From contig JAZFSR010000121.1 of the NCBI GenBank assembly GCA_036446295.1, positions 4,427 through 68,426 on the forward strand: a DNA stretch of 64,000 nucleotides, given 5' to 3'. This stretch comes from Candidatus Aminicenantaceae bacterium (GTDB lineage: Bacteria > Acidobacteriota > Aminicenantia > Aminicenantales > Aminicenantaceae). The notes under the pieces were generated by a model. That model saw only the letters and a program-made list of their open reading frames with translations, was not told the DNA's origin and did not search any database. Shown here in pieces: positions 1-64,000 of the stretch (position 1 is the stretch's first letter; the number at the start of each line of letters is the position of its first letter). Position numbers and translations under genes: made by a program.

Positions 1-501
1 GCAGAATTTTGTCAGAAACAGGGCTTCCGTGAGTGCCCAGTCGCCTCCCCCTACCACGGCCAGATCCTTTTCCTTAAAAAACGCTCCGTCACATGTAGCG
101 CAGTAGGAGATCCCTCTCCCGAGATACTTGCCTTCGTTCTCGAGTCCCAACTTCCTGTGAGTCGAACCCGTGGCGATAATCACCGTGCGCGTCTTGTATT
201 CTCCCTGTCCGGCCACAACATTCCACAGGTCGTCTTTTTTTTCAATCCTTTCGACTTCATCCTGTATGATCTTGGCCCCGAACTTTTCGGCCTGCAAACG
301 GAATTTTTCCATCAGCTCAAAGGGCACAACACCATCAGGAAATCCCGGATAGTTTTCCACAAAATCAGTCAGGAGAATCTGTCCGCCTGGGATCCCTTTT
401 TCGAGAATGAGGGTGTTGAGTCTACCCCGTCCGGTGTAGATTCCCGCTGACAGGCCCCCAGGCCCGGCGCCAATAATGACGACATCGTAAATTTCACTCA
501 T
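1..501 (-). CDS. trxB: Thioredoxin-disulfide reductase, N-terminal part; gene continues beyond the window start
   Basis: Reverse-strand translation from the ATG at 501 reads [16 protein letters not shown]... (FAD-binding GxGxxG) and later ...CATCDG (redox CxxC). ATGA overlap with the trxA stop at 498-500. Confidence 0.85.
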
Positions 502-824
502 AGATGCTTGTTTATGGCTTCTTCTATTTTCTTTTGGGGAAGGGCCCCAATAATAGTCTCTTTGATCTCGCCGCCCTGAAAGAGGAGAAGGGTTGGGATG
601 CTCATTACGGAAAATTTGGAGGGGGTCATCGGGCTTTCATCTACATTCATTTTGGCCACTTTTAAACGGCCTTTATATTCTTTAGCGATATTCTCCAGGG
701 AAGGAACAATGATCTTGCAAGGTCCGCACCAGACGGCCCAAAAGTCCAGAAGGACAGGCGTGTCGGACTTAAGAACGTCTTTTTCAAAAGTCGAATCTGT
801 GACTTCAATAATATCTTCTGACAT
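498..824 (-). CDS. trxA: Thioredoxin
   Basis: 108-aa ORF with the canonical WCGPC active site; the length is typical. Confidence 0.95.
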
Positions 825-891
825 GATCTTCTCCTTTTGTGATCGTAAAATCCATGATAATCCCCCCCCTAATAAATGTCAATCTGAGGGG

Positions 892-1734
892 TTATCCCCA
901 GCTGAGTTTTTCCTGGAGCAGGTCGAAGTAGTTGCGTTTGGGGGAGGAGACGAGTGTAAGCTCCAGCGACGAGGTGCGCACCTCTATGATGTCGTCGATG
1001 TCCATCTTGTAGCCTCTCTGCCCGTCCAGGGTCAGATAGGCCTCTTCTCCGGCCACAAGCTTGATCTTGATGGTCGAGCTCGAGGCGATAACCATGGGGC
1101 GGAAGGACAGGGTGTGAGGGCAGATTGGCGCAATGATGATAGCGGGAATGTAGGGCTGGATGATAGGCCCCCCGGCCGAAAGAGAATAGGCCGTAGAACC
1201 CGTGGGAGTCGAGATGATCAGACCGTCGGCGCGAGTGGTGACAATCTCTTTTTCGTCGATCCAAATTTTAGCCTGGATCATCCGTGCCAGAGCGCCCTTG
1301 TTGATCACCACATCATTAAGACAACAGGACGTCTCTCCTCTATAAAAAACATCAAGCAGGCGCCTCTGGCTGACAATCTTTGTATTTCCCTCCAGAAAGG
1401 CATCCAGGGTCAGGAAAGCCTCATCGAGGGGCACTTCTGTCAGAAATCCGAGGCTTCCCAAATTGACGCCCAGAACAGGAATCTTGTCCTGCGCGGCCAG
1501 GTGTGCGATGGTCAGAAGCGTTCCGTCTCCGCCCAATACAATCACCAGATCCACGCGGGACGGGAGGTCTTCTCTTTTTACGCCTTCCTTTAAACCTAGC
1601 TTTTCGGCGGCGGCCTCTTCGAGAAGACATTCAATATCTTTTCGGTCGAAGTATTGGAGGAGCTCTTCTAGAGCTTTTTCCGCCTCTGGGGCGTGGGGCT
1701 TTATGACAAAACCGACATGCTTAATGTTTCTCAT
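892..1734 (-). CDS. nadK: NAD+ kinase
   Basis: 280 aa with GGDGT motif, NGxxxGSxGFL region and overall NadK/PpnK architecture. Confidence 0.9.
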   Translation of the reverse strand: MRNIKHVGFVIKPHAPEAEKALEELLQYFDRKDIECLLEEAAAEKLGLKEGVKREDLPSRVDLVIVLGGDGTLLTIAHLAAQDKIPVLGVNLGSLGFLTEVPLDEAFLTLDAFLEGNTKIVSQRRLLDVFYRGETSCCLNDVVINKGALARMIQAKIWIDEKEIVTTRADGLIISTPTGSTAYSLSAGGPIIQPYIPAIIIAPICPHTLSFRPMVIASSSTIKIKLVAGEEAYLTLDGQRGYKMDIDDIIEVRTSSLELTLVSSPKRNYFDLLQEKLSWG

Positions 1735-2518
1735 CCCAAACAGCCTCCTTGATTATATCAGAAATCACAACAGATGGCTTTTCTCCCTTAACCTTTTTCT
1801 TCCAGAGAAAAAAATATTCCTGGTTTCCCTTTCGCCCGCGGACAGTGGGTTTCATGGCATCTACAAAAGAAAATCCGATTGCCGATGCCCCTTGGGCGAT
1901 AGAGAGCAGCACTCCCTCATGGAGCGCCCGGTTCCGGACGATTCCTTTTTTCCCCACCTGATGCCGTTCGACTTCAAACTGGGGTTTAATTAAGGACACC
2001 ACCACTCCATCCTCCACTATATTTTTAACGGCCGGGAGCACTTTGAGCACCGAGATAAAGGAAAGATCGATAGTCACGATATCCAAGAGACCGGAAATAT
2101 CCTTTTTTTCAAGATATCGGGCATTTTTTTCCACAAGCACCACCCGGGGATCTTCCCTGAGTTTCATGTCGAGCTGCCGCGTGTCCACATCGACGGCGTA
2201 CACTCTAGCGACCCCCCTCTTGAGAAGGCAGTCCGTAAAGCCACCGGTCGAGGCCCCGATATCGGCCGCAATCTTTCCTTCTAGTTCTAGGGAAAGGGCA
2301 AACGATTTCAACGCCTCATCAAGCTTTAATCCTCCTCGGCTGACAAAAGGAAGTTTTTCCTTAAGGGTCAACACCCGTTCAACATCTAGGAGCTGCCCCG
2401 CCTTCTCCACCTTCTGCCCGTCGGCAAAGACAAGTCCGGCCATAATCAGAGCCTGTGCTTTCTTGGGGTTCTCCGCCAGCCCTGCACTCACAACCATCTT
2501 ATCGGCACGGTCTTTCAA
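1721..2518 (-). CDS. tlyA: TlyA family rRNA 2'-O-methyltransferase (hemolysin A-like)
   Basis: 265 aa. Has an N-terminal S4-like region, then a FtsJ-like SAM methyltransferase core (DIGASTGGFTD). Confidence 0.85.
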   Translation of the reverse strand: MKDRADKMVVSAGLAENPKKAQALIMAGLVFADGQKVEKAGQLLDVERVLTLKEKLPFVSRGGLKLDEALKSFALSLELEGKIAADIGASTGGFTDCLLKRGVARVYAVDVDTRQLDMKLREDPRVVLVEKNARYLEKKDISGLLDIVTIDLSFISVLKVLPAVKNIVEDGVVVSLIKPQFEVERHQVGKKGIVRNRALHEGVLLSIAQGASAIGFSFVDAMKPTVRGRKGNQEYFFLWKKKVKGEKPSVVISDIIKEAVWDEKH

Positions 2519-2524
2519 AGTACC

Positions 2525-4396
2525 TCAGGATTTATAGAATTCTTTGATCTGCTTGATCAGCCCTTCCGTGTCCAGGTCATACATCCGTTTGATCTGGTCC
2601 ACTTTTCCGACAGGATAGATCTCGACGGGAAGACCAATGGGTTTGAACCGCAGGTCAAATTTTTTCTCGCTGTCCAAAAACTCCCGCACCGCGCTCCCGA
2701 ATCCACCGGCCAGGACGGCTTCCTCCACCGTTACAATCACTCCCCCGGACCGTGCGTATTGGAGAAGAACCTCCTCATCTAATGGTTTGGCAAAACGGGC
2801 ATTGACCACTGCCAGGGAAATTCCCTCCTTTTCGAGTGCTTTAGCGGCATCAAGAGCAGGGTAGACCATACTTCCAAAGGCCAGGAGAAGATCTTGTCCC
2901 TCCTTGAGCTTTTCACTTTTCCCAAGAGGAAGAGTCTTCAACGCCGCGTCCATCTCCACTCCGACGCCTTTTCCTTTGGGGAACCGCACGGCCGCCGGGT
3001 GCGCGTAGGACAGGGCCGAATGGATCATGTGCTGCAGCTCATTTTCATCCTTGGGGGCCATTACAATCATGTTGGGAAGATGGCGGAGATAGACGATATC
3101 ATTGATTCCCTGGTGGGTGGGTCCGTCATCGGGAACAATCCCCGAGCGGTCCAGAGCAAACACGATGGGGACATCCATCAGGCATACATCATGGTAGAGC
3201 TGGTCATAGGCCCTCTGGAGAAATGTCGAATAGATGGCCACGATAGGTTTAAATCCATTGAGAGCCAGGCCCGATGCAAAATCGACCGCATGCTGTTCGG
3301 CAATGCCCACATCGAAGAATCGATCGGGAAATTTATTTGCGAATTCAACAAGACCCGTTCCTTCCCGCATAGCCGCCGTAATGGCGACAACTTTGTCGTC
3401 CGCCTCCCCCACCTTAACCGCGGTCTGACCAAAAACTTTCGAGTAAGAGAGCCTCTTGTTTTTATTGAGAGATTTTCCTGTTTCAATATCAAAGGGAGAT
3501 GTCCCGTGAAAGGCCGAGGAGTCTTTCTGGGCCGGGCCGTAACCCCTCCCTTTTTTTGTGACACAGTGGATGAGCACGGGGCCGTCGTATTTTTTGGCCT
3601 CCTCAAAAACCTCGATGAGTGAAGAAATATTATGTCCTTGAACGGGACCGATGTATCTGATCCCGAGTTCCTTAAAGACTAGGCCCGGGAAAAAGATCTT
3701 CTTTACGGCCTCTTCGACGGCGCGGCCGATCTTTATCATGGGCCAGCCCACGGCCGGAACACTCTTGAGGACAGTTTTGGCCGTATCCTTGATCTTGAGA
3801 TAGTGCTGCCCGGAAACCAGGTACTCCAAATACTTGGACAGAGCTCCAACGTTATGGGAAATGGACATCTCGTTGTAGTTGAGGACGATGATCATCCTAT
3901 CCCGAGAATTCCCGATCTGGTTGAGCGCCTCCCAGGCCACTCCTCCGGTCAGGCTCCCGTCTCCCACAACAGCGACCACATGATGATCTTCTTTGTTCCT
4001 GTCCCGGGCCACAGCCATGCCAGCCGCTGCCGACAGCGCCGTAGACGCATGCCCCGTGTTGTACACATCATAAGGGCTTTCTCCGCGGTCGGGAAATCCA
4101 CACAGCCCATCATGCTGCCGGAGTTTCCGGAACTGTTCCTTCCGGCCCGTGATGATCTTGTGTGTATAGCACTGGTGCCCGACATCCCATATGATCTTGT
4201 CTTTTTCAGCATCAAAAACCAGGTGAAGGGCTAGTGTCAGCTCTACGACTCCAAGGTTTGGGGAGAGATGACCCCCTGTTTTCGAGACCACTTGAATGAT
4301 CAGATCTCTGATCTCCTTAGCCAGCTGGCCTAATTCTTTCCGGTTGAGTTCTTTAACATCCTTGGGTGACTGAACACGATTCAGAATTTTATCCAT
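2525..4396 (-). CDS. dxs: 1-deoxy-D-xylulose-5-phosphate synthase
   Basis: 623 aa. N-terminus LSPNLGVVELTLALH...GHQCYTHKIITGR and a TPP-binding GDG region are characteristic of DXS. Confidence 0.95.
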   Translation of the reverse strand: MDKILNRVQSPKDVKELNRKELGQLAKEIRDLIIQVVSKTGGHLSPNLGVVELTLALHLVFDAEKDKIIWDVGHQCYTHKIITGRKEQFRKLRQHDGLCGFPDRGESPYDVYNTGHASTALSAAAGMAVARDRNKEDHHVVAVVGDGSLTGGVAWEALNQIGNSRDRMIIVLNYNEMSISHNVGALSKYLEYLVSGQHYLKIKDTAKTVLKSVPAVGWPMIKIGRAVEEAVKKIFFPGLVFKELGIRYIGPVQGHNISSLIEVFEEAKKYDGPVLIHCVTKKGRGYGPAQKDSSAFHGTSPFDIETGKSLNKNKRLSYSKVFGQTAVKVGEADDKVVAITAAMREGTGLVEFANKFPDRFFDVGIAEQHAVDFASGLALNGFKPIVAIYSTFLQRAYDQLYHDVCLMDVPIVFALDRSGIVPDDGPTHQGINDIVYLRHLPNMIVMAPKDENELQHMIHSALSYAHPAAVRFPKGKGVGVEMDAALKTLPLGKSEKLKEGQDLLLAFGSMVYPALDAAKALEKEGISLAVVNARFAKPLDEEVLLQYARSGGVIVTVEEAVLAGGFGSAVREFLDSEKKFDLRFKPIGLPVEIYPVGKVDQIKRMYDLDTEGLIKQIKEFYKS

Positions 4397-4454
4397 GTTT
4401 TCAATTGTCCTTCACAACTAAAAGTTTTGTCTTATTATCCTTATTTATCCTTTC

Positions 4455-4718
4455 CTAAAAAGGAAGATCATCGTTTTCCTCTTTTTTTTCTTCCCCTGTC
4501 AATTCGAACGGCTCGGCCTTGACCTCTCCGCTCTCATCCTTGAGAAGAATTTCGGTCTTTTTTTCGGCCTTTCCCAGCTCTTCCCGCAAAAATTTGGCCC
4601 GCTTGACTCCTTTTTCAAACAAGGACAGGGATTCGTTGAGTGGAAGGCCGCCCTCCTCCAGTTTGGATACAATGTTTTCCAGCTCAGCCAGGGCTTTTTC
4701 GAAGCTTAACTCGGCCAT
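4455..4718 (-). CDS. xseB: Exodeoxyribonuclease VII small subunit
   Basis: MAELSFEKALAELENIVSKLEEG... is the typical XseB helical protein. The internal Met at 4718 was chosen as start because it avoids overlap with xseA. Confidence 0.85.
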   Translation of the reverse strand: MAELSFEKALAELENIVSKLEEGGLPLNESLSLFEKGVKRAKFLREELGKAEKKTEILLKDESGEVKAEPFELTGEEKKEENDDLPF

Positions 4719-4731
4719 GTGAAACTCCTCT

Positions 4732-6063
4732 TTATTGGGGACTGTCCCCAATTTTTTTATTTGGATCGATGGATTTTACCAAACAGGTCAGCTCGCCTTT
4801 ATAAAAAGAGACGGCCAGCTCCTCATTCTCCTTCACCTCTTCGATGGTCCGGACGAGCTGACGCCCCTTGTCCGTCCAACACAATGTATAGCCTTTTTTG
4901 AGAATATTTAGAGGGCTCAGGTTGTGGAGCTCGGCTGCCAACCGCTCCCATGTGCTTTTTAAGCCCTGGATCTTCTCCCGCATTAAACTCAACAATCTAG
5001 CTTCGGCGAAACGCGTGCGCGACCGGCTCTCGATAATCTTCTGCTGCAGGTCTTTGATCACATTCCACGCTCTCATATCCAGTTCGTCCACTTTCTGCTC
5101 TAAGCTCTTGAGCTTGAGCTTGAAATTTTGGAACGCCCTGTGATGGATCAGGCTCTGCACACGGTGTTTATTCTCCTGAATTGTGTACCGCAAAAGATGG
5201 GACATCTGCTGCTGCAGATTATCGATACGTTCGGTAAACGCCTCTTCCTTTTCGATCATCATCTCGGCGGCGGCGGAAGGCGTGGACGCGCGGATATCGG
5301 CCACAAAATCGGCAATCGTGAAATCCACCTCATGCCCCACGGCCGAAATCAGCGGCACCGGACAGTTAAAAATGGCCCGGGCCACAATCTCTTCGTTAAA
5401 GGCCCACAGGTCCTCCATGGACCCGCCGCCCCGTCCGGCGATAATGACATCGATATCGGCTAGACTTCCGAGATAATCGATGCCTTCGGCGATCTCCCGG
5501 GCCGCACCTTCGCCCTGAACCCGTGCCGGATAAATCACCACATGCAGGCGAGCAAACCTCCTGTCCAGGGTGCGGAGGATGTCGGTGATGGCCGCCCCCT
5601 GGGGGGATGTCACGACTCCGACTTTTTTCGGCAGGGCCGGTAGATTTTTCTTGATTTCAGGGTCGAACAGTCCCTCTTTGGACAGCTTGTCCTTGAGCTG
5701 TTCAAAGGCCAACTGCAAGTCGCCCTTTCCTTTGGGTTCAACAAAATCCACGATGAGTTGGTATGTCCCCCTTGGCTCGTAAACATTGATAGGCCCACGG
5801 CAGATGACCTGGAGGCCACTTTGGATGTCAAACTTCACTTTATTTGCCGAAGAGCGCCACATGACAGCCTTCATCTGGCTGTCCTTATCCTTTAGAGTAA
5901 AATAGAGATGCCCTGAATGGGCCCGTGTAAAATCGGCAATTTCGCCCATGACCCAAACTTTAGGAAAAGAGCCCTCCAAGTCGGCTTTTATCCGAGCGGT
6001 CAATTCCGAAACGGAATACACCTTATCCGGATGCTCTGGGTTGTTAGAGTTCCATGTCCTCAT
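4732..6063 (-). CDS. xseA: Exodeoxyribonuclease VII large subunit
   Basis: 443 aa with an OB-fold N-terminus and the ExoVII large-subunit catalytic region; it is adjacent to xseB. Confidence 0.9.
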   Translation of the reverse strand: MRTWNSNNPEHPDKVYSVSELTARIKADLEGSFPKVWVMGEIADFTRAHSGHLYFTLKDKDSQMKAVMWRSSANKVKFDIQSGLQVICRGPINVYEPRGTYQLIVDFVEPKGKGDLQLAFEQLKDKLSKEGLFDPEIKKNLPALPKKVGVVTSPQGAAITDILRTLDRRFARLHVVIYPARVQGEGAAREIAEGIDYLGSLADIDVIIAGRGGGSMEDLWAFNEEIVARAIFNCPVPLISAVGHEVDFTIADFVADIRASTPSAAAEMMIEKEEAFTERIDNLQQQMSHLLRYTIQENKHRVQSLIHHRAFQNFKLKLKSLEQKVDELDMRAWNVIKDLQQKIIESRSRTRFAEARLLSLMREKIQGLKSTWERLAAELHNLSPLNILKKGYTLCWTDKGRQLVRTIEEVKENEELAVSFYKGELTCLVKSIDPNKKIGDSPQ

Positions 6064-6847
6064 CGATAATCATCTCTCTCCGTATAGAAAGGGCCTTGCC
6101 CGTTTGGGCATCCACCGTGATAAAAACACTCGATAAAATAGCGCCTTCTTTTGACGGTTCAAACCGCTGTGACCGGGAGGTCAGGAAACGGGCTACACCC
6201 GCTTCTTTTTTGATCCCGATGACCGCATTATATCCTCCCACCATGCCCACATCCGAGATGTAGGCGGTGCCCTGCGGCAGGATCCTTTCGTCGGCTGTGG
6301 TCACATGCGTGTGCGTACCAATGACAGCCGAAACTCGGCCGTCCAGATACCATCCCAAGGATTGTTTTTCGGAGGTGGCCTCGGCATGAATGTCTACAAG
6401 GATGACAGGAGTGGCGGCCTTCAAGACCTCCAACTCTTTGTCCACCGTCCGGAATGGGCAGTCGATGGGCTCCATAAAAACGCGTCCCTGGATGCTCAGC
6501 ACTCCCACTTTGGCTCCGCTGTCCGCTTCAAAAACACATGCCCCACGGCCGGGATTGACCGGAGGGTAATTGGCCGGCCGCAGGAGATGGGGTTCTTTGT
6601 CTAAAATCTCGAGCACTTCACGCTTATCCCAGATGTGATTTCCTGAGGTCAAAACATCTACCCGCACAAAGAGCTCACGGGCAATCTTCATCGTCATCCC
6701 CGCGCCTCCGGCGGCATTTTCCCCGTTGGCTATAATAACTGTCGGAGACAGTCTCTCGATAAGTGGGGGCAGATGTTTTTCGAGGACCTTCCGGCCGGGC
6801 CGGCCGATGATATCTCCTAAAAAAAGGATGCTTATTTTATCGGGCAT
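6044..6847 (-). CDS. ymdB: TIGR00282/YmdB-like metallophosphoesterase (2',3'-cyclic nucleotide phosphodiesterase family)
   Basis: 267 aa with GDIIGRPGR and GNHxWD calcineurin-like motifs. It sits immediately downstream of rny, as in Bacillus. Confidence 0.85.
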
Positions 6848-8408
6848 ATTCGACAGCCCTCATTTCGCGGATAACGGTAACCTTGATTTTCCCAGGATAT
6901 TCCATCTCATCCTTGATTTTCTGTGCAATCTCTTTAGCGGCCAGCGCTGCTTTTTCATCCGAGATCTTCTTGCTTTCAACAATAATTCTGATCTCCCGGC
7001 CGGCCTGAAGCGCGAAGGCTTTGGCTACGCCCTCATAGGCATTGGCGATCGCTTCCAGCTTCTCCAGCCTCTTGATATAGGCCTCGAGCAGTTCCCGGCG
7101 TGCGCCGGGACGGGCCGCCGAAAGCGTGTCCGCAGACTGGACAAGGACGGCCTCTACAGAAGGAAAGTCTACATCTCTATGGTGGGAAGCGATGGCGCCC
7201 ACCACACGTTCGGTCTCCCCGTACTTTCGGGTCAATTGCACACTCAGCTCTGTATGCGTACCTTCGATCTCCCGATCGACGGCCTTTCCGATATCATGGA
7301 GAAGGCCGGCGCGAATCGCGACGTTGACATCCACTCCCAGCTCTGTCGCCATGATTCCGGATAAAAAAGCCACTTCTTTGGAGTGTTGGAGAACATTCTG
7401 GCCGTAGCTCGTTCTGTATTTGAGCCGTCCGAGAAGTTTGACCAGCTCGGGATGAAGATTCTGGACCCTGAGCTCCAACATCACAGTCTCTCCCTCCTGT
7501 CTAATCTTCTCTTCCAGCTCTTTTTTGACCGATTCGACGATATCCTCAATACGGGCAGGATGGATCCGTCCGTCTTTAACAAGTTTTTCAATGGCCAGAC
7601 GGGCCATTTCACGACGGATGGGATCAAAGCTCGAAAGGATGACGGCTTCTGGTGTATCATCGACAATGATATCCACACCTGTGGCCAATTCCAGGGCCCG
7701 GATGTTCCGGCCTTCACGGCCGATAATGCGTCCCTTCATATCGTCAGACGGCAGATCGACAACAGACACCGTTGTCTCCACAACATGCTCGGCGGCAGAA
7801 CGCTGGATGGCCTGGCTGATGATATCATGTGCCAGGGCCTCCCCCTTTTCTCTTGTCTCTTCCTCGATCGTGCGTACAATCTGAATGGCTTCGAGCTTGG
7901 CTTCGTCCTCTATTTTTTTCTTGAGCTCATTCTTGGCCTCTTCCTGTGTGATTTTGGCTATGCGCTCCAGTTCTTCTATCGCTTTCTGGTTGAGCTCGTT
8001 TAATTTTGTCTCTTTGGTATCGATCTCCCGGGAACGTTCACTGAGACGATGTTCTTTGTTCGAGAATTCCCGCTCTTTTCTTTCCAATCCTTGAAATTTC
8101 TGTTCCAGGTTCTCTTCTTTTTTGACCAGTCGTCTTTCCGTTTCATTAAACTTGTGCCGCCGGTCACGGGTTTGACGTTCAAAATCCGATTTGAGATTGA
8201 TGAGTTTTTCTTTTGTCTCAATTTCGACTTCTCGTCTTTTTTTATCGGCCTCTTCCACGGCGTTGTCGACAATTGACTTGGATTCCTGTTTGGCCTTTAA
8301 AATAGAGTTGGCTCCTGATTTCTTCTGGACGAGGATAAAAATCAGGACTCCTGACAATAAAGCAATAATAATAATCGCTATCAGTAATGTGATGTTCACA
8401 ACAAGCAC
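6837..8408 (-). CDS. rny: Ribonuclease Y
   Basis: 523 aa with an N-terminal TM helix, a long coiled-coil, a KH domain and an HD domain (GLLHDIGK). GTG start preceded by AAGGAGG. Confidence 0.92.
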
Positions 8409-8496
8409 CTCCTTAAGGAGGTCAAAGGAGATGAAAGGGAGGAGGGCTTATATGTTTTTTTTTCCTTTGGCTCTAACCGTCGAGATTTCCCTCATA

Positions 8497-8859
8497 CTAT
8501 TTATTCAATTCTGAACCGATTTCCTCGGTTTTTTTCGATACGGCCCCTTTGGGCTTTTCCGTATTCTTATCTCTGTGAATGAATGCCTCCAAACTTTCAA
8601 CGTCATCTTCCATATGCCCTAATACTTCATTCAGTTGATCCAGCTTCTTCTGGCTTAAAAAGTATTCATCTGCAATGTTCAAGGCCGCCAAGATTGCAAT
8701 CTTGAACATATCCATGGATTTTGATTTAACCGCAATTTCTTGCATTTTTTGATCAACATGAGAAGTAAGATGACCTATGTATTTTTCATCCTCTTCTCCT
8801 TTGACTCTAATTTTATATTTTTGTCCGTAAATTTCGATTTCAATAACTTTATCAATCAT
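8497..8859 (-). CDS. zapA: Cell division protein ZapA
   Basis: 120 aa. The pattern V.I.I.G..Y.I...... then AILAALNIADE matches the ZapA fold. Confidence 0.7.
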   Translation of the reverse strand: MIDKVIEIEIYGQKYKIRVKGEEDEKYIGHLTSHVDQKMQEIAVKSKSMDMFKIAILAALNIADEYFLSQKKLDQLNEVLGHMEDDVESLEAFIHRDKNTEKPKGAVSKKTEEIGSELNK

Positions 8860-9116
8860 AGTCCTATCTGATCTATCTGACTGATAATGGTCTCAATTTT
8901 TTCCTTCATTTCCTCCTTTTCATTCTTATAATCTTTTAAAATACTGTCATAATTTTCGAATTTTCTTGCCTGCTCTTCCAACTCTTTTTTTGCTGCCCTG
9001 AGATCTTTGACTTGATTCTTGAGCTGTCCGTTTTCGCTGAGAAGCTTGTTGATATAGTCAACAATCTGGGAAACTTTTCCTCCTAGAATTTTAATTCTTT
9101 CTATTTCACTTGTCAA
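8856..9116 (-). CDS. Coiled-coil protein, ZapB-like
   Basis: 86 aa, entirely heptad-like coiled coil, overlapping the zapA start and pheT end. Confidence 0.4.
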   Translation of the reverse strand: MTSEIERIKILGGKVSQIVDYINKLLSENGQLKNQVKDLRAAKKELEEQARKFENYDSILKDYKNEKEEMKEKIETIISQIDQIGL

Positions 9117-11166
9117 TTTTTCCCCCTTTTCTCAGTTCGATTTTAAATTTAGCATTCAGCATTTTAACGGCCTTGGTGATGGAATTCTCAACGTCCTCTG
9201 CCAAGAGTGTCCGCTGAGGGTGCCGGAACACAAAACGCAGCGAAAGGCTCACTTTCCTCTTGGGAATAGAGGCTCCCGTAAAACGGTCCTGGAGATCGAA
9301 TGTCTCCAGAAAGGGAAGTTGAAGCTCACGGATGTCTTTTTGGATGTCCTGGTAATTGACTTCGCGGCCCACGATAAAAGTGATATCACGCGTGATAGTT
9401 GGGAATTTGCCGATCGGGGTAAAATGAAACGCTTTCGGCTGCTTTTCAAACAGTACATCCAGGTTGATTTCAGCGGCCCAGGCTGGATCCTTGAGGAAAT
9501 AGGCCTTGAGGATGTCTTGATGAATACGCCCGAGAGAACCTATCCGGAGTCCCTTATAGTATATACAGATGGAATGTCCCGGTTCAAAGCAGGGGTTTTT
9601 CGATTCTTCAAAAGAATACGCCGAGTACCCAAGATTCGACAGCAGGGCTTCACAGGCCCCCTTTAGATGAAAAAAGTCTTCCTTTTCGGTCTTGGCCTGC
9701 CAGTGTTGAGGTTCATTATTTCCAGTAACCGCCATGCCCAGCATCGTGTCTTCATGTGTCACTTCTTCTTCCCAGGAGTAGGCCTTCCCAATTTCAAAAA
9801 GGCACACACCTTCCGCTCCACGGTTGATGTTCCAGATAATGTTCTCCAAAAGTCCTCCCATGAGTGTAGTCCTCATGATAGAGGCTTTCTCGGAGATGGG
9901 ATTTCGAATTTCGACAGGCACGAGGCCAACCTTGAAGAGCGCATCTTTCTCCGGATCCACAAAGCTGAAATTGACGGCTTCATCAAGGCCGTGATGAAAG
10001 AGGGTCTGTCGGATCTTGGAGATGAAACTTTTCTTTACATCGCGGGTGTACTCGAGAACATTATAAGAAGGAACCATCGAGGGAATATTATCGTAGCCAT
10101 AAAACCTGGCGACCTCTTCGATCAAGTCGGCTTCTCTTTCGATATCCACACGGAAAAAAGGCACCTTGACCTGCCAGATGCCCTGCTGCTGATTTTCCAG
10201 GCTGAAACCCAGATTGGTCAGAATATTCGTTATAAATTCGTCAGCAATGCCGACACCTATCAGTTCTTTCACTCTGTGGCTCCGGAGCAGGACAGTCCTG
10301 GCTTTTTTGGGCTTGGGATAGACATCGATTATGCCTTGAGTAGCGGTCCCCCCAAACTGCATCATTAAGGAGGCGGCCATCAATGCGGCTTTGGGCGGAA
10401 ACGATACATCCGCACCCCTTTCAAAACGGTAGGACGCGTCTGTCTGGATCCCGGCTTTTTTGCCGGTCTTACGGACAGACACCGGATCGAAGCAAGCGCT
10501 CTCGATAAACACATCCCGGGTGTCTTCGGTCACTGCGGAGTTTTCTCCACCGATCACTCCGGCCAGTGCCACAGGATTCTTTTCGTCAGCAATCACCATC
10601 ATATCCGTTGTGAGGAATAAATCCTCCCCTTCCAGGGTTCTCAGTTTTTCGCCCTTGTTGGCTTTTCGGACAATAATCTTCCCGCCTGAGATCTTGGCCA
10701 GATCGAACGCATGGATGGGATGGGCCGTGGCAAAGAGGACATAGTTGGTGATATCGACAACATTGTTGATGGATTTAAGACCCATGGCCGAGATCCTCTC
10801 CTTCAACCAGTCGGGAGACGGCCCGACTTTGACGTCTTTGACAATGATTCCGGAATACCTGGGACAGAGATCTTCTTCATAAATTTCAATGTCTATAAGA
10901 TCGGCTGTCTTGGCCTCGTTTTCGACCAACGGCCAGTTCTGCTCCTTGACCGGCTTGCCCACTATGGCGGCCAATTCACGGGCCACTCCAAGGTGACCGT
11001 TGGAGTCCGGGCGGTTGGCATATGTTTCGAGTTCCAGGATGACATCATTTTTCCGTTTATCGACATCATCGACCAGCAAACCGATGTTGTTGAGACTGTC
11101 AATCAATTGGGGAATAGAGAGGTCTATATCAACAAATTCTTTGAGCCATTCAATGCTTATTTTCAT
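9106..11166 (-). CDS. pheT: Phenylalanine--tRNA ligase beta subunit (short form lacking EMAP/tRNA-binding insertion)
   Basis: 686 aa with B3/4, B5 and anticodon-binding regions recognisable; directly downstream of pheS. Confidence 0.92.
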   Translation of the reverse strand: MKISIEWLKEFVDIDLSIPQLIDSLNNIGLLVDDVDKRKNDVILELETYANRPDSNGHLGVARELAAIVGKPVKEQNWPLVENEAKTADLIDIEIYEEDLCPRYSGIIVKDVKVGPSPDWLKERISAMGLKSINNVVDITNYVLFATAHPIHAFDLAKISGGKIIVRKANKGEKLRTLEGEDLFLTTDMMVIADEKNPVALAGVIGGENSAVTEDTRDVFIESACFDPVSVRKTGKKAGIQTDASYRFERGADVSFPPKAALMAASLMMQFGGTATQGIIDVYPKPKKARTVLLRSHRVKELIGVGIADEFITNILTNLGFSLENQQQGIWQVKVPFFRVDIEREADLIEEVARFYGYDNIPSMVPSYNVLEYTRDVKKSFISKIRQTLFHHGLDEAVNFSFVDPEKDALFKVGLVPVEIRNPISEKASIMRTTLMGGLLENIIWNINRGAEGVCLFEIGKAYSWEEEVTHEDTMLGMAVTGNNEPQHWQAKTEKEDFFHLKGACEALLSNLGYSAYSFEESKNPCFEPGHSICIYYKGLRIGSLGRIHQDILKAYFLKDPAWAAEINLDVLFEKQPKAFHFTPIGKFPTITRDITFIVGREVNYQDIQKDIRELQLPFLETFDLQDRFTGASIPKRKVSLSLRFVFRHPQRTLLAEDVENSITKAVKMLNAKFKIELRKGGKIDK

Positions 11167-12197
11167 TTTCGTGAAAACTGCCTTATAAACCGCAAATCAT
11201 TTTCGTAGAAATACCGCATGTCGGGAATTTGATAGGAAAACATCGCTGTGCGATCCACACCCAAGCCGAATGCAAAACCCGAATACCGTTCAGGATCAAT
11301 ATTGACATTTTTAAAGACCTGGGGATCAACCATACCCGCACCAAGAATTTCGATCCATCCGCCGCCTCCGCAAACTCTACATTTTTCGTCCTTGCGGCCG
11401 CAAACCGTACATTCGATATCGACTTCGGCCGAAGGTTCGGTAAACGGGAAAAAACTCGGGCGGAAACGGATCTCGATTTTGTCATGAAAGAGGGCCTTTA
11501 GAAAGTATTCCAGCGTGCCCTTCAGATGGGCCATTGTAATACCGTAATCGACAACTAAGCCTTCGACCTGATAAAACATGGGCAGGTGTGTCGGATCGGG
11601 GGACTCCTTCCTGTACACTTTTCCGGGAGTGATGATGCGGATAGGGGGCTTTTTTTTCTGCATGACCCGAATCTGGACGGGAGACGTATGTGTGCGGAGC
11701 AGAATGTCGTCATTGATATAGAGCGTGTCCCAATCGTCACGGGCAGGATGGTGCGGGGGGAAATTCAAAGCTTCAAAGTTAAAGTAGTCCGTTTCGATCT
11801 CGGGGCCGCTTTCGATCGTGAAACCCATACTCTGAAAAATGCTCTCGATTCTCTCCTGAAAAACAACGAGAGGATGTGGAGAACCCCAGTACCGGGATTT
11901 TCCCGGGAGTGTCAGGTCGAATTTGGCGTCTTTAGTCTTTGGGGCACTCAACGCTGCCTTCAGGCTGTCCAGTTTTTCCTGCACATCTGTCTTGAATTGG
12001 TTGATCAGAAAGCCCGCTTCCGGCTTGTCCTCTGGCTTGACCTTTTTCAACTCTTCAAACAGGCCGGCCATGTGGCCTCTTTTCCGGCTCAAATAGAGGT
12101 GGTGGAGCTTTTTGATCTCGATCTCGGTTTTAACAGCGGCAGCGTCCTTTTTAAAGCCTCTCCCGAGATCTCTGATCTTGTCTTTCAGTTTTTTCAT
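11163..12197 (-). CDS. pheS: Phenylalanine--tRNA ligase alpha subunit
   Basis: 344 aa with class II aaRS motifs (FRPSFFPFTEPS, GxGxDR). Confidence 0.95.
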   Translation of the reverse strand: MKKLKDKIRDLGRGFKKDAAAVKTEIEIKKLHHLYLSRKRGHMAGLFEELKKVKPEDKPEAGFLINQFKTDVQEKLDSLKAALSAPKTKDAKFDLTLPGKSRYWGSPHPLVVFQERIESIFQSMGFTIESGPEIETDYFNFEALNFPPHHPARDDWDTLYINDDILLRTHTSPVQIRVMQKKKPPIRIITPGKVYRKESPDPTHLPMFYQVEGLVVDYGITMAHLKGTLEYFLKALFHDKIEIRFRPSFFPFTEPSAEVDIECTVCGRKDEKCRVCGGGGWIEILGAGMVDPQVFKNVNIDPERYSGFAFGLGVDRTAMFSYQIPDMRYFYENDLRFIRQFSRK

Positions 12198-12214
12198 TCT
12201 TTTTGTTTAGGCGC

Positions 12215-12571
12215 TCAGGCCGCGGTCTCCTTGACTTTATGGACGATGTGCTCGAATGTCTGCGGTGACTGGACAGCCAGATCCGCAAGGATCTTCCTGT
12301 CGATATCGATGTTGAGTGTTTTAAGTCCGTGAATAAACCGGCTGTAGGACAGGCCGTTCGATTCGGAGGCTGCCTTGATCCGGATGATCCAGAGGCGCCT
12401 GAAGTCCCTCTTGCGGGTCCGACGGTCTCTGTAAGCATACTGCAGCGCTCGTTCGACAGCTTCCTTGGCCGTGCGGTAGTTGCTGTTGCGCGCTCCATAG
12501 TATCCTTTCGCAAGTTTTAAAATTTTTGTTCGTCTTTGTCTTTTTTTTGTTCCTCTTGTTACTCTGGGCAT
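12215..12571 (-). CDS. rplT: 50S ribosomal protein L20
   Basis: 118 aa, [26 protein letters not shown]... Confidence 0.95.
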
Positions 12572-12670
12572 TGTCTTCTCCTCATCTCATATATCACAAA
12601 AAAACGTTCTGTGTTTTCAGTATTCTCCTAGTTCCCTTCTTACTCCCCTCCGTAGGAGGTGTTCCCAATT

Positions 12671-12706
12671 GAAAAAACGGCTTCCCCTAAAAGCGGCCGG
12701 GAAGCA
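12671..12706 (-). terminator. Hairpin plus U6 tract immediately after the rpmI stop (putative intrinsic terminator/attenuator between rpmI and rplT)
   Basis: Minus-strand RNA GCUUCCC-(11-nt loop)-GGGAAGC is followed by CGUUUUUU. The 5' arm overlaps the last rpmI codons. Confidence 0.35.
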
Positions 12707-12887
12707 TGGCTTTAATGTTTTTTTTGTCCGCTGGGCTGACGAGGCCCCGTTTTCCCAGCTTTCTCTTTCTCTTCGGGCTCTTTTTGGTCAGAATGTGGCT
12801 CTTATATGCTTTATTTCGCACTATCTTTTTCGTTCCCGTCACTTTGAACCGCTTTTGGGCTCCCTTGTGTGTCTTTAGTTTTGGCAT
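12687..12887 (-). CDS. rpmI: 50S ribosomal protein L35
   Basis: 66 aa, [21 protein letters not shown]... Confidence 0.95.
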
Positions 12888-13443
12888 CTTTTCCTCCAGT
12901 TTTTAAGGGGCTCAAAAGGGCAGATACAGCCCAGCTCTGCTTCCGGATCGTCCCATCCTGCTGTCCGAGTTCTTTCATGTCATTAAAAACTCTATCCATT
13001 ATGCGGTAGGCCAATTCAGGTTTTGCTTTTTCTCTGCCTCGAAGCATCACTGTAATCTTCACCTTGTTTCCTTCCTTAAGAAAACGTTCGACGTGCCGGA
13101 TCTTAAACGTGTAATCGTGGATGCTGATCTTCGGTCGAAACTTGATCTCTTTGATCTGAATTTGCTTTTGATGCTTTTTTGCTTCATGAGCCTTTTTATG
13201 TAATTCGTATAAAAATTTTCCGTAGTCCATGATCCGGCCAACAGGGGGCGCTGCATTTGGCGCCACTTCCACAAGATCCAGGTCTCGCTCTTTGGCCAGA
13301 GCCAAAGCTTCCTGAAAGGGAAGGACTCCCAACTGCTTCTTTTCCTCATCGATTATTCTCATTTCACTGGCATGAATCATTTCATTAATTTTGTGTGGCT
13401 TTTCCTTTCTTCCTCCACCTGGATAAAATCTACGTCTTCTGAT
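12811..13443 (-). CDS. infC: Translation initiation factor IF-3; probable non-AUG (AUC) start and C-terminal extension overlapping rpmI
   Basis: IF3 homology (…[22 protein letters not shown]…, …GKFLYE…, …LLSP…) continues upstream of the first ATG at 13380, with no in-frame ATG. AGGAGG-6nt-ATC at 13441-13455 immediately follows the thrS stop. Confidence 0.75.
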
Positions 13444-13455
13444 GGTAAGCCTCCT

Positions 13456-15369
13456 TTAAAAATTGACGCTCAACGATCTATTTTTAATCAATTCCCTGAC
13501 TTTTTCAAGGAATTCATTTACGTTTATTTCGCCTTTGTCGCCTTCAAGATGAATTCTCAATGCGGCCGTTTGATTTTCGACCTCCTTATCTCCGACGATG
13601 AGGATAAGGGGAACTTTGCCGGTTTCGGCATCTCGAATCTTGTAGCCCACCTTTTCTCGGCGTTTATCCACAGACGCCCGAATATTATTTTTTCTGAAAA
13701 GAGTCTCTAAAGATTCGGCGTATTCATGGTGGCGGTCGGCGATGGGGATCGTCAAAATCTGCACCGGTGCCAGCCAGAGGGGAAAATTTCCATTGTAGTG
13801 TTCGATAAGGATCCCAAAAAATCTTTCCAGTGATCCGAGCAGTGCACGGTGTACGAGGTAAGGCCTGTGAACCTTTCCGTCCTCACCAATATAGCCGAGG
13901 TCGAACCGTTCGGCCAGGTTGAAATCGAGCTGAACTGTGGTCAGCTGCCAGGACCGCTGCAGAGCATCCTTGATTTTAATGTCGATTTTCGGGCCGTAGA
14001 ACACGCCTTCGCCCTCATCGATTGTGAAGCCTTGATCTATATCATTGAGTGCGCGGGCCAACGCGGCCTCGGCTTTTTCCCAATCACCCTTGGCACCGCA
14101 AGAATTTTTCGGGCAGGTGGACAAAAAGACATCAAAATCGGTGAAACCGAATGTGGTCAGTATTTTTTTTGCCAGGATAACAACACTCTTAATCTCTTCC
14201 TCGAGCTGGTCTTCCCGGCAGAAGATGTGGGCATCATCCTGGGTAAATCCCCTCACGCGCAAAAGCCCGGTCAGGACACCGCTTCTTTCGTAGCGGTAAA
14301 CCGTGCCCAGTTCTCCCCATCGGAAGGGAAGATCCCGGTAGCTTCGCTGCCGGGAATTGTAGACCATGATGTGAAAAGGGCAGTTCATGGGTTTGAGCTG
14401 GTACTCGATTCCATCGCTCAAGAGCGGGGGATAGAGAGCATCATAGTACTCGGTATGTCCGCTGGTACGCCACACATCGAGTTTGGCCACATGGGGAGTG
14501 TAGAGAATGTCATAGCCGGCATGGAAGTGTTCCTCATACCAGTACTCCTCTATGGCCCTGCGGACAGCCGCTCCTTTGGGATGCCAGAGAATCAAGCCCG
14601 CCCCGAGGCTTTCATTAAAGCTGAACAGATCGAGTCCGGGTCCGAGTTTGCGGTGATCCCTTTTTTTGGCCTCTTCGACAAGATTGAGATAGATTCTCAA
14701 ATCTTTTCTGGTAAAAAATGCGGTTCCATGGATTCTCTGGAGCTGGATGCCCTTTTCATCTCCCTTCCAATAAGCTCCGGAAACAGACAGCAGCTTGAAG
14801 TTCTTGATATGGCCGGAGGAGGGGACATGAGGGCCCAGGCAGAAATCGATAAATTCTCCCTGTCTGTAGCAGGTGACTTCCTTGCCTCCCTTTTCCTCTA
14901 TGAGCTGGACTTTGAGATCCTGCCCCATATTCGAAAACATTTTTATCGCGTCTTTTTTGGAGAGAACGACTTTTTCGATAGGAACATTCTGTGAAGTCAG
15001 TTCTTTCATTTTATCTTCAATCACCCCTAGGACATCGGGAGTGAAGGGTTCTTCTTTGAGGAAATCATAGTAGAATCCATTTTCGATGTCGGGGCCGATT
15101 CCGATCTGTATGCCAGGAAATAGTTCACAGACGGCGTGGGCCAGAAGATGGGCGGCGCTGTGTCTGAGCACATGGAGAGCATTTTTGTCTTCTGTATAGA
15201 CCAGTTGGATCTCAACATCTTCTGTCAAACTCTCATTAAGGTCATTCATCTTTCCATTTATCCACGCAAGCATAGGTGTCCTCTTCAGCTCCTGTGCTGA
15301 AAGAAAATCTTTTAGAAGGGTGCCTTTTTCGACAGAATAAAGAGATCCCTCTAGTTTAATCTGTACCAA
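13456..15369 (-). CDS. thrS: Threonine--tRNA ligase
   Basis: 637 aa with TGS, editing and class II catalytic domains. TTG start with AAGGTGAG Shine-Dalgarno. Confidence 0.95.
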   Translation of the reverse strand: MVQIKLEGSLYSVEKGTLLKDFLSAQELKRTPMLAWINGKMNDLNESLTEDVEIQLVYTEDKNALHVLRHSAAHLLAHAVCELFPGIQIGIGPDIENGFYYDFLKEEPFTPDVLGVIEDKMKELTSQNVPIEKVVLSKKDAIKMFSNMGQDLKVQLIEEKGGKEVTCYRQGEFIDFCLGPHVPSSGHIKNFKLLSVSGAYWKGDEKGIQLQRIHGTAFFTRKDLRIYLNLVEEAKKRDHRKLGPGLDLFSFNESLGAGLILWHPKGAAVRRAIEEYWYEEHFHAGYDILYTPHVAKLDVWRTSGHTEYYDALYPPLLSDGIEYQLKPMNCPFHIMVYNSRQRSYRDLPFRWGELGTVYRYERSGVLTGLLRVRGFTQDDAHIFCREDQLEEEIKSVVILAKKILTTFGFTDFDVFLSTCPKNSCGAKGDWEKAEAALARALNDIDQGFTIDEGEGVFYGPKIDIKIKDALQRSWQLTTVQLDFNLAERFDLGYIGEDGKVHRPYLVHRALLGSLERFFGILIEHYNGNFPLWLAPVQILTIPIADRHHEYAESLETLFRKNNIRASVDKRREKVGYKIRDAETGKVPLILIVGDKEVENQTAALRIHLEGDKGEINVNEFLEKVRELIKNRSLSVNF

Positions 15370-15460
15370 TTAACTCACCTTATATCTATATGCATTCAAG
15401 CGGGAAGGCTTTACATGCGGTTCCTGCTAAGTTCCTCTTGAATACTCACTCCTGACATAA

Positions 15461-15535
15461 TGGTAGGCGCGGAGGGTATCGAACCCTCGACTTCTTCCGC
15501 GTCAGGGAAGCACTCTACCACTGAGCTACGCGCCT
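15461..15535 (-). tRNA. tRNA-Val (anticodon GAC), CCA encoded
   Basis: Reverse-complement folds as a cloverleaf: acceptor AGGCGCG/CGCGCCU, D-arm GCUC…GAGU, anticodon stem CUUCC/GGAAG with loop CUGACGC, T-arm GAGGG-UUCGAUA-CCCUC. Confidence 0.85.
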
Positions 15536-15550
15536 GTGCTTTAAGCCTAC

Positions 15551-15580
15551 ATATACTAATGTCTTACCCCTCTAAAGTCA
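15551..15580 (-). promoter_or_regulatory. Candidate sigma70-type promoter for tRNA-Val/thrS (TTGACT-18-TAGTAT)
   Basis: Read on the minus strand ~15 nt upstream of the tRNA 5' end. Confidence 0.3.
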
Positions 15581-15618
15581 ATAGAATGTGTGCCCTCTTG
15601 TCCGCTTGGAATTAAAGG

Positions 15619-15724
15619 AATTAAAGGGACATCATACTTAATTAATTAAAGGGACATCATACTTAATTCTCACGAATTAAGTATGATGTCCCTTTAATTA
15701 ATTAAGTATGATGTCCCTTTAATT
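15619..15724. repeat. Palindromic repeat: 2 direct + 2 inverted copies of the 25-nt unit AATTAAAGGGACATCATACTTAATT around a 6-nt spacer (perfect 50-bp stem)
   Basis: Exact copies at 15619-15643 and 15644-15668, spacer CTCACG, then reverse-complement copies at 15675-15699 and 15700-15724. A partial copy lies at 15609-15618. The same unit recurs at 55983-56048. Confidence 0.9.
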
Positions 15725-16701
15725 CACTCCATGGGGTATTTGAGGCCCCATTGGGCACGGACCGTATCCATGGTTTCCATAATGGACAGAGATTCGTCGA
15801 GCGGCATGATATGGCTTTCGAGCCGGCCTTCCCGAATGCATCTCATCACTTCTTCAGCCTCAAAACTGAATCCGTTTCCTTTAAAAGGGAATTTAAGAAC
15901 TTTTTCTCTTTTTCCAAACTTCAGGGATAATTTTTTCGATTGCCACCAGGGGGAATACATGCGGAGTCTTCCTTTGGTCCCGATGATATACGCGTCCTGA
16001 GGGATTTCAGTGCGGACAGCCGCAGCCAGGACGGCCATCTGTCCAAGCTCATAACGAAGGAGTACGGCAGACTGCTCGTCTACCCCTGTATTGCCTAGAT
16101 GGCACTGGCTCGATATTTGGGCCGGTTGTCCAAACACCATGGACGCAAACGACACGGGATAGACCCCCACGTCCAGCAGCGCTCCACCACCAAGAGAAGG
16201 ATTGAACAATCTGTGGGATGGGTCAACTTCGGCTTTAAAACCAAAACCGGCGAAAAACATGCGGATTTCGCCGAGAAGCCCTTTCGTAAGGATCTCGCGC
16301 ACCTTGACTACAGCCGGCAGGAATCGCGTCCACATGGCTTCCATAATAAAGCACTTTTTCTCTTTGGCCAGAGAGATCACCTCTTTCGCCTGTGCGGCAT
16401 TTATGGTGAACGGCTTCTCACAGAGGACAGCCTTTCCTTCTCGAATCAGCATCAGGCAGTTTTCATAGTGAAGGTTGTGTGGTGTGGACACATACACCAC
16501 GTCGATGTCGGGATCAAGGGCAAGATCTTCATAGCTCCCGTACCTCTTTGGGATGCCGAACCTCCGCCCGAATTTATCTGCCGCCTCCTGTGTGCGGGAT
16601 CCGACGGCGGCCAGGTGGGCATCGGGCACTCGAGCCAATCCTTTGGCCATGGCGGCGGCAATGCCACCGGTGGCTAGTATTCCCCAGTTTATCTTTGGCA
16701 T
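15724..16701 (-). CDS. Gfo/Idh/MocA family NAD(P)-dependent oxidoreductase
   Basis: Rossmann N-terminus MPKINWGILATGGIA and a typical C-terminal alpha/beta domain. The ATG at 16701 was preferred over the ORF-track Met at 16749, which overlaps the upstream gene. Confidence 0.85.
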   Translation of the reverse strand: MPKINWGILATGGIAAAMAKGLARVPDAHLAAVGSRTQEAADKFGRRFGIPKRYGSYEDLALDPDIDVVYVSTPHNLHYENCLMLIREGKAVLCEKPFTINAAQAKEVISLAKEKKCFIMEAMWTRFLPAVVKVREILTKGLLGEIRMFFAGFGFKAEVDPSHRLFNPSLGGGALLDVGVYPVSFASMVFGQPAQISSQCHLGNTGVDEQSAVLLRYELGQMAVLAAAVRTEIPQDAYIIGTKGRLRMYSPWWQSKKLSLKFGKREKVLKFPFKGNGFSFEAEEVMRCIREGRLESHIMPLDESLSIMETMDTVRAQWGLKYPME

Positions 16702-16705
16702 AGTT

Positions 16706-17191
16706 CTAATATAAAGGCACAATATCGGCCGTTTTGTCCGCCGGATCAAAGAGGACCACAGTGTGTTTCCCGGTCACCCAGCCTCCCGTCTCACCGGGAT
16801 TGATAAGGAGTGTGTTTCCCTGGAAACGGACTTCAGGCTTGTGTGTATGGCCAAAAATGAGAACATCCGGATCGTACTGCTTCAGATAAGACTTGAGGGG
16901 AAAATCCAGATGTGACAGCAAATACTTCGCCCCCTCCCATTCAAATACAAAAGGCGCTTCTTGTATGTCCCCAAAATGCTGAATACCTCTCGTAAGCCCC
17001 TGTTTTTCCCCATCGCAGTTGCCAAACACTGCCTTGACCCGGCAGTTCAGATTGGCCAGCTCGGAGACCGCAAATGGGGCCACAAAATCTCCCACATGGA
17101 TCACCAGTTCACAGTCCATGCTGTTGAATAAACGGACGGCCTGTTTTATGGCATCACGGTTGTCATGTGAGTCCGACATCACTCCAATCAT
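16706..17191 (-). CDS. YfcE/MJ0936-family metallophosphoesterase
   Basis: 161 aa. MIGVMSDSHDNRD…GNCD…GHTH are the calcineurin-like phosphoesterase motifs. Confidence 0.85.
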   Translation of the reverse strand: MIGVMSDSHDNRDAIKQAVRLFNSMDCELVIHVGDFVAPFAVSELANLNCRVKAVFGNCDGEKQGLTRGIQHFGDIQEAPFVFEWEGAKYLLSHLDFPLKSYLKQYDPDVLIFGHTHKPEVRFQGNTLLINPGETGGWVTGKHTVVLFDPADKTADIVPLY

Positions 17192-17200
17192 TCTCCCCCC

Positions 17201-17343
17201 GAATTATTCATAAAAACTGCCTCCACCATCATTTCTCTCCAATGATATCAACTTTATAGCATGATTTTAGTAAGATCTCGAACATTTCTTTGTTTGTTGG
17301 CTAGTTTATACTAAATGTCGGCATTTTTTACCCCAAGGGGGCT
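17201..17343 (-). promoter_or_regulatory. Conserved 143-nt upstream leader (repeat B copy 1) with embedded sigma70-like promoter TTGGGG-17-TAGTAT
   Basis: About 75% identical to 31954-32096, in the same position relative to a different minus-strand gene. Read on the minus strand the putative -35/-10 are at 17331-17336 and 17308-17313. Confidence 0.5.
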
Positions 17344-17443
17344 GAGATGCGCCCCTCCATTGAAAAATTGGCAGGGGTATATTATACTAACAATTCCATT
17401 TTGGAACTTATATGCTTATAAAAAAACAAATAACGGAGTTTTA

Positions 17444-18751
17444 ATGAAAAAGAATGTCATCATCATGGGCGCCGCAGGAAGGGACTTTCATAACTTCAAC
17501 ACCTTCTTGAGAGACAACCAAAACTATCAGGTCGTTGCGTTCACGGCCACACAAATTCCGGACATAGATGGCCGGAAATATCCCGCCGAACTGGCGGGCC
17601 GGTTGTACCCGGAGGGAATCCCTATTTTCTCTGAAGATGACCTGACTAAGCTGATCAAATCCATGGAAGTCACAGAAGTCTTTTTTTCCTACAGTGATAC
17701 ATCCAATGACTATGTCATGCATAAGTCCGCCGATGTTATGGCCGCCGGAGCCAGTTTCACACTCCTCGGCCCCAGAGAGACGATGATAGCCAGCCGTAAG
17801 CCACTGATCTCTGTCTGCGCAGTGCGAACGGGAGTCGGCAAAAGCCAGACCAGCCGTAAAATTGCTCTGATGCTCAAGAACAAAGGCCATCGGGTTGTAG
17901 TCATCCGGCATCCCATGCCCTATGGGGATCTGGTCAAACAAAAAGTCCAGCGCTTTGCCAATTACGACGACATGATCAAACACAAATGCACGATCGAAGA
18001 GATGGAGGAGTACGAACCCCATATCAGCAACGGCATCATCGTCTATGCCGGGGTGGACTACGGCGCCATCCTGGAAGAAGCCGAAAAGGAAGCCGATATC
18101 ATCCTCTGGGACGGCGGAAACAATGACTACCCGTTTTACAGGGCGAATCTGGAAATCGTCCTCATCGACCCCCACCGCCCGGGACACGAACTTCAGTATT
18201 ACCCTGGAGAAGTGAATTTCAAAAGAGCACAGGTCCTCATCATCAACAAGATGGATACGGCCGAGCAAGGCAACATCGACCGCGTTGTCGAAAATATTAA
18301 GAGGTACAATCCCGAAGCCACAATCATCAGGGCCAATTCCCCCATCAGTGTTCCGGACGGCAAAGACATCGAGGGAAAGACCGTCCTGGTCGTTGAAGAC
18401 GGCCCAACTCTGACACACGGAGGCATGGCTTTCGGAGCCGGCATTGTGGCGGCCAAAAAATATGGTGCCGGCCGCATCGTCGATCCACGCCCCTATGCTT
18501 TAGGAAGCATTAAAAAGACATTTGAAAAATATACGCACCTCGACCGCGTCCTCCCGGCCATGGGATATGGACAGGAACAAATCGACGAACTCACCGAAAC
18601 CATCAACCGCACCGAATGTGACCTCGTTATCGGAGCGACCCCTATCGATCTGAGCCGCCTGATCCAAACTAACAAAAGAATTCTCCGCGTCTCTTACGAT
18701 TTGGAAGAAATCGGGTCTCCCAACCTTCAGGAGGTCCTCAAGGATTTCTGA
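17444..18751 (+). CDS. P-loop NTPase resembling cyclic 2,3-diphosphoglycerate synthetase (CPGS) family
   Basis: 436 aa from the MKKNVIIMGAAG Met. Walker A-like CAVRTGVGKSQTS; size and layout are consistent with the CPGS family. The assignment is from memory of the family, not a search. Confidence 0.55.
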   Translation: MKKNVIIMGAAGRDFHNFNTFLRDNQNYQVVAFTATQIPDIDGRKYPAELAGRLYPEGIPIFSEDDLTKLIKSMEVTEVFFSYSDTSNDYVMHKSADVMAAGASFTLLGPRETMIASRKPLISVCAVRTGVGKSQTSRKIALMLKNKGHRVVVIRHPMPYGDLVKQKVQRFANYDDMIKHKCTIEEMEEYEPHISNGIIVYAGVDYGAILEEAEKEADIILWDGGNNDYPFYRANLEIVLIDPHRPGHELQYYPGEVNFKRAQVLIINKMDTAEQGNIDRVVENIKRYNPEATIIRANSPISVPDGKDIEGKTVLVVEDGPTLTHGGMAFGAGIVAAKKYGAGRIVDPRPYALGSIKKTFEKYTHLDRVLPAMGYGQEQIDELTETINRTECDLVIGATPIDLSRLIQTNKRILRVSYDLEEIGSPNLQEVLKDF

Positions 18752-19701
18752 TGAAACGCAAGATCGCCCTCATAGCTTTTGGAGGAAACGCACTCCTTCC
18801 CAAGCCAAAACAAGGACTCCAAGGCGAGCAGATCAAACTTGCCGAAAAGGCCGCCCGTTTGATGATTCATGTCGTGCAGAGAGGATATGACCTCATCATC
18901 GTTCACGGCAACGGGCCCCAGGTCGGAAATCTGCTCATCCAGATGGAGGAATCCATCAATAAGGTTCCCCCTTTCTCTCTCGACATCTGCAATGCGATGA
19001 CCGAGGGAAGCATAGGATTTATGCTGGAGAAAGCCGTCATCAACGAACTCCGTAAAAAATCGGTGGATAAGGAGGTGGCCACCCTGATCACTCAGGTTAT
19101 TGTAGATAAGGAAGATCCGGCCTTCATGGCCCCGTCCAAACCCGTCGGCCCCTTCTACTCGAAATACCGGGCCAAGATGCTCATGCGGGAAAAAAAATGG
19201 ATTATGAAGGAAGATGCAGGAAGGGGTTTCCGGAAAGTCGTGCCATCCCCCAGGCCGATTGACATCGTTCCCAAACACGTAATGAGCGAACTCGTCGGCT
19301 CGGGAAAGATCGTCATCGCCGGCGGAGGAGGAGGCATTCCGGTCATCATCAACGGCAAGGGACTCTTCCAGGGAGTCGAAGCGGTCATCGACAAGGATTA
19401 TACATCCGGCCTCATCGCTCGAGAGACTCGAACCGATCTCTTCATCATCCTAACCACTGTCCCTCAGGTGTATCTGAATTTCGGCACACCAAAGGAAAAG
19501 CCCATCCTTGAGATGACTGTGGACGAGGCCAAAGAACAACTGGCCATGGGACAGTTTCCTCGGGGATCCATGGGTCCAAAAATAGAAGCCGCCGTCGACT
19601 ACATCGAAAGAGGAGGAAAAGAAGTCCTGATCACCTCCGTCAGCCACTTGAAGGCGGCCATGATAAACCGGTCAGGCACACGAATTACAGGTTCGAACTA
19701 G
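18751..19701 (+). CDS. arcC: Carbamate kinase
   Basis: 316 aa, MKRKIALIAFGGNALL…HGNGPQVGNLL…, the amino-acid kinase fold typical of carbamate kinase. Confidence 0.9.
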   Translation: MKRKIALIAFGGNALLPKPKQGLQGEQIKLAEKAARLMIHVVQRGYDLIIVHGNGPQVGNLLIQMEESINKVPPFSLDICNAMTEGSIGFMLEKAVINELRKKSVDKEVATLITQVIVDKEDPAFMAPSKPVGPFYSKYRAKMLMREKKWIMKEDAGRGFRKVVPSPRPIDIVPKHVMSELVGSGKIVIAGGGGGIPVIINGKGLFQGVEAVIDKDYTSGLIARETRTDLFIILTTVPQVYLNFGTPKEKPILEMTVDEAKEQLAMGQFPRGSMGPKIEAAVDYIERGGKEVLITSVSHLKAAMINRSGTRITGSN

Positions 19702-19709
19702 GAGAAAAG

Positions 19710-20630
19710 ATGGATAACTTTCTTTCAATTCATGATTTGAGCATTTATGAATTCCATGAACTGTTGGACCTTTCCAGTCAAGTTAAAGCTCAACCACAGC
19801 GCTATAGAGAAAAGCTATCGAATACGGTTTTGGCCATGATTTTCGAAAAACCGTCTCTTCGGACACGAATGACCTTTCAAGTCGGCATGCTCCAACTGGG
19901 CGGCCAGGCCATTTATCTCGGCCCCCTTGATATCCGGATGGGCCAGAGAGAAAGCACGTACGACATAGGAAAAAACCTCGAACGATGGATCGATTTAATC
20001 ATGATCCGCACATTTGATCATCAGATCGCCAAGGATCTGGCCAAATACACACGTGTTCCGGTCATCAACGCCTTGACCGATTCCCTGCATCCCTGTCAGG
20101 GGATGGCCGACTTTCTGACTATCAGGGAAAAGCATTATGATCTGACCGACCTTTGCCTCGCCTACGTCGGAGACGGGAACAATGTCTGTCACAGCCTGCT
20201 CTTTGCGGCAGCCAAAGCAGGATCTCAGATGAAGGTGGCCACTCCTCCAGGATACGAACCCGATCCCGACATTGTCAAACAGGCCGAGGAGGACGGAAAG
20301 GACACAGGCTTCAGCGTCGAGGTCTATAATGATCCGGCTGAGGCAGTTCAGGGAGCCCATGCCGTCTATACCGACACCTGGACATCGATGGGACAGGAAG
20401 ACGAAAAAAAAGAACGACTCCGGATCTTTGCACCCTTCCAAGTCAACAAAGATCTGATGGCCAAGGCTCACCCCAAAGCGATATTCATGCACTGTCTTCC
20501 CGCACACAGAGGCGAAGAAGTCACAGATGAGGTTATCGACTCGACTCAATCGGTTGTTTTCGATCAGGCCGAAAACAGGCTTCATTTCCAAAAAGCCATT
20601 ATGTTATTATTAATGGGGATAAAAAAATAG
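19710..20630 (+). CDS. argF: Ornithine carbamoyltransferase
   Basis: 306 aa with S-L-R-T-R carbamoyl-P motif, HPCQ and HCLP motifs of OTCase. Confidence 0.88.
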   Translation: MDNFLSIHDLSIYEFHELLDLSSQVKAQPQRYREKLSNTVLAMIFEKPSLRTRMTFQVGMLQLGGQAIYLGPLDIRMGQRESTYDIGKNLERWIDLIMIRTFDHQIAKDLAKYTRVPVINALTDSLHPCQGMADFLTIREKHYDLTDLCLAYVGDGNNVCHSLLFAAAKAGSQMKVATPPGYEPDPDIVKQAEEDGKDTGFSVEVYNDPAEAVQGAHAVYTDTWTSMGQEDEKKERLRIFAPFQVNKDLMAKAHPKAIFMHCLPAHRGEEVTDEVIDSTQSVVFDQAENRLHFQKAIMLLLMGIKK

Positions 20631-20632
20631 AA

Positions 20633-22831
20633 ATGGACCAAGAAAACGAAATTACGCAAATTAACAACGACGATCTTTCCTTTTTAGAAAAGGAACTGGC
20701 CAAAACCAAAACCCCTGTCGTACAGGAAGAACTGGTCACTAAAACCGCCTTCAAAAAGACTGCAATCCAGCGGTGCCTGGAAGCCAAAAAATACAATTCC
20801 GATTGTTTGTATGAAATCGGCGACCTCGTGTTTAAGGAATATGATGAACCGCTGACCATCAGCTCTAAAGGTACCGAACACTTTAAAGGTTCCGTGGTGC
20901 TTAAGGTAGTCAACAAATTTTCTCTTCCTGATTTCAACTGTGAAATGCTGGAAGTGGATTACTTGGGTGGGGGAGTATTCCGGAAGCATATCGACTACAT
21001 GAAAAAAACTCGTACGCAGGTTCTCCTTCCGAGCAACTGCGACGGAAAGGCTCTCTCTCCAAAAATATTACAGAAAGACGAAGACCCTCGGTTAAACGAA
21101 CTTCCCATGACAGATAAAGACCTGAGGAAACTGGAGAAAAATCTCAAATCGGCACTTTTAAAATCCGATAAATTTTTTAACTGGAATGAATTCTGGCAGC
21201 TGGAAGCAAACCGGATCGCTATTACAGACAAAGAGATTAAAAAAATTGAAAAAAAATTTATGGAGACCCCCCTCTCCACGGCCACGACAGATTTGATCCT
21301 TCAACTCTTTGATATCGATAAAAAAAATGAGCTGTTTGCCATTCACGCCCTCAGTCTCAATTTTGTTCTGGAAAAGAACTACAAGAAAAAATTCGTCTAT
21401 ATTTCTCCGGAAGATTGGGGGAAATGGTTCTCCAAGGAGACTCTCGATTCGTTTCTGGCCAATCTTCCCATCACAAAATCCAAGGCCAAGGTTCCACGTC
21501 TGGATGAAACCAGTCATGAATCCCTCTCTAATGCCCCGGAAATGCCATTAAAAGTCTATCTAACATGGAGAGAAGTTCTCTCCGGCTGCATTAAAATCCC
21601 CAAGAGTATGAACCGGCATTTTTCAAAGTCCAGAGAATACATCTTTACGGATTCAGACAGCGGCAAAGACTATGTCGTCTACTACTACCCCTCATCCAAT
21701 ATCTTTTATGGGCTGCAGGAATTCTACGAAAAAAACAATGTTCCCCAGGGAGCCAGTCTCACTATCGAGAAAAAGGACCTCACTTCATGCCATTTCAGCT
21801 TGAAAAAGTCAAAAAAGAAGCTCGAAGTACCCCACCTCACATATGACCCTAAAAAGGATGAGATCATGGACACCGGGGAAGAGGCATTCACTTTTTCCCT
21901 TCCTAACAAGATCATCTTTTTGGAACGTGAAACTCTGACCACTCTCTTGACTCTTTACAGACAGCGGAAAAATGTTGACCTTAAAGACCTGCTCATCCTC
22001 ATCTTTAAAAATTTTGGATTGGAAGGGCAGGCCCTCACTATCCACTATCAACGCGCTTTTCATCTTGTCGATTTTATCAAACGCACCACTATCGAAGATG
22101 TGGAGAATGTTCTTCTCAACTCTCCTGAATTTACACAATCGGAAAAGAGCAAGGGTCTTTTTCTCTATCCGCTTGAACTAGAAGAAGTATCCCCGGATGA
22201 GACAGGGGTGGAAGAACATATAGAAAAGCCCGTTGACGAAAAGATCGCCGCCATGGTCGAAGAAATAGAGGAAGAGATTCTCCCTGAAATCGGGACTGTC
22301 GGCGAGGTAGCCATCCCAGAAGGATCCAAGATTGTCGAAGTCATCGAGCCCGAAAAACCGGCTCCCGTCAAAGTTAAACCTCCCCCAGTAAAGCCTGACC
22401 GACCTCTACGCCGTAAAAAAGCTGTCGACATTGTAACCCCAGAAGAAAAAGTCCCCTTAGAGCCTTCTAAAAAAGAAAAACCGGCCAAAAAGAAAAAGGC
22501 CCGATTGAAGGAAGAGCAGGAAAGAGTTCCACGACGCAGACGCGGAGGGAAACGCTTCATCGAAGAACGGATCGAACTGGAAGAATCGGAACACGAAGCC
22601 CTGATCGCCCGCAAAGCAGAAGAATCGGAACAGGAAAGCATCATCCTGCCTGAGAAACCCAAAAAAGACGAAGCAAAAGAAATGGGCAAGAAAGAAGAAC
22701 TTGCGGAGTATGTCTCCGAAACCCCGGCGTCGTCTCTCTTTGCCGACAAACTCAAGTCAGCCCTGGGGAAGACACCGCCCAAAGCTTCTGACAAAGGGAA
22801 AAAATCTAAAAAAAGAAGAAAACAAACCTGA
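20633..22831 (+). CDS. Hypothetical protein, 732 aa, with extremely K/E/R-rich C-terminal ~200 aa
   Basis: Uninterrupted ORF starting 2 nt after the argF stop. No family recognised. The tail reads …KPAKKKKARLKEEQERVPRRRRGGKRF…KGKKSKKRRKQT. Visibly A-rich codon usage. Confidence 0.7.
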   Translation: MDQENEITQINNDDLSFLEKELAKTKTPVVQEELVTKTAFKKTAIQRCLEAKKYNSDCLYEIGDLVFKEYDEPLTISSKGTEHFKGSVVLKVVNKFSLPDFNCEMLEVDYLGGGVFRKHIDYMKKTRTQVLLPSNCDGKALSPKILQKDEDPRLNELPMTDKDLRKLEKNLKSALLKSDKFFNWNEFWQLEANRIAITDKEIKKIEKKFMETPLSTATTDLILQLFDIDKKNELFAIHALSLNFVLEKNYKKKFVYISPEDWGKWFSKETLDSFLANLPITKSKAKVPRLDETSHESLSNAPEMPLKVYLTWREVLSGCIKIPKSMNRHFSKSREYIFTDSDSGKDYVVYYYPSSNIFYGLQEFYEKNNVPQGASLTIEKKDLTSCHFSLKKSKKKLEVPHLTYDPKKDEIMDTGEEAFTFSLPNKIIFLERETLTTLLTLYRQRKNVDLKDLLILIFKNFGLEGQALTIHYQRAFHLVDFIKRTTIEDVENVLLNSPEFTQSEKSKGLFLYPLELEEVSPDETGVEEHIEKPVDEKIAAMVEEIEEEILPEIGTVGEVAIPEGSKIVEVIEPEKPAPVKVKPPPVKPDRPLRRKKAVDIVTPEEKVPLEPSKKEKPAKKKKARLKEEQERVPRRRRGGKRFIEERIELEESEHEALIARKAEESEQESIILPEKPKKDEAKEMGKKEELAEYVSETPASSLFADKLKSALGKTPPKASDKGKKSKKRRKQT

Positions 22832-22853
22832 GACCGAAAAATCGGTCGCCCGA

Positions 22854-24008
22854 ATGAGCACTTGGCAAAAAACAGCTGATGTCGCCATCCTCGGAGGAGG
22901 CATCCTCGGCGTAAGCGCCGCATTTTTTCTTTCGCGCCATAAGCCGTTCCGGATCGTGCTGCTTGAAAAAGATGGCCTCGCCCAGGCCACGACCGGATTG
23001 AGCGTCGGAGGCATTCGGCAGCAGTTTTCTCATCCCTCAAATATTCTCCTTTCCCAAAACACTCTCGCTTTTTTTGATTTTTTCCAGAAGGAATACGGCA
23101 TCCCTCTAAGCTTCCACAAGGTAGGTTATCTCTTTCTCGCCCAAAAGGAGGACACTTGGAAAGATTTTCTCTCGAGTGTCCGGACCCAGAAGCGATACAA
23201 TGTCCCCGTAGAGGCACTTCTTCCTGGCGAAATCCAGCGGCGGTGGCCCTATCTGAATGTTGCGGATCTCAAAGGAGGCACATTCTGCCCGGAGGACGGC
23301 TATGCAGATCCCTACGAAGTAACGATGGCCATGGCAAATATCGCACGGCAGAAGGGGGTAGACATCTTTGAACAGACGGAAGTGACGGGAGTTCTTGTGG
23401 ACCGGGGAAAGGTGAGCGGCGTGCAAACAAGCCGGGGTGATCTTTCCGTTCCCATTGTAATCAATGCAGCCGGGCCGTGGAGCGGAAACATAGGGCGGAT
23501 GGCCGGGTTGAACTATCCCGTTTTTCCCTTCAGGCGCCAGGTGTTTGTAACCAAGGCGTTTCAAGAGTTAGCTAAACCCATCCCCTTTATTTTGGATTTT
23601 GATTCCCTCTTTTATTTTCGGGAGGAGGGACCGGCTATCCTCATGGGAAAAAGTGATCCGGAGGAACCTTCAAGCTTCAACATCCATGTGGACAGGGGGT
23701 TCATGGAAACCGTCATAGAGGCGGCATGCCATAGAGTCCCCGTTCTCGGCAGCGCGGAAATTGCGAAGGGCTGGGGAGGGCTGTACACCATTACGCCAGA
23801 TGGAAATCCGATCATCGGAGCCGACCCCAACGTCAAAGGATTCTACAATGCCATCGGATTTTCAGGGCATGGATTCCAGCACGGCCCTGCCGTCGGACAG
23901 ATTCTCTCCGATCTCATAGTACACGGCTCTACAGCCTTGGATATGACCCCATTCTTTTCAGAACGATTCACTCAAGGACCACTTCTTGGGGAAAAACGTG
24001 TTGTGTAA
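22854..24008 (+). CDS. FAD-dependent oxidoreductase (DAO/sarcosine-oxidase-beta-like)
   Basis: N-terminal dinucleotide fold ADVAILGGGILGVSAAFFL and C-terminal DAO-family region. The internal Met at 22854 was chosen; the ORF-track start would overlap the upstream gene. Confidence 0.8.
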   Translation: MSTWQKTADVAILGGGILGVSAAFFLSRHKPFRIVLLEKDGLAQATTGLSVGGIRQQFSHPSNILLSQNTLAFFDFFQKEYGIPLSFHKVGYLFLAQKEDTWKDFLSSVRTQKRYNVPVEALLPGEIQRRWPYLNVADLKGGTFCPEDGYADPYEVTMAMANIARQKGVDIFEQTEVTGVLVDRGKVSGVQTSRGDLSVPIVINAAGPWSGNIGRMAGLNYPVFPFRRQVFVTKAFQELAKPIPFILDFDSLFYFREEGPAILMGKSDPEEPSSFNIHVDRGFMETVIEAACHRVPVLGSAEIAKGWGGLYTITPDGNPIIGADPNVKGFYNAIGFSGHGFQHGPAVGQILSDLIVHGSTALDMTPFFSERFTQGPLLGEKRVV

Positions 24009-24022
24009 GGAGGACCATACTT

Positions 24023-25015
24023 GTGAAGATAAAAATCCTTAATCAAGAAAACGTCATGGAGGCCATCACTATCAAGGAGGCCATATCGGCTGTGAAGGAT
24101 GCCTTTATCCAGCTTTCCGCACAGGAAGCGGTTGTGCCGATGCGAAGCCAGATCCAGGTAGCCAAAGACAAAGGGATCTCCCTCTTTATGCCGGCTTATC
24201 TGGAAAAAAGCCATTCTCTCGGGGCTAAAATCGTCTCTGTGTTTCCAGACAATACCTCTAAGAACCTGCCCACCATTTTTGCTGTGGTTATCGTTCTGGA
24301 TGCCGATACCGGCCGTCCCCGGGCCATTCTGGACGGCACTTTTTTGACGGCACTGCGCACGGGGGCGGCATCTGGGGTAGCGACAGATTTGCTTGCGAAA
24401 AAAGACGCTTCGACAGCCGCTGTCTTTGGCGCAGGAATACAAGGCCGGACTCAAATGGAGGCCGTATGTACAGTCAGATCCATAGACAAAATTTGGATCT
24501 ATGATCCCCGTGCCTCTGCGGCGGACGCATATGTCCGAGATTTAAAAGAAAAGGGCCCCCCTTTTCCACAGGACATATCCGTTGCCTCCTCCCCAGAACA
24601 GGCGGCTGGCCAAGCCGATATCATCTGTACGGCCACAACCTCTTCCGTACCTGTTTTTAACGATAACCATATCAAACCGGGCGTCCACATCAACGGCGTC
24701 GGCTCTTACACTCCGGAAATGCAGGAGATTCCTTCAGCAACCGTAGTGAGGGCTAAAGTGTTTGTAGATTCTGTATCCTCCAGCTGGGAAGAGGCCGGAG
24801 ATCTGATTATTCCCCTTCAAAAGGGGCTCATCGACAAAGCCCATGTCCGCGGAGAGATCGGAGAACTGGCGTTGGGACAAATTCGGGGAAGGGACAAGGA
24901 GGATGACATCACGTTCTTTAAATCCGTAGGCGTGGCCGTGCAGGATATTTCTGTTGCACAAGTCATTCTCCAAACCGCCGAAAAGCTCGGATTGGGACTG
25001 GATGTCGACTTATAA
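24023..25015 (+). CDS. Ornithine cyclodeaminase/mu-crystallin family protein (candidate Pyr2C reductase or OCD)
   Basis: 330 aa with a Rossmann region GAGIQGRTQ and the OCD/mu-crystallin pattern throughout. Confidence 0.85.
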   Translation: MKIKILNQENVMEAITIKEAISAVKDAFIQLSAQEAVVPMRSQIQVAKDKGISLFMPAYLEKSHSLGAKIVSVFPDNTSKNLPTIFAVVIVLDADTGRPRAILDGTFLTALRTGAASGVATDLLAKKDASTAAVFGAGIQGRTQMEAVCTVRSIDKIWIYDPRASAADAYVRDLKEKGPPFPQDISVASSPEQAAGQADIICTATTSSVPVFNDNHIKPGVHINGVGSYTPEMQEIPSATVVRAKVFVDSVSSSWEEAGDLIIPLQKGLIDKAHVRGEIGELALGQIRGRDKEDDITFFKSVGVAVQDISVAQVILQTAEKLGLGLDVDL

Positions 25016-25029
25016 AAAGGAGGCACAGT

Positions 25030-26058
25030 ATGACTCAAACTTGGGAACCCCCTTCAGACTGGCTGCGGATTACAGCTATAGATGCACACACTGCCGGTGA
25101 ACCACTGCGGATCATCACCGGCGGATTTCCCCCCATCCCCGGGACAACGATTCTGGCCAAACGGCGGTACGTCCGGGAACACTTTGACCATCTGCGGAAA
25201 GCCCTCATGTGGGAACCACGAGGGCATGCCGATATGTACGGCTGTCTCCTCCTTGAACCCACAACTGAAGACGGAACCCTGAGCGTACTTTTTCTCCACA
25301 ATCTGGGCTACAGTTCCATGTGCGGTCACGGTATCATCGGCCTGTCCACCGTGGTTATGGAGACCGGTCTTTTCCATGTGGACAAAACTCAACCCAAGCT
25401 CCTTATCGACTCGCCCGCGGGGAGGATTACGGCGCGGGTTCATTGGGACAAAAACCGCATCCGGAGTACGACTTTCCAGAATGTCCCCTCATTTGTCCAT
25501 TCTCTCGATCAAACAATCACGGTCCCGGGTATTGGGGATGTCCGCTATGACATCGCATATGGAGGAGCTTATTATGCATTTGTAAAGGCGGAAGATTTTG
25601 GATTCAACCTTGTCCCTGATGAGTTTTCCACCCTTGTCGAAACCGGAAGACGCATCAAAAAGGCCGTTAAAAATCAAGTGGACATCCGGCATCCTTTTGA
25701 AGAAGATCTAGGCTTCCTCTACGGGACAATATTTGTCGGTCCCCCTCACGACAAGGCTCATCACAGCCGGAATGTGTGTGTTTTTGCCGATGGTGAAGTC
25801 GACCGGAGCCCGACGGGAACCGGAGTCAGTGCACGGGCCGCCCTTCATTTTGCCCGGAACGACATCACAGAGGGTGAGCCTTTTGTTATCGAAAGCCTTC
25901 TGGGAACATGTTTTACAGGACGTGTGGTCAACACCACGTCTTTTGGCAGCTATCCTGCCATTATCCCTGAAGTAACGGGGAGCGCTTTCATCGTGGGGCG
26001 CAGCGAATGGCTCATCGATCCCAATGACCCCCTCCGCCACGGTTTTTTCCTCCGCTAG
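25030..26058 (+). CDS. Proline racemase family protein, Cys/Thr type (predicted trans-3-hydroxy-L-proline dehydratase-like)
   Basis: 342 aa. First catalytic motif SMCGHG retains Cys. The second motif reads DRSPTGTG, so the second catalytic Cys is replaced by Thr. Confidence 0.85.
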   Translation: MTQTWEPPSDWLRITAIDAHTAGEPLRIITGGFPPIPGTTILAKRRYVREHFDHLRKALMWEPRGHADMYGCLLLEPTTEDGTLSVLFLHNLGYSSMCGHGIIGLSTVVMETGLFHVDKTQPKLLIDSPAGRITARVHWDKNRIRSTTFQNVPSFVHSLDQTITVPGIGDVRYDIAYGGAYYAFVKAEDFGFNLVPDEFSTLVETGRRIKKAVKNQVDIRHPFEEDLGFLYGTIFVGPPHDKAHHSRNVCVFADGEVDRSPTGTGVSARAALHFARNDITEGEPFVIESLLGTCFTGRVVNTTSFGSYPAIIPEVTGSAFIVGRSEWLIDPNDPLRHGFFLR

Positions 26059-27137
26059 AGGATCTCGCGTGTGGGACCTCTGCGCCGGGTGACTTTCATC
26101 TGGTCGAGAAGCTCGAGGAGAGGAATGGCGTACTTCCGGGAAAGGCCGGTCATCTCTTTGAATTGGCCAACAGTCAGCTCTTTTCCTTCTAGATTCCGGA
26201 TTTTGGCCACCAGCTCCTCCAGCCACTGAGAATGAAGGATAAATCCGTCTTCCCCCTGGACAATCTTTCTCCTTTCGGCCAGAAGAGAGAGAAGGTTTTG
26301 CAGCCGATGGGCGGAAAGATTGAAGCGTTTCTGGAAGTCTTCCATAGGGACAGAATGAAGCTTCCCCTCAAGACACATCTCTTCCAGCCTGTCAACGAGG
26401 CCTTCCTCCTCTGACGTCAGAGCCAGTTCAAAATCCATCACCGACAACCGTTTTTCGACCTCTTTAATTTGTTTCTCACGAATAAGATGTTTTAACGCGA
26501 GAAACCAGATTCGATCGGGGAGATCAAACTTCTGCTTCACTTCATTATTCAATACGCCCGGCTCATCCGGATGGGTCTCATGATAGCGCCGTATGAACTG
26601 GGTAATTTTCTCTTTGAGGAACTCAAAACTTGCATGAGAAAGCAAAAAAAGCGGGGAAAACGAGAGGATCCGGATCTGTCCTTCAGCTTCCAGCTTCTGA
26701 CAGAGAGGAAGCAGCGTTTTCCTTGTGATAGGAGCAAACTCCAGGATCTCTTTTTCCCTCAAACCCATAATTCCCTTATCCCGGGCGAGAACGGCTAACA
26801 TTCCGATCTTATCACCCCTGAGCTGGGGGAGAAGATTCGCCCTCTTTTTCGCGTCCTTCCCTATCAGTTTTTGATCGGCGGGATAGAGGACTTTTCCTGA
26901 ACCCAACACCTTCTCCGATCCCGGACTCAGGACATCAAAGGAATAGCTCCATTTAACAGTCACCGGTTTTGAGAGGGATACGGAAATGAATGAATCTTTC
27001 AAATCGTGGATACCGGTCTCATAGAAAGAAAATGAGCCCGGCACTTTTTCTTTTTTCAGCACAAATGTGGCATCGTGTGCATGGGCCTTCTTGGGCAAAA
27101 CAATATCGACAACCGCATCAAAAATAGAAGTTTTCAT
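26055..27137 (-). CDS. SelB C-terminal (winged-helix SECIS-binding) domain protein lacking the GTPase domain
   Basis: 360 aa. The C-terminus …GQFKEMTGLSRKYAIPLLELLDQMKVTRRRGPTREIL matches the terminal winged helix of SelB. Only 30 nt separate it from rnr upstream, so there is no room for EF-Tu-like domains I/II. Confidence 0.7.
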   Translation of the reverse strand: MKTSIFDAVVDIVLPKKAHAHDATFVLKKEKVPGSFSFYETGIHDLKDSFISVSLSKPVTVKWSYSFDVLSPGSEKVLGSGKVLYPADQKLIGKDAKKRANLLPQLRGDKIGMLAVLARDKGIMGLREKEILEFAPITRKTLLPLCQKLEAEGQIRILSFSPLFLLSHASFEFLKEKITQFIRRYHETHPDEPGVLNNEVKQKFDLPDRIWFLALKHLIREKQIKEVEKRLSVMDFELALTSEEEGLVDRLEEMCLEGKLHSVPMEDFQKRFNLSAHRLQNLLSLLAERRKIVQGEDGFILHSQWLEELVAKIRNLEGKELTVGQFKEMTGLSRKYAIPLLELLDQMKVTRRRGPTREIL

Positions 27138-27166
27138 CTCTTATCCTCACCTGGCTTAGAAAGGCA

Positions 27167-29227
27167 TTATAACACACTTTCCGGCAAAGCCAGAGTGAGC
27201 CTTCGTAGAACAGGATTCACAGCCGCCAGCACAACGCTGACACTATCACCCAGTTTGAAAGTTTTTCCTGTTCTTCGGTTGACCATTTGATTTTCCTTCT
27301 TACGAAAGACAAACCCGCCGCCCAGATCATCGAAAGGGACAAGGCCGGACACAAAATAGTCCTCCAATTCGACAAACAGTCCCGCCCGAGATATACGAAT
27401 CACAATCCCCTCCAATTCATCTCCCAGCTTGCCCTTCAGGAAACGGAGGATCCTCCACGTCACCAGATCCTTTTCCGCCTCCTCCGCATTCCTCTCTAAC
27501 TCAGAACAATGCCGTGCCGCAGAATTCAGAGCCGGAAGACGGAGGGTTTTTTTCTTAAGAGCACTTTTGAGGAGCCGGTGAACGAGCAGGTCTGGATAAC
27601 GCCTGATCGGAGAAGTAAAGTGCGTGTAGATTGTCTTGGCCAAACCATAGTGCCCTTTATTCTCCGTGGAATAGACAGCACGGGTCAGACTTTTTAAGAC
27701 CTGGATGCTGAGAAATTTTCCTCCTACCCTTCCGGCGGTTTGCTCCAGCACCCGCTGTAGATCTTTCGACCGGATTCTTTTATCCTGGGGAAGAAATATC
27801 TGAAAAAACTCCAAAATCTCCCGCAGCTTGGCCAGGGCATCCTTTGAAGGCGGGGGATGAACCCGAAAGATCAGCTCGATTTCCTTTTCAGCAAGGAACC
27901 GGGCCACGGCTTCGTTGGCCAAAATCATGATTTCTTCGATAACCCGGTGAGCCTCGTTGCGGGGAAAAAATGAAACGGATTGAAGGATTCCCTCTTTATA
28001 GACAAGTTCAGGTTCCAAGGCAAGATCAAAATCCAGGCTTCCTTCCCGCACACGGTTTTTCCGGAAACGTTCAGCCAGCTCCTGCAAAAGAAGAAGATCG
28101 GGAACAAGGGCCTCATATTTTTTCCTCTCCTCTTTGTCCCCCGAAAATATTTTAAAAACCGAGTCATAGGTCAATCTCTCCTCGGTGTGGATCACAGACT
28201 GACAAAATTCCGAGCTAACCACTTGTCCGTCCGCATCAACCGTGAGGAGAACGGACATTGTCAGCTTGTCTTCTCTGGGACGCAGACTGCAGATCTCATT
28301 GGCAATTTTTTCCGGAAACATGGGAAGGGTTAGGTCGGGAAAATAGACACTTGTTCCCCGGTCAAACGCCTCTTCATCCAATGCGGAGCCGGGATGGACA
28401 TAAAAAGAGACGTCCGCAATGTGAACGCCCAGCAGCATTTGTCCTCGGGGAAGCTTTCGGACACTTACGGCATCATCAAAGTCCTGGGCCTTTTCTCCGT
28501 CTATAGTCACGGTCCGCCAGCTTCGATAATCGACCCTGTCACGAATCTCTTTTTCCGGAATTTCAGCACTAATCCCTTCACCTTCTTCTGCGGCCAAGTC
28601 TGGAAAAGAGTCCTTTAAATTATGGTTCCGTATCACTACCTGAGTGTCCACCCCCAAGTCATCGGGAAAACCGAGAACTTCTTTCAGCATGTTCGAGTCC
28701 CTCTCGACAACAACGATTGTCCCCTTGAGAAGAGAAAAACCTGCGGTCCCCTTGAGTGGAAAATCCTCGGAAAGCGGAGAGTCCAGATTTTGGAAAAAGG
28801 GCTGTCCATAGCGTTCCCTATAGATGCCGTGGACAGATGTTCTTTTCTTTTCAATGATACGAAGGACTCTTCCTTCGGGTTTTCCTTTCCGCCCAAACTC
28901 CACAACGGACACCTCAACAACATCCCCCAAAATGGCCCCTCCGATTTGCCGGGCATGAATATAGATGTCATCCAAGCCCTCCTCATCAGGTCGGATAAAT
29001 CCGAATCCACGCTGACTCGTGACAAATGTTCCCCGAATAATATTTGATCTCTGACGGAAAAAATATCTTTTTTTAAGAAGAAGGATCACTCCCTGATCCT
29101 GAAGTTTTTGGAGATCCTTTGTCAGGATCTTTTTTTCTTTGGGAGAGAGATAAAGTTTACTCGCTAATTTCACATAGCTCATTCCCTGTTTGTTTTTTTT
29201 CAAGAGGGAAATAATCCGAGAGATCAT
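27167..29227 (-). CDS. rnr: Ribonuclease R
   Basis: 686 aa with an N-terminal HTH/cold-shock region, an RNB catalytic domain and a C-terminal S1 domain. Confidence 0.92.
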   Translation of the reverse strand: MISRIISLLKKNKQGMSYVKLASKLYLSPKEKKILTKDLQKLQDQGVILLLKKRYFFRQRSNIIRGTFVTSQRGFGFIRPDEEGLDDIYIHARQIGGAILGDVVEVSVVEFGRKGKPEGRVLRIIEKKRTSVHGIYRERYGQPFFQNLDSPLSEDFPLKGTAGFSLLKGTIVVVERDSNMLKEVLGFPDDLGVDTQVVIRNHNLKDSFPDLAAEEGEGISAEIPEKEIRDRVDYRSWRTVTIDGEKAQDFDDAVSVRKLPRGQMLLGVHIADVSFYVHPGSALDEEAFDRGTSVYFPDLTLPMFPEKIANEICSLRPREDKLTMSVLLTVDADGQVVSSEFCQSVIHTEERLTYDSVFKIFSGDKEERKKYEALVPDLLLLQELAERFRKNRVREGSLDFDLALEPELVYKEGILQSVSFFPRNEAHRVIEEIMILANEAVARFLAEKEIELIFRVHPPPSKDALAKLREILEFFQIFLPQDKRIRSKDLQRVLEQTAGRVGGKFLSIQVLKSLTRAVYSTENKGHYGLAKTIYTHFTSPIRRYPDLLVHRLLKSALKKKTLRLPALNSAARHCSELERNAEEAEKDLVTWRILRFLKGKLGDELEGIVIRISRAGLFVELEDYFVSGLVPFDDLGGGFVFRKKENQMVNRRTGKTFKLGDSVSVVLAAVNPVLRRLTLALPESVL

Positions 29228-29235
29228 TGGCCCGC

Positions 29236-29868
29236 TCAGTACAAAAAGGGAACCACATGGGGGATTTTGTACTTGCCCCGCATGAGCTTAATCAAGATAA
29301 CATGAAATATTCTCTGAAACTCTTCACGCCCAGTATCCGGAAAAGCGTCCACTGCTTCCTTTTTGGCCTCCTCTTTATCTTCAGAAGAAGAGAGGGAAAC
29401 CAGAAGTCCTTCGATGTCTTCCTCGGCCCTCTCGAGATCTTCTTCCGAGCAGTCCGGTAAAATCTCCTTCACTCGTCCATATGGCGCCTCAAGCCACTTG
29501 ACCTGCAGGGGAACTTCTTCTAAAAATTGGGCCACTGCCGCACAAATTTCCTTCTTTTTATCTTTCTTTACAGCCGGAGTACTCTTCCGGCCAACCGTTC
29601 TTTCCTTATACAGAGAAAAGGCTTCTTTCACATTGCGCTCGCAGTAAGACAGCGACCTGATCCTTCTCCTCGGGCCTGCCCCTCCATGCTTTTGACTCCG
29701 GTTCGAAAAAGACGCATTGATGCCTTCGAGCACAATGCGGAGGGGAATCCCGGCGGCTTCCCATTTTTCTACAAGAGACAGTTCGTTGGAGGACAGGAAA
29801 AATGGCGCCCCCCTGAGATCAAAATATTTTCGTGCTATCGTTTGGAAGTAAAAGCTCTGGTCGTCCAT
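29236..29868 (-). CDS. Hypothetical protein (acidic, K/E-rich C-terminus)
   Basis: ORF of 236 aa in the track. The internal Met at 29868 avoids a 59-nt overlap with coaX. No family recognised. Confidence 0.45.
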   Translation of the reverse strand: MDDQSFYFQTIARKYFDLRGAPFFLSSNELSLVEKWEAAGIPLRIVLEGINASFSNRSQKHGGAGPRRRIRSLSYCERNVKEAFSLYKERTVGRKSTPAVKKDKKKEICAAVAQFLEEVPLQVKWLEAPYGRVKEILPDCSEEDLERAEEDIEGLLVSLSSSEDKEEAKKEAVDAFPDTGREEFQRIFHVILIKLMRGKYKIPHVVPFLY

Positions 29869-29887
29869 TATTTTCCCGGAAAATCCC

Positions 29888-30655
29888 TCAAGAAGTGTTT
29901 CTTTCGTGAATGATGCGGAGTCCCTCCAGAACGAGATGGCGTTCATAGATATCGATCTGATCTATTTTTTCAAATATAAGGGAGGCAAACCCTCCCGTCG
30001 CAATAACTTTGGCCTGACTCCCCAGCTCATTCTTAAATTTGTTTATAATGTTGGTCACCAAGCCGATGTAACCAAAATAAAGACCACTTTGCATGCTGGA
30101 TACCGTCGTCCGTCCAATGGCTTTTTTTGGAATTTTGATTTCAATCCGAGGTAGTTTGGCTGTTTTCATAGACAGGGCTTCGGCGGCAATCTGAATTCCC
30201 GGAGCAATGGCACCTCCAAGGTATTCTCCTTCCGCGGAGATGGCATCAAATGTCGTGGCTGTCCCAAAATCAACTACAATCGCAGGCCCTCCGTATTTTG
30301 AGAACGCCGCCACGGAAGAGACAATTCTGTCTGCCCCGACTTCAAGCGGGTTTTCATACAGAATGGGCATTCCTGTTTTTAATCCCGGTCCCACAACTAA
30401 GGGTTTGATGTTGAATTGATTCTGGCTCAGCTCCTGGAAAACAGGAGTCAGGGGCGGGACAACGCTGGAGATGATCACATCGCGGATCTCTTCGACAGCC
30501 ACTCCAGACAAGGCAAACAGCTGAAGCAGAGTCACCGCATACTCATCACATGTTTTATCTCTCCCAGATTGGATGTTCCAGTGTTGAGTAAGGGTTTCTC
30601 CCTGGAAAACGCCAATGACAATATTTGTGTTCCCAAGATCTAGGGCTAGAAGCAT
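29888..30655 (-). CDS. coaX: Type III pantothenate kinase
   Basis: 255 aa, MLLALDLGNTNIVIGVF… and a GTATTFD… acetate/sugar-kinase fold typical of CoaX. Confidence 0.9.
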   Translation of the reverse strand: MLLALDLGNTNIVIGVFQGETLTQHWNIQSGRDKTCDEYAVTLLQLFALSGVAVEEIRDVIISSVVPPLTPVFQELSQNQFNIKPLVVGPGLKTGMPILYENPLEVGADRIVSSVAAFSKYGGPAIVVDFGTATTFDAISAEGEYLGGAIAPGIQIAAEALSMKTAKLPRIEIKIPKKAIGRTTVSSMQSGLYFGYIGLVTNIINKFKNELGSQAKVIATGGFASLIFEKIDQIDIYERHLVLEGLRIIHERNTS

Positions 30656-30656
30656 A

Positions 30657-31412
30657 TCAATTCTCCTTTGCCTCTCGAAGTGATTTTATGTCCACAGAAA
30701 CGTATGTGTTTATTCCTTCCCGGGTCTCCAGGATGACTCCCCCCTGTCTGTCAATTCCCCTAAAATATCCCGACACCGGTCCTTTAACAGTAAGAGCCAC
30801 GAGCTTCTGGCCGGGGGAATAACACGAAGACTCCATGAAGGATGATATAATAAAGTCCGTCTTTTTTTGCATAAAAAAATCATACCAGATTTCGAGCGTT
30901 TTCCATAAGTTTAGGAGAAACAACTCTCTGTTGAGATCTTTGTGCTTTATCTGCTTTAAAGAGATAGCGGTCTCCCTGATGCTTTCCGGGAAGTCCTCTT
31001 CACTTTGGTTTATATTTATGCCGATGCCGACAACAACATGGTTGAGCTGGTTTCCAATAAAACTGCTCTCGCTGAGGATCCCGCCTAGTTTTTTTCCCTC
31101 CCAGAGAAGATCGTTGGGCCATTTGAGACAAACTCTCACTCCCCAAACATTCCATAGGGCCTCGGCTACAGCCAGTCCCACAGTCAGCGTAAGGAGGGAT
31201 ATTTCAGGCTGTAGAGGGTGGAGAAGGACAGAGAGATAGAGGCCTTTTCCACAGGGAGAATGCCACAAGCGCCGAGATCTCCCCTTACCCAGAGTCTGCT
31301 CCTCCGCGATGACGACAGTCCCTTCGGGCGCTCCTTTAACGGCCATGTCTTTGACGACATCGTTTGTTGATGTGCATCTCTGTAGATAATGGATTTGATC
31401 TCCGATTTTCAT
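30657..31412 (-). CDS. birA: Biotin--[acetyl-CoA-carboxylase] ligase (no N-terminal HTH)
   Basis: 251 aa with a GKGRSRRLWHSP biotin-binding loop and a BPL catalytic core. Confidence 0.88.
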   Translation of the reverse strand: MKIGDQIHYLQRCTSTNDVVKDMAVKGAPEGTVVIAEEQTLGKGRSRRLWHSPCGKGLYLSVLLHPLQPEISLLTLTVGLAVAEALWNVWGVRVCLKWPNDLLWEGKKLGGILSESSFIGNQLNHVVVGIGININQSEEDFPESIRETAISLKQIKHKDLNRELFLLNLWKTLEIWYDFFMQKKTDFIISSFMESSCYSPGQKLVALTVKGPVSGYFRGIDRQGGVILETREGINTYVSVDIKSLREAKEN

Positions 31413-31437
31413 TCCCCATGTTCTCCCTATTGAATGG

Positions 31438-31944
31438 CTATTCGTCCTTCTTTATGCCCTCGAGAACGTATGCTTTCAGGTGTTCAGCAATCAGGCTTTT
31501 TATCTTGTCCTCCAATTCCGCACCGCCTGAACGATCCTCAGCCGGCACCGGTTCCTCCGGAAGCGTTTGAGGATCAAAATCGCTTCCTGCCGCATCTCGG
31601 ACTTTTCGGACCAGGCTTATTGAATCGAACGGTTCCTCTATGAGTTCCCGGTATTCCAGCCCGTCTATCCTCTCCTCATCGACACTCTCAAATGCCCCCT
31701 TGAGGAGAAAAGTCGGAACAGTCTTGAATCGCTCCTGGTGGTTGAGAAAACGACAGACATCATATCCATCCTTGGAATCAAGAAACAGGTTCAAAAGAAT
31801 AACATCGGGCTGAAAGGTCTCCAACTCCGTGAGCATCTCTTGGCCATCTGAAAAAAAGGAAATTTCGAATTCTGTCTCAGGAAATGCCGCCCGGACAGCC
31901 ATAATAACTGAAGGGGTGCAGTCTGCAAGTATCACTTTAATCAT
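31438..31944 (-). CDS. Atypical (pseudo-)receiver domain protein
   Basis: 168 aa with a CheY-like fold pattern. The phospho-acceptor position reads N (DVILLNLFLDSKDG) and the conserved Lys reads E (…EEPF…). Confidence 0.65.
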   Translation of the reverse strand: MIKVILADCTPSVIMAVRAAFPETEFEISFFSDGQEMLTELETFQPDVILLNLFLDSKDGYDVCRFLNHQERFKTVPTFLLKGAFESVDEERIDGLEYRELIEEPFDSISLVRKVRDAAGSDFDPQTLPEEPVPAEDRSGGAELEDKIKSLIAEHLKAYVLEGIKKDE

Positions 31945-31953
31945 GTTAAGCCT

Positions 31954-32096
31954 GAATTATTCATAAAAACTACCAACACCTTCATTTAACTTAAACAATT
32001 TCGACTTGATAGCATTGTATTTAACAATATCCGAGAACATTACTTTGTTTGTCAGATTATATCTATTAAATGTCGTCATTTTTTACCCCAAGAGGG
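31954..32096 (-). promoter_or_regulatory. Conserved 143-nt upstream leader (repeat B copy 2) with TTGGGG-17-TAATAG promoter-like element
   Basis: Homologous to 17201-17343, in the same position relative to the receiver-domain gene start (31944). Confidence 0.5.
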
Positions 32097-32210
32097 CGAA
32101 CCGATCTTACCACATCTGCTTCGTTACAACCAATTCGCGGTGGAAAACCACAGCTTCATTGGCCGTAGCCTCGCATTTGTAGCAACCTCGGATCGTGAAT
32201 AATCCAGGGA

Positions 32211-35200
32211 TTAGTACTCAATCAAAACAGAGTCTTCTCCTAAAAGGGCTTCGACGTTCCTGGTAAACTCCTCGGAAGGCTTGACACTCTGGGCTTCGAT
32301 GGACTGCACCACCATCCGGTAGGAATGCGGGGTCTGAAGATCAAACAAAATAGGACATTTTCCCTGGTGTTTTTCCAAGATAGTTTTGAGTTCTTCAAAG
32401 ATAGTCTCCTCTAATCCCGGAAGAAATATCTTCAGGACAACTCTTCTCGCAAGTTTTTCAAAGGCCTCGATCAGTGGGGTGATCCGCGAGAGATGAATCC
32501 TCCGTCCTTCCCCCTCACCCAAAAACTTACCTTTTACCAGGACCATAAGATCTTCCCGAAGATGTTCATAGAATTTCTGGAAATTATCCGGAAAGACAAC
32601 CACCTCGATCCGCCCGGTCAGATCCTCGAGCATAAACGTTGCCATACGCTCGTCTTTTTTTGTCTTGAGCGGCTTGATGGAGGCGATGATGCCTGCCAGC
32701 CGAATCTCGCTGTTAAAATCATTGTTCTCATCCACCTCTCCTATGAAATGAGAAGTCAAGCGTTTCAAACTTTTCCCAAACTGTGCCAGAGGGTGACCGG
32801 TGACGTAAAAACCCAGAGCATCTTTTTCATAGGACAGCAGCAGAGGTTCATCCCACTCTCTCATCCCTCTAATCTCTGCGGAAACCTCCGGAGGATCGTC
32901 CTGCCCCTGGCTAAAGAGAGAGGACTGCTTCGAGGCCTTCATTTTTTGCAGTTCATGGGCATAGCCGATCATCCTGTCCACAAGATGGAAGAGCTGCGAT
33001 CTTTTCCATCCCAGAGAATCCAGAGATCCGGACTTGATCAGACTTTCGATCACCTTGCGGTTCACCGCCTTGGAATCCACATCTTCAAATAGATCAAAGG
33101 GAGAAGAAAACATACCCCTCTTCTTTCTGGATTTAAGAATGGCCTGAATAGCTCCTTCCCCCACATTCTTCACTGCCGAAAGTCCGAACCGGATGTTGCC
33201 CTCGGACTCGGTGAAGTTGAAATCACTGGCATTGATGTCAAGCGGTAGAAGTTCGATCCCCATCTCTTTGCACTCATTGATATACTTGACCAACTGAGAG
33301 GTCGCGCCTCTCTCCGCTTCTGATGTCAGGAGGGAGGCTAAAAAATACACAGGATAGTGCGCTTTCAGATAGGCCGTCCTGTAGGCCAAACAGGCATAGG
33401 CTGCGCTGTGAGATTTATTGAAACCATATCCTGCAAAGTAATTGATTTGTTCGAAAATTTTGGTGGCTTTGGAATGACTCACGCCTTTCTCTTTGGCCCC
33501 ATGAATAAACCGCTGCTTCTGGGCCTTCATGACCGATGTTTTTTTCTTCCCCATCGCCTTGCGCAGAATATCGGCCTCGGCCATTGAAAATCCTGCAAGA
33601 TTTGTTGCAATCTGCATCACCTGTTCCTGATAGACGATAACGCCTTTTGTTTCTTTGAGAATAGGTTCGAGTTCCGGCGATTCATATTTGATGCGATCCG
33701 GGTGGTGTTTGCATTTTACAAATTCATCGGTCATCCCGCTTTTTAAAGGGCCCGGACGGTAAAGCGCATTCATAGCGATCAGGTCCCGAAAATTTTCCGG
33801 AATATATTTCCTTAAAAGATCCTTCATCCCCGGACTTTCAAACTGGAAGACCCCGTCCGTATTTCCGGTCTGGAAAAGGGAAAACGTTTTTTCGTCATCC
33901 AGAGGGATTTCATCGAGGCAAAGCGTTTCGCCGGTTTTCTTTTTGATGATCTCAACCGTATCTTTTATGACGGTCAGGTTGCGCAAGCCCAGCAAATCCA
34001 TTTTGAGAAGACCGATAGCTTCGATGTCTCCCATGGGAAACTGTGTTGTGATTTCACCTTTGGTTGACTGGTAGATGGGCATGAACTCCACAATTGGGGT
34101 CGGCGTGATGACGATTCCGGCGGCATGAATGGAGGGATGGCGGACCTGTCCTTCCAGCTTTACTGCATTGGCCAAAAGATTGGCGATTTTTACGTTTTGA
34201 TCTCTCAGCTCTTTCAGGGGTTTGATAGTTTTCAGGGCCCGCTCGATCGATGCATCAGGGCCCACAGGAGGAATCATTTTGGCAATCTTGTCCACCTCCG
34301 GCAGAGGGACTTCCAGTGCGCGGCCCACATCCCGGACGGCTCCACGCGCCGCCATGGTTCCAAATGTGATAATTTGACAGACGTTATCCCGGCCGTATTT
34401 ATTCTTTACATAGGAAAGGATTTCATCCCGCCGTCGAGCACAAAAGTCGATATCGATGTCGGGCAAACTGATCCGCTCCGGATTGAGGAACCGCTCGAAG
34501 ATGAGACCGTACTCTATGGGATCTATATCCGTTATACCCAGGCTGTAAGCAAGGAGGCTTCCTGCTGCAGACCCTCTTCCCGGACCTACAGGAATATCCT
34601 TTATTTTGGCTTCCCGGATGAGATCCCAGACGATCATGAAGTAGCCCTCAAATCCCATCTGTTTTACCAGCCGGACTTCCCGATCAAAACGCTTTGTATA
34701 CACTTCCCGGTCTGGAAGTTCTGCCTTATCCCGGGACTCCACAATTGCCTGCATCCGCTTTTCAAATCCCTCCCTGGCTATGCGCTCAAAATACTCATCC
34801 AAATCAATCCCTTTGGGAGGCGTAAACTGGGGCAGGGAATACCCGGAGCCTGTACTTGAGTGAAATTCAAAATTGCACTGGGAGGCAATTTTGGTGGAAT
34901 TGTCGACGGCATCAGGAACATCTGCAAACAGCTCCATCATCTCATCCCCGGATTTGAAGTAGAACTCATGCGAATCGAATCTGATTCGCTCCTGATCTGT
35001 CACTTTCTTGTTTGTCTGGACACAGAGAAGAATATCATGGCTTTCCCAGTCCTCTTTTTGGCGGTAATGAACATCATTTGTCGCGATCAGAGGAAGATTG
35101 AGCTTCCGGGCCAGACGGATGAGAAGGGGATTGATCTTTTTCTGGAGTTCCAAGTCATGGTCCTGAATTTCTATATAAAAATCCCCCTCTTGAAAAAAGG

Positions 35201-35708
35201 AAGCATATTCAAGCGCAGCTTCCTCTGCTTTGTCCTCAAGTCCCAATCTCAGATAATGACTGATTTCTCCATTGAGACACCCTGAAAGGGCAATAAAGCC
35301 CTCCCCGTGCCTGGCTAAGAGTTCTTTGTCGACTCTTGGCCTATAGTAGAATCCCTCCCGGTAGCTGTCTGTGATGAGCTGACAAAGATTTCTGTAGCCT
35401 TTGTCGTCCTTGACGAGGAGAACGAGATGAAAGTGCTTCGGGCCCCGGACCTCCGGACTTTTATCAAACCGGCTCTTTGGCGCAACATAAACCTCACAGC
35501 CTAGGATAGGCTTAACTTTCCTCTCCTTTGCTTCCCGGAAAAAACTGACGGCGCCAAAAATGTTTCCGTGATCGGTCAGAGCTACGGCCGGCATGTTGAA
35601 TTCGTATGCGGCATCCACCATAGCCTTTGTCTTCCATGCCCCGTCCAGGATGCTGAATTCGGAATGGTTGTGTAGATGGATAAACGAAGCGCCCATGATC
35701 ATTCCCAC
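32211..35708 (-). CDS. dnaE: DNA polymerase III alpha subunit
   Basis: 1165 aa with an N-terminal PHP domain HLHNHSEFSILDGA, a polymerase core and an OB fold. Confidence 0.95.
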   Translation of the reverse strand: MGMIMGASFIHLHNHSEFSILDGAWKTKAMVDAAYEFNMPAVALTDHGNIFGAVSFFREAKERKVKPILGCEVYVAPKSRFDKSPEVRGPKHFHLVLLVKDDKGYRNLCQLITDSYREGFYYRPRVDKELLARHGEGFIALSGCLNGEISHYLRLGLEDKAEEAALEYASFFQEGDFYIEIQDHDLELQKKINPLLIRLARKLNLPLIATNDVHYRQKEDWESHDILLCVQTNKKVTDQERIRFDSHEFYFKSGDEMMELFADVPDAVDNSTKIASQCNFEFHSSTGSGYSLPQFTPPKGIDLDEYFERIAREGFEKRMQAIVESRDKAELPDREVYTKRFDREVRLVKQMGFEGYFMIVWDLIREAKIKDIPVGPGRGSAAGSLLAYSLGITDIDPIEYGLIFERFLNPERISLPDIDIDFCARRRDEILSYVKNKYGRDNVCQIITFGTMAARGAVRDVGRALEVPLPEVDKIAKMIPPVGPDASIERALKTIKPLKELRDQNVKIANLLANAVKLEGQVRHPSIHAAGIVITPTPIVEFMPIYQSTKGEITTQFPMGDIEAIGLLKMDLLGLRNLTVIKDTVEIIKKKTGETLCLDEIPLDDEKTFSLFQTGNTDGVFQFESPGMKDLLRKYIPENFRDLIAMNALYRPGPLKSGMTDEFVKCKHHPDRIKYESPELEPILKETKGVIVYQEQVMQIATNLAGFSMAEADILRKAMGKKKTSVMKAQKQRFIHGAKEKGVSHSKATKIFEQINYFAGYGFNKSHSAAYACLAYRTAYLKAHYPVYFLASLLTSEAERGATSQLVKYINECKEMGIELLPLDINASDFNFTESEGNIRFGLSAVKNVGEGAIQAILKSRKKRGMFSSPFDLFEDVDSKAVNRKVIESLIKSGSLDSLGWKRSQLFHLVDRMIGYAHELQKMKASKQSSLFSQGQDDPPEVSAEIRGMREWDEPLLLSYEKDALGFYVTGHPLAQFGKSLKRLTSHFIGEVDENNDFNSEIRLAGIIASIKPLKTKKDERMATFMLEDLTGRIEVVVFPDNFQKFYEHLREDLMVLVKGKFLGEGEGRRIHLSRITPLIEAFEKLARRVVLKIFLPGLEETIFEELKTILEKHQGKCPILFDLQTPHSYRMVVQSIEAQSVKPSEEFTRNVEALLGEDSVLIEY

Positions 35709-37231
35709 TCAATGGTTCCGGGAGGCTTGGATGTGATGTCGTACACCACCCGGTTTACACCATTGACTTCGTTGACGATACGGTTGGAGATCTTGGTCAG
35801 GAGAGAAGGTTCCGCCGGATACCAGTTGGCCGTCATCCCGTCCACACTCTGAACAAGCCTGATGACAACAACTCTCTGGTACGTCCTGAGGTCACCCATG
35901 ACTCCTACAGACCGGACAGGGAGCAGGACGGTAAACGCCTGCCACAACTGCTTGTACAGGCCAGATCGTATAATCTCATCAAGAAGAACACTGTCCGCTT
36001 CCCGTAGAATTCTCAGTCTCTCTCGTGTAACTTCCCCCACAATCCTGACGGCCAGCCCCGGGCCGGGAAAAGGATGCTGATGGATAAAGTCCCTGTCTAC
36101 GCCCAGTTCTTCTCCCAGGGCCCGTACTTCATCCTTAAAAAGTTCTCGGAGGGGCTCGATGAGCTTGAATTTCAATCCTTTGGGAAGACCCGCGACATTA
36201 TGGTGAGATTTAATTCTGGATGAAGGGCCTTTGACAGGACTGCTTTCGATAACATCCGGATAAATCGTGCCTTGGGCCAGAAATTGGACATTCCCAATCT
36301 TGGCCGCTTCCCTTTCAAAGATCCGGATGAAGACTTCACCAATGATTTTTCTTTTTCTCTCAGGGGAGATGATTCTCTCAAGCCTTTTGAGGAAGTCCTC
36401 GGTGGCGTCCACTCCGATTACATTTAGGGAGAACTTTTCCCGGAATTTGTCCATAAGGTCCTGGTGCTGTCCCTTCCGAAGCAGCCCATTGTCGACAAAA
36501 ATACACGTGAGATTGTCTCCGACAGCCTTATGGACGATGAGGGAGGTGACCAAAGAATCCACTCCACCACTCAGGCCGCAGATAATCTTTCCATTCTTGA
36601 CCTGTTCGCGGATGATATCGGCTTCCCTTTGGACGAAAGACCCCATCGTCCAATCTGGTTTTAAACCGGCTTGAGAAAAAATGAAATTGGACAGGATCTT
36701 TTTTCCCTGTTTGGTGTGAACAACTTCAGGATGAAACTGAACGCCGAAAATTCTTTTTTTCCTGTTTTCGATCACCGCGGCTTTCGAATTGGACGTCAAT
36801 CCTGTGACGACAAATCCCTCTGGAATCCTGTTGATTTTATCCCCATGACTCATCCAGACCTGGCTGCTCTCCCTTATTCCGGCAAGAAGCCCCTTTCGGT
36901 CTTTAACAGTCAGGGATGCAAATCCGTATTCTCTTTTTGTCGAAGACGCAACCTTCCCGCCCAATACGTGGGCCATGAGCTGCAGGCCGTAGCAGATGCC
37001 AAGCACTGGAATTCCGAGAAAAAATATTCCTTCCGGGATCAGAGGCGCTTTTTCCGAGTACACACTGCTGGGGCCCCCGGACAAGATAATGGCCCCAGGA
37101 TTTTCTTTTTTTATCCGGGAAAGGGAAATATTAAAAGGAACGATTTCAGAGAAAATTCCGAGTTCTCTAACCTTGCGGGCAATGAGTTGAGTGTACTGTG
37201 AGCCAAAATCGAGGACTAAAACCTTATCCAT
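35699..37231 (-). CDS. guaA: GMP synthase (glutamine-hydrolysing)
   Basis: 510 aa with a GATase1 domain (Cys in GICYGLQ), an ATP-PPase SGGVDS motif and a C-terminal dimerisation domain. Confidence 0.95.
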   Translation of the reverse strand: MDKVLVLDFGSQYTQLIARKVRELGIFSEIVPFNISLSRIKKENPGAIILSGGPSSVYSEKAPLIPEGIFFLGIPVLGICYGLQLMAHVLGGKVASSTKREYGFASLTVKDRKGLLAGIRESSQVWMSHGDKINRIPEGFVVTGLTSNSKAAVIENRKKRIFGVQFHPEVVHTKQGKKILSNFIFSQAGLKPDWTMGSFVQREADIIREQVKNGKIICGLSGGVDSLVTSLIVHKAVGDNLTCIFVDNGLLRKGQHQDLMDKFREKFSLNVIGVDATEDFLKRLERIISPERKRKIIGEVFIRIFEREAAKIGNVQFLAQGTIYPDVIESSPVKGPSSRIKSHHNVAGLPKGLKFKLIEPLRELFKDEVRALGEELGVDRDFIHQHPFPGPGLAVRIVGEVTRERLRILREADSVLLDEIIRSGLYKQLWQAFTVLLPVRSVGVMGDLRTYQRVVVIRLVQSVDGMTANWYPAEPSLLTKISNRIVNEVNGVNRVVYDITSKPPGTIEWE

Positions 37232-37323
37232 GTATAGATTTTATCAGAAAATATTTCCTCACGCTAGAAAAAACGTCAAAACATCCTCATTTTCGTGATT
37301 TAGAGAACTAGTTTTCCATGAAC

Positions 37324-37596
37324 TAGCTAGATTATTAGAAATCAAACCTTGTCTTCTTCTTGAGATGAAGGCGGGACCCCTCCGCGGCGCACCTCCGTCC
37401 TCGCTCTGATCGCTGCGCGCAGAGATACACCGCTTCGCCCTTCCTTCATCTCCTTCAAGATAAATCTGATATAGGGATGCATACCTTTCGTAACACCTGC
37501 AGCAGAGTCGGATGGACGTCGAGAAGTGTGTCTCCGCCCGGAGCTTCAGCGAGGAATGGAGACATACCTCGTAAGGGTTCCGTCCGACTCTAAAAG
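37324..37596. repeat. ~270-nt GC-rich structured repeat (repeat A copy 1)
   Basis: About 90% identical to 42643-42913 in the same orientation. Contains nested stems, e.g. GAGATGAAGG…CCTTCATCTC and GAGTCGGATGGACG…CGTCCGACTC enclosing GTGTCTCC…GGAGACAT. Confidence 0.85.
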
Positions 37597-37607
37597 AAAT
37601 AAGGGAA

Positions 37608-38879
37608 ATGGAAAGACTTTCGCCTGTTTTCTCTCCAATTGACTTGGGAAGGCATATTTCTTATAGTGTCTATCTGATGGACAGGCAAAAAATCACGTCA
37701 GAATTGAGCTACGACACTCCTTCTAAAATCGTGCTGCTGGTTTTGGACGGCCTGGGAGGCCTGCCCATAAATGGAAAAACCGCCCTCCAAGCCGCAAAAA
37801 CTCCCCATCTCGATGCCTTGGCGGCCCGAAGTGTATGCGGGCTGACAGATCCTGTTTTTATGGGGATCACTCCAGGAAGCGGTCCCGCTCACCTCTCTCT
37901 ATTTGGATACGATCCCACGAAATACATCCTCGGCCGGGGCATCCTTGAAGCCATGGGCATAGGAGTGGACGTGGGAGAAAATGACCTTGTTGCCCGGGGA
38001 AATTTTGCCACACTCACAAACGGTCTTATCTCGGACCGCAGGGCCGGAAGGATTCCTTCCAGTGAAAACGCCCGTATCTGTGAAAAAATCAACAGGGAAT
38101 TAGGAACCGTCGAAGAGACAGATATCTCTCTTTTCCCCGGAAAAGAACACCGGTTTGTCGTCAGATTTAGAGGGGAAGGGCTCTCGGACTCTCTTTATGA
38201 TGCCGACCCTCAAAAAAATAACACGGCCCCGATATCCCCCGAAGCCAAAAAAGAGGAGGCCGAACGGGCCGCAAAGATCGTGAATGTCTTTATGGAGAAA
38301 ACAACTCTCCTCTTAAAGGATTCCCCAAAGGCCAATACCGTTCTTCTGCGCGGTTTTTCTAAGCTCCCCTCACTCCCGGCCATGGACAACCTGTTCCATC
38401 TGAAACCGGTCGCCGTGGCGCACTACCCCATGTACAGGGGTCTCGCCAAGCTAGTCGGTATGGAGATTGCTGAAGTTGGGCCAACAATCGAAGACGTCTT
38501 TACGACGGCCGAAAAAATCTATGAAGACTATAACTTCTTCTATCTGCACGTCAAAAAGCCGGATGCTGCCGGAGAAGATGGATGTTATGAAGAGAAGATA
38601 AAGGCTATTTCAGAAATCGATACATACATTCCCCGACTTCTGGCCCTTCATCCCGATGTCCTCGCCGTCACATCAGACCATTCCACGCCCTGTCTGCTCA
38701 AATCCCATTCCTGGCATCCTAATCCCTTTCTGCTTCATTCACGCACGGCTCAGCAGGACCAGGTGGAGACTTTCTCTGAAATACAGTGCGCTTCCGGATA
38801 CCTGGGCCGTTTTTCAGCCCTCAACACCATGCCCCTTTTAATGGCCCATGCGGAGAAGCTTAAAAAATATGGCGCCTAA
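37608..38879 (+). CDS. apgM: Cofactor-independent phosphoglycerate mutase, archaeal-type (ApgM family)
   Basis: 423 aa with a metalloenzyme-superfamily N-terminus …IVLLVLDGLGG… and an ApgM-like C-terminal domain. AAGGGA Shine-Dalgarno 6 nt upstream. Confidence 0.8.
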   Translation: MERLSPVFSPIDLGRHISYSVYLMDRQKITSELSYDTPSKIVLLVLDGLGGLPINGKTALQAAKTPHLDALAARSVCGLTDPVFMGITPGSGPAHLSLFGYDPTKYILGRGILEAMGIGVDVGENDLVARGNFATLTNGLISDRRAGRIPSSENARICEKINRELGTVEETDISLFPGKEHRFVVRFRGEGLSDSLYDADPQKNNTAPISPEAKKEEAERAAKIVNVFMEKTTLLLKDSPKANTVLLRGFSKLPSLPAMDNLFHLKPVAVAHYPMYRGLAKLVGMEIAEVGPTIEDVFTTAEKIYEDYNFFYLHVKKPDAAGEDGCYEEKIKAISEIDTYIPRLLALHPDVLAVTSDHSTPCLLKSHSWHPNPFLLHSRTAQQDQVETFSEIQCASGYLGRFSALNTMPLLMAHAEKLKKYGA

Positions 38880-40083
38880 ACCGCATGTGACAAGAATGCA
38901 GAAACCTAAGATTTTCTCTCTCCTATTCGGACCGCTGCTTTTCTTCTTCTGTTTCTCTCTTGTCCTTCTCTTTTCGCAGGGTGACACCCGTGTTGAAATC
39001 GCCAATCTTCGCTATCATATCCATCCCTCTTTTACACGGATTGTCCTAGACATCGGAAAGATCAGAGAGTTCAGCTCCAATCAGTTGACCTCGCCCGGCC
39101 GGGTCTATGTCGATATCTATCAAACCAAGCTCAATCCCATTCTCAAAGACAGAACCATTACGGTCAACAATGCCTACATCCACCAAATCCGGATTGCCCA
39201 GAGTACCAATTCAACCGTTAGGGTCGTCGTGGATGTGGACATCAATTCGGTCAAACGCTACGATGTGTTTCCTCTCCTTGATCCCTTCCGGATTGTCTTG
39301 GACATTTACCCAAAAGAGGCCTCTTCGACTCCCCCTGCTTCAAAAGTCAGCAAGACCCCCAAACCCACCTCCTCCGGATACAGCATGGTCCGACAGCTCG
39401 GATTGGGGATCCAGAGGATTGTCATCGATCCAGGACACGGAGGAAAAGATCCGGGGTGCATCGGAAAAAAGGGCACCTATGAAAAGGATATAGTCCTGGA
39501 TATCTGCATTCGCCTGAAGAAACTCCTACTCCAGAACAAGGGACTCGAAATTATCCTCACAAGGGAGACAGACATCTTCGTTCCCCTGGAATACAGGGTT
39601 AAGATCGCCAACCAGAAAAAGGCTGATATTTTCATCTCCGTACATGCCAACTCCTACCCGAACAGGAAACGCGCCGGAGTCGAAACCTACTACCTCAATT
39701 TCAGCCGGGATCCGGATGTGCTCGAAGTCGCCGCCCGGGAAAATGCCACCGTCACCAAAAACATCAGCCAACTAGGAGAAATCCTGGAAGAAATCATCCG
39801 GACCAGCAAACTCTTGGAATCGAGAGATCTCGCCAACCGCCTACAAAAAAACCTGGTCACACGGCTTGCCTTAAAATACAAAGAGGTCAAGAACTTAGGC
39901 GTCAAAGGGGGCCCGTTCTGGGTTCTGAAGGGAGGAGAAATGCCGTCCGTTCTTGTGGAAATTTCCCATCTCAGCAATCCACTCGAAGAAGAACGGCTCA
40001 ACACCACCCAATACCGTCAAGCGGTCGCCCAAGGAATCTACGAAGGAATCCTTCAATATATAGAATCGCTAGGAAAAGGATGA
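38869..40083 (+). CDS. N-acetylmuramoyl-L-alanine amidase (Amidase_3) with N-terminal TM/AMIN-like region
   Basis: The catalytic domain VIDPGHGGKDPG…ISVHANS…ETYYL is clear. The exact start is ambiguous (Met at 38848, 38869 or 38896). Confidence 0.75.
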   Translation: MAPKPHVTRMQKPKIFSLLFGPLLFFFCFSLVLLFSQGDTRVEIANLRYHIHPSFTRIVLDIGKIREFSSNQLTSPGRVYVDIYQTKLNPILKDRTITVNNAYIHQIRIAQSTNSTVRVVVDVDINSVKRYDVFPLLDPFRIVLDIYPKEASSTPPASKVSKTPKPTSSGYSMVRQLGLGIQRIVIDPGHGGKDPGCIGKKGTYEKDIVLDICIRLKKLLLQNKGLEIILTRETDIFVPLEYRVKIANQKKADIFISVHANSYPNRKRAGVETYYLNFSRDPDVLEVAARENATVTKNISQLGEILEEIIRTSKLLESRDLANRLQKNLVTRLALKYKEVKNLGVKGGPFWVLKGGEMPSVLVEISHLSNPLEEERLNTTQYRQAVAQGIYEGILQYIESLGKG

Positions 40084-40089
40084 TCGGCC

Positions 40090-40977
40090 ATGAAGAGAAG
40101 AGAATTCATCAAAGATCTTGCCATCGGAGGCCTGGTCCTCAATCTGAATCCCCAAATATATGCGCAGGGATCGAGCTCACCTGATCTGGCTGTTATTATG
40201 GGAGACTCGCCTGCTCTCATCACCCAAGAGGCTGTTTCCGCGCTGGGTGGAATGAAACGTTTTGTCTCAAAGGGAGACAAAGTGATGGTCAAACCCAACA
40301 TTGGCTGGGATAGGACTCCGGAACAGGGAGCCTGCACCAATCCCGAAGTTGTAAAAACTCTCGTCGAACTCTGCTTTGATGCGGGAGCTAAACAGGTCAC
40401 GGTCATGGACAATCCCTGCAATCCTGCTCAGAGGACATACGTACGTTCAGGAATTGCCAAGGCGGCCAAGGCTGCCGGTGCCAAAACACCGTTCCCCAAC
40501 AAGTTCAAGCTGAAAAAACTGGCCCTCAATGGAGAATGGTTTAAAGAATGGGATATCTACACCGACTTCACCGAAGTGGACAAGATCATCAATGTCCCCG
40601 CAGCTAAAACTCACAGCCTTTCAAGGATCACGCTGGGCATGAAAAACTGGCTCGGAGCCCTGGGAGGCAACCGCAGTCAACTCCATCAAAACCTGGACTA
40701 TGCCATGGTCGATCTCGCCCGATTCTTCAAACCCACTTTGACCGTGCTCGATGCCTACCGCCTGCTGATCCGAAACGGACCACAGGGCGGCAGGCTTTCC
40801 GATGTTAAAGTTTTTAAAACCATAGTGGCCGGTGTGGACTATGTCGCCGTTGACGCTATGGGGGCAACCTTTTTCGACATCAAACCAGAAGAACTTCCCT
40901 ACCTCCAGCTGTCCAAGGAAAGAGGGATGGGAGAAATTGACCTGGAGAAACTAAACGTTGAAAAAAGAACGGTCTAA
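40090..40977 (+). CDS. DUF362 domain protein with twin-arginine signal
   Basis: 295 aa. N-terminal MKRREFIKDLAIGGLVL… is a Tat motif. The remainder matches the DUF362 family that commonly accompanies ferredoxins. Confidence 0.75.
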   Translation: MKRREFIKDLAIGGLVLNLNPQIYAQGSSSPDLAVIMGDSPALITQEAVSALGGMKRFVSKGDKVMVKPNIGWDRTPEQGACTNPEVVKTLVELCFDAGAKQVTVMDNPCNPAQRTYVRSGIAKAAKAAGAKTPFPNKFKLKKLALNGEWFKEWDIYTDFTEVDKIINVPAAKTHSLSRITLGMKNWLGALGGNRSQLHQNLDYAMVDLARFFKPTLTVLDAYRLLIRNGPQGGRLSDVKVFKTIVAGVDYVAVDAMGATFFDIKPEELPYLQLSKERGMGEIDLEKLNVEKRTV

Positions 40978-42586
40978 AAAATACAAGCTCATCCAGACTC
41001 TTAGAATTATCACCCAGATAGGTTTTTTCTGCTTGTTCTTTTTTCTCCTTATGCAAACCCGATTTCTCGGACAGGACTACATCGGCCGGGTGGAAATATT
41101 TTTTCACTTCGATCCCCTGCTGGCAGTCGCCACCTTTATCGCCTCCCGCGCCATCTTCCTTGCTTTTGTGTATGCCGCCATCACTCTTATAGTCACCGTT
41201 GTGCTTGGGCGGGTCGTGTGTGGCTGGGTCTGTCCTTTAGGATCTCTGCATCAGTTTTTTTCCTGGATTTTCAAAAAGACAAAACTGCTCCGCCCTGAGA
41301 GACTTAAGACAGTCAAAGACAAGCGCCTTGCCTGGAAATATTATCTTCTTATCTTCCTTCTGGTCAGCACTTTCTTTACCCTGGATTTGGTCGGAATTTT
41401 TGATCCCTTCTCTCTTCTCTACCGGTCTTTTATCTTAGGATTCCTTCCTGCCATCGATTTTACCATTGAAAATCTGATTGGGGTTTTGTACAAAATCAAT
41501 CTCTCCTCAATCGGGGACGGGCTCGTTCAATTTTTTGAAACCCTGGCAATTAATGCCATTTTCATCCAGGGAGCTTTAATCGCCGCTATCTTCATCGGCC
41601 TGGTGCTGTTGAATATGCACAGGGAAAGATTCTGGTGCCGGTATCTCTGTCCACTTGGTGCTTTTCTCGGTCTGGCCAGCCGATTTAATCTCCTCAAGCT
41701 TAAAGTGTCAGAAAAAAAATGCATCAAATGCAACCTGTGTACCATACACTGTCAAACTTTGGCCAATCCCTGGCCCAATGAAGATTGGAAGAGTTCGGAG
41801 TGCGATTACTGCTTCACCTGCAGCGCAATCTGTCCGACCAACGCCATCACTTTTCCCGTTAAAGCCAAATCCGAGAGCATCGATGCTGTCGATCTCTCCC
41901 GCCGGAAAGTTATTCTGACCTCTTTAATGAGCATCGTCGCCGTGCCCTTTTTTCGGATTTCTCCGGCGAAAATCCGGGCTTCGGAAAAATTGATACGGCC
42001 TCCCGGAGCCCTTCCTGAAGCCCAATTCCTTCAGAAATGTGTCCGATGTGGTGAATGCATGAAGGTCTGCCCAACCAACGCCCTGCAGCCGGCTTGGACA
42101 GAAGCCGGACCGGAAGGGCTCTGGACACCCATGCTCGTTCCCAAGATCGGGTACTGTGAACACTACTGCTCTCTCTGCACCCAGGTCTGTCCGACCGGAG
42201 CCATCAAAGCCCTGTCAATCGCCGCAAAAAATCAGATCTGTATCGGAACAGCCTGGATCGATAAGAACCGCTGTATTCCCTGGATATACGGGGACTCCTG
42301 CATTGTCTGTGAGGAACACTGTCCCGTCTCCCCTAAAGCCATCAAGTTCATCAAAATCGAAGTCCCCCTCCCCGACGGGGTGATCAAAACCCCACTGGCC
42401 CCACAAATTGAAGTGGACAGCTGCACGGGATGCGGTATATGTGAAACAAAATGCCCCGTGGTCGATTTGCCTGCCATCTATATAACGAGTGTGGGGGAAA
42501 CCCGGTCAGAGCAGAATCAGATGCGGCTGGAATTGATCCAACCCGAATTCAATATCATCGATCCCGGTGAAGATATCTTCAAGTAA
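40958..42586 (+). CDS. Membrane-bound polyferredoxin (4Fe-4S binding protein, NapH/MauN-like)
   Basis: 542 aa. N-terminal TM helices with CGWVCPLG, then at least four CxxCxxCxxxCP clusters. Confidence 0.75.
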   Translation: MKKERSKKYKLIQTLRIITQIGFFCLFFFLLMQTRFLGQDYIGRVEIFFHFDPLLAVATFIASRAIFLAFVYAAITLIVTVVLGRVVCGWVCPLGSLHQFFSWIFKKTKLLRPERLKTVKDKRLAWKYYLLIFLLVSTFFTLDLVGIFDPFSLLYRSFILGFLPAIDFTIENLIGVLYKINLSSIGDGLVQFFETLAINAIFIQGALIAAIFIGLVLLNMHRERFWCRYLCPLGAFLGLASRFNLLKLKVSEKKCIKCNLCTIHCQTLANPWPNEDWKSSECDYCFTCSAICPTNAITFPVKAKSESIDAVDLSRRKVILTSLMSIVAVPFFRISPAKIRASEKLIRPPGALPEAQFLQKCVRCGECMKVCPTNALQPAWTEAGPEGLWTPMLVPKIGYCEHYCSLCTQVCPTGAIKALSIAAKNQICIGTAWIDKNRCIPWIYGDSCIVCEEHCPVSPKAIKFIKIEVPLPDGVIKTPLAPQIEVDSCTGCGICETKCPVVDLPAIYITSVGETRSEQNQMRLELIQPEFNIIDPGEDIFK

Positions 42587-42642
42587 TCTTTCCTCAAGAA
42601 GGCCTCTCTGTTTTCACTATAGGAGCAGAGTTCTGTAAAGTG

Positions 42643-42913
42643 ATTAGAAATCACGCTTTGTTATCTTCTGCTGGAGATGAAGGCGGGACCCCTTCCGCGG
42701 CGCACCTCCGTCCTCACTCCTCCGTCGTTGCGCGCAGAGATACACCGCTTCGCCCTCCCTTCATCTCTATCAAGATAGATCGGCTTGAGAAGGATGCATA
42801 CCTTTCGTAACACCTGCCGTTGAGTCGGATGGACGTCGAGAAGTGTGTCTCCGCCCGGAAGCTTTAGCGAGGAATGGAGACATACCTCGTAAGGGTTCCG
42901 TCCGACTCTCAAA
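42643..42913. repeat. ~270-nt GC-rich structured repeat (repeat A copy 2)
   Basis: See 37324-37596. Lies between the convergent polyferredoxin (+) and etfA (-) genes. Confidence 0.85.
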
Positions 42914-42955
42914 TTAACACGGAGGAACTACGGATTTCTCCAACATCTTCTCTAG

Positions 42956-43933
42956 TCATTCAGAAAGGAGTTTTTTGAGTTCGTCTTTAAGCAGCGGGAG
43001 GATCTGGAAGAGATCACCAATCACACCGAAGTCGGCCACTCTGAAAATCGGGGCCTCAGGATCCTTGTTGACGGCCACTATGACCTTCGACGAGGACATC
43101 CCTGCGATGTGCTGGATGGCTCCCGAAATACCAAAAGCAAAATAGATGTTTGGTGACACGGTTTTCCCTGTCTGTCCGACCTGATGCTGGTGGTCGATCC
43201 AACCGGCATCAACGGCCGAACGAGATGCCCCGACTGCTGCGTGAGGAAGGATGGAAGTGAGCTCCCGCAGTAAATCAAAATTTTCCGGGCCCTTCATCCC
43301 GCGTCCACCCGAAACCACAATTTCCGCCTCGGTCACATCCAGGGCCGTACCTTCCGTCTTGAGTCGTTCGACAACCTGATCCATCACCTTCTCTTCCGCC
43401 AAAGCCACGTCTTTCTTGACCAATTCCCCCCGAGTATCAAGGGGCTCAATCAGGGGAAACACATTGGGCCGAAGTGAGGCCATCACGGGAGAAGATTTAA
43501 AAGAGAACGTTGCCAAGACCCTGCCTGCGTAGATCGGCCGGACGACTTCCAGTTTCCCGCTGTTGACCGTCAGCCGGATACAATCCGTTGCCAGGCTCAC
43601 ACCAAGGCTTGCCGCCAATCGAGGCGCCAGATCCTTGCCCATCGCCGTGGCCGAGAAGAGGACTGCGGCAGGTTTGAGTTCATCTATTAAAACTTTGAGG
43701 GCCAAGGCAAAGCCTGAGGGAGAATAGTGGCTTAGCAGCGTATTCTCCAGAACAAACACCTTTGAGGCCCCATAGCGGAATACTTCTGAAGAGAAATCTT
43801 CAACATTGTGCCCCAAGATAGCCGCAGCAACAGCCAGGTTCATCTCATCGGCCCGTCTCTTGGCTTCAGAAAGAACCTCCAGTGAAGATTTCTTGATTTT
43901 CCCGTCCCTTATTTCTATGTAAACTAAAAACAT
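42956..43933 (-). CDS. etfA: Electron transfer flavoprotein alpha subunit
   Basis: 325 aa with an N-terminal ETF domain and a C-terminal FAD-binding region …[17 protein letters not shown]…. Confidence 0.9.
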
Positions 43934-43942
43934 CGATTCCTC

Positions 43943-44725
43943 CTATAAAACCTTTGCTTCTTCTCTCAAAAATTCGACAATTTTTTTTGCCGCCACATCC
44001 GGTTCCTCTTCGATAACCTCTCCGTCTCCTCTCAGGGGAGGGCTCTCCATTTTGATAAGCTCGAGCATAGGAGCCAGTTGATCCTCATCAAGTCCCAATT
44101 CCTCCACTTTAACGACGGGAATCTCCTTCCTTTTGGCCGCCATAATCCCCTTTAATGTTTCATAGCGGGGTTCATTCAATCCTTTTTGGGCGCTGATTAC
44201 GGCAGGAAGTGTAAATGCGACTTTTTCTACTGCGCCTTCTATCTCCCGGTAAGCACTTCCGGTATTTCCCTCTATCTCCAGTTTGGTCACCACGTTTACC
44301 TGCGGGAGTCCAAGCCCTTCCGCCACCATTGATGGAATCTGGGAATTATCTGCCCCGACGGACTGCTTCCCGAACAAAAGAAGATTATAATCAGAATATT
44401 TTGTCCGGAGGACCTGGACAAGAATGCGTGCTGTCCGCAGTCCATCGTATGTTTCTTTTAACTCGTCCTTTAAAAGCACCGCCTCATCTGCACCCATGGC
44501 CAACGCCTTTTTCAAAATGGGGATGCTGTCATCCGAGCCTACGGAAAATACGGTCACAGTGGTCTCCCCGGCTTCTTTGAGACGAAGGGCCTCTTCGACG
44601 GCATATTCATCATAAGGATTGATCACAAAGCTCAATCCTTCTTCTATGATACTGTTGGCTGCATGGTCTATTCTGATTTTGGATTCGGTATCTGGAACTC
44701 TTTTTACAAATACAAAAATATTCAA
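43943..44725 (-). CDS. etfB: Electron transfer flavoprotein beta subunit
   Basis: 260 aa, MNIFVFVKRVPDTESKIRID… is the typical EtfB. Confidence 0.9.
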   Translation of the reverse strand: MNIFVFVKRVPDTESKIRIDHAANSIIEEGLSFVINPYDEYAVEEALRLKEAGETTVTVFSVGSDDSIPILKKALAMGADEAVLLKDELKETYDGLRTARILVQVLRTKYSDYNLLLFGKQSVGADNSQIPSMVAEGLGLPQVNVVTKLEIEGNTGSAYREIEGAVEKVAFTLPAVISAQKGLNEPRYETLKGIMAAKRKEIPVVKVEELGLDEDQLAPMLELIKMESPPLRGDGEVIEEEPDVAAKKIVEFLREEAKVL

Positions 44726-44769
44726 TTAGACCTCCTTATAAATAATCTTATTTATATGTATGAAAAAAT

Positions 44770-44798
44770 ATTATATTTTTTTTACCGATGCCGGTCAA
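44770..44798 (-). promoter_or_regulatory. Candidate sigma70 promoter for etfBA (TTGACC-17-TATAAT)
   Basis: Read on the minus strand ~45 nt upstream of the etfB ATG. Confidence 0.4.
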
Positions 44799-44823
44799 AT
44801 ATTGAATGAAAATGAGGATACAT

Positions 44824-44846
44824 CATCTTCTGCATGAGATGAAGGG
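44824..44846. repeat. Partial third copy of the 5' end of repeat A (ATCTTCTGCATGAGATGAAGG)
   Basis: Matches the first ~22 nt of the repeat A core (TCTTCT.C.TGAGATGAAGG) and is followed by a G8 run. Confidence 0.5.
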
Positions 44847-44861
44847 GGGGGTTAGGAGTTT

Positions 44862-46121
44862 TTATTCAGGCAAATAGCGTTTCAGGAGAAGAGTAGCATT
44901 CGTTCCCCCAAAACCGAAGGAATTGGACAGGCCAAAATTAATGCTCGCTTTCCGCGCTGTATTAGGCACATAATCCAGGTCACATTCAGGGTCCGCGGTC
45001 TCATAGTTGATCGTGGGTGGCATGATCTGGTTGTATAGAACTAAGGCCGTAATCCCTGCCTCAATACCTCCCGCAGCACCAAGAAGATGCCCGGTCATGG
45101 ATTTTGTGGAACTGATGGCAATCTTGTTTGCGTGATCCCCAAAGACTTTTTTGATCGCCAGAGTTTCAATTTTATCATTATAGAACGTGGACGTGCCGTG
45201 CGCATTGATATAATCAACGGCCTCGGGAGGGATTCCGGCATCTTTGATCGCCTCTCTCATCGACAACTGGGCTCCGGCCCCATCCAGCTGCGGAGAAGAC
45301 ACATGATAGGCATCCCCGCTCATCCCGTAGCCGGTGATTTCAGCATAAATCTTGGCTCCTCGTTTTTTCGCCGTTTCCAACTCCTCAAGAAGAAGGATTC
45401 CGGCGCCCTCTGACATGACAAAGCCGTCTCTGTCTTTGTCGAAAGGCCGGGACGCCTTTTGGGGTTCATTATTCCTTGTCGACAGGGCTCTCATGGCACA
45501 AAATCCAGCAATTCCCAGCGGTGTCAGCGGCGCTTCCGCGCCCCCGGCAATCATCCGGTCCGCATCGCCTCTGGCAATCATCCGAAAGGCATCCCCCACG
45601 GCGTGAGAACTAGTCGAACACGCCGTGCAAGTGGCCGAATTGGGTCCTTTGGCTCTGAACCGGATGGAGATCTGTCCGGCAGCTTCATTGATAATCGATG
45701 AGATTAAAAAGAAGGGAGAAACTCTTGTGGGGCCCTTTTCTAGAAGCAACTTGTGGTTTTCTTCGATCGCCCCGATCCCGCCAATTCCCGAGCCCACACA
45801 GACTCCCGTTCGCTCTCCGGAGAGAACCTCGGGATCGATTCCGGACATATCGACAGCAATTTGAGCCGCGACCACACCAAACTGGATAAAGGGGTCCATC
45901 TTTCGAACCTCTTTCCTCTCGATGAATTGGAGGGGATCGAAATCTTTGACCTCTCCTGCAATTGTCGTTGTAAATCCCGCAGTGTCGAACCTTGAAATAT
46001 ATCCAATTCCGCTTTTTCCTTCAAGAAGAGACGCCCAGGTTTCCTCCGTCCCGACGCCCAAGGCGGAAACCATCCCAATTCCGGTGATTACGACTCTACG
46101 AATTGAAGGATTCTGTCCCAT
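44862..46121 (-). CDS. fabF: 3-oxoacyl-[ACP] synthase II
   Basis: 419 aa with the KAS II catalytic triad context (…ACSTSSHA…, …HGTST…, …GHLLGAAG…). Confidence 0.95.
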   Translation of the reverse strand: MGQNPSIRRVVITGIGMVSALGVGTEETWASLLEGKSGIGYISRFDTAGFTTTIAGEVKDFDPLQFIERKEVRKMDPFIQFGVVAAQIAVDMSGIDPEVLSGERTGVCVGSGIGGIGAIEENHKLLLEKGPTRVSPFFLISSIINEAAGQISIRFRAKGPNSATCTACSTSSHAVGDAFRMIARGDADRMIAGGAEAPLTPLGIAGFCAMRALSTRNNEPQKASRPFDKDRDGFVMSEGAGILLLEELETAKKRGAKIYAEITGYGMSGDAYHVSSPQLDGAGAQLSMREAIKDAGIPPEAVDYINAHGTSTFYNDKIETLAIKKVFGDHANKIAISSTKSMTGHLLGAAGGIEAGITALVLYNQIMPPTINYETADPECDLDYVPNTARKASINFGLSNSFGFGGTNATLLLKRYLPE

Positions 46122-46142
46122 AGTTCAATTTAAAAAGATCTT

Positions 46143-46385
46143 CTATTTCATGTGTTCTAAAACGTAATCCATAGCTCCACCAACAGTGGTGAGTTTTTCA
46201 GCAGCTTCATCAGGAATGTCCATATTGAATTCATCTTCAAGGGCCATGACCAACTCGACCGTATCCAGTGAATCGGCACCCAAATCATCGATGAAAGAGG
46301 CTTCTTCGGTAATCTGGTCTTCACTGATGCTCAGCTTATCAGCCACGATAGCCTTTATTTTCTTAATTAATTCATCTCTTTCCAT
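46143..46385 (-). CDS. acpP: Acyl carrier protein
   Basis: 80 aa with a DLGADSLD phosphopantetheine attachment site. Confidence 0.92.
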
Positions 46386-46430
46386 TTTTTTTCTCCTCTG
46401 TTGAAAATCTTTCTTTAATATTTATCCGGA

Positions 46431-47171
46431 TCACATAAGCATTCCACCATTGATGCCTATGACCTGACCTGTTATATATGCGGCCTCGTCGGAGACCAAA
46501 AATTTGACCAAATGGGCCACTTCCTCTGGCGTTCCAAATCTTTTCATGGGGATGATATCGACAAACGTCTTCTTAATGGAATCAGGAAGCACTTCCGTCA
46601 TGGATGTCGCAATATAGCCCGGAGCAATCGCGTTGACAGTGATCCCCCTTGCCGCTACCTCGCGGGCCAGGGATTTTGTTAATCCAACAACTCCTGCCTT
46701 AGAGGCCGAATAGTTGGCCTGTCCTGCATTCCCCATCAATCCTACGACCGAAGAAAGATTTACGATACGCCCATAACGATTGGAAATCATGTGTCGAATG
46801 ACCGCTTTGCAGAAGTTAAAAACTCCTTTCAGGTTTACGGCCACCACCGCATCCCACTCGTCCTCCTTCATTCTCATCATCAGGTTATCCCGTGTGATTC
46901 CCGCATTGTTAACGATAAAATCGATCTTCTGGAATTTTTCAAGGATGGTCTCAACTGTCTGTCCTACCATGTCGAAGTTAGACACATCCACACAGTAGGC
47001 CGCCGCTTTCCCGTCGGCCTTCTTTATTTTGTCCACGACCTTTTCGAGTTTATCTTTTTGGACATCAATCAGAATGACCTCGGCTTTCTCTCTGGCAAGT
47101 TCAAGGGCCAATGATTCTCCAATCCCTTGAGAGGCTCCGGTGACAATTCCAACCTTGTTTTCCAAGGACAT
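46431..47171 (-). CDS. fabG: 3-oxoacyl-[ACP] reductase
   Basis: SDR family, GIVTGASQGIG… and YSASKAG motifs. The Met at 47171 starts the Rossmann fold; the upstream extension in the ORF track overlaps plsX. Confidence 0.92.
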   Translation of the reverse strand: MSLENKVGIVTGASQGIGESLALELAREKAEVILIDVQKDKLEKVVDKIKKADGKAAAYCVDVSNFDMVGQTVETILEKFQKIDFIVNNAGITRDNLMMRMKEDEWDAVVAVNLKGVFNFCKAVIRHMISNRYGRIVNLSSVVGLMGNAGQANYSASKAGVVGLTKSLAREVAARGITVNAIAPGYIATSMTEVLPDSIKKTFVDIIPMKRFGTPEEVAHLVKFLVSDEAAYITGQVIGINGGMLM

Positions 47172-47172
47172 G

Positions 47173-48189
47173 TTATACTTTCGCTCCCAAAGAGGGATGA
47201 AGACCTCGGCCCAACTCAATCTGTATTTTTTCCTGCACTCTTTGCAAGACAAACTCCCGGGCCATACGAACAGCATTCTTGACTGCTATGGGATTGGAAC
47301 GTCCGTGTCCGATGATACAGACACCATTCAGGCCGAGAAGATGCGCTCCTCCATACTCGGTATAATCTATCTTTTTATACAGCTTCTTGACATTCCTTTT
47401 CATAAGAACAAATCCGATTTTGGCAAAGAGGTTTTTCATGATCTCGGTCCGGGCCATATTGAAAAAGGTTTCCACCACCCCTTCGCTCACCTTGAGAGCA
47501 ATGTTTCCCGTAAACCCATCACTGACAATGACATCAGCCTGGCCTGAATAAATGTCCTTCCCCTCTATATTGCCGATAAAGTTTAAAGACGAGGCCACCA
47601 GCCGTTCGTGGACCTCCTTAGTCAGATCGTTTCCTTTCGTCTCTTCCTCCCCAACGCTCATGAGCGCAACCCGGGGATTTTTCAGCTTCATAACGGATTC
47701 CATAAACACATGCCCCATCACAGCAAACTGCACCAGGTGTTGAGGTTTGCAGTTGACATTGGCTCCGACGTCCGTCAGAAGAGTCAATCCTTTAAGCGTG
47801 GGGACCAGAAGGGAAAGAGCCGGCCTCTCCACTCCCGGCAGGGCTCCTAAAACTTTTTTTGATATGTACACAACGGCAGCCGTATTTCCCGTGCTGACAA
47901 AGGCATCGGCTTCCTTGGATTTGACCAACTCAGTTCCGATACGAATGGAAGATTTTTTCTTTTTGCGGATAGACAAGAGCCCCTCCTCCATATCAATGGA
48001 TTCGGAGGCATTGATAATGGTCACGTTTGCTTTGGAATAGGGAAGCTTGTCAAGCTCTTTTTTAATCAGGTCCTCAACGCCTACAAGAATGACTTCAGCC
48101 TGGTATTCCAGAGAAGCCCTGATGGCGCCTTCAACAATAACTCCGGGCCCATGGTCACCACCCATCGCATCTACTGCAACCTTCATCAT
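47173..48189 (-). CDS. plsX: Phosphate acyltransferase PlsX
   Basis: 338 aa, MMKVAVDAMGGDHGP…, the typical PlsX. Confidence 0.9.
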   Translation of the reverse strand: MMKVAVDAMGGDHGPGVIVEGAIRASLEYQAEVILVGVEDLIKKELDKLPYSKANVTIINASESIDMEEGLLSIRKKKKSSIRIGTELVKSKEADAFVSTGNTAAVVYISKKVLGALPGVERPALSLLVPTLKGLTLLTDVGANVNCKPQHLVQFAVMGHVFMESVMKLKNPRVALMSVGEEETKGNDLTKEVHERLVASSLNFIGNIEGKDIYSGQADVIVSDGFTGNIALKVSEGVVETFFNMARTEIMKNLFAKIGFVLMKRNVKKLYKKIDYTEYGGAHLLGLNGVCIIGHGRSNPIAVKNAVRMAREFVLQRVQEKIQIELGRGLHPSLGAKV

Positions 48190-48201
48190 CCCCTTCCTAT
48201 A

Positions 48202-48384
48202 TCACTCTTCAGTGCCTTCGATCACCTGTCGACCGTTGTAAAAACCGCAGTCCGGGCAGGCCCTGTGGGGAAGTTTCGGATTCCCACAGTTTGAACAAAG
48301 GGACAGGGGGGGAACCTCTAGGGCATCATGTGCGCGTCTCTTCTTTTTTCTTGAATGAGAATGTCTTCGTTTTGGATTTGCCAT
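48202..48384 (-). CDS. rpmF: 50S ribosomal protein L32
   Basis: 60 aa, MANPKRRHSHSRKKKRRAH…C..C…C..C zinc ribbon. Confidence 0.92.
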   Translation of the reverse strand: MANPKRRHSHSRKKKRRAHDALEVPPLSLCSNCGNPKLPHRACPDCGFYNGRQVIEGTEE

Positions 48385-48903
48385 TTATCTTTTATCTCTC
48401 AAAAATATTTTAAATTTATCCAGGAGAATATCAGAATCTTGTGTAACACAGTGGCAGTCCCCATCCTTCTCGACCTTCCCGCAGACAGGGCAAAGCCCCT
48501 GGCAGTTTTTTTCACACAGCGGCTTGACCGGAAAGGTAAGGTTGATCTGCTCCAGTACCACATCGAGAAGATCTATGACAGGGTTTATATAGAAAAACCT
48601 GCTCATGTCCCCTTCCTCTAACTGGTCTCCCAGCTCTTCAAGCTCCTCGGGGAGATAGACAAGATCGAACAAGGAATCCACTGGCATTTCATAGGGCGAA
48701 AGACACCGGCTGCAGATAAAGCTGAGCTGGGTCGTAATCCTCCCTTTGATAAAAATTTCATCCTGGATTCTTTTTATAGAGATATCCGCATGAACCGGTT
48801 TGCGGAAAACCACGTTTTCGTCCAACAGATCCGTGCTGAGAAATTCAAAATTTTTGCTGATTTTCAGCTCTTTTTCGTTTAATCTAGCTATCTCTATAAT
48901 CAT
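48385..48903 (-). CDS. yceD: YceD/DUF177 family protein
   Basis: 172 aa with C-terminal CxxC…CxxC; sits directly upstream of rpmF, its conserved partner. Confidence 0.85.
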   Translation of the reverse strand: MIIEIARLNEKELKISKNFEFLSTDLLDENVVFRKPVHADISIKRIQDEIFIKGRITTQLSFICSRCLSPYEMPVDSLFDLVYLPEELEELGDQLEEGDMSRFFYINPVIDLLDVVLEQINLTFPVKPLCEKNCQGLCPVCGKVEKDGDCHCVTQDSDILLDKFKIFLRDKR

Positions 48904-48996
48904 ATTTTAGGCTCTTTGGAAAAAAGTTAACTTATTATACCATCTTACCTTAGTTTGTCAATAATGCAGATATCCATTTCATCCTAAGAGTTCCGC

Positions 48997-49024
48997 TTGA
49001 AATCGCTGGAAAGAGACGTATAAT
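48997..49024 (+). promoter_or_regulatory. Candidate sigma70 promoter TTGAAA-16-TATAAT upstream of small ORF/polA
   Basis: Near-consensus hexamers with 16-nt spacing, 25 nt before the ATG at 49049. Confidence 0.45.
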
Positions 49025-49048
49025 AGGAAAAAACGAGCAGGAAAAAAT

Positions 49049-49300
49049 ATGGCAGGATTTAACACAAAAATCGAACACAAAGGCGTCACCTATATTGTTC
49101 AAACACAGGACCTTGGAAACCCTTCTCATTGTATCGAATCCCTCATCTACAAATCCGGGAAAGCTCTTTCTCCTCGAAAATATTTCTACTCACAACTCTT
49201 GAACAGCCCCAGACTCCAAGAACGTATCGATCAACTCCTCGAACAAGAGCATAAGGCCGCCATCAAAACCATTACAGACGGGCGGTTCGACCACGCTTAA
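49049..49300 (+). CDS. Small hypothetical protein (83 aa)
   Basis: Only ORF in the 414-nt yceD-polA intergenic region, downstream of a strong promoter-like element. No family recognised. Confidence 0.4.
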   Translation: MAGFNTKIEHKGVTYIVQTQDLGNPSHCIESLIYKSGKALSPRKYFYSQLLNSPRLQERIDQLLEQEHKAAIKTITDGRFDHA

Positions 49301-49317
49301 TTCATCCGTGAAAAAAA

Positions 49318-51993
49318 ATGGCTGAAAAAACGATTCTTCTGATCGATGGAAACTCTCTCCTCTACCGTTCTTTTTATGCGATCAAGAATCTCTCCAATTC
49401 AAAGGGATTTCCGACCAACGCTATTTTTGGCTTTCTCTCATCACTGCACAAGTTTATGGACCAACACAATCCTGATTCACTGGGAGTTGTCTTTGATACA
49501 AAAGGGCCGACCATTCGTCACCTGGCATTTAAAGAATACAAGGCCCACCGTAAACCGATGCCCGATGATCTGGTCATTCAGCTCCCCATGTTGAAGAAAA
49601 TATTGAAGGCCTTGAACATTCCGATTCTCGAAAAAAAAAAATACGAAGCCGACGACATTCTCGGCAGCCTCGCCCGCATCATTCCCTCACACAATCTCCA
49701 TACAATAATTGTTACGACCGATAAAGATCTGCTCCAACTCGTTGACAAAAACACCTCCGTCTACAACAACTCTAAAGACCTGCTTCTCAATGAAGACGGA
49801 GTAGAAAAGACGTTTGGCGTTCCTCCGTCTAAAATTATTGATGTCCTTGCCCTCTGGGGCGATGCTTCTGACAATATCCCGGGAGTCCCTGGAATTGGAG
49901 AAAAAACGTCAAAGGCGCTTATTAACCAGTTCGGCTCCATCGATGAACTGCTGGACAATCTCGGCCGTGTCGAAAAAATTGGCCTCAGGAAAAATATCAC
50001 AGAAAATCTGGCCCAACTGCAGCTTAGCCGGTGGCTGGTGACCATTGAAATAAATCTTGACATACCATTTGATCCGGAAGATTTCGTCCTCAAGGAACCT
50101 AACTATGCAGCGCTGATCCCTCTTCTTCAGGAAATGGAATTTTACTCTCTTCTTTCGGAGTACCTAACGAAGTCCGATCAAAAAGACAAGGACTACGCCA
50201 TCATTTGGGAAGAGACTCAACTCAAAGAGCTTGTGGATAAAATAAAAAAGGCCAAACGCATGGCCTTGGACACGGAAACGGACAGCCCTTTTCCCACCCG
50301 GGCCAACTTGGTGGGGATGTCATTTGCGATAGAAAAACACAAAGCGTATTATCTTCCCCTCGGTCACGACTACCCTGATGCTCCCGCTCAAATCTCGAAG
50401 AAGCGGGCCTTTTCTCTCCTTTCCGAGATCCTTGCCGATCCAGAAATTAAAAAAATCGGCCAGAACATCAAATACGATGCCATCGTGCTTAAGAGAGCAG
50501 GACTCCCTGTTGAAGGGATCGATTTAGACACAATGGTCCTCTCCTATCTACTGGAGCCGAATTGGGGAAAGCACAATCTGAACCGACTCGCCCTGTCCTA
50601 TCTTCAGATCAAAACCATTCCCTTTCAGGATATCGCAGGAAAGGGCAAGGAGGAAAAAACACTCAATGCCGTCGATATCCAAAGGGTCGCTCCCTATGCC
50701 TGCCAGGACGCAGATTTAGCCCTCGATCTGAGCGACTGTCTCTGGCCTCGTGTGAAGGATCAAAAATTGGAATCTCTCTACCGGCAGATCGAACTGCCTC
50801 TTATTCCCATCCTTTCCGACATGGAAATGCAGGGGATTAGAATCGATTCTTCCGCTTTAAAAAAACTTTCCATGGAACTCCATGAAGACCTGGAGAGGCT
50901 CAAGATAAAAATATTTTCGGTCAGCGGAGAAGAATTTAATCTCAATTCACCGCAGCAGCTGGCTCATATCCTTTTCGAAAAACTCAAGCTGCCCCCATCT
51001 CGTAAAACGAAAATCACAAAAGGGTATTCGACAAGCTCCAGCATCTTGCAGGAACTTTCCCGGAACTTCCCTGTGGCTAAACATGCGCTGGAATATAGGC
51101 AGCTGGCCAAACTCAAGTCCACATATGCCGACGCTCTTCCCCTGCTCATCAATCCCGAAACAGGCCGCATTCATACCTCCTACAACCAGACTGTGGCGGC
51201 GACAGGACGCCTGTCCAGCTCTGATCCCAATCTTCAAAATATCCCGATCCGGGGAGAGCTTGGCCCACGGTTCCGGCAGGCCTTTATCCCAGCAGAAGGC
51301 CATCTCTTCCTTTCCGCAGACTATTCCCAGATTGAACTTCGCGTCCTGGCTCATCTTTCCAAAGACAAAGCCCTTATCGAGACTTTCCTTAAAGACCAGG
51401 ATATTCACTTGGAAACCGCCAATCGTGTATTTGGTCCTGCGTCCTCTCTTTTCGATGACGAGCAGCGGCGGCGGGCCAAGATCATCAATTTCAGCATGAT
51501 TTACGGTGCCTCGGCCTTTTCTATAGCAAAAGAGCTGGGGACAACAACTGCCGAAGCCCAACAGTTCATCGATATGTATTTTGAAAAATATCCGAACGTC
51601 CGCGACTTTCTCGAAAAAAGTGTAGAAGACGCCAAAAAGAGAGGTTATTCCGAGACCCTCTTCGGTAGAAAACGCCAAATCCCCGAGCTCTTGCAGGGCG
51701 ACCATATGACTCAACAGATCGGCCGCCGCATTGCACTCAACACTCCTATTCAAGGGACCGCCGCCGACCTCATAAAAAAAGCCATGATCGATGTCTGGAA
51801 GGAACTTCGACGGCGTTCATTGAAGAGTAAAATGATTCTTCAGGTCCATGATGAACTGGTGTTCGAAGTCCCAGATGATGAACAGGAAGCTATGGAAGAT
51901 CTTGTAAAGAAGAAGATGGAGAAGGTCTGTCCTCTCGAGGTTCCTCTAAAGGTCCATCTCGGCTGGGGAGTAAACTGGGCCGAGGCCAAATAA
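49318..51993 (+). CDS. polA: DNA polymerase I
   Basis: 891 aa with a 5'-3' exonuclease domain, a 3'-5' exonuclease domain and a family A polymerase domain (…RRRAKIINFSMIYG…, …QVHDELVFE…). Confidence 0.95.
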   Translation: MAEKTILLIDGNSLLYRSFYAIKNLSNSKGFPTNAIFGFLSSLHKFMDQHNPDSLGVVFDTKGPTIRHLAFKEYKAHRKPMPDDLVIQLPMLKKILKALNIPILEKKKYEADDILGSLARIIPSHNLHTIIVTTDKDLLQLVDKNTSVYNNSKDLLLNEDGVEKTFGVPPSKIIDVLALWGDASDNIPGVPGIGEKTSKALINQFGSIDELLDNLGRVEKIGLRKNITENLAQLQLSRWLVTIEINLDIPFDPEDFVLKEPNYAALIPLLQEMEFYSLLSEYLTKSDQKDKDYAIIWEETQLKELVDKIKKAKRMALDTETDSPFPTRANLVGMSFAIEKHKAYYLPLGHDYPDAPAQISKKRAFSLLSEILADPEIKKIGQNIKYDAIVLKRAGLPVEGIDLDTMVLSYLLEPNWGKHNLNRLALSYLQIKTIPFQDIAGKGKEEKTLNAVDIQRVAPYACQDADLALDLSDCLWPRVKDQKLESLYRQIELPLIPILSDMEMQGIRIDSSALKKLSMELHEDLERLKIKIFSVSGEEFNLNSPQQLAHILFEKLKLPPSRKTKITKGYSTSSSILQELSRNFPVAKHALEYRQLAKLKSTYADALPLLINPETGRIHTSYNQTVAATGRLSSSDPNLQNIPIRGELGPRFRQAFIPAEGHLFLSADYSQIELRVLAHLSKDKALIETFLKDQDIHLETANRVFGPASSLFDDEQRRRAKIINFSMIYGASAFSIAKELGTTTAEAQQFIDMYFEKYPNVRDFLEKSVEDAKKRGYSETLFGRKRQIPELLQGDHMTQQIGRRIALNTPIQGTAADLIKKAMIDVWKELRRRSLKSKMILQVHDELVFEVPDDEQEAMEDLVKKKMEKVCPLEVPLKVHLGWGVNWAEAK

Positions 51994-52879
51994 AAATAAT
52001 CACTCCAAAAAGATAGATCAAAACCCATCCGACAATTTGCGAACTGGCCACGATAGGAGCGTTCACTCCGAGTAGGCCATAAAGATAAATCCCCATAGCC
52101 TGGCGTATTCCCAACCCGTTTACGGAGATTGGAATGAGGGCTGAAAATGTTTCCATGGTGCTGATCTGGAGAATTTTGAACACCAAAATCCGGACGTTCA
52201 GCCCGACAGAAAAAATAAAGTAATTCATCAGGGCTATAGAGCCAAATCCCAGAAGTTTTATTCCCAAGCTTACAACCAGTAATCCTCTGTGTTTCCGGAA
52301 GTACGAGGAAAAGGCAGAAAAAAATCCTGCAAACCGCTCCCTGGTTTTCTCAGGAAGAATCTTCCGGATTATTTTCTGGCCGAATGCAGAAAGGAGAAAA
52401 AACACAAAGCCACCCAAAACAGCCACGAGAAGGAGAAATAACTGAACGGCCACCCAAAAAGAAAAAAAAGTGAAAAATCCTGTTGAAGCAATCATCCCAA
52501 GGGCAAAAACGGTCACCGTTTTTCCCGTGACAAAAAACGCCGTCCCCTGACCAACTGCAATATCCCGCTTTTTCAAATAATACACGATGGACACTTCCCC
52601 GAGTTTTCCCGGCAGGAATAATCCGATGGCCCAGGATGGGAAGTAACAGGGCAAAAATTCACGGAAAGACAATGGGGAAAAAGCCCGCAGAAGCACCCAC
52701 GACCCCAGAGAAGACAGGCCTAAAAAGATCACAAAAAATCCTACGGCTAAAGGAAGTGCCCAGAGGTTCAAATGAGCCAGGCTCTCCACAATTTTATCAA
52801 AGCCAATCTTAAAAAAAAGGCCGAAGAGAATAAGCCCTCCAAAAAGAATTCTCGCCAGGATTTTAATTTTGTTCTTCAT
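51890..52879 (-). CDS. Flippase-like/LPG synthase TM-region family membrane protein (UPF0104)
   Basis: 329 aa with ~8 predicted TM helices and a conserved …GKLGEVSIVYYL… region. Its 3' end overlaps polA convergently. Confidence 0.65.
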   Translation of the reverse strand: MKNKIKILARILFGGLILFGLFFKIGFDKIVESLAHLNLWALPLAVGFFVIFLGLSSLGSWVLLRAFSPLSFREFLPCYFPSWAIGLFLPGKLGEVSIVYYLKKRDIAVGQGTAFFVTGKTVTVFALGMIASTGFFTFFSFWVAVQLFLLLVAVLGGFVFFLLSAFGQKIIRKILPEKTRERFAGFFSAFSSYFRKHRGLLVVSLGIKLLGFGSIALMNYFIFSVGLNVRILVFKILQISTMETFSALIPISVNGLGIRQAMGIYLYGLLGVNAPIVASSQIVGWVLIYLFGVIIFIWPRPSLLPSRDGPLEEPREDRPSPSSSLQDLP

Positions 52880-53028
52880 GACATAGCTTTAAGTCCCATC
52901 CTGGTAACAGCTTATCCATAAAGGGAAAAAGCGTCAAATGAAAATTTTTCACTATTTTTATCAATTATCCTGGTTAGCAAATATAGATTCAATTATCTAT
53001 AATGATTATTCATTCAAAACTTAAAACA

Positions 53029-54033
53029 ATGCTTAGAAAAAAACAGTCTTCTGAGGCCGGCACAAAACCAATTCTTCTCAAAGCCGCTGTCTTTGTCCTG
53101 ACCGCCTCTCTCCTGAGTTTTATCCAATTGAGGGTTGCCCGGCCTATGCTTATGGCAGAACGTTTTTTCCCCGGATGGGGGTGGTTCGAAATCTTGGCTT
53201 TATCTCTGTATGCAGTATTTATAGCAGGAAAAATGTTCTCTCCAACGCAGTCTCCCCGGTGGCGGCTAAGTATATGGATGCTCTTTTCCATTGTTTTTTT
53301 CGCCCAGCTTCTGATAGGCCTATTAGGAGTGGATCAGTTTCTGATGACGGGAACGCTCCATATTCCCGTTCCAGCCATGATTGTTGCCGGGCCTCTTTTC
53401 CGCGCCGAGCGATTCTTTATGCCCATCCTCTTTGCCTCCACTGTTTTTCTGGTAGGACCGGCATGGTGCAGCCATCTGTGCTACATCGGTGCATGGGATG
53501 CCGCAGCCTCGGTTCATAAAAATAAGCCGCTGGCTATGCCCAAGTGGAGACACCCCGTTCGGATCGGCATCCTTCTGTTTGTCGCGGCGGTCAGTCTTGT
53601 CCTTCGTTGGATCGGAGTTTCGGCGGTTGCAGCGGGAGGGTTCGGACTGGCTTTTGGCCTTTTTGGGATCGGAATGATTGTCCTCTGGTCGCGAAAATCC
53701 GGAGTGATGACTCACTGCATCACCTTCTGTCCCATTGGGCTTCTGGCTAACTGGTTCGGTCGCCTTTCCCCCTTTCGCATCAGAATCCATCCCAGCTGCA
53801 ATGCATGCGGGGCATGCCGCCCCGTCTGCAGGTATGCCGCTCTGACAGAGAAAGACATTCAAAACAGAACTCCGGGAAAGACCTGCACTCTCTGTGGAGA
53901 CTGCATCAAAAGCTGTAAAGATCAATGGATAGAATACCGTTTTTTCCGCATGTCTCCGGATAGCGCAAGAAAACTTTTTATTGTGCTCATCGTCAGCCTT
54001 CATGCCGTGTTTCTTGGAGTCGCCCGAATATAA
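53029..54033 (+). CDS. Membrane 4Fe-4S binding protein
   Basis: Multiple TM helices followed by CNACGACRPVC…CTLCGDCIKSC. Start placed at the Met downstream of a TATAAT box that overlaps the ORF-track start. Confidence 0.6.
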   Translation: MLRKKQSSEAGTKPILLKAAVFVLTASLLSFIQLRVARPMLMAERFFPGWGWFEILALSLYAVFIAGKMFSPTQSPRWRLSIWMLFSIVFFAQLLIGLLGVDQFLMTGTLHIPVPAMIVAGPLFRAERFFMPILFASTVFLVGPAWCSHLCYIGAWDAAASVHKNKPLAMPKWRHPVRIGILLFVAAVSLVLRWIGVSAVAAGGFGLAFGLFGIGMIVLWSRKSGVMTHCITFCPIGLLANWFGRLSPFRIRIHPSCNACGACRPVCRYAALTEKDIQNRTPGKTCTLCGDCIKSCKDQWIEYRFFRMSPDSARKLFIVLIVSLHAVFLGVARI

Positions 54034-54041
54034 GAATAAAG

Positions 54042-54737
54042 GTGAACAAAATGAAAAAAAACCACATTTTAGCCCTTTGCATCATGATCTCCCTCTTTTC
54101 AATCTCCTGTTTAAAGGAAGACGAAAACATCGCTCTCGACGGGATGTCTCTCGAGGGATTTACGCCTCTCTTCGATGGGCGGTCACTCGAGGGATGGCAT
54201 AGTCTCTCCGATGGTCAGGGAGAGGGAGGATTGTGGATCGTTGAAGACAGGGCCATTGTAGGGGAGCAGGGGCCCAACAGAGAAGGAGGGATTTTGATCA
54301 CACAGACACTCTACAGCCATTATGAAGTCTACATGGAGATCAAGGCGGATTATCCCATCGATTCGGGTCTCTTTCTGCGTATTCAGCCGGAAATATTGTC
54401 CTATCAAGTCACCATCGATTACAGGCCCGAAGGGGAGATTGGCGGCATCTACAGCCCTGGCGGCGGTGGATTTTTAGTCCATACTCCAAATGGAAAAGAT
54501 CTCTGGAAGGCCGAAGAATTCAATGCCGTCCGTGCACGGATCAAGGGCCAGCCCCCTCACATCGAAGCCTGGATCAACGGGACAAAAGTGGTCGATTTCC
54601 AGGATTCTCTTGTCGATGGAAAATCTCGGGTTCCCACGGAGGGCGCCGTGGGGATACAGGTTCACCCGGGAGGAAGCGTGGAGAAGGGAAACAAGGTCAC
54701 CTGCCGTAAGATAATGATAAAAAACCTAATGAATTAA
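54042..54737 (+). CDS. DUF1080 (3-keto-disaccharide hydrolase-like) lipoprotein
   Basis: 231 aa with a lipobox LFSISC. The conserved DUF1080 pattern …WHSLSDGQGEGGLWIVEDRAIVGEQ…GIQVHPGG… is present. Confidence 0.75.
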   Translation: MNKMKKNHILALCIMISLFSISCLKEDENIALDGMSLEGFTPLFDGRSLEGWHSLSDGQGEGGLWIVEDRAIVGEQGPNREGGILITQTLYSHYEVYMEIKADYPIDSGLFLRIQPEILSYQVTIDYRPEGEIGGIYSPGGGGFLVHTPNGKDLWKAEEFNAVRARIKGQPPHIEAWINGTKVVDFQDSLVDGKSRVPTEGAVGIQVHPGGSVEKGNKVTCRKIMIKNLMN

Positions 54738-54747
54738 CTTCTAAGCC

Positions 54748-55872
54748 TTAAAGATTTTTTTGAAAGATGCGGAAGCGTTTATACAACTTTCCTCCTACCC
54801 TGACCATTTCGGCCCGCACTTTCACGTTGGACTCCATTTCATGATGCGTATCCATAACTTCCAACCCGGCTTCATGTGCGGACTGAATCATTTTCAGTCC
54901 CATTAAGCCATCCAAGCCGCGACCTCGGTAACTTTCCTTTATGGCGCCGAGAAGCAGATCAAGCTGTTTCGTCTTCTTGGCTGCCTTTAGGATTTTTATG
55001 AATCCAAACGGCAACAGCCTTCCACGGGCCTTCTGGATGCCTTCTGTAAAATCCGGCATGGCAATGACAAACGCAACAACCTCACCGGAAACAGTCACGG
55101 CCTTAACAAACCTGGGATCAAGTACGGGCATATAGCGTTTGGCCAAAGCCTCCATCTCTTTCTCATCCAGTGGAGTATATCCATAGATATCGCTGGCAGT
55201 GTATGTTTCGTTCATGAGGTGGAGGATGGGTTTAATCCAAGGCTTAAACTCCTTTTTTTTCTTAAACTCAATAATGTTGTAGTCGCCTTTTCTCTTGGCC
55301 CGTTCGTAAATTTTCCGGTAAAACTCCGGTATTTCCTTCGGGACTTCAATCCTGTAGACAAAATAATCGATATCTTTCGAATACCCTTGTTTCTCCACCA
55401 GCCGGGGCATCCACTCATAATTGTAATATGTGGCAATTGTGGCGCGGTTTTCAAAACCCTCAATAAGAAAGCCTTCCGGGTCCTGGTCTGTAAAACCATA
55501 CGGTCCTACAATTTTCGTCATTCCTTGTTTTCGGCCCCACTCCTCAACTCCCTGGAGAAGATTCTTAACAACAGACTCGTCTTCCAGGGCCTCGAGATAG
55601 CCAAATCTGACTGTATTTTCGTTCTTATACTCGTTGTAGCGGTCGTTTATGATACCCATGACCCGGCCTGCGGCTTCTCCGTTTTTGTAGGCCAGGAGCA
55701 AAACCGTCTTACAATAGGCAAAGGCTTTATTCTTTTTCGCATCAAAATATTTCCATTCATCCATGTAGATGGGGTGCACCCAGTTCTTGTGGCCGGCATG
55801 AATCTTTTCCGGAAGATAGATAAATGTTTTTAAATCCTTCCGGGTTTTGACTTCTTTGATAGTTATCTCCAT
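54748..55872 (-). CDS. GNAT-superfamily acyltransferase (374 aa)
   Basis: Resembles the widespread ~370-aa GNAT-family proteins (FemAB-like fold). Assignment is by overall pattern only. Confidence 0.55.
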   Translation of the reverse strand: MEITIKEVKTRKDLKTFIYLPEKIHAGHKNWVHPIYMDEWKYFDAKKNKAFAYCKTVLLLAYKNGEAAGRVMGIINDRYNEYKNENTVRFGYLEALEDESVVKNLLQGVEEWGRKQGMTKIVGPYGFTDQDPEGFLIEGFENRATIATYYNYEWMPRLVEKQGYSKDIDYFVYRIEVPKEIPEFYRKIYERAKRKGDYNIIEFKKKKEFKPWIKPILHLMNETYTASDIYGYTPLDEKEMEALAKRYMPVLDPRFVKAVTVSGEVVAFVIAMPDFTEGIQKARGRLLPFGFIKILKAAKKTKQLDLLLGAIKESYRGRGLDGLMGLKMIQSAHEAGLEVMDTHHEMESNVKVRAEMVRVGGKLYKRFRIFQKNL

Positions 55873-55982
55873 TTTATTTCCTTAAAACATTTCAAGTCGT
55901 GCCTAATTTATCCCAATCCTACACTAAAAATCAATTCCCCCCGTGCACGAGGATAAACAGGCAAGGGGTGGATGGCACAATG

Positions 55983-56048
55983 AATTAAAGGGACATCATA
56001 CTTAATTATCGCTTTAATTCAATAATTAAGTATGATGTCCCTTTAATT
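55983..56048. repeat. Second locus of the 25-nt palindromic unit (1 direct + 1 inverted copy, 16-nt spacer), nested in an outer imperfect inverted repeat CCCCGTGCACGA…TCGTGCCGGGG
   Basis: Exact unit AATTAAAGGGACATCATACTTAATT at 55983-56007 and its reverse complement at 56024-56048. The outer inverted repeat lies at 55938-55950 and 56051-56061. Confidence 0.85.
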
Positions 56049-56088
56049 CATCGTGCCGGGGACCGCTCCTCTCACAACTACATTTGGG

Positions 56089-56117
56089 TTGACACTCAAG
56101 GGCAGAATGAATAAACT
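56089..56117 (+). promoter_or_regulatory. Candidate sigma70 promoter for rnf operon (TTGACA-17-TAAACT)
   Basis: Located 36 nt upstream of the rnfC ATG. Confidence 0.35.
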
Positions 56118-56153
56118 TGAGAATCACAAAAAAAAACAGACACTCGCTTTCAC

Positions 56154-57473
56154 ATGAAGATAAAAACGTTTCCACGAGGCACCCATCCTCCGGAACAAAA
56201 ATCTCTAACGGCCGGATCTCCTCTTGAATCCATGCCCCCTCCCGAAAAAGTTTTCATCCCGCTCCATCAGCATTTTGGCAGCCCCGCAAAAGCCATTGTG
56301 CAGAAAGGGGATGAGGTCCTACTTGGACAAAAAATCGGAGAAGCCACAGCACTCTTTTCTGCGGATGTACATGCCAGTGTCTCGGGAAAAGTCTTGGCTG
56401 TTGACGGCTACAACCACCCGCTCGGAAAGCCCGTTCTGGCCGTCTCCATTGCCAACAATGGCGAAGACAGGCCCGACCCCGGAATATCTGGAACCGAAAA
56501 TCCTCTCTCTCTGGAGCCGGAGGCTATCCGGACAAAAGTGAAGGAAGCTGGGATTGTAGGACTGGGAGGCGCAGGATTCCCAACGGCCGTTAAGCTGTCT
56601 CCCCCTAAAGACAAGCCGATCGACACCGTCATTATTAACGGCTGTGAATGTGAGCCCTTGCTCAACGCCGATTACAGACTTTTGATAGAATTTGCCGACC
56701 ATGTTCTTCAGGGAGCCGAACTTGTCCGAATCGCCACAGGCGCCGACCGGATTATTATCGGGATTGAAGACAATAAGAAAGATGCTTTTGCCCTCTTTAA
56801 AGATAAGACTTTGGATTCTCAAATAGAGATTGTCCTTCTCAAAACAAAATATCCACAAGGTGCTGAGAAAAATCTTATCTCTGCCCTTCTCGATAGGAAG
56901 GTCCCTAAAGGCGGGCTTCCCTTTGACGTTGGAGTTGTGGTCCAGAATGTCGGGACGGCCAAAGCCATCTGGGACGCCGTCAAAACAGGACGGCCTCTCT
57001 ATGAGCGCGCCCTGACCGTATCCGGATCGGGTGTCAATAATCCCAAAAATTTGATAGTCCGGATCGGGACCCTGTTCAAGGATGTGCTGGAATTCTGCGG
57101 CGGACAAGAAAACGATGCGAATATCCTTGTTATGGGCGGCCCCATGATGGGGCTTTCCCAGTGGACGTCGGATGTTCCCGTCATAAAGGGAACCTCTGGG
57201 ATCCTCTCCTGGCAGACCGATCCTCCTTTTTTTGTGCACACCTGCATCCAGTGTGCCCGGTGTGTTGGACACTGCCCCATGAACCTTGTGCCCACTCGGC
57301 TTATGAAATATGCGAAAAATGACCATATCAAAGAAGCGGAAGACTGGGGAATTCTGGACTGCGTGGAGTGCGGCTGCTGTCAGTACATATGCCCTGCCGG
57401 CATTCCCCTGGTCCATTGGATTCGGCTGGGAAAAAACAACGTGATGATTGAAAAAAGGAAAAAGAGTGCCTGA
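56154..57473 (+). CDS. rnfC: Rnf electron transport complex subunit C
   Basis: 439 aa with the NADH-binding region GGAGFP and two 4Fe-4S motifs (CIQCARCVGHCP, CVECGCCQYICP). Confidence 0.9.
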   Translation: MKIKTFPRGTHPPEQKSLTAGSPLESMPPPEKVFIPLHQHFGSPAKAIVQKGDEVLLGQKIGEATALFSADVHASVSGKVLAVDGYNHPLGKPVLAVSIANNGEDRPDPGISGTENPLSLEPEAIRTKVKEAGIVGLGGAGFPTAVKLSPPKDKPIDTVIINGCECEPLLNADYRLLIEFADHVLQGAELVRIATGADRIIIGIEDNKKDAFALFKDKTLDSQIEIVLLKTKYPQGAEKNLISALLDRKVPKGGLPFDVGVVVQNVGTAKAIWDAVKTGRPLYERALTVSGSGVNNPKNLIVRIGTLFKDVLEFCGGQENDANILVMGGPMMGLSQWTSDVPVIKGTSGILSWQTDPPFFVHTCIQCARCVGHCPMNLVPTRLMKYAKNDHIKEAEDWGILDCVECGCCQYICPAGIPLVHWIRLGKNNVMIEKRKKSA

Positions 57474-58447
57474 TGACAGATAAGGCTCTTTTGCTCGAAT
57501 CGTCCCCACACTTTAGAGACCAGGATTCCGTCCCGAAAATCATGTATGCGGTCATTCTCAGCCTCTTCCCAGCTGTCCTGGCATCCATCTATTTTTTCAG
57601 ATGGAGAGCCCTATTGCTTTATGCCTGCTGTATTGTCGGCGGGCTGGTCACGGAAGCTCTTTTTCTCTGGATAAGAAAAAAACCCATGAACTCCCTGTGG
57701 GATGGATCGGTTATCATAACAGGCTTACTTCTCGCAATGACGCTCCCTCCAGAGCTTTCCCTTGACTCTGCCGTTATCGGAGCCGTTGTGGCCGTAGGGC
57801 TTGGGAAACACGTCTTTGGAGGGCTTGGACACAACATCTTTAATCCGGCGCTGGTGGGACGCGCCTTCCTTCAAACGGCTTTTCCTGTTGCCATGACCAC
57901 CTGGACAGCCCCGGCGGCCCTCTCTGTAGATGCGGTCACCTTTGCAACTCCCCTAGGTAATCTGAAATTTGACGCCGCCCTCCTTGAGGGAACCCTCACT
58001 CCGGTCAAAGATCTGTTCTGGGGAAATGTTGGAGGAAGTTTAGGAGAGACCTCGGCCATTGCCCTCTTGATTGGGGCCGCCTTTCTCTTTTATAAAAAAG
58101 CCATCGACTGGAAAATTCCTGCCGGAATCATCCTCTCTTTGACTGTCTTTACCGGAATTTTCTGGCTTATCCGTCCCGATACCTATGCCACTCCCTTGTT
58201 CCATCTGATGGCAGGAGGCATGATCCTTGGAGCCTTTTTTATGGCCACAGATATGGTCACTTCCCCGATCACACCGAGGGGAACTTGGATCTATGCCTTG
58301 GGAATCGGACTGCTTGTCGGATTGATCCGTCTCTTTGGCGGACTGGCAGAAGGAGTGATGTTCTCGATCCTCTTTATGAACATGTTCGTGCCGCTTCTCA
58401 ATCGATTCTCCCGTCCACGCATCCTTGGAGAAGGGAGGGGAAAATGA
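57473..58447 (+). CDS. rnfD: Rnf complex subunit D
   Basis: 324-aa polytopic membrane protein with the FMN-attachment region …MATDMVTSP…. Confidence 0.9.
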   Translation: MTDKALLLESSPHFRDQDSVPKIMYAVILSLFPAVLASIYFFRWRALLLYACCIVGGLVTEALFLWIRKKPMNSLWDGSVIITGLLLAMTLPPELSLDSAVIGAVVAVGLGKHVFGGLGHNIFNPALVGRAFLQTAFPVAMTTWTAPAALSVDAVTFATPLGNLKFDAALLEGTLTPVKDLFWGNVGGSLGETSAIALLIGAAFLFYKKAIDWKIPAGIILSLTVFTGIFWLIRPDTYATPLFHLMAGGMILGAFFMATDMVTSPITPRGTWIYALGIGLLVGLIRLFGGLAEGVMFSILFMNMFVPLLNRFSRPRILGEGRGK

Positions 58448-59052
58448 GCCTGTCTTCAAAGATGATCCTCTCTCTCACATGTGTCGGGCTCATTTCAAGC
58501 GGATTTCTTGCCGGCGTCGGCATCTGGACCAAGGATAAAATTGCCTTCAATGTCCAGCAGGAAATTGAACAGGCCATAAAAACAGTCGTTCCAGGTACGG
58601 CTGTCAGCGAAAAACTCTACGAAGAGCGGGCCTTCGCCGTGTACGCAGGAAAGACCGAAGACGGGTCCTTAGTCGGCTATGCCGTCTATGCCTCCGGATC
58701 TGGATTTCAGGACACAATCACCATGATGTTTGGGACGGATATTGAAGTAAAAAAGCTAACCCGGCTGACAATTCTCAAGCAGACGGAAACGCCGGGGTTG
58801 GGGGCAAACATTGAGAAAGAGGACCTCTTTCTCAAGTTCTGGGAGGACCGAGACATCCGGACTATCCTCACCCTTCATAAACCTGCCGCCAGCTCTCCCA
58901 ATGAACTAACCCCAACCGAAATCAATACCATAACAGGGGCCACGATTTCTTCGGAGTCCGTCCTCAAAATCGTCAATCTTTCGCTGGAAAAACTCAGGGA
59001 AAAAATCAAACATGGAGGCCTATTAGGGGGCCGTGAAAAAGATGGCAACTAA
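58444..59052 (+). CDS. rnfG: Rnf complex subunit G
   Basis: An N-terminal TM helix followed by an FMN-binding domain (…TGATISS…). ATGA overlap with the rnfD stop. Confidence 0.85.
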   Translation: MSLSSKMILSLTCVGLISSGFLAGVGIWTKDKIAFNVQQEIEQAIKTVVPGTAVSEKLYEERAFAVYAGKTEDGSLVGYAVYASGSGFQDTITMMFGTDIEVKKLTRLTILKQTETPGLGANIEKEDLFLKFWEDRDIRTILTLHKPAASSPNELTPTEINTITGATISSESVLKIVNLSLEKLREKIKHGGLLGGREKDGN

Positions 59053-59656
59053 AACGCTCTCTGCAGAATATGTCAAGGGACTATGGGATGAAAATCCGGT
59101 CTTTCGACAGCTTTTGGGACTGTGCCCAACCCTGGCTGTAACCAATGCCGTCATCAATGGGATTGCGATGGGCCTGGCTACGACATTTGTCCTTCTCCTC
59201 AGCTCTCTTGTGGTCTCCTTGATAAAAAAAGTCATCCCCAATCAAGTCCGGATTGCCAGCTATATCGTCATTATCGCCTGCTTTGTGACCGTGGCAGATC
59301 TCTTTCTCCAGGCTTTTTTCTATCCGATTTCCAAGGCCCTCGGCCCCTATGTGCCGCTGATTGTGGTCAACTGTGTGATCCTTGGCCGCCAGGAAGCGTT
59401 TTCCTCAAAAAACTCCGTAGGACGCTCGATGATTGATGCCCTCGGGATGAGTACAGGATTTGTCCTGGCCCTGCTGCTTCTCAGCTCTGTGCGTGAAATT
59501 CTTGGGGCAGGGACTTTTCTCGGCATCCAGGTGCTCGGCTCCTGGTTTAAACCTTGGATCATCATGCTGCTGCCTGCAGGAGCCTTTATCGCTTTTGGCC
59601 TCCTTCTCGGTTTAGCTCTTCTTATTGAAAGCAAAACACAAAAGAGGAGAGCCTGA
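59033..59656 (+). CDS. rnfE: Rnf complex subunit E
   Basis: 207-aa membrane protein of the RnfA/E family (…LGLCPTLAVT…). Confidence 0.9.
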   Translation: MKKMATKTLSAEYVKGLWDENPVFRQLLGLCPTLAVTNAVINGIAMGLATTFVLLLSSLVVSLIKKVIPNQVRIASYIVIIACFVTVADLFLQAFFYPISKALGPYVPLIVVNCVILGRQEAFSSKNSVGRSMIDALGMSTGFVLALLLLSSVREILGAGTFLGIQVLGSWFKPWIIMLLPAGAFIAFGLLLGLALLIESKTQKRRA

Positions 59657-60234
59657 TGGAACTGCTGGCGCTTTTCATTTCGGCCATTTTGATCAACAAC
59701 TTTGTTCTCTACTACTTCCTAGGCATCTGTCCGTTCCTGGGTGTAAGCAAGAAGCTTGATTCTGCCATCTCCATGGGCCTGGCCGTGACTTTCGTCATGA
59801 CCATTACTGCGGTTATCTCCTGGATGATCAACAACTGGATTCTGATCCCCTACAATATCGGCTATCTGCAGACTGTGGCCTTCATCCTGGTTATCGCCTC
59901 TCTTGTGCAGCTGGTGGAGATGTTTATCCGAAAGATGAGCCCTCCGCTCTATCAAGCGCTTGGGATTTATTTGCCTTTAATCACGACGAACTGTGCCATC
60001 ATGGGGCTGGCCCTTCTCGCGGCAAGGAAATATTATACTTTCTTCGAAGCCGTCGTCTTTGGTACTGGTTCTGGAATAGGATTTACGTTAGCCATCGTGC
60101 TTATGGCAGGGATCCGGGAACAGCTCGACCTTGCCGATGTTCCCGAACCCTTAAAGGGTGCCGGGATTGCTCTTATCGTGGCGGGGATTATGGCGCTGGC
60201 ATTTACTGGTTTTTCAGGGATGATTAAACTATGA
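59656..60234 (+). CDS. rnfA: Rnf complex subunit A
   Basis: 192-aa membrane protein, …FLGICPFLGVS…. Confidence 0.9.
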   Translation: MELLALFISAILINNFVLYYFLGICPFLGVSKKLDSAISMGLAVTFVMTITAVISWMINNWILIPYNIGYLQTVAFILVIASLVQLVEMFIRKMSPPLYQALGIYLPLITTNCAIMGLALLAARKYYTFFEAVVFGTGSGIGFTLAIVLMAGIREQLDLADVPEPLKGAGIALIVAGIMALAFTGFSGMIKL

Positions 60235-61073
60235 GCTTTCTTATCCCTGTTCTCACCATGACCGTCCTGAGCCTTCTTTTTTCCACAGGACTGGTCATCG
60301 CCTACAAAAAACTTAAAGTCGAAGAAGATCCAAAGATTGAAGCCGTCAATGAAGCCCTTCCCCAGGCAAACTGCGCCGCCTGTGGATTCTCAGGATGCCG
60401 GGCCTTCGCCGAGGCCGTCGTCAAGGGGACAGCCGAATCCAACGGCTGCCCGGTTGGGGGGAATGATGTCGCTGCCGAAGTTGCTGAAATCCTTGGCGTA
60501 TCCGCCGGGACGGTTCTCCAACGCGTTGCGCGACTCCACTGCCGCGGAACAAAAGAGGCGGCGGCCTCCCGGGGTCTTTACCTCGGAGTCACGACCTGTG
60601 CCGCCTCTCATATCATAGGAGGGAACAAGCAGTGCTCCTATGGATGTATGGGCTATGGCGACTGCGTGCTGTCCTGTCAGTTTGATGCCATGGAGATGGG
60701 CGAGGACGGCCTCCCTGTTGTCATAGAAGAGAATTGCACAGCCTGTGGAAAATGTGTGGAAGCCTGCCCCCGGGGCTTGTATGAGCTTCACCCCATTGAA
60801 CAGAACATCTTTGTCTACTGCCGGTCTTTGGATGGCCCTAAAACTTCCCGGAAATTCTGTAAAAACGCCTGTATTGCCTGCGGGATATGCGCTCGTGCCT
60901 GTCCTGAGCAAATCATTATGGAAAACAACCTGGCTGTCATCCGTGATTATAAAAATATCGATCCGGAAAAAATCCCGGCCATCGAAAAGTGCCCGACAAA
61001 TGCTATCGGGCGTTTTAAAATAGAAGAGATAGAAATGGATGAAAGAAACGAGGCAGAAACAAATGCAGGATAG
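60231..61073 (+). CDS. rnfB: Rnf complex subunit B
   Basis: An N-terminal TM helix, then Cys-rich ferredoxin domains (CAACGFSGC, CTACGKC…CP, CIACGIC…CP). Confidence 0.88.
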   Translation: MSFLIPVLTMTVLSLLFSTGLVIAYKKLKVEEDPKIEAVNEALPQANCAACGFSGCRAFAEAVVKGTAESNGCPVGGNDVAAEVAEILGVSAGTVLQRVARLHCRGTKEAAASRGLYLGVTTCAASHIIGGNKQCSYGCMGYGDCVLSCQFDAMEMGEDGLPVVIEENCTACGKCVEACPRGLYELHPIEQNIFVYCRSLDGPKTSRKFCKNACIACGICARACPEQIIMENNLAVIRDYKNIDPEKIPAIEKCPTNAIGRFKIEEIEMDERNEAETNAG

Positions 61074-61503
61074 CGGCCTGGTTATTTCTGCCCGGAATAA
61101 ACTGGCCGAAGTTGAAGTCCAGTGTTTCACGGCCTGTCAAAAATGCTCGGTCAAGAATCTGTGCATTGGTCAGAGCCAGTCAAAGGGCCTCCTCTCTGCA
61201 AAAAATCCGATCCACGCACAACCCGGCAACACTGTATCTCTGGAAATTCCCGAAACACAATACAATAAATCCCTGATCCTGTTATTCGGCACATTCCTCT
61301 TGGCCGCTCTTTTGGGTATGGCCGCGGGCCATTTCAGCGCAGCCCTTTTCTCTCTTCCCACGCCTGCAACCAGTATTTTGGGGCTTTTTCTCGGCCTTTT
61401 TGTATCCGGATTCTGGCTTTTCCGTTTTTTTCGAAATAAAAACAATGACCGGCTCTTTCCGGTTATTACCTCGATTATCAATGAGGGAGGACACCATGGA
61501 TAG
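61039..61503 (+). CDS. rseC: RseC/MucC family (SoxR-reducing system) protein
   Basis: 154 aa with N-terminal Cys motifs (CFTACQKCSVKNLC) and two C-terminal TM helices. Immediately follows rnfB, as is frequent. Start could instead be the Met at 61063. Confidence 0.65.
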   Translation: MKETRQKQMQDSGLVISARNKLAEVEVQCFTACQKCSVKNLCIGQSQSKGLLSAKNPIHAQPGNTVSLEIPETQYNKSLILLFGTFLLAALLGMAAGHFSAALFSLPTPATSILGLFLGLFVSGFWLFRFFRNKNNDRLFPVITSIINEGGHHG

Positions 61504-62227
61504 ACGCGACTTTTTTAAATCAATTTTTTTAACTCCACTCCTAACCCCACTTCTACTGGCATCAAAGAATTCAAACAGCGATGCCGAGCTCTACCTGATT
61601 TCAGATTCCCCCCATCACATTCTGCCCCCTCTCCTCCAGGAGCTTAAAGCCCTACGGCTAATTTCCGGGAATTCCTTTTCTCTCTACAACTCAATTTCCC
61701 AACAGGAGCCGTTAACCGGCACTCTCGTCTCTTCCGGATGGATCCCTGTTTCGAACGGAGCAAGGGCCCACATGACATTGGCATCCAGCTTCCTTCGCAG
61801 CCCGGCAATGCCTTCTTTTACTCTGGCAAGAGAAGGAAAAGTCTGGGACCTTCGCACTCGGACGCTCCGCTCACTCTGGACAGAGATGAATCACCAAGCA
61901 CGCTCCAACAGATTGACCGTGGTTTCCTTTCATGCCTGCCCGGCTGAACTGAGTTCAGGAAAAGCGGTTTCGCTCTATAAGGGCGGAAAAAAAGTCAAGA
62001 CCCTCTCCCTCCGACAAAACTCCACCCACTCTTTCCGGACAAAAGACGGCCGGATCACGGTCTCGGTGAAGGAGGGTAAGGCGAGGGTGGAAGAATCGTC
62101 CTGCCGCCATAAAATCTGTGTCCACTGTCCACCTGCTGCCTATGCCGGTGAGCGCATTATCTGCGCCCCCAATCAATTCATGCTTTTGGTCGACGGCCCC
62201 TCCACAATCGACACAATTATTGGGTAA
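61496..62227 (+). CDS. Tat-signal protein with C-terminal NusG-domain-II-like (DUF1312) region
   Basis: GAGGGAGG Shine-Dalgarno then MDRRDFFKSIFL… (twin-arginine). The C-terminus …CRHKICVHCPPAAYAGERIICAPNQFMLLV matches the DUF1312 signature often found next to rnf/apbE. Confidence 0.55.
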   Translation: MDRRDFFKSIFLTPLLTPLLLASKNSNSDAELYLISDSPHHILPPLLQELKALRLISGNSFSLYNSISQQEPLTGTLVSSGWIPVSNGARAHMTLASSFLRSPAMPSFTLAREGKVWDLRTRTLRSLWTEMNHQARSNRLTVVSFHACPAELSSGKAVSLYKGGKKVKTLSLRQNSTHSFRTKDGRITVSVKEGKARVEESSCRHKICVHCPPAAYAGERIICAPNQFMLLVDGPSTIDTIIG

Positions 62228-62294
62228 AAATTATTGGGGCAAAAGAAGTGGGGACTGTCCCCACTTCTTTTTAACCCTAGAATCCTCGAATCCT

Positions 62295-63734
62295 TTATTT
62301 CAGTTCCTTGATGAAAATGTTCCGGAAGTATGCAGGCGCCCGGCTGTCGTGGTTCTGAAGACCAATGTACCCTTCTGATGCAAAATCTCTGATTTTTCCT
62401 CTTGGTTCAGCCTCCCAGTCCAAAACCTGAACATTATTCAGCTCGACCGATATTCGACTCCCCTTAAACGTGATTTTGAAGTGATTCCATTCTCCTGTTG
62501 GTTTGGAGGCTTTTTGTGTCGGAGCCTCGGCGTCGTAGGCCGAGCCCGTCGCATGGATCCCCTCGCTGGCATCGTCAATCTGGATCTCAAACGAATGGTA
62601 AATGTAGTTGTTGCTGGACGGCATTTCAGGAACCCGGACAAAGATGCCGGAGTTTGTGATATCCATCTCACATTTAAAATCCAGCTCCAAAATAAAGTCC
62701 TTATATTTTTTGACGCTGTACCAGAAGAGCCCCATTCCGCCATTCCCTTTGAGGATCCCTGTTTTTTCATCCAGAACAAAGTAGCCCGGCCCATAATGGT
62801 TCCAGCCCTGCTTGGAATAACGTCCGCGGTTCCTGGGCAGGATTTCCTCGTATCCTTTAAAGTAGGTGATGCTGTCTATGTATTCGAGCCCCTTTTTAAT
62901 CGATGCGGAGGGTTCGTCGGGCTCACTCTCATATTCGATTGTAATATAGCCGGCAAAATTTTGCCGTGTCAGCTCGGCCAGAATATCCCGGATATTGGCC
63001 TTGCCCGCTCCGTAGGGAACATCGTTGGCCCGCCTCTCTCCGAACACATCCAGATCTTTGAGGTGGACATCGATGAGCCGGCCTTCAAGCATTCTCAGGG
63101 CCTCGAGGGGATCGACTCCGGTTCTCATCCAGTGCCCCGTGTCCGCACAGTCTCCGATACGATCGTCCCGTCCCTTAACATTCGCCAAAACCGTTTCCGG
63201 CCGGGCATACTTGGAGGGAGCAGGATGGTTGTGGATAGCGATGTTGATGCGGTACTCTTTGACCATTTTTTCCAGCAGTGTAAAGTCATCATATTCCGGC
63301 TCGGTGACAATAGTGGGGATCCGCATCTCTTTCGCAAAATCAAAAACTTTCCGCATCTCCGCTTCTTCATTCTTAAAATTCACAACTCCATATCCGACAA
63401 AAGATAGCCCTAGTTTTCTAAGTCTCGCTTTAGCCAGCTTAATGTTTTCCGGGCTTAGGTTGTGATTGAAGGGAACGCCGGGCTGTTCGGCACTAAATTT
63501 CTGTCCCGGATAGGCCTGGATATATCTCAAGCCCAGATCTTTGACTTTCTGGAGGGTTTCCAGAAATGTAAACCGCCTAAAACTGTAGCACTGGACGGCA
63601 AAGGGGAATTCTTTAATCCGGATTTCCTGATAGTCTATTTCTCCCGCCTTGCCCGCCGCTTGAAAGTGCCCCGGGAAAAAAAGACCGGTCAATAATATAA
63701 GCCCGATAAGAAATGCCACATACCCTTTTTTCAT
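62295..63734 (-). CDS. Secreted fusion protein: xylose-isomerase-like TIM-barrel (sugar phosphate isomerase/epimerase) N-terminal domain + DUF1080 C-terminal domain
   Basis: 479 aa with a signal peptide. The N-terminal ~290 aa carry AP-endonuclease-2/xylose isomerase-like TIM-barrel features (…IHNHP…, …DTGHW…). The C-terminal ~180 aa match the DUF1080 pattern (…GIFVRV…, …IGLQNHD…). Confidence 0.7.
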   Translation of the reverse strand: MKKGYVAFLIGLILLTGLFFPGHFQAAGKAGEIDYQEIRIKEFPFAVQCYSFRRFTFLETLQKVKDLGLRYIQAYPGQKFSAEQPGVPFNHNLSPENIKLAKARLRKLGLSFVGYGVVNFKNEEAEMRKVFDFAKEMRIPTIVTEPEYDDFTLLEKMVKEYRINIAIHNHPAPSKYARPETVLANVKGRDDRIGDCADTGHWMRTGVDPLEALRMLEGRLIDVHLKDLDVFGERRANDVPYGAGKANIRDILAELTRQNFAGYITIEYESEPDEPSASIKKGLEYIDSITYFKGYEEILPRNRGRYSKQGWNHYGPGYFVLDEKTGILKGNGGMGLFWYSVKKYKDFILELDFKCEMDITNSGIFVRVPEMPSSNNYIYHSFEIQIDDASEGIHATGSAYDAEAPTQKASKPTGEWNHFKITFKGSRISVELNNVQVLDWEAEPRGKIRDFASEGYIGLQNHDSRAPAYFRNIFIKELK

Positions 63735-63758
63735 TGTTCCTCCTTTACCCTTTACCCA

Positions 63759-64000
63759 TTATCTTTTCTTTGGATTCCATTCTCCCCTTGCTACGGCTGG
63801 AATAAAGGTTTCCAGGTCCTCGGGAGGAAAAGGAATCGTTTTTTCTTCTTCGGCACTTTTGTAGGCGGTCATCAGGAGCTCCGTGACGTTGAGCCCGTCA
63901 CTATAATTTTCCATCGGCCGCTTCCCCTTCAGGAAGGACTGCACCATGTGGCGATTTTCCCCCTCATACCCGTAATCAGCGGCTTCGTTGGAAACAATGG
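63759..64000 (-). CDS. Gfo/Idh/MocA family oxidoreductase, C-terminal fragment; gene begins beyond the window end
   Basis: The open frame runs to the window edge: …IVSNEAADYGYEGENRHMVQSFLKGKRPMENYSDGLNVTELLMTAYKSAEEEK… resembles the C-terminal domain of this family. Confidence 0.55.
   Translation of the reverse strand, partial: IVSNEAADYGYEGENRHMVQSFLKGKRPMENYSDGLNVTELLMTAYKSAEEEKTIPFPPEDLETFIPAVARGEWNPKKR

Follow-up and report, generated by a model that had tools for sequence, protein, structure and literature searches.

A lineage-specific, probably DNA-binding protein with a B3-type pseudobarrel fold, encoded in a putative arcE operon of Aminicenantes bacteria

The nearest described systems

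To our knowledge, the B3-type pseudobarrel has previously been known only from plants and from bacterial restriction enzymes. The B3-like domains described in the latter are those of EcoRII-N, BfiI-C and LlaJI.R1 (PMC3973309). The protein considered here, for which the label X is used, has 732 amino acids and is encoded on the plus strand at 20633-22831 of a 64,000-nucleotide stretch of DNA from a Candidatus Aminicenantaceae bacterium, the whole of which is referred to as the window. Its residues ~303-425 have a fold in common with B3 domains, both those of plant factors and those of EcoRII-N, BfiI-C and the LlaJI.R1 N-domain, but the setting differs: a bacterial non-nuclease protein of 700 amino acids that also has winged-helix-like modules and ends in a long disordered tail. 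In contrast to restriction-modification systems and to eukaryotic transcription factors, its gene keeps a fixed place on the chromosome, within a metabolic operon. When X is set against B3 restriction endonucleases of the EcoRII, BfiI, LlaJI and NgoAVII type, searches with Pfam, NCBIfam and PADLOC find no nuclease or NTPase domain in it and no methylase or ATPase among its neighbours.

For the tail, we take the lysine-rich, H1-like tails of Chlamydia Hc1, mycobacterial HupB and Pseudomonas AlgP to be comparable. Shared with them is a long low-complexity K-rich disordered C-terminus on a body of nucleic-acid-binding type. However, the X tail is a balanced polyampholyte in which acidic and basic blocks alternate, it contains two conserved helical motifs, and it lacks a polybasic repeat of the PAKK/KAAK type. 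As Pfam also detects no HU, linker-histone or Hc1 domain in any of 33 members, the likeness to histone-H1-like tails noted in the first-pass annotation is not supported. Also comparable in layout are the RNA polymerase delta subunit RpoE and other HARE-HTH proteins, which likewise join a winged-helix-type N-terminal module to a disordered tail that is long and highly charged. X has four times their length, contains a B3 domain and has no PF05066 match, though a distant relative, P0245, has a true HARE-HTH.

Gene, lineage and operon

The coding sequence of X is complete, its stop codon included in the coordinates given, and it starts, as first annotated, 2 nt after the argF stop and ends 22 nt before the ATG, at 22854, of a DAO-type FAD oxidoreductase. 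An N-terminus of MD(K/Q)ENE is common to the orthologues. The in-frame disruption in relatives that had been raised as a ground for discounting the gene is absent, the frame being intact in 77/77 complete loci. Nor is X the orphan it was taken to be. At least 906 homologues at E<=1e-3, forming 133 clusters at 50% identity, came from a search of 1.84 billion proteins; they are carried by 112 GTDB species, and all informatively named carriers are Candidatus Aminicenantes or Acidobacteriota. Mean column identity is 64% in a 33-sequence full-length alignment, and 71% for residues 1-300 (19 sequences). X belongs to an unstudied family confined essentially to Aminicenantes bacteria, and is neither an orphan nor a foreign insert. 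As had been noted from the sequence, it is of no recognisable family: neither the whole protein nor a 33-member profile matched any family in Pfam, NCBIfam, PADLOC or PDB sequences, Pfam and NCBIfam yielded no catalytic family, and a literature search found no earlier description.

Could the A-rich DNA nevertheless mean that the gene was acquired recently from a foreign source, or that the open reading frame is spurious or without function? The richness itself is real: the N-terminal part has a GC of 0.42-0.44 and the flanks one of 0.51-0.53 (~0.52), AT skew is strong, reaching 0.44 over the tail region, and GC3, at 0.495, is 1.7 SD under the window mean, still within the window's range. However, the synonymous codon-usage score, 0.071, is that of the window (mean 0.076 +/- 0.029), and the low GC lies in codon positions 1 and 2, where it is due to a protein composition of 13.5% K and 12% E. 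The synonymous usage being native, the A-richness is a product of K/E content. With the same operon slot occupied across the lineage, all 77 loci intact and a confident AlphaFold2 (AF2) fold, a spurious frame is effectively refuted and the suggested foreign origin is rejected on synonymous codon usage and on synteny throughout the lineage. X is a genuine protein, passed down vertically and specific to Aminicenantes. The antisense, S-rich open frame of 350 codons over its 3′ end (22165-23217, minus strand) is present, but was rightly judged a by-product of composition. Relatives, too, have long open antisense stretches over the tail, but of very uneven length, 106 to 752 codons (>=200 in 36/77); this is what a by-product of GAA/AAA/AAG-rich coding should look like, and the antisense frame is rejected as a gene.

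The operon begins with a promoter, TTGAAA-17 nt-TATACT, at 17360-17388 (plus strand, as are all its genes). Its family consensus is TTG[AC]AT-N17-TGTATTATACT; of 46 related loci, 32-38 retain it, whereas shuffles gave ~5. The first gene (17444-18751) gave no Pfam, NCBIfam or PDB match; at source its homologues are called 'predicted GTPase' and 'cyclic 2,3-diphosphoglycerate synthase', the same two names that are reported for homologues of the arginine synthetase ArcE (PMC11032458), and it clusters with arcC and argF/arcB, from which names and clustering it is called ArcE-like. There follow the carbamate kinase gene arcC (18751-19701; TIGR00746, 359.4 bits against a cutoff of 358.25) and an ornithine carbamoyltransferase gene, argF/arcB (19710-20630), which is directly upstream of X in 71/73 loci. 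Downstream are the oxidoreductase, an ornithine cyclodeaminase and a proline-racemase-like gene (22854-26058), variable, present there in only ~19/68 loci and outside the conserved core. Across loci, the neighbours of X are arcE, arcC, argF, DAO, OCD or YjeF/TsaE. The persistent one is arcE. In all tailed relatives, even those in which X is down to 27-31% identity, X lies behind an ArcE-like orthologue, and this holds for 5/5 deeply divergent relatives whose other flanking genes differ. Between the two there is nothing, carbamate kinase, or carbamate kinase and ornithine carbamoyltransferase, and the gaps are overlapping or 2 nt in 3/5 of the divergent lineages. All tailed relatives are within one candidate phylum, and the adjacency might therefore be inherited synteny. 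It might also mean a direct link to ArcE at the protein level, which would count against a DNA-directed factor. The ArcE-like family has at least 8000 clusters, the X family 133; X is no generic pathway enzyme, an observation that speaks for a factor.

Is X then simply the operon's own regulator? Arc operons commonly encode one. An instance, arcRACB, is cited in PMC11032458. X would, on that account, be devoted to arcE-arcC-argF, repressing or activating it in response to arginine or citrulline as a functional analogue of ArgR or ArcR, and would bind operators at the arcE promoter with its B3 and winged-helix domains. The strict adjacency to arcE throughout the lineage fits, as do domains of DNA-binding type. 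However, k-mer footprinting of the 46 arcE-like upstream regions revealed only the -35 and extended -10 as conserved, with no operator, palindrome or repeat at the promoter. Local regulators are not typically five-domain proteins of 730 amino acids that end in 230 disordered residues, and Pfam and NCBIfam detect neither an Arg_repressor (ArgR) nor a Crp/Fnr (ArcR) domain. Moreover, a position late or last behind a near-consensus promoter implies high dosage. It is a possible role, but a rather doubtful one.

Modules of the globular part and the charged tail

An N-terminal globular part had been expected, and the N-terminal ~500 residues are globular in the AF2 model, with pLDDT mostly 75-93 for residues 10-500. 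First comes a helical module of winged-helix-like topology (residues 10-50, 20660-20782; helices 12-23, 31-42 and 44-48 with a short strand; pLDDT 85-96), found also in P0245. A small beta-barrel, SH3/Tudor-like by topology, occupies residues 51-135 (20783-21037); D64, K68, Y70, E72, G86, E107, G112, G114, F116 and R117 are invariant in it and no significant PDB fold match was obtained. An invariant inter-domain motif, EDPRL-x-ELPMTDKD, lies at residues 149-165 (21077-21127), with D151, P152, R153, P158, M159, T160 and D163 the same in 33 sequences. The second winged-helix-like module (residues 161-276, 21113-21460; helices 199-211, 218-226 and 235-249, hairpin 254-258/264-267) has homologous counterparts in P0245 and in the sigma-70/MzaA-like P0247. 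The alpha1-beta1-alpha2-alpha3-beta2-beta3 topology of winged helices is present in the model at both 12-53 and 199-267, but the nearest PDB folds (SelB, ESCRT-II, MecI, SaeR, ScpB) are weak, with E>=0.2 and probability <=0.41. None of domains 1, 2 and 4 has a significant structural match in PDB. HARE-HTH was considered as an identity for these modules and dropped: PF05066 is not among the families matched by any of the 33 members at E<=0.1, and hhalign of X against the HARE-HTH segment of P0245 gave an insignificant probability of 0.8%. The last globular domain, of four or five helices with a conserved LH-x-LRAFHLVD-x-LK, is at residues 430-501 (21920-22135).

Between these lies the B3-type region (residues ~303-425, 21539-21907), modelled with pLDDT ~80-90. 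With the full model as query, the top Foldseek matches in PDB are all B3 domains (1yel, 7et6, 4i1k, 6j9c, 5yzy, 6j9b) and the LlaJI.R1 N-domain (6c5d). These take ranks 1-8 at probability 1.00, a second LlaJI.R1 chain is at rank 14 with 0.99, and several are structures solved with DNA, plant B3-DNA complexes included. TM(target) is 0.48-0.71 and E 2e-3 to 0.17 over 98-105 aligned columns; the comparison indicates a seven-stranded pseudobarrel with two helices. Pfam B3 (PF02362) gave sub-threshold matches in 8/33 members, at 13-15 bits (best E 0.0019), spanning model positions 10-98 of 101 and falling on the same residues as the Foldseek region. The gathering score is 30.1 bits, which none of the 33 reaches, and the window's own protein has no match at E<=1. 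R313, K324, K391, K394 and K396 are conserved basic residues, the last three invariant within a loop, LKKSKKKL, and residues 361-400 have a net charge of +3. The stretch L-T-W-R-E-[IV]-L-S-G-x-I-K-I-P-K...F is presumably akin to the B3 N-arm signature, and is taken as a lead only. Residues ~303-425 may thus be described, at the level of fold, as a B3-type DNA-binding pseudobarrel, and X is an uncharacterised, probably DNA-binding protein. Of the homology to a characterised family that had been envisaged, one domain's fold is what there is, and no sequence family. The nucleic-acid binding proposed at first pass is plausible, mainly through this pseudobarrel; the tail is not its main basis. The modest B3 scores relative to the cutoff, and Foldseek E values of 2e-3 at best, count against a DNA factor, as do the roughly neutral net charge of the globular part and a promoter with no conserved operator.

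The company that these modules keep elsewhere is DNA-directed machinery, which favours a DNA factor. In P0247, sigma-70 regions 2 and 4 are fused to modules homologous to the second winged-helix and B3 modules of X (hhalign 94.9%). P0245 is a HARE-HTH protein with X-type modules (92.3%), and P0250, an N6 DNA methylase, shares with X the B3 module and the 430-501 helical domain. P0247 and P0250 have sigma-70 region 2/4 or methyltransferase domains and no charged tail; X has neither effector. Might X instead be a defence-derived DNA sensor, still serving anti-phage or restriction-like immunity together with a nuclease or effector from another locus? Restriction enzymes are known to contain bacterial B3-like domains, namely EcoRII-N, BfiI-C and LlaJI.R1 (PMC3973309), and the distant module-sharers include a type I/II-like methylase and an MzaA-like protein. 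However, X matched 0 families of PADLOC-DB anti-phage models, nuclease, ATPase and methylase domains are absent both from it and from its direct neighbours, and a gene of native codon usage that keeps one slot in a metabolic or housekeeping operon throughout 112 species is the very reverse of a mobile defence island. Such a role is very improbable.

The tail (residues 502-732, 22136-22828) is charged, proline-rich and predicted to be disordered (pLDDT <50, many indels in the alignment), with 17% K, 19% E, 6.6% R and 10% P in ~230 residues. The word polybasic, as applied to it, was only half true. Both kinds of charge abound, but they are balanced, K+R being 23.6% and D+E 22.6% here and the family medians 23% and 25%. 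An acidic block at 521-560 (net -12) is followed by a basic one at 561-640 (net +13), an acidic one at 641-680 (net -7) and a polybasic end at 721-732 (net +8). 'Almost pure low complexity' was an overstatement: there are invariant positions, and two motifs are kept down to 27% identity. One is an acidic helix (...KRFIEERIELEESEHEALIARKA...; residues 639-671, 22547-22645, from alignment and AF2) with E644, E645, I647, E650, E651, E655, A656, A659 and K661 invariant, seen as I-x-x-x-I-E-L-E-E in relatives at 27-31% identity. The other is an amphipathic motif, G/S-[ILVA]-F-A-x-K-L-x-x-x-L (residues 701-713, 22733-22771; F703, L707, A710 and L711 invariant), found in all tailed distant relatives at a median of 22 residues from the C-terminus, with a K/R-rich end after it (50% K+R). 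Since the hydrophobic moment of the latter is moderate (0.36-0.48, rank 55 of 214 tail windows), membrane targeting by it is speculation. The thought that the RRRR of the tail might be a peptidyl-arginine substrate for ArcE was abandoned, as divergent relatives do not conserve this run of arginines.

Conserved short motifs in disordered tails are typical of protein-interaction motifs, and X could be a protein-level partner that scaffolds, localises or regulates ArcE and carbamate kinase, e.g., via the tail helices, its 'DNA-binding' folds having been repurposed for protein or RNA binding. In keeping with this, no neighbour is as persistent as arcE, irrespective of the genes in between, and the gaps are overlapping or 2 nt in three of the five divergent lineages. 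However, X evolves far faster (27-31% identity where ArcE, over the same divergence, keeps 61-65%), its modules are found elsewhere in fusion with sigma-70 and DNA-methylase domains, and ArcE functions alone in vitro and in organisms without X (PMC11032458; family sizes). We consider a partner role unlikely.

A DNA-directed factor of a fermenting lineage?

The reading preferred, with a probability of roughly 0.45, is that X is a lineage-specific DNA-binding transcription or nucleoid-associated factor expressed with the arginine-fermentation operon. The pseudobarrel would recognise DNA, probably aided by the two winged-helix-like modules. As for the tail, its basic blocks may add non-specific, charge-driven affinity for DNA, and its helices (I-x-x-x-I-E-L-E-E and G-[IV]-F-A-x-K-L) could serve partner binding or self-regulation. 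Lying late or last in the arcE-arcC-(argF) operon, X would be transcribed from the promoter described above, which is conserved and near consensus, and its dosage would therefore follow that ATP-yielding pathway. The analysis shows that the gene is real and conserved, how it is distributed, how its domains fold and where it lies in the operon, whereas binding to DNA, the part played by the tail and any regulatory output are inferred.

A bolder and improbable proposal is that X is the first non-restriction bacterial B3 protein and a phylum-specific chromatin-like or transcription-coupling factor tied to the ArcE pathway. Its abundance, and possibly its activity via the two tail helices, would be linked to that energy-conserving pathway; it would either bind ArcE or carbamate kinase, or turn arginine-fermentation flux into a global change of DNA packaging or transcription.

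Aminicenantes are abundant, uncultured bacteria of sediments and the subsurface, and a near-universal protein of 700 amino acids left unannotated is therefore a real gap in the reading of their genomes. Should X prove no more than an ordinary regulator of its operon, what is gained would be mainly annotation, the definition of a new family with its domain boundaries. Beyond that, X brings a B3-type DNA-binding pseudobarrel into a bacterial protein that is conserved, chromosomally encoded and not a nuclease, and it is genetically linked to arcE, the arginine synthetase gene discovered recently. It is a concrete candidate for connecting amino-acid fermentation to DNA-level regulation in Aminicenantes.

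Gene position, conservation and composition

The 732-aa protein considered here, X, is encoded on the forward strand at 20633-22831, the location and length that the first-pass annotation had assigned to it. The spacings that it reported also hold: the argF stop ends at 20630, 2 nt before the ATG of X, and the TGA of X (22829-22831) is separated by 22 nt from the ATG at 22854 of a gene for a DAO-family FAD oxidoreductase. The longest-ORF call for the latter, 22701-24008 (+), takes the TTG at 22701 as start codon, which gives an overlap of 131 nt with X. The start at 22854 is the more plausible one, and in that version the Pfam DAO hit begins at residue 9.

Is X an orphan, as was supposed? A word-indexed search of 5.8 billion proteins yielded at least 906 homologues, and the description has to be dropped. 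The best 120 of them are 687-756 aa long, except for one 443-aa fragment, are 46-99% identical to X (BLAST identity, best local segment), have no Pfam domain and, in the few cases with a name, are each a 'hypothetical protein' of Candidatus Aminicenantes or Aminicenantaceae. The family is tight, for when a HMMER profile was run exhaustively against 1.84 billion representatives clustered at 50% identity, no more than 133 proteins came up at E<=1e-3, and 62 of these reached E<=1e-30. Among GTDB species representatives, 112 genomes, three of them complete chromosomes, encode a relative, and all informative record titles are Aminicenantes, Aminicenantales or Acidobacteriota. In the 80 loci fetched the ORF is complete and intact in all 77 with both ends on the contig (578-748 aa, median 692). 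No prior description of the family was found in the searchable literature. X is a genuine, native gene, strongly conserved and confined to a single lineage. Record titles that are probably either placeholders or taxonomic mislabels occur at many of the fetched loci: MAGs from binchicken co-assemblies that bear this Aminicenantes-specific operon (L005, L007 and many more) go under 'uncultured Eubacteriales bacterium', L034 goes under 'Clostridiales bacterium' and L022 under 'Candidatus Desulfaltia sp.'

The A-richness of the gene had been put down to either foreign origin or biased amino-acid composition, and it is the second that survives. GC in the N-terminal part is 0.42-0.44 vs 0.51-0.53 in the flanks, and AT skew reaches its maximum, 0.44, in the 3' part. 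Lysine makes up 13.5% of the protein and glutamate 12%; in the last 212 residues the shares are 17% K, 19% E, 6.6% R and 10% P. As codon positions 1 and 2 carry the GC deficit (0.475 and 0.290, N-terminal part), it reflects a K/E/N-rich protein. When each gene's synonymous codon choice is scored relative to the 40 other long ORFs in the window, X has 0.071, near the mean of 0.076 +/- 0.029; its GC3, 0.495 vs 0.555 +/- 0.035, is low, yet inside the window range (minimum 0.467). Recent foreign origin is ruled out by this native codon usage and composition and by lineage-wide synteny, and that X is a foreign or spurious ORF is effectively refuted. The antisense ORF at 22165-23217 was rightly seen as a by-product of composition: purine-rich GAA, AAA and AAG codons over the tail leave the opposite strand without stops, and the antisense open stretch varies from 106 to 752 codons among relatives.

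The operon and its promoter

The forward-strand order in the window is a promoter (17360-17388; -35 at 17360, -10 at 17383-17388), an ArcE-like gene (17444-18751), first in the operon, carbamate kinase (TIGR00746), ornithine carbamoyltransferase (argF, ending at 20630 directly upstream of X), X, the oxidoreductase (DAO), ornithine cyclodeaminase (OCD) and a proline-racemase-like gene (ProRac). Read as a route, arcE-arcC-argF-X-DAO-OCD-ProRac, 17360-26058 (+), leads from arginine via citrulline and ornithine to proline. The ArcE-like product had no match in Pfam, NCBIfam or PDB, and its relatives are annotated as 'predicted GTPase' or 'cyclic 2,3-diphosphoglycerate synthase'. The arginine synthetase ArcE has the same annotation history, arcC/arcB clustering and presence in Acidobacteria (PMC11032458); from names and clustering we infer that the gene is a putative arcE. 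The mechanical ORF, 17315-18751 (+), 478 aa, is over-extended. Since homologues have 434-436 aa and the conserved promoter lies inside the extension, the true start is the ATG at 17444 (MKKNVIIMGAAGRDFHNF...).

Footprinting detected a near-consensus promoter, TTG[AC]AT-N17-TGTATTATACT, in 32-38 of 46 arcE upstream regions vs ~5 in shuffles, and beside it no conserved palindrome or repeat. Could X be a dedicated regulator of the arc operon? The lack of a conserved operator and the size of X make this fairly unlikely.

Among the 80 Aminicenantes loci, 71 of the 73 informative ones have the ornithine carbamoyltransferase gene (OTC) directly before X; DAO and OCD follow X in only about 19 of 68, and for this reason DAO, OCD and ProRac are an accessory extension. 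Five deeply divergent tailed relatives, 27-31% identical to X and one of them labelled Candidatus Aminicenantes, have different flanks, e.g., YjeF-TsaE downstream, and in all five an arcE orthologue (61-65% identity) precedes X with nothing or carbamate kinase between (gaps before X of -23, 2, 2, 122 and 175 nt). The adjacency of X to arcE persists, and the promoter they lie under is strong and conserved. X would fit this position as a partner, at the protein level, of ArcE or carbamate kinase, but ArcE works elsewhere without X and X evolves much faster than ArcE, so that such a partnership is quite improbable. The two most distant relatives (22-25% identity) have no charged tail, possess another globular C-terminus and do not adjoin arcE.

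At L086 and L091-L094, which are loci of the divergent Aminicenantes clade, X overlaps or abuts a yjeF (NAD(P)HX repair)-tsaE pair downstream, in the order arcE-(arcC)-X-yjeF-tsaE. Convergent to the operon, at 26055-27137 (-), is a gene for a 360-aa protein with SelB-type winged-helix domains only (wing_2, wing_3) and no GTPase domain; it is present in most Aminicenantes loci and absent from those of the divergent relatives. The sole Rfam match in the 64-kb window is a tRNA gene, 15464-15535 (-).

Domains and tail of X

That X belongs to no recognised family stands, as Pfam, NCBIfam, PADLOC and PDB-sequence searches gave no match for it or for the 33-sequence profile. The AlphaFold2 model, built with the 33-sequence family alignment, is confident over residues 10-500, consistent with the globular N-terminal part proposed earlier, with pLDDT <50 at 282-300, 502-638, 671-707 and 710-732; residues 1-300 modelled separately have a mean pLDDT of 86.7. 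In the model, residues 12-50 form a helical winged-helix-like module, 51-135 a small beta-barrel, 161-276 another winged-helix-like module, ~303-425 a beta-rich domain of B3-like fold and 430-501 a helical domain, before a predicted disordered tail (502-732); an invariant linker motif, EDPRL-x-ELPMTDKD, lies at 149-165. No significant PDB neighbour was found for the N-terminal 300 residues, for which fold comparison gives only weak winged-helix resemblances (probability <=0.41). A HARE-HTH assignment was not supported by profile comparisons.

The best-supported Foldseek matches of the full model in the PDB are B3 DNA-binding pseudobarrels, both plant (At1g16640; the TEM1, LEC2, VAL1 and FUS3 B3-DNA complexes; VRN1; ARFs) and from restriction enzymes (the LlaJI.R1 DNA-recognition domain, BfiI), ranks 1-8 having probability 1.00, target-normalised TM 0.48-0.71 and E 2e-3 to 4e-2. 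Independently, Pfam B3 gives hits, all below threshold, in 8 of the 33 family members (13-15 bits vs a 30.1-bit cutoff; model positions 10-98 of 101, residues ~314-392). On both grounds the modelled ~303-425 domain is B3-like by fold but does not qualify as Pfam B3. The searchable literature records B3-like domains of bacteria in restriction enzymes (PMC3973309); X would be a bacterial B3-type protein outside restriction. Its architecture, which includes a B3-type fold, is novel and built partly from known DNA-binding folds.

The tail had been described as almost pure K/E/R/P low complexity. Its charge richness is borne out, near-purity is not: the tail is disordered with conserved motifs. Its charge profile is that of a polyampholyte, acidic at 521-560 (net -12), basic at 561-640 (net +13), acidic at 641-680 (net -7) and polybasic at the C-terminus. 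Invariant in the 33 sequences are E644, E645, I647, E650, E651, E655, A656, A659 and K661 and, near the C-terminus, F703, L707, A710 and L711; AlphaFold2 predicts helices at 639-671 and 702-710. The motifs I-x-x-x-I-E-L-E-E and Y-x-[DS]...G-[IVA]-F-A-x-K-L, the latter followed by a K-rich end, are still recognisable in the relatives 27-31% identical overall. The C-terminal motif has no more than a moderate hydrophobic moment.

Module relatives and possible function

The weakest matches of the exhaustive HMMER search have sub-modules in common with X. P0247 (868 aa) aligns with the second winged helix and B3 domain (profile 195-409, hhalign 94.9%), has sigma-70 regions 2 and 4 at its end and is similar to PADLOC MzaA; P0250, an Anaerolineae N6 DNA methylase, bears the B3/helical part; P0245 has domains 1-2 in common with X (92.3%) as well as a HARE-HTH. 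In the P0172/P0232 set a 928-aa protein has Tubulin_2 and HSP70-like matches beside an X sub-module, and in a 1192-aa protein the B3/helical region is matched in four stretches. Together these distant matches suggest that conflict systems draw on a larger, undescribed pool of DNA-sensing modules. That X itself is a defence-derived DNA sensor, still active, is highly improbable given its fixed metabolic context and lack of effector domains. In P0247, P0250 and P0245 modules of X are joined to DNA-directed machinery, and it is mainly this that lends indirect support to DNA binding by X. Tentatively (probability about 0.45), X would be a DNA-binding factor associated with transcription or the nucleoid, and its dosage would follow arginine fermentation. 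The linkage to arcE, and a bacterial B3 protein outside restriction, merit a bench test of the function we infer for X.

Follow-up and report, generated by a model that had tools for sequence, protein, structure and literature searches.

A conserved Aminicenantes gene for a cut-down SelB without a GTPase domain, located next to rnr

Introduction

SelB is the textbook elongation factor that reads a structure in an mRNA. Fragments of its domain IV fold alone and need no GTPase part to bind the SECIS hairpin. Such fragments include two pieces of Moorella thermoacetica SelB, residues 377-634 and 512-634, that were crystallised as 1LVA and 1WSU, and reportedly a stand-alone winged-helix fragment of the E. 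coli protein, residues 472-614. [quoted passage not shown] Relatives of SelB, the SelB-like aSelBL or “EF-Pyl” proteins, also occur in archaea, in organisms or contexts that lack selenocysteine (Sec) (PMC3037878, PMC4329189). A known companion of rnr, the gene for RNase R, is smpB: in the rnr-smpB(-ssrA) operons that Bacillus and Streptococcus possess, it comes right behind rnr, and the two genes are co-expressed. SmpB is a small RNA- and ribosome-binding protein that brings RNase R to stalled ribosomes (PMC12320835). A literature search found no paper on a GTPase-less SelB, on SelB together with RNase R, or on Aminicenantes and selenocysteine.

The window analysed here, the whole 64-kb stretch of DNA, carries a gene directly behind rnr that an earlier note, made from the letters alone, took for either a remnant of selB or a repurposed RNA-hairpin-binding protein. 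We find that this gene, which we call selBC, is a genuine and well-conserved Aminicenantes gene for a cut-down SelB without a GTPase domain.

Results

selBC is a complete coding sequence on the minus strand (26055..27137) that is supported by the ORF list, by Pfam, NCBIfam and PDB matches, and by homologues. It starts with ATG and encodes 360 amino acids followed by a stop codon. Upstream on the same strand lies its conserved neighbour rnr (27167..29227, minus strand), which encodes an RNase R of 686 aa (TIGR02063, 652 bits; Pfam RNB, OB_RNB, CSD2 and S1) whose C-terminus extends 8 aa beyond the S1 domain and lacks a K/R-rich tail. The rnr TAA is at 27167, and the 29 nt between rnr and the selBC ATG contain the Shine-Dalgarno-like AGGTGAGGA (27144..27152, minus strand), read directly from the sequence 6 nt 5' of the ATG. 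At its 3' end, selBC overlaps the adjoining gene. Given that the ATG sits 29 nt after the rnr stop, the start is genuine and there is no room for the absent domains, as the earlier note had argued in holding that the missing part was not mis-called. A frameshift or contig error hiding N-terminal domains is excluded, because 31 independent loci share the short architecture.

The C-terminal part of SelBC consists of the four winged-helix domains of SelB, an assignment of the earlier note on which Pfam, the PDB matches and structure prediction now agree. Pfam SelB-wing_2 matches aa 182-230 (E 6.6e-8) and SelB-wing_3 matches aa 319-357 (E 1.9e-17), and the SelB-wing domains score 63 and 33 bits against gathering cutoffs of 23.2 and 22.3, well clear of a weak profile similarity. 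The complete ORF therefore has the architecture PF09106 plus PF09107 without PF00009, which fits the name “SelB C-terminal domain-containing protein” that NCBI gives to close homologues. In phmmer searches of the PDB, aa 128-358 match the M. thermoacetica SelB C-terminal fragment 1LVA (E 1.9e-20), and a second match is to 1WSU, which holds WHD3-4 with SECIS RNA (E 1.9e-10). Against the selB model TIGR00475, aa 55-356 align to model positions 308-576 of 581 with 40.9 bits, below the equivalog cutoff of 242.25.

An AlphaFold2 model (pLDDT 86.8, pTM 0.74) delimits the domains as a six-stranded barrel at aa 1-87, spacer helices and then four winged helices. On the minus strand, the first feature is a diverged EF-Tu/SelB domain-III-like beta-barrel (aa 1-92, 26862..27137; predicted strands at aa 2-87, with Foldseek support) in which the SelB-conserved residues are lost. 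It is followed by a basic two-helix spacer of pI 10.6 that is equivalent to the SelB N-C spacer (aa 93-125, 26763..26861; predicted helices at aa 94-107 and 110-124). WHD1 and WHD2 occupy aa 126-237 (26427..26762, minus strand), as placed by the 1LVA alignment from aa 128, by Pfam SelB-wing_2 and by the model, and WHD3 spans aa 238-302 (26232..26426, minus strand) according to the 1LVA and 1WSU alignments and the model. WHD4, equivalent to the SECIS-hairpin-binding domain of SelB, covers aa 303-360 (26058..26231, minus strand; Pfam SelB-wing_3, 1WSU) and carries the motif FK.(M)TGLSRKYAIPLLELLDQ.GVTRR.G..R. The top Foldseek match of the whole model is ribosome-bound E. coli SelB (5lzb_z; 365 aligned columns, E 5.7e-15), and the barrel alone also matches EF-Tu domain 3 (~95 columns, E ~1e-4), bearing out the domain-III-type barrel proposed in the earlier note.

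The absence of the GTPase domain and of domain II, both noted earlier from the translation, holds in every search. SelBC has no Pfam match to GTP_EFTU, the translational GTPase domain with motifs G1-G5, or to GTP_EFTU_D2, the domain-II beta-barrel that makes up the aminoacyl pocket, and the TIGR00475 alignment begins only at model position 308. By tblastn, SelB domains I and II are found at 0/31 short-form loci; at full-length loci they adjoin the C-terminal match directly on its upstream side, without a break, in 55/58 cases, and the other three are cut by a contig end.

SelBC belongs to a large family. We identified 856 homologues, the best 120 of which are all ~360 aa long and 45-94% identical, and some 40 cluster representatives (clustering at 50% identity) extend down to 33% identity, for a family range of 33-94%. 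In a census of 80 loci kept from a scan of GTDB representative genomes, the short form is present in 22/22 Aminicenantes species genomes, and the family is also found on many metagenome contigs. Low-identity matches of ~280-375 aa were considered as additional stand-alone families; most are ordinary SelB fragments beginning inside the D3 motif.

Conservation within the family is uneven and centres on WHD4. Mean pairwise identity is 25% for D3, 35% for the spacer, 37% for WHD1-2, 40% for WHD3 and 63% for WHD4; the barrel evolves fastest and WHD4 is the best-conserved region. Compared with 51 full-length SelBs, a set biased toward SelBs that resemble SelBC because it was retrieved via similarity to the SelBC family, SelBC keeps 16/16 SelB-conserved WHD4 positions: F326, K327, G331, R334, K335, A337, I338, P339, L340, L341, E342, D345, T350, R352, G354 and R357. 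From this pattern we infer that the RNA contacts of WHD4 are retained. D3 presents the opposite picture: the SelB motifs H..GT.E, PG, R (GDRF.iR) and SP..TIGGG are not kept, and nearly all conserved D3 positions are replaced. The barrel is absent in four species (L023, L029, L030 and L031), and a basic low-complexity N-terminus takes its place in L028. D3 is diverged and, judging from these genomes, dispensable in some species. Because it lacks a GTPase domain, domain II and the conserved D3 residues, SelBC cannot bind GTP or bring Sec-tRNA to the ribosome; as read from its domain content, it cannot act as an elongation factor.

One explanation for a truncated selB is that it is a decaying pseudogene that stays open by chance. 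In its favour, the gene derives from selB through loss of the N-terminus, and the barrel is the fastest-evolving part. The rest of the data contradict this explanation, which we regard as highly improbable. The reading frame is intact in 27/27 aligned loci, the gene persists across 22 species-level genomes at identities down to 33%, and WHD4 averages 63% identity. A good Shine-Dalgarno and translational coupling are maintained. In addition, dN/dS for pairs of selBC genes is 0.23 (L012/L014), 0.16 (L015/L016), 0.16 (L019/L020) and 0.09 (window/L004), and these estimates show that the winged-helix arm is under purifying selection.

A second possibility is that the winged helices were re-used on DNA after the loss of Sec, for example in a transcription factor for the operon. 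Winged helices typically bind DNA, the protein is basic (whole-protein pI 9.1), and weak matches to Rep3_N, MarR_2, HTH_69 and RPA_C appear in SelBC or its relatives. However, every match to a DNA-binding family is under its curated cutoff, and conservation is centred on the SelB-specific WHD4 motif common to SECIS-binding SelBs, with no new conserved surface. Conserved operator space is also lacking, with 29 nt ahead of the gene and an overlap with the next gene at its 3' end. We consider a DNA-binding regulator very unlikely.

Genomic context and intermediate forms indicate how SelBC lost its N-terminal domains. In a tree of C-terminal sequences the SelBC family falls within bacterial SelB, and all stand-alone forms except the remote homologue P0226 form one clade in 128/200 NJ bootstraps (64%). 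The G motifs are intact in P0177, the nearest full-length SelB, and its gene directly follows pgi, without rnr. Remote short forms are arranged as rnr-pgi-selBC or pgi-selBC. In deep branches pgi separates rnr from selBC; the arrangement in crown Aminicenantes is rnr-selBC. At ordinary selB genes, mostly from Acidobacteriota, pgi was found within the 10-kb flanks of 0/58 loci. Among the relatives, only P0179 and P0191 (516 and 469 aa) keep a domain-II remnant; hhalign matches their N-terminus to D3 of SelB together with the latter half of D2 (82%, E 1e-5).

Taken together, the pgi-linked full-length SelB, the rnr-pgi-selBC short forms and the domain-II-remnant intermediate point to a stepwise N-terminal erosion of selB in place. 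An ancestral selB downstream of pgi in the Aminicenantes lineage would have encoded a full-length product of 627 aa. Loss of domain I would then have left 516 or 469 aa, loss of domains I and II the ~360 aa of the selBC in the window, and loss of domains I to III, in some species, 254-270 aa. The suggestion that the gene is a selB remnant is thereby upheld as a statement of descent. Because selBC occupies the ancestral selB position, it replaces selB rather than duplicating it.

We also searched for the remaining components of selenocysteine insertion. The window has no tRNA-Sec (ARAGORN and Rfam gave tRNA-Val only) and no selA or selD (Pfam on 24 large ORFs), which confirms the absences listed in the earlier note, and no tRNA-Sec is present in 27 related loci. 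A scan for in-frame TGA codons with coding segments on both sides found no TGA-interrupted selenoprotein gene in the window; its matches are frame-sharing neighbour genes or off-frame noise. SECIS-like hairpins, defined as a GGU[CU] loop closed by a stem of 6 bp or more, number 6 when the two strands of the window are taken together; shuffled sequence gives an expectation of 4.6, which is no enrichment. The rnr operon has none, and this search yielded no candidate RNA target. Neither the 58 full-length loci that were kept nor the 120 sequences closest to the nearest full-length SelB include a full-length SelB labelled Aminicenantes. An AIRS-family gene that lies near the remote homologue P0226 and was considered as a candidate selD is PurM. 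JGI annotates selBC genes as “selenocysteine-specific elongation factor”, and because of this label surveys of the Sec trait would wrongly count these genomes as SelB-bearing.

These searches bear on whether the lineage might still insert Sec, with SelBC supplying the SECIS arm in trans to a separate GTPase half, or competing with canonical SelB for the SECIS and so tuning insertion. Such a role could account for the retention of all SelB-conserved WHD4 positions and for the SelB-like shape, including the D3-spacer-WHD1 packing, that is confidently predicted; moreover, full-length selB is common in other Acidobacteriota. Against it stand the lack of Sec genes in the window and of tRNA-Sec in the 27 related loci, the lack of an Aminicenantes-labelled full-length SelB in the two sets named above, and the position of selBC, which is that of a replacement and not of a duplicate. 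Coupling to a GTPase-tRNA complex is also hard to reconcile with the loss of conserved D3 residues and the absence of D3 in four species. A split or auxiliary SelB is unlikely.

Comparison with relatives shows rnr upstream of selBC at 31/31 short-form loci (>=34% identity) and immediately upstream in 27/27 crown-group loci. At two pairs of loci (L006/L007 and L008/L009) the other flanking genes have changed and rnr is still upstream of selBC, and at 10 or more loci the two genes share a 4-nt ATGA-type stop/start overlap. The link has exceptions: one remote SelBC member lies behind pgi without rnr, and another has neither rnr nor pgi. In addition, the birA-coaX-unknown-rnr-selBC neighbourhood is syntenic across crown Aminicenantes; adjacency within that group therefore carries no independent weight, and the association is partly inherited synteny. 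Given the stop/start overlaps, SelBC is probably co-expressed with RNase R. Counts of promoters and terminators around the rnr operon are at chance level, and no RNase R-SelBC fusion is present among the 120 best matches to a concatenated query, all of which are 642-698 aa long. The unknown protein upstream of rnr was considered as part of a conserved module; the versions in the window and in L006 are not homologous. We also considered that SelBC compensates for a tail-less RNase R. This idea is weakened by locus L094, where RNase R carries a K/R/G-rich tail of ~145 aa and yet the same 4-nt overlap with selBC persists.

Discussion

Based on these data, we propose that selBC probably encodes a functional, GTPase-less SelB descendant that was repurposed as a stand-alone RNA-hairpin binder after truncation in place. 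The two alternatives of the earlier note are joined by the evidence and are not exclusive: the gene descends from selB, and repurposing is a better reading than decay because of class-wide conservation, purifying selection and the near-invariant WHD4 motif. In the proposed mechanism, SelBC would bind a specific RNA hairpin through WHD4 as a stand-alone protein, and, as in SelB, the shoulder of the 30S subunit may remain a docking site for WHD1-2 and the basic spacer. It would be made from the RNase R transcript, in many species by translational coupling; on that basis we suggest that its field of action is most plausibly post-transcriptional. There, and in some connection with RNase R, SelBC might mark, protect or present structured RNA or mRNA bound to the ribosome.

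A more specific and quite tentative version of this proposal, which we put forward as a possibility rather than an expectation, is that the hairpin-binding, 30S-shoulder-docking arm of SelB was exapted as a dedicated partner of RNase R. By recognising a hairpin, or from a position at the mRNA entrance of the ribosome, SelBC would recruit the tail-less RNase R of Aminicenantes or hold it back. If so, dismantled selenocysteine machinery would have given rise to a new way of targeting RNA decay in the 3'-5' direction or mRNA surveillance at the ribosome, and RNase R, whose targeting in bacteria other than E. coli is poorly understood, would gain a specificity factor of a new kind.

Independently of any partner, what an entire bacterial class has kept of SelB, under purifying selection, is the RNA-reading arm alone, with the GTPase lost in recognisable steps. 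The history of selBC thus documents reductive evolution and apparent exaptation of a translation factor, and SelBC is a natural experiment on SelB domain IV alone in which the RNA-binding motif is strongly conserved.

Among known systems, the closest is bacterial SelB itself (TIGR00475; 4ZU9, 5LZB, 1LVA, 1WSU, 2UWM). SelB and SelBC share the order domain III, N-C spacer and WHD1-4, the same predicted fold, and the WHD4 motif SRKYAIPLLE.LD...TRR.G..R. Unlike SelB, SelBC has no domains I and II, has lost the conserved D3 residues, falls below the equivalog cutoff, and has its genomic link with rnr (and pgi), not with selA. The domain-IV laboratory fragments would be the best functional analogy for the natural SelBC, with the difference that they are truncations of a working SelB, whereas SelBC is a long-conserved natural gene with an extra barrel and another genomic partner. 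The likeness to SmpB is a positional analogy only, with no relationship in sequence or fold. Finally, archaeal aSelBL is also a re-use of SelB, but it keeps the GTPase domains and is without the bacterial winged-helix arm, and so represents the opposite half of the protein from that kept in SelBC.

Gene structure and domain composition of selBC

We find that selBC (26055-27137, minus strand) is a genuine, conserved, GTPase-less derivative of selB. The 360-aa ORF lies downstream of rnr (27167-29227, minus strand), whose product scores 652 bits against TIGR02063 and contains RNB, OB, CSD2 and S1 domains. The TAA stop of rnr at 27167 is separated from the selBC ATG by a 29-nt spacer in which AGGTGAGGA stands 6 nt ahead of the ATG. 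The true start is thus close behind rnr, as the earlier note had supposed, and there is no space for a hidden N-terminus. Downstream, a proline-racemase-family gene converges on selBC, and its stop and the selBC 3' end share 4 nt.

The earlier note had read the protein as an EF-Tu domain-III-type barrel followed by four SelB winged helices, and both parts hold up. Pfam detects SelB-wing_3 (E 1.9e-17) and SelB-wing_2 (E 6.6e-8), and phmmer against the PDB matches 1LVA, the C-terminal fragment of M. thermoacetica SelB, over residues 128-358 (E 1.9e-20) and 1WSU, the WH3-4/SECIS complex (E 1.9e-10). An AlphaFold2 model built from 31 family members (pLDDT 86.8, pTM 0.74) delimits a beta-barrel (residues 1-87), two helices (94-124) and then four winged helices. 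Foldseek ranks ribosome-bound E. coli SelB (5lzb_z; 365 columns, E 5.7e-15) first for this model, with 1LVA and A. aeolicus SelB (4ZU9) next; EF-Tu domain 3 is a further match, to the barrel only. With the A. aeolicus SelB domain limits applied (PMC4605307), the protein is domain III (D3), an N-C spacer and winged-helix domains 1-4 (WHD1-4). The proposed absence of the GTPase domain and domain II (D2) is borne out by the lack of upstream room and by the selB equivalog model TIGR00475, of which only positions 308-576 of 581 align (residues 55-356; 40.9 bits, below the cutoff of 242). The selBC protein cannot be an elongation factor.

Distribution of the selBC family

selBC belongs to a family and is no accident. 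Its relatives in the protein database number 856, and the best 120 of these are all ~360 aa, 45-94% identical to selBC, derived from Aminicenantes or Acidobacteriota and named "SelB C-terminal domain-containing protein" by NCBI. When 1.8 billion cluster representatives were scanned in full with HMMER, ~40 of roughly 360 aa were recovered, with identity down to 33%; full-length SelBs (620-655 aa) enter only from E ~1e-26, their residues 318-632 aligning with selBC residues 48-360. Among the loci kept from a scan of GTDB species genomes, 22 carry the short form, all from Aminicenantes and including the complete chromosome CP070750.1, and 58 have an ordinary selB of full length and come from non-Aminicenantes Acidobacteriota and a small number of further phyla. 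Comparison of the orthologous loci by tblastn, as suggested earlier, places the same short form behind rnr, with no SelB GTPase sequence nearby, in every short-form locus. At the full-length loci the GTPase is directly upstream of and contiguous with the C-terminal match in 55 of 58, the other three being interrupted by a contig end, and rnr is present at none of the 58. The family is auto-annotated already, yet the literature searched contains no description of a GTPase-less SelB family.

The protein might instead supply one half of a split SelB or compete for SECIS, the selenocysteine mRNA hairpin, a reading that we consider unlikely. No Aminicenantes-labelled full-length SelB occurs among the loci kept or the closest relatives of P0177, a full-length SelB. 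Nor did we find tRNA-Sec, selA or selD within the 64-kb window, in agreement with the earlier note, a TGA-interrupted gene there, or tRNA-Sec in 27 related loci. These negatives, whose scope is the window and the loci and relatives just named, are compatible with loss of the selenocysteine trait, a point on which the literature searched offers nothing for Aminicenantes.

JGI/IMG labels P0011, P0017, P0023 and other 360-aa GTPase-less proteins "selenocysteine-specific elongation factor", which could inflate SelB-positive genome counts in automated selenocysteine-trait surveys. Nine GTDB representative assemblies titled "uncultured Eubacteriales bacterium" (L010, L012, L014, L016, L018, L019, L021, L029, L031) have the Aminicenantes-type coaX-unknown-rnr-selBC locus, most also with birA, and their titles look like taxonomic mislabelling. 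P0406, a partial protein of 319 aa that is named "SelB C-terminal domain-containing protein" and belongs to the P0327 cluster of bacterial-type SelB, has a Lokiarchaeia MAG as its NCBI source, an attribution that is probably bin contamination.

Selection and conserved residues

Codon-based dN/dS of selBC in four locus pairs is 0.23, 0.16, 0.16 and 0.09, and the notion that the gene is a dead remnant is hardly credible. Mean pairwise identity climbs from the N- to the C-terminus, from 25% in D3 (residues 1-92) to 35% in the spacer (93-125), 37% in WHD1-2 (126-237), 40% in WHD3 (238-302) and 63% in WHD4 (303-360). When the family is aligned with 51 full-length SelBs, all 16 SelB-conserved WHD4 positions are kept (F326, K327, G331, R334, K335, A337, I338, P339, L340, L341, E342, D345, T350, R352, G354, R357), the sole consensus change in this stretch being Y to L at position 343. 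Of the SelB-conserved D3 positions almost none survives: H..GT.E, PG, SP..TIGGG and the invariant R are among those replaced. The barrel is wholly absent in four species genomes (L023, L029, L030, L031; 254-270 aa), and in L028 a low-complexity N-terminus, basic and rich in proline, stands where the barrel would be. The barrel is missing or replaced in some species and WHD4 is best conserved, which leaves the spacer helix together with WHD1-4, and WHD4 most of all, as the indispensable core.

[quoted passage not shown] Judged from sequence, the conservation pattern would say that RNA-hairpin binding has been retained and that the tRNA and GTPase functions are gone. A role as a DNA-binding regulator seems quite improbable to us, and a stand-alone RNA-hairpin binder is in our view the likeliest identity.

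Origin from selB

P0177, the closest full-length SelB by score (627 aa; GHIDHGKT, DVPGH and TKKD motifs intact), is encoded 5 nt downstream of pgi and followed by tatA; among the 58 loci with an ordinary selB, not one has pgi in its 10-kb flanks. In P0171, P0179 and P0169, the most remote short forms, the order is rnr-pgi-selBC and the flanks are otherwise unrelated, P0258 follows pgi without rnr, P0178 has neither gene, and P0226 follows glyQS. In profile-profile comparison, a region kept by P0179 (516 aa) and P0191 (469 aa) matches SelB from the middle of D2 through D3 (82% probability, E 1e-5). An NJ tree built on the C-terminal 300 aa unites all stand-alone forms but P0226 in a single clade in 128 of 200 bootstraps, and singles out no full-length sister group. 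The simplest history would be that a selB sited after pgi eroded stepwise from its N-terminus, in place, and that crown Aminicenantes, in which rnr stands directly before selBC, later dropped the intervening pgi.

Other genes at the locus

Between coaX and rnr lies a gene (29236-29946, minus strand) for a 236-aa protein without Pfam or NCBIfam matches, kept at the same site in crown Aminicenantes at 30-55% identity (tblastn); the 252-aa protein at the equivalent site of L006 has no homology to it. A 732-aa protein (20633-22831, plus strand) has no Pfam match and a long K/E/P-rich C-terminal half, and in L001, L003, L004 and L008 its site, beside the genes for OTCase and an amino-acid kinase, is taken by unannotated proteins of 699-729 aa. 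Upstream of the kinase and OTCase genes is a 478-aa ORF (17315-18751, plus strand), also without a Pfam match, where L001, L003 and L093 have an unannotated 434-aa gene. Convergent on selBC (22701-26058, plus strand) are FAD-dependent oxidase (DAO), ornithine cyclodeaminase/mu-crystallin and proline-racemase-family genes; the trio resembles a set for hydroxyproline or proline catabolism, and some Aminicenantes loci have it while others (e.g. L008, L010) do not.

Relationship to RNase R

The block birA-coaX-unknown-rnr-selBC is conserved across crown Aminicenantes, and in at least 10 loci the stop of rnr and the start of selBC share 4 nt. Going by gene arrangement, these overlaps indicate putative co-transcription and translational coupling, and selBC is probably co-expressed with RNase R. 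Adjacency to rnr is weak evidence of a functional partnership, because synteny extends over the entire neighbourhood and the location would be inherited from the ancestral selB; no RNase R-SelBC fusion occurs among the best 120 matches to a concatenated query. That the selBC protein is an RNase R partner is an attractive, hypothetical idea that we advance tentatively.

The L094 lineage has a tailed RNase R alongside selBC: in L094:1-483 a ~145-aa K/R/G-rich tail comes after the RNase R C-terminus, "...DPVLQRMEFALPEE", and the stop of this tail overlaps the selBC start. Barrel-less short forms (P0152, P0162, P0164, L028) carry K/R/P-rich low-complexity N-terminal extensions, which recall the tails by which RNase R and ribosomal proteins bind nucleic acids. 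The crown RNase R proteins (120 listed; 642-698 aa) end just past S1 without a K/R-rich tail, whereas E. coli RNase R has such a tail and needs it for ribosome association (PMC12320835).

Follow-up and report, generated by a model that had tools for sequence, protein, structure and literature searches.

Bacterial MITEs include the Correia/NEMIS elements of Neisseria, RUP and BOX of Streptococcus and ERIC/IRU of the enterobacteria. The BIMEs of E. coli are bacterial interspersed mosaic elements, with IHF, gyrase and Pol I as protein partners. REPINs are extragenic inverted doublets of about 70-110 nt that form hairpins, and REP sequences occur with RAYT transposases (Bertels & Rainey 2011, PMC3116915).

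In this study a 64-kb stretch of DNA was analysed; the whole stretch is referred to as the window. Two copies and a relic of one repeat were found in it, and our analysis suggests, with a probability of about 0.7, that they belong to a non-autonomous mosaic DNA repeat family with inverted ends in a narrow uncultured clade of Aminicenantes. The family is most likely MITE/REPIN-like, with MITEs, REPINs and BIMEs as its nearest known counterparts, rather than a new RNA gene. In the literature we found no description of MITEs from Aminicenantes.

Copies of the element in the window

Comparison of the window with itself (blastn) revealed direct repeats at 37324-37596 and 42643-42913 with 88.2% identity over 271 nt (E 1e-93 to 3e-93). 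The first-pass annotation of this DNA had described two near-identical direct copies, about 90% alike over about 270 nt, and the copies are indeed in the same orientation at close to that identity. The unit length of about 270 nt given there proved too short, and the family HMM together with the strain comparison extends both copies to the approximate limits listed in Table 1. The element is made up of module A (5' arm), module B (GC-rich hairpin), module C (linker), module D (88-nt hairpin) and a tail. The stems proposed earlier were seen in both copies, namely GAGAUGAAGG/CCUUCAUCUC (37362-37452) and GAGUCGGAUGG/CCGUCCGACUC (37505-37590), the latter enclosing GUGUCUCC/GGAGACAU. The description of the element as much more GC-rich than its surroundings applies to modules B (66%) and D (57%) only and not to the whole unit, which has 50-52% GC; the values for the flanking intergenic DNA and for the window are 28-36% and 48.8%, respectively. 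Module B (37362-37452 and 42674-42767) appears as a 66% GC insert in a 49% GC genome.

Table 1. Positions of the repeat copies, their modules and the neighbouring promoter-like sites in the window.
Feature	Position	Strand	Evidence or remark
Copy 1, complete composite (A-B-C-D-tail)	37282..37626	+	family HMM 37282-37616, E 1.5e-109
Copy 1, 5' terminal inverted repeat (CATCCTCATTTTCGTGATTT)	37282..37301	+	17/20 match to consensus CATCTCCATTTCCGTGATTT
Module A, AT-rich 5' arm, begins CATCYCCATTTCCGTGATTT	37282..37361	+	GC 32.5%
Module B, GC-rich hairpin domain closed by GAGATGAAGG/CCTTCATCTC	37362..37452	+	GC 66%
Module C, linker with small decaying palindrome (AGGGATGCAT(A/C)CCT)	37453..37503	+	
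Module D, 88-nt imperfect hairpin (AGAGTCGGATGG...CCGTCCGACTCT)	37504..37591	+	RNAalifold 33-pair consensus
Copy 1 tail, including 3' terminal inverted repeat	37592..37626	+	core GGAAATGGAAAGA at 37604-37616
Copy 2, composite element	42600..42955	+	family HMM 42607-42929, E 9e-103
Degraded family relic	44800..44849	+	pre-B region and 5' strand of B closing stem: CATCTTCTGCATGAGATGAAGG
17-nt end-repeat-like remnant (ATATCCATTTCATCCTA)	48970..48986	+	window 48930-49030 aligned with L059 2790-3050
Promoter-like site of apgM, TTGACT-17-TATAGT	37639..37667	+	promoter scan, 10/12 matches
Promoter-like site of divergent GMP-synthase gene, TTGACG-18-AATATT	37250..37279	-	promoter scan

The element lacks coding capacity. 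As had been noted, it holds no convincing ORF: the two copies have none in common, since all frames are disrupted by five small indels. The 83-aa minus-strand ORF of copy 2, which had already been described as lacking a counterpart with conserved coding in copy 1, is spurious. This ORF gave 11 matches when used as a protein query, and the two whose contigs were fetched belong to the same clade.

Copy 2 had been placed between convergent gene ends, and it sits between the stop codons of a Fer4 gene and etfA. It consists of a partial module A, module B at 42674-42767, module C at 42768-42820 and module D at 42821-42909, followed at 42910-42955 by a degenerate tail and an inverted-A remnant, which reaches up to the stop codon of etfA. 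Locus L048 (loci from the searches below carry L numbers) likewise has a truncated module A in inverted orientation in its 3' flank, and copy 2 is of that type.

The relic is located in the intergenic DNA that separates the stop codon of fabF from the start of etfB. A partial third copy at 44824-44846 had been proposed here; the match on its own is weak (blastn 44825-44849, 24-25 nt, E 0.004-0.014), and the HMM extends it to 44800-44849 (E 0.007). It is regarded as a degraded family member because L059 has an end repeat and module A at the same site; L057 conserves the relic itself.

Modular organization of the family

The tail closes with the reverse complement of the ~21 nt that open module A, and the element thus has terminal inverted repeats of ~21 bp with the consensus CATCTCCATTTCCGTGATTT (AAGCATCYCCATTTCCGTGATTT). 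The terminal 13-mer CATCTCCATTTCC is present at each end, the two being inverted relative to one another. At the 5' end of copy 1 the outer 13-mer has 10/13 matches, where 0.07 hits per element are expected by chance, and only true ends reach this score. A derivation of B and D from end-repeat copies inside the element was ruled out on the same count. Longer inverted arms were found in the 170-nt element of L059 (~50 bp) and in L048 (~33 bp).

Family members range from simple to composite forms. The smallest are end-to-end hairpins of ~68 nt (L046 9628-9694 and L049 3824-3890), which are reduced to a pair of inverted ends joined by a short loop and resemble REPINs. A form of ~170 nt, made of A and inverted A, occurs in L059 at 2835-3003 upstream of a YceD-family gene and folds as single-stranded DNA into one long hairpin (z -4.8). 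Forms of ~200 nt have two ends enclosing C and D (L038/L064), and larger forms include the ~335-nt A-B-C-D-tail element present in the window and composites of ~460 nt, such as that of L048.

The individual modules are likewise combined in different ways. Module A, which has an internal inverted repeat (CGTGATTT...AAATCA), is common to L051, L043, L050, L039, L065 and L048. Module B has lost its interior and retained its closing stem in L039, L065 and L037. Module D is also found without B and C, in L061/L049, L041 (twice) and L045. Deletion variants have their junctions at short direct repeats, for example CGCTTCG in L058, L055 and L053.

In L041 inverted D hairpins at 2150-2242 (+) and 3726-3823 (-) flank a 468-aa pyridine-nucleotide disulphide oxidoreductase gene, and one of the two belongs to the diverged D2 subfamily.

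Gene context of copy 1 and the start of apgM

Copy 1 had been described as lying in a divergent promoter region and ending 12 nt before apgM. The divergent promoter region stands, but the start assigned to apgM at 37608 is probably spurious. The promoter scan found promoter-like sites that flank copy 1 (Table 1), that of the GMP-synthase gene with its -35 at 37279-37274 (-), and copy 1 is therefore positioned between two divergent -35 boxes. The apgM promoter-like site is kept in L057, where copy 1 is lacking. No promoter-like site (on either strand) and no terminator-like site was found within copy 1 or copy 2.

The first 23 codons of the extended apgM ORF (37608-37676) are composed of repeat tail and promoter region. 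The start at 37608 is doubted because most homologues align only from residue 21-24 and because the promoter precedes an ATG at 37677. Judged from the sequence, the 37608 start is probably an in-frame extension into the repeat tail, and the true start of the 423-aa ORF is probably ATG 37677. The promoter-like site lies ~10 nt from this ATG; the arrangement suggests an apgM mRNA that may be leaderless or have a very short leader. Knowledge of the repeat family thereby corrects an apgM start artificially extended into the repeat.

A portable 5' leader with a start codon, formed by the SD-like GGA and the ATG of the tail, was considered and rejected. In other copies this ATG opens ORFs of 7-23 codons, ~10 sites face gene ends, and the apgM start itself probably lies downstream.

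Two further observations concern the genes of the window. Five ORFs of 331-732 aa (598-1593, 17315-18751, 20633-22831, 53002-54033 and 54748-55872), located among housekeeping genes, matched no Pfam family at E 1e-5. A 360-aa ORF at 26055-27137 (-) matches only SelB winged-helix domains 2 and 3, with the GTPase part in an adjacent ORF or frame, and may represent a split gene or an ORF-calling artefact.

Distribution of the family

A search with a 20-mer from module D, the 3' hairpin, found 30 metagenome loci beyond the window, in SDBS/SDBT/SDBU, several JGI Ga… samples and PVMS, and the copy count thus revealed a dispersed family. HMM searches identified 33+ copies, which occupy ~27 different intergenic sites and come from Aminicenantes populations closely related to each other. 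The linker 20-mer GATGCATACCTTTCGTAACA had no match in the genome contig collection, and scans and blastn searches found no element in viral contigs, plasmids or phages. The element was also absent (nhmmer) from all 35 loci obtained by an apgM-based search, from which the family is taken to be clade-restricted. Among species-representative genomes, the closest apgM relatives come from Candidatus Aminicenantes MAGs, and their proteins are 68% identical or less.

The first-pass annotation had allowed that only these copies exist and derive from a recent local segmental duplication. The two copies in the window are 5.3 kb apart and in the same orientation. However, there are ~27 further sites elsewhere, on unrelated contigs, the DNA between the two copies is single and not duplicated, and the 95%-identical strain (L057) has one copy and not the other. 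A local duplication of no wider significance is thereby excluded as an explanation of the repeat.

Analysis of flanking ORFs (Pfam) at five related loci revealed unrelated housekeeping genes as neighbours, for example glutamyl/glutaminyl-tRNA synthetase, a galactokinase-like GHMP kinase, an SNF symporter, PmbA/TldD and pyridine-nucleotide disulphide oxidoreductase. The orientation of the element relative to genes is mixed, with ~14 sites facing a gene start and ~10 a gene end. Genes for transposase, RAYT, TnpB, IscB, IS110-type enzymes or invertase were found neither in the 64-kb window nor among the ORFs by five copies, and none of these mobility genes was present among the genes called on four contigs fetched by protein.

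Comparison with closely related strains

Of the related strains, L057 is 95% identical to window 35638-45919 (~10 kb), and L059 is ~90% identical. At the copy 1 site, L057 lacks 37294-37626 between flanks that are 95% identical, with a TTTT overlap at the junction, and of the 5' end repeat only the initial 12 nt are left. At the copy 2 site, both L057 and L059 carry an element between the same convergent stops in the opposite orientation, and these versions differ from that of the window in module content too. At a fourth site, just the 17-nt remnant of the window (Table 1) corresponds to a ~170-nt member in L059. Elsewhere in the clade, L061 keeps ~40 nt where L050, L065 and L042 bear a full or deleted member, and the elements of L051 and L058 are oppositely oriented, although their left boundaries coincide to the base.

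Presence/absence differences were seen at three sites (that of copy 1, the fourth site and that of L061), and each 'empty' site retains a fragment of the 5' end repeat. Because this piece is retained, the polymorphisms may be losses and not gains. As far as the aligned sequences go, deletion or gain may explain the strain polymorphisms equally. Copy ends were also compared for target-site duplications, and no consistent duplication was found at c1/L057, L059/window, L065/L061, L046, L049 or L051; the sole overlap was the TTTT microhomology at the copy 1 junction.

The opposite orientations at two sites in close strains (copy 2 against L057/L059, and L051 against L058) are what would be expected of invertons, in which the inverted ends serve as sites for an invertase encoded elsewhere and flipping alters the expression of neighbours. 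Such an explanation would also account for a unit bounded by inverted repeats, for the left boundary shared by L051 and L058 in both orientations, and for a small segment that appears flipped at the relic site. It is nevertheless improbable. The oppositely oriented versions differ in module content and are not simple flips, no sigma-70-like promoter site lies inside either copy on either strand, and neither the window nor the neighbouring genes that were examined include one for an invertase or recombinase. Furthermore, the examined neighbours are housekeeping genes, unlike the typical surface or phase-variable loci.

A second type of repeat was noticed in the same comparison. At L057 8665-8901 (corresponding to about 44740-44755 of the window) an unrelated insert of ~237 nt lies between etfB and fabF and is missing from the window. 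It has inverted repeats of its own, GGATTCGAGGGTTCAAGGGTTCC... and ...GAATCCTTGACCCCTAGAATCC, and looks like a palindromic repeat of another family that this clade also carries.

Conservation of hairpin D and of the other modules

Comparison of 18 copies revealed a mean pairwise identity of 98.6% for module D (98.2% outside the retrieval 20-mer). The corresponding identities are 87-92% for B, 74% for C, in which 2-3 subfamilies can be recognized, and 52-58% for A and the tail; part of this contrast is due to ascertainment, the copies having been retrieved by the D 20-mer. The D2 subfamily (CCTCCCGTGAGGG) is found only in the incidentally found copies L041b and L067b. Orthologous copies gave two different results: in L054/L056 the flanks are 83-90% identical and D is 100% identical, and in L061/L067b the flanks are 84-85% identical and D is 76% identical. 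Simple purifying selection on every D copy was rejected, as the orthologous L067b copy has diverged more than its own flanks. Given these alignments, concerted evolution or replacement, or recent spread of D as a unit, appears more likely as the cause of its near-invariance than selection on each copy.

A sequence-specific function of D, and possibly of B, as a single-strand element would offer another account of this pattern, and we consider it unlikely. Under this account D would be either a RAYT-like recognition hairpin or an RNA scaffold or guide used in trans. The RAYT-like version would amount to a vertically inherited system in a phylum where none is described, and the scaffold or guide would serve a recombinase or nuclease. 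Ongoing replacement would keep D nearly identical at dozens of sites and the surrounding modules would decay.

RNA structure, covariation and Rfam comparison

The first-pass annotation had matched the element to no known RNA family, and Rfam agreed: the element had no match at gathering score, and a tRNA at 15464-15535 is all that the window yields at this cutoff. With E-value cutoffs, the long hairpin attracted nothing beyond miRNA-like matches attributable to chance (25.6 bits for the best, where the gathering score is 90), and HEARO did not match even at E up to 10.

RNA folding of the whole element was tried and not retained, as z-scores were modest (-2.0 to -3.5) and the structures differ between the two copies. 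Folding of the separate modules revealed a strand preference. Module D has z-scores of -5.6 on the plus strand and -4.0 on the minus strand (-3.8 as single-stranded DNA), with four wobble pairs on plus and folding energies of -46.7 kcal/mol on plus against -38.1 on minus. Module B folds at -50.3 kcal/mol (z -5.4) on minus and -31.2 (z -1.4) on plus. Its closing stem is 98% paired across 17 copies, and for its inner 14-bp helix pairing is 100% on the minus strand (15/15 copies) but 72.5% on the plus strand. All seven wobble positions in the B helices fall on the minus strand (7 vs 0), with no A.C. The two modules thus differ in the strand that they favour, minus for B and plus for D. This opposite preference fits separately derived hairpin modules, or strand-biased C-to-T decay of palindromes, better than one transcript.

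The pairing of the B minus-strand helix was matched by shuffles. Two pairs with double changes were found in B/C and 175 of 500 shuffles gave the same, and covariation of B/C above shuffled or slid controls was not seen. Module D varies little among the copies, with compensatory change at one pair among 18 copies and at two further pairs in diverged copies; its changes are U-A to C-G (L057), G-C to A-U (L041b) and U.G to U-A (L045 and L063). Some single-strand structural constraint on module B is plausible, because all variable positions of the inner helix stay paired on the minus strand.

A new structured sRNA family was among the possibilities raised for this DNA, and more generally B and D could be functional parts of a structured ncRNA (sRNA, cis-acting leader or stabiliser) with the repeat merely as carrier. 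In one variant D would be a REP-like hairpin that stabilises or processes mRNA and can be used either way round. These ideas draw on the stability of D (33 pairs, z -5.6) and its 98.6% identity while other modules fell to 52-74%, on its compensatory or wobble-resolving changes in L057, L041b, L045 and L063, on the inner helix of B, which is fully paired as minus strand, and on closing stems that are retained despite deleted hairpin interiors. A functional ncRNA is nonetheless doubtful. The hairpins prefer opposite strands, a poor fit to a single transcript, and covariation did not exceed that of the shuffled or slid controls. No Rfam family matched, orientation to genes is mixed, and neither copy has a promoter-like or terminator-like site; copy 1, between its divergent -35 boxes, lies outside both predicted transcription units. 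The orthologous D copy in L067b, 76% identical against 84-85% for its flanks, indicates that purifying selection is not uniform.

A HEARO/omega-RNA-like mobile-element RNA had also been suggested. More broadly, the family could be the remnant or satellite of a guide-RNA mobile element (TnpB/IscB with omega-RNA, or IS110-type with bridge RNA) and D a scaffold used in trans. This is very improbable, although D is an irregular hairpin of ~90 nt with internal loops that is conserved in sequence as well as in structure, and several 'empty' or neighbouring sites resemble the element's own end, which is compatible with sequence-guided targeting. Rfam gave no match, HEARO included, at E up to 10, and neither the window nor the surroundings of the copies with examined neighbours contain a gene for TnpB, IscB, a recombinase or an IS110-type enzyme. 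Furthermore, no conserved variable 'guide' segment lies beside D, and D occurs in both orientations relative to the flanking genes.

Proposed spread of a mosaic DNA repeat

The MITE/REP-like alternative of the earlier annotation is the one that agrees with the dispersed copies, terminal inverted repeats, strain differences in presence/absence and orientation, and internal-deletion variants. In a MITE/REPIN-like mosaic family the element would have spread to permissive intergenic sites, such as those between promoters and just past stop codons, by a transposase acting in trans. The candidate mover is a DDE enzyme that would recognise the inverted ends; alternatively, a single-strand HUH/Y1 enzyme of RAYT or IS200 type could recognise the hairpins. 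Later reshaping would have involved inversion between the element's own inverted repeats, as well as the loss of hairpin interiors and of DNA lying between short direct repeats. Counting against a MITE, the ends are the least conserved part (52-58%) and D the most conserved (98.6%), the reverse of a typical active MITE. This contrast between D and the inverted ends is the one point on which further work could pay off.

With this family, an orphan sequence of Aminicenantes contigs that stands out by its structure and GC-richness is explained as a repeat. The family marks hotspots of intergenic rearrangement between strains, and this bears on MAG assembly and strain tracking. It can be used as bait for its transposase, and it could test for REPIN-like, vertically inherited repeat populations outside Proteobacteria and Cyanobacteria.

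Comparison with known repeat systems

Comparison with bacterial MITEs revealed many shared properties. The Aminicenantes elements are likewise small (68-460 nt) and non-coding, have terminal inverted repeats and stable hairpins, and occur in many intergenic copies, often beside promoters or stop codons. Internal-deletion and modular variants (compare the A-B-C structure of BOX) and presence that varies between strains are also common to both. Unlike MITEs, the Aminicenantes family has no target-site duplication or cognate transposase in the DNA examined. Its ends are the least and the internal 88-nt hairpin D the most conserved parts, and its orientation differs between strains at the same site.

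The resemblance to REPINs (PMC3116915) lies in module D (88 nt, 33 pairs) and the ~68-nt end-to-end hairpins, which are extragenic and predicted to fold as single-stranded DNA or mRNA, and in a dominant 'master' version with subfamilies that occur in clusters or mosaics. In contrast to REPINs, no RAYT gene accompanies the family in the window, in the ORFs by five copies or on the fetched contigs, the arms are not short REP palindromes of 20-40 nt, and the composites hold extra modules (B and C), up to 250 nt, inside the hairpin. With BIMEs there is no sequence relationship, and the Aminicenantes units are much longer. Both are nevertheless mosaics of palindromic units and linker motifs whose number and orientation vary between strains at the same intergenic site.
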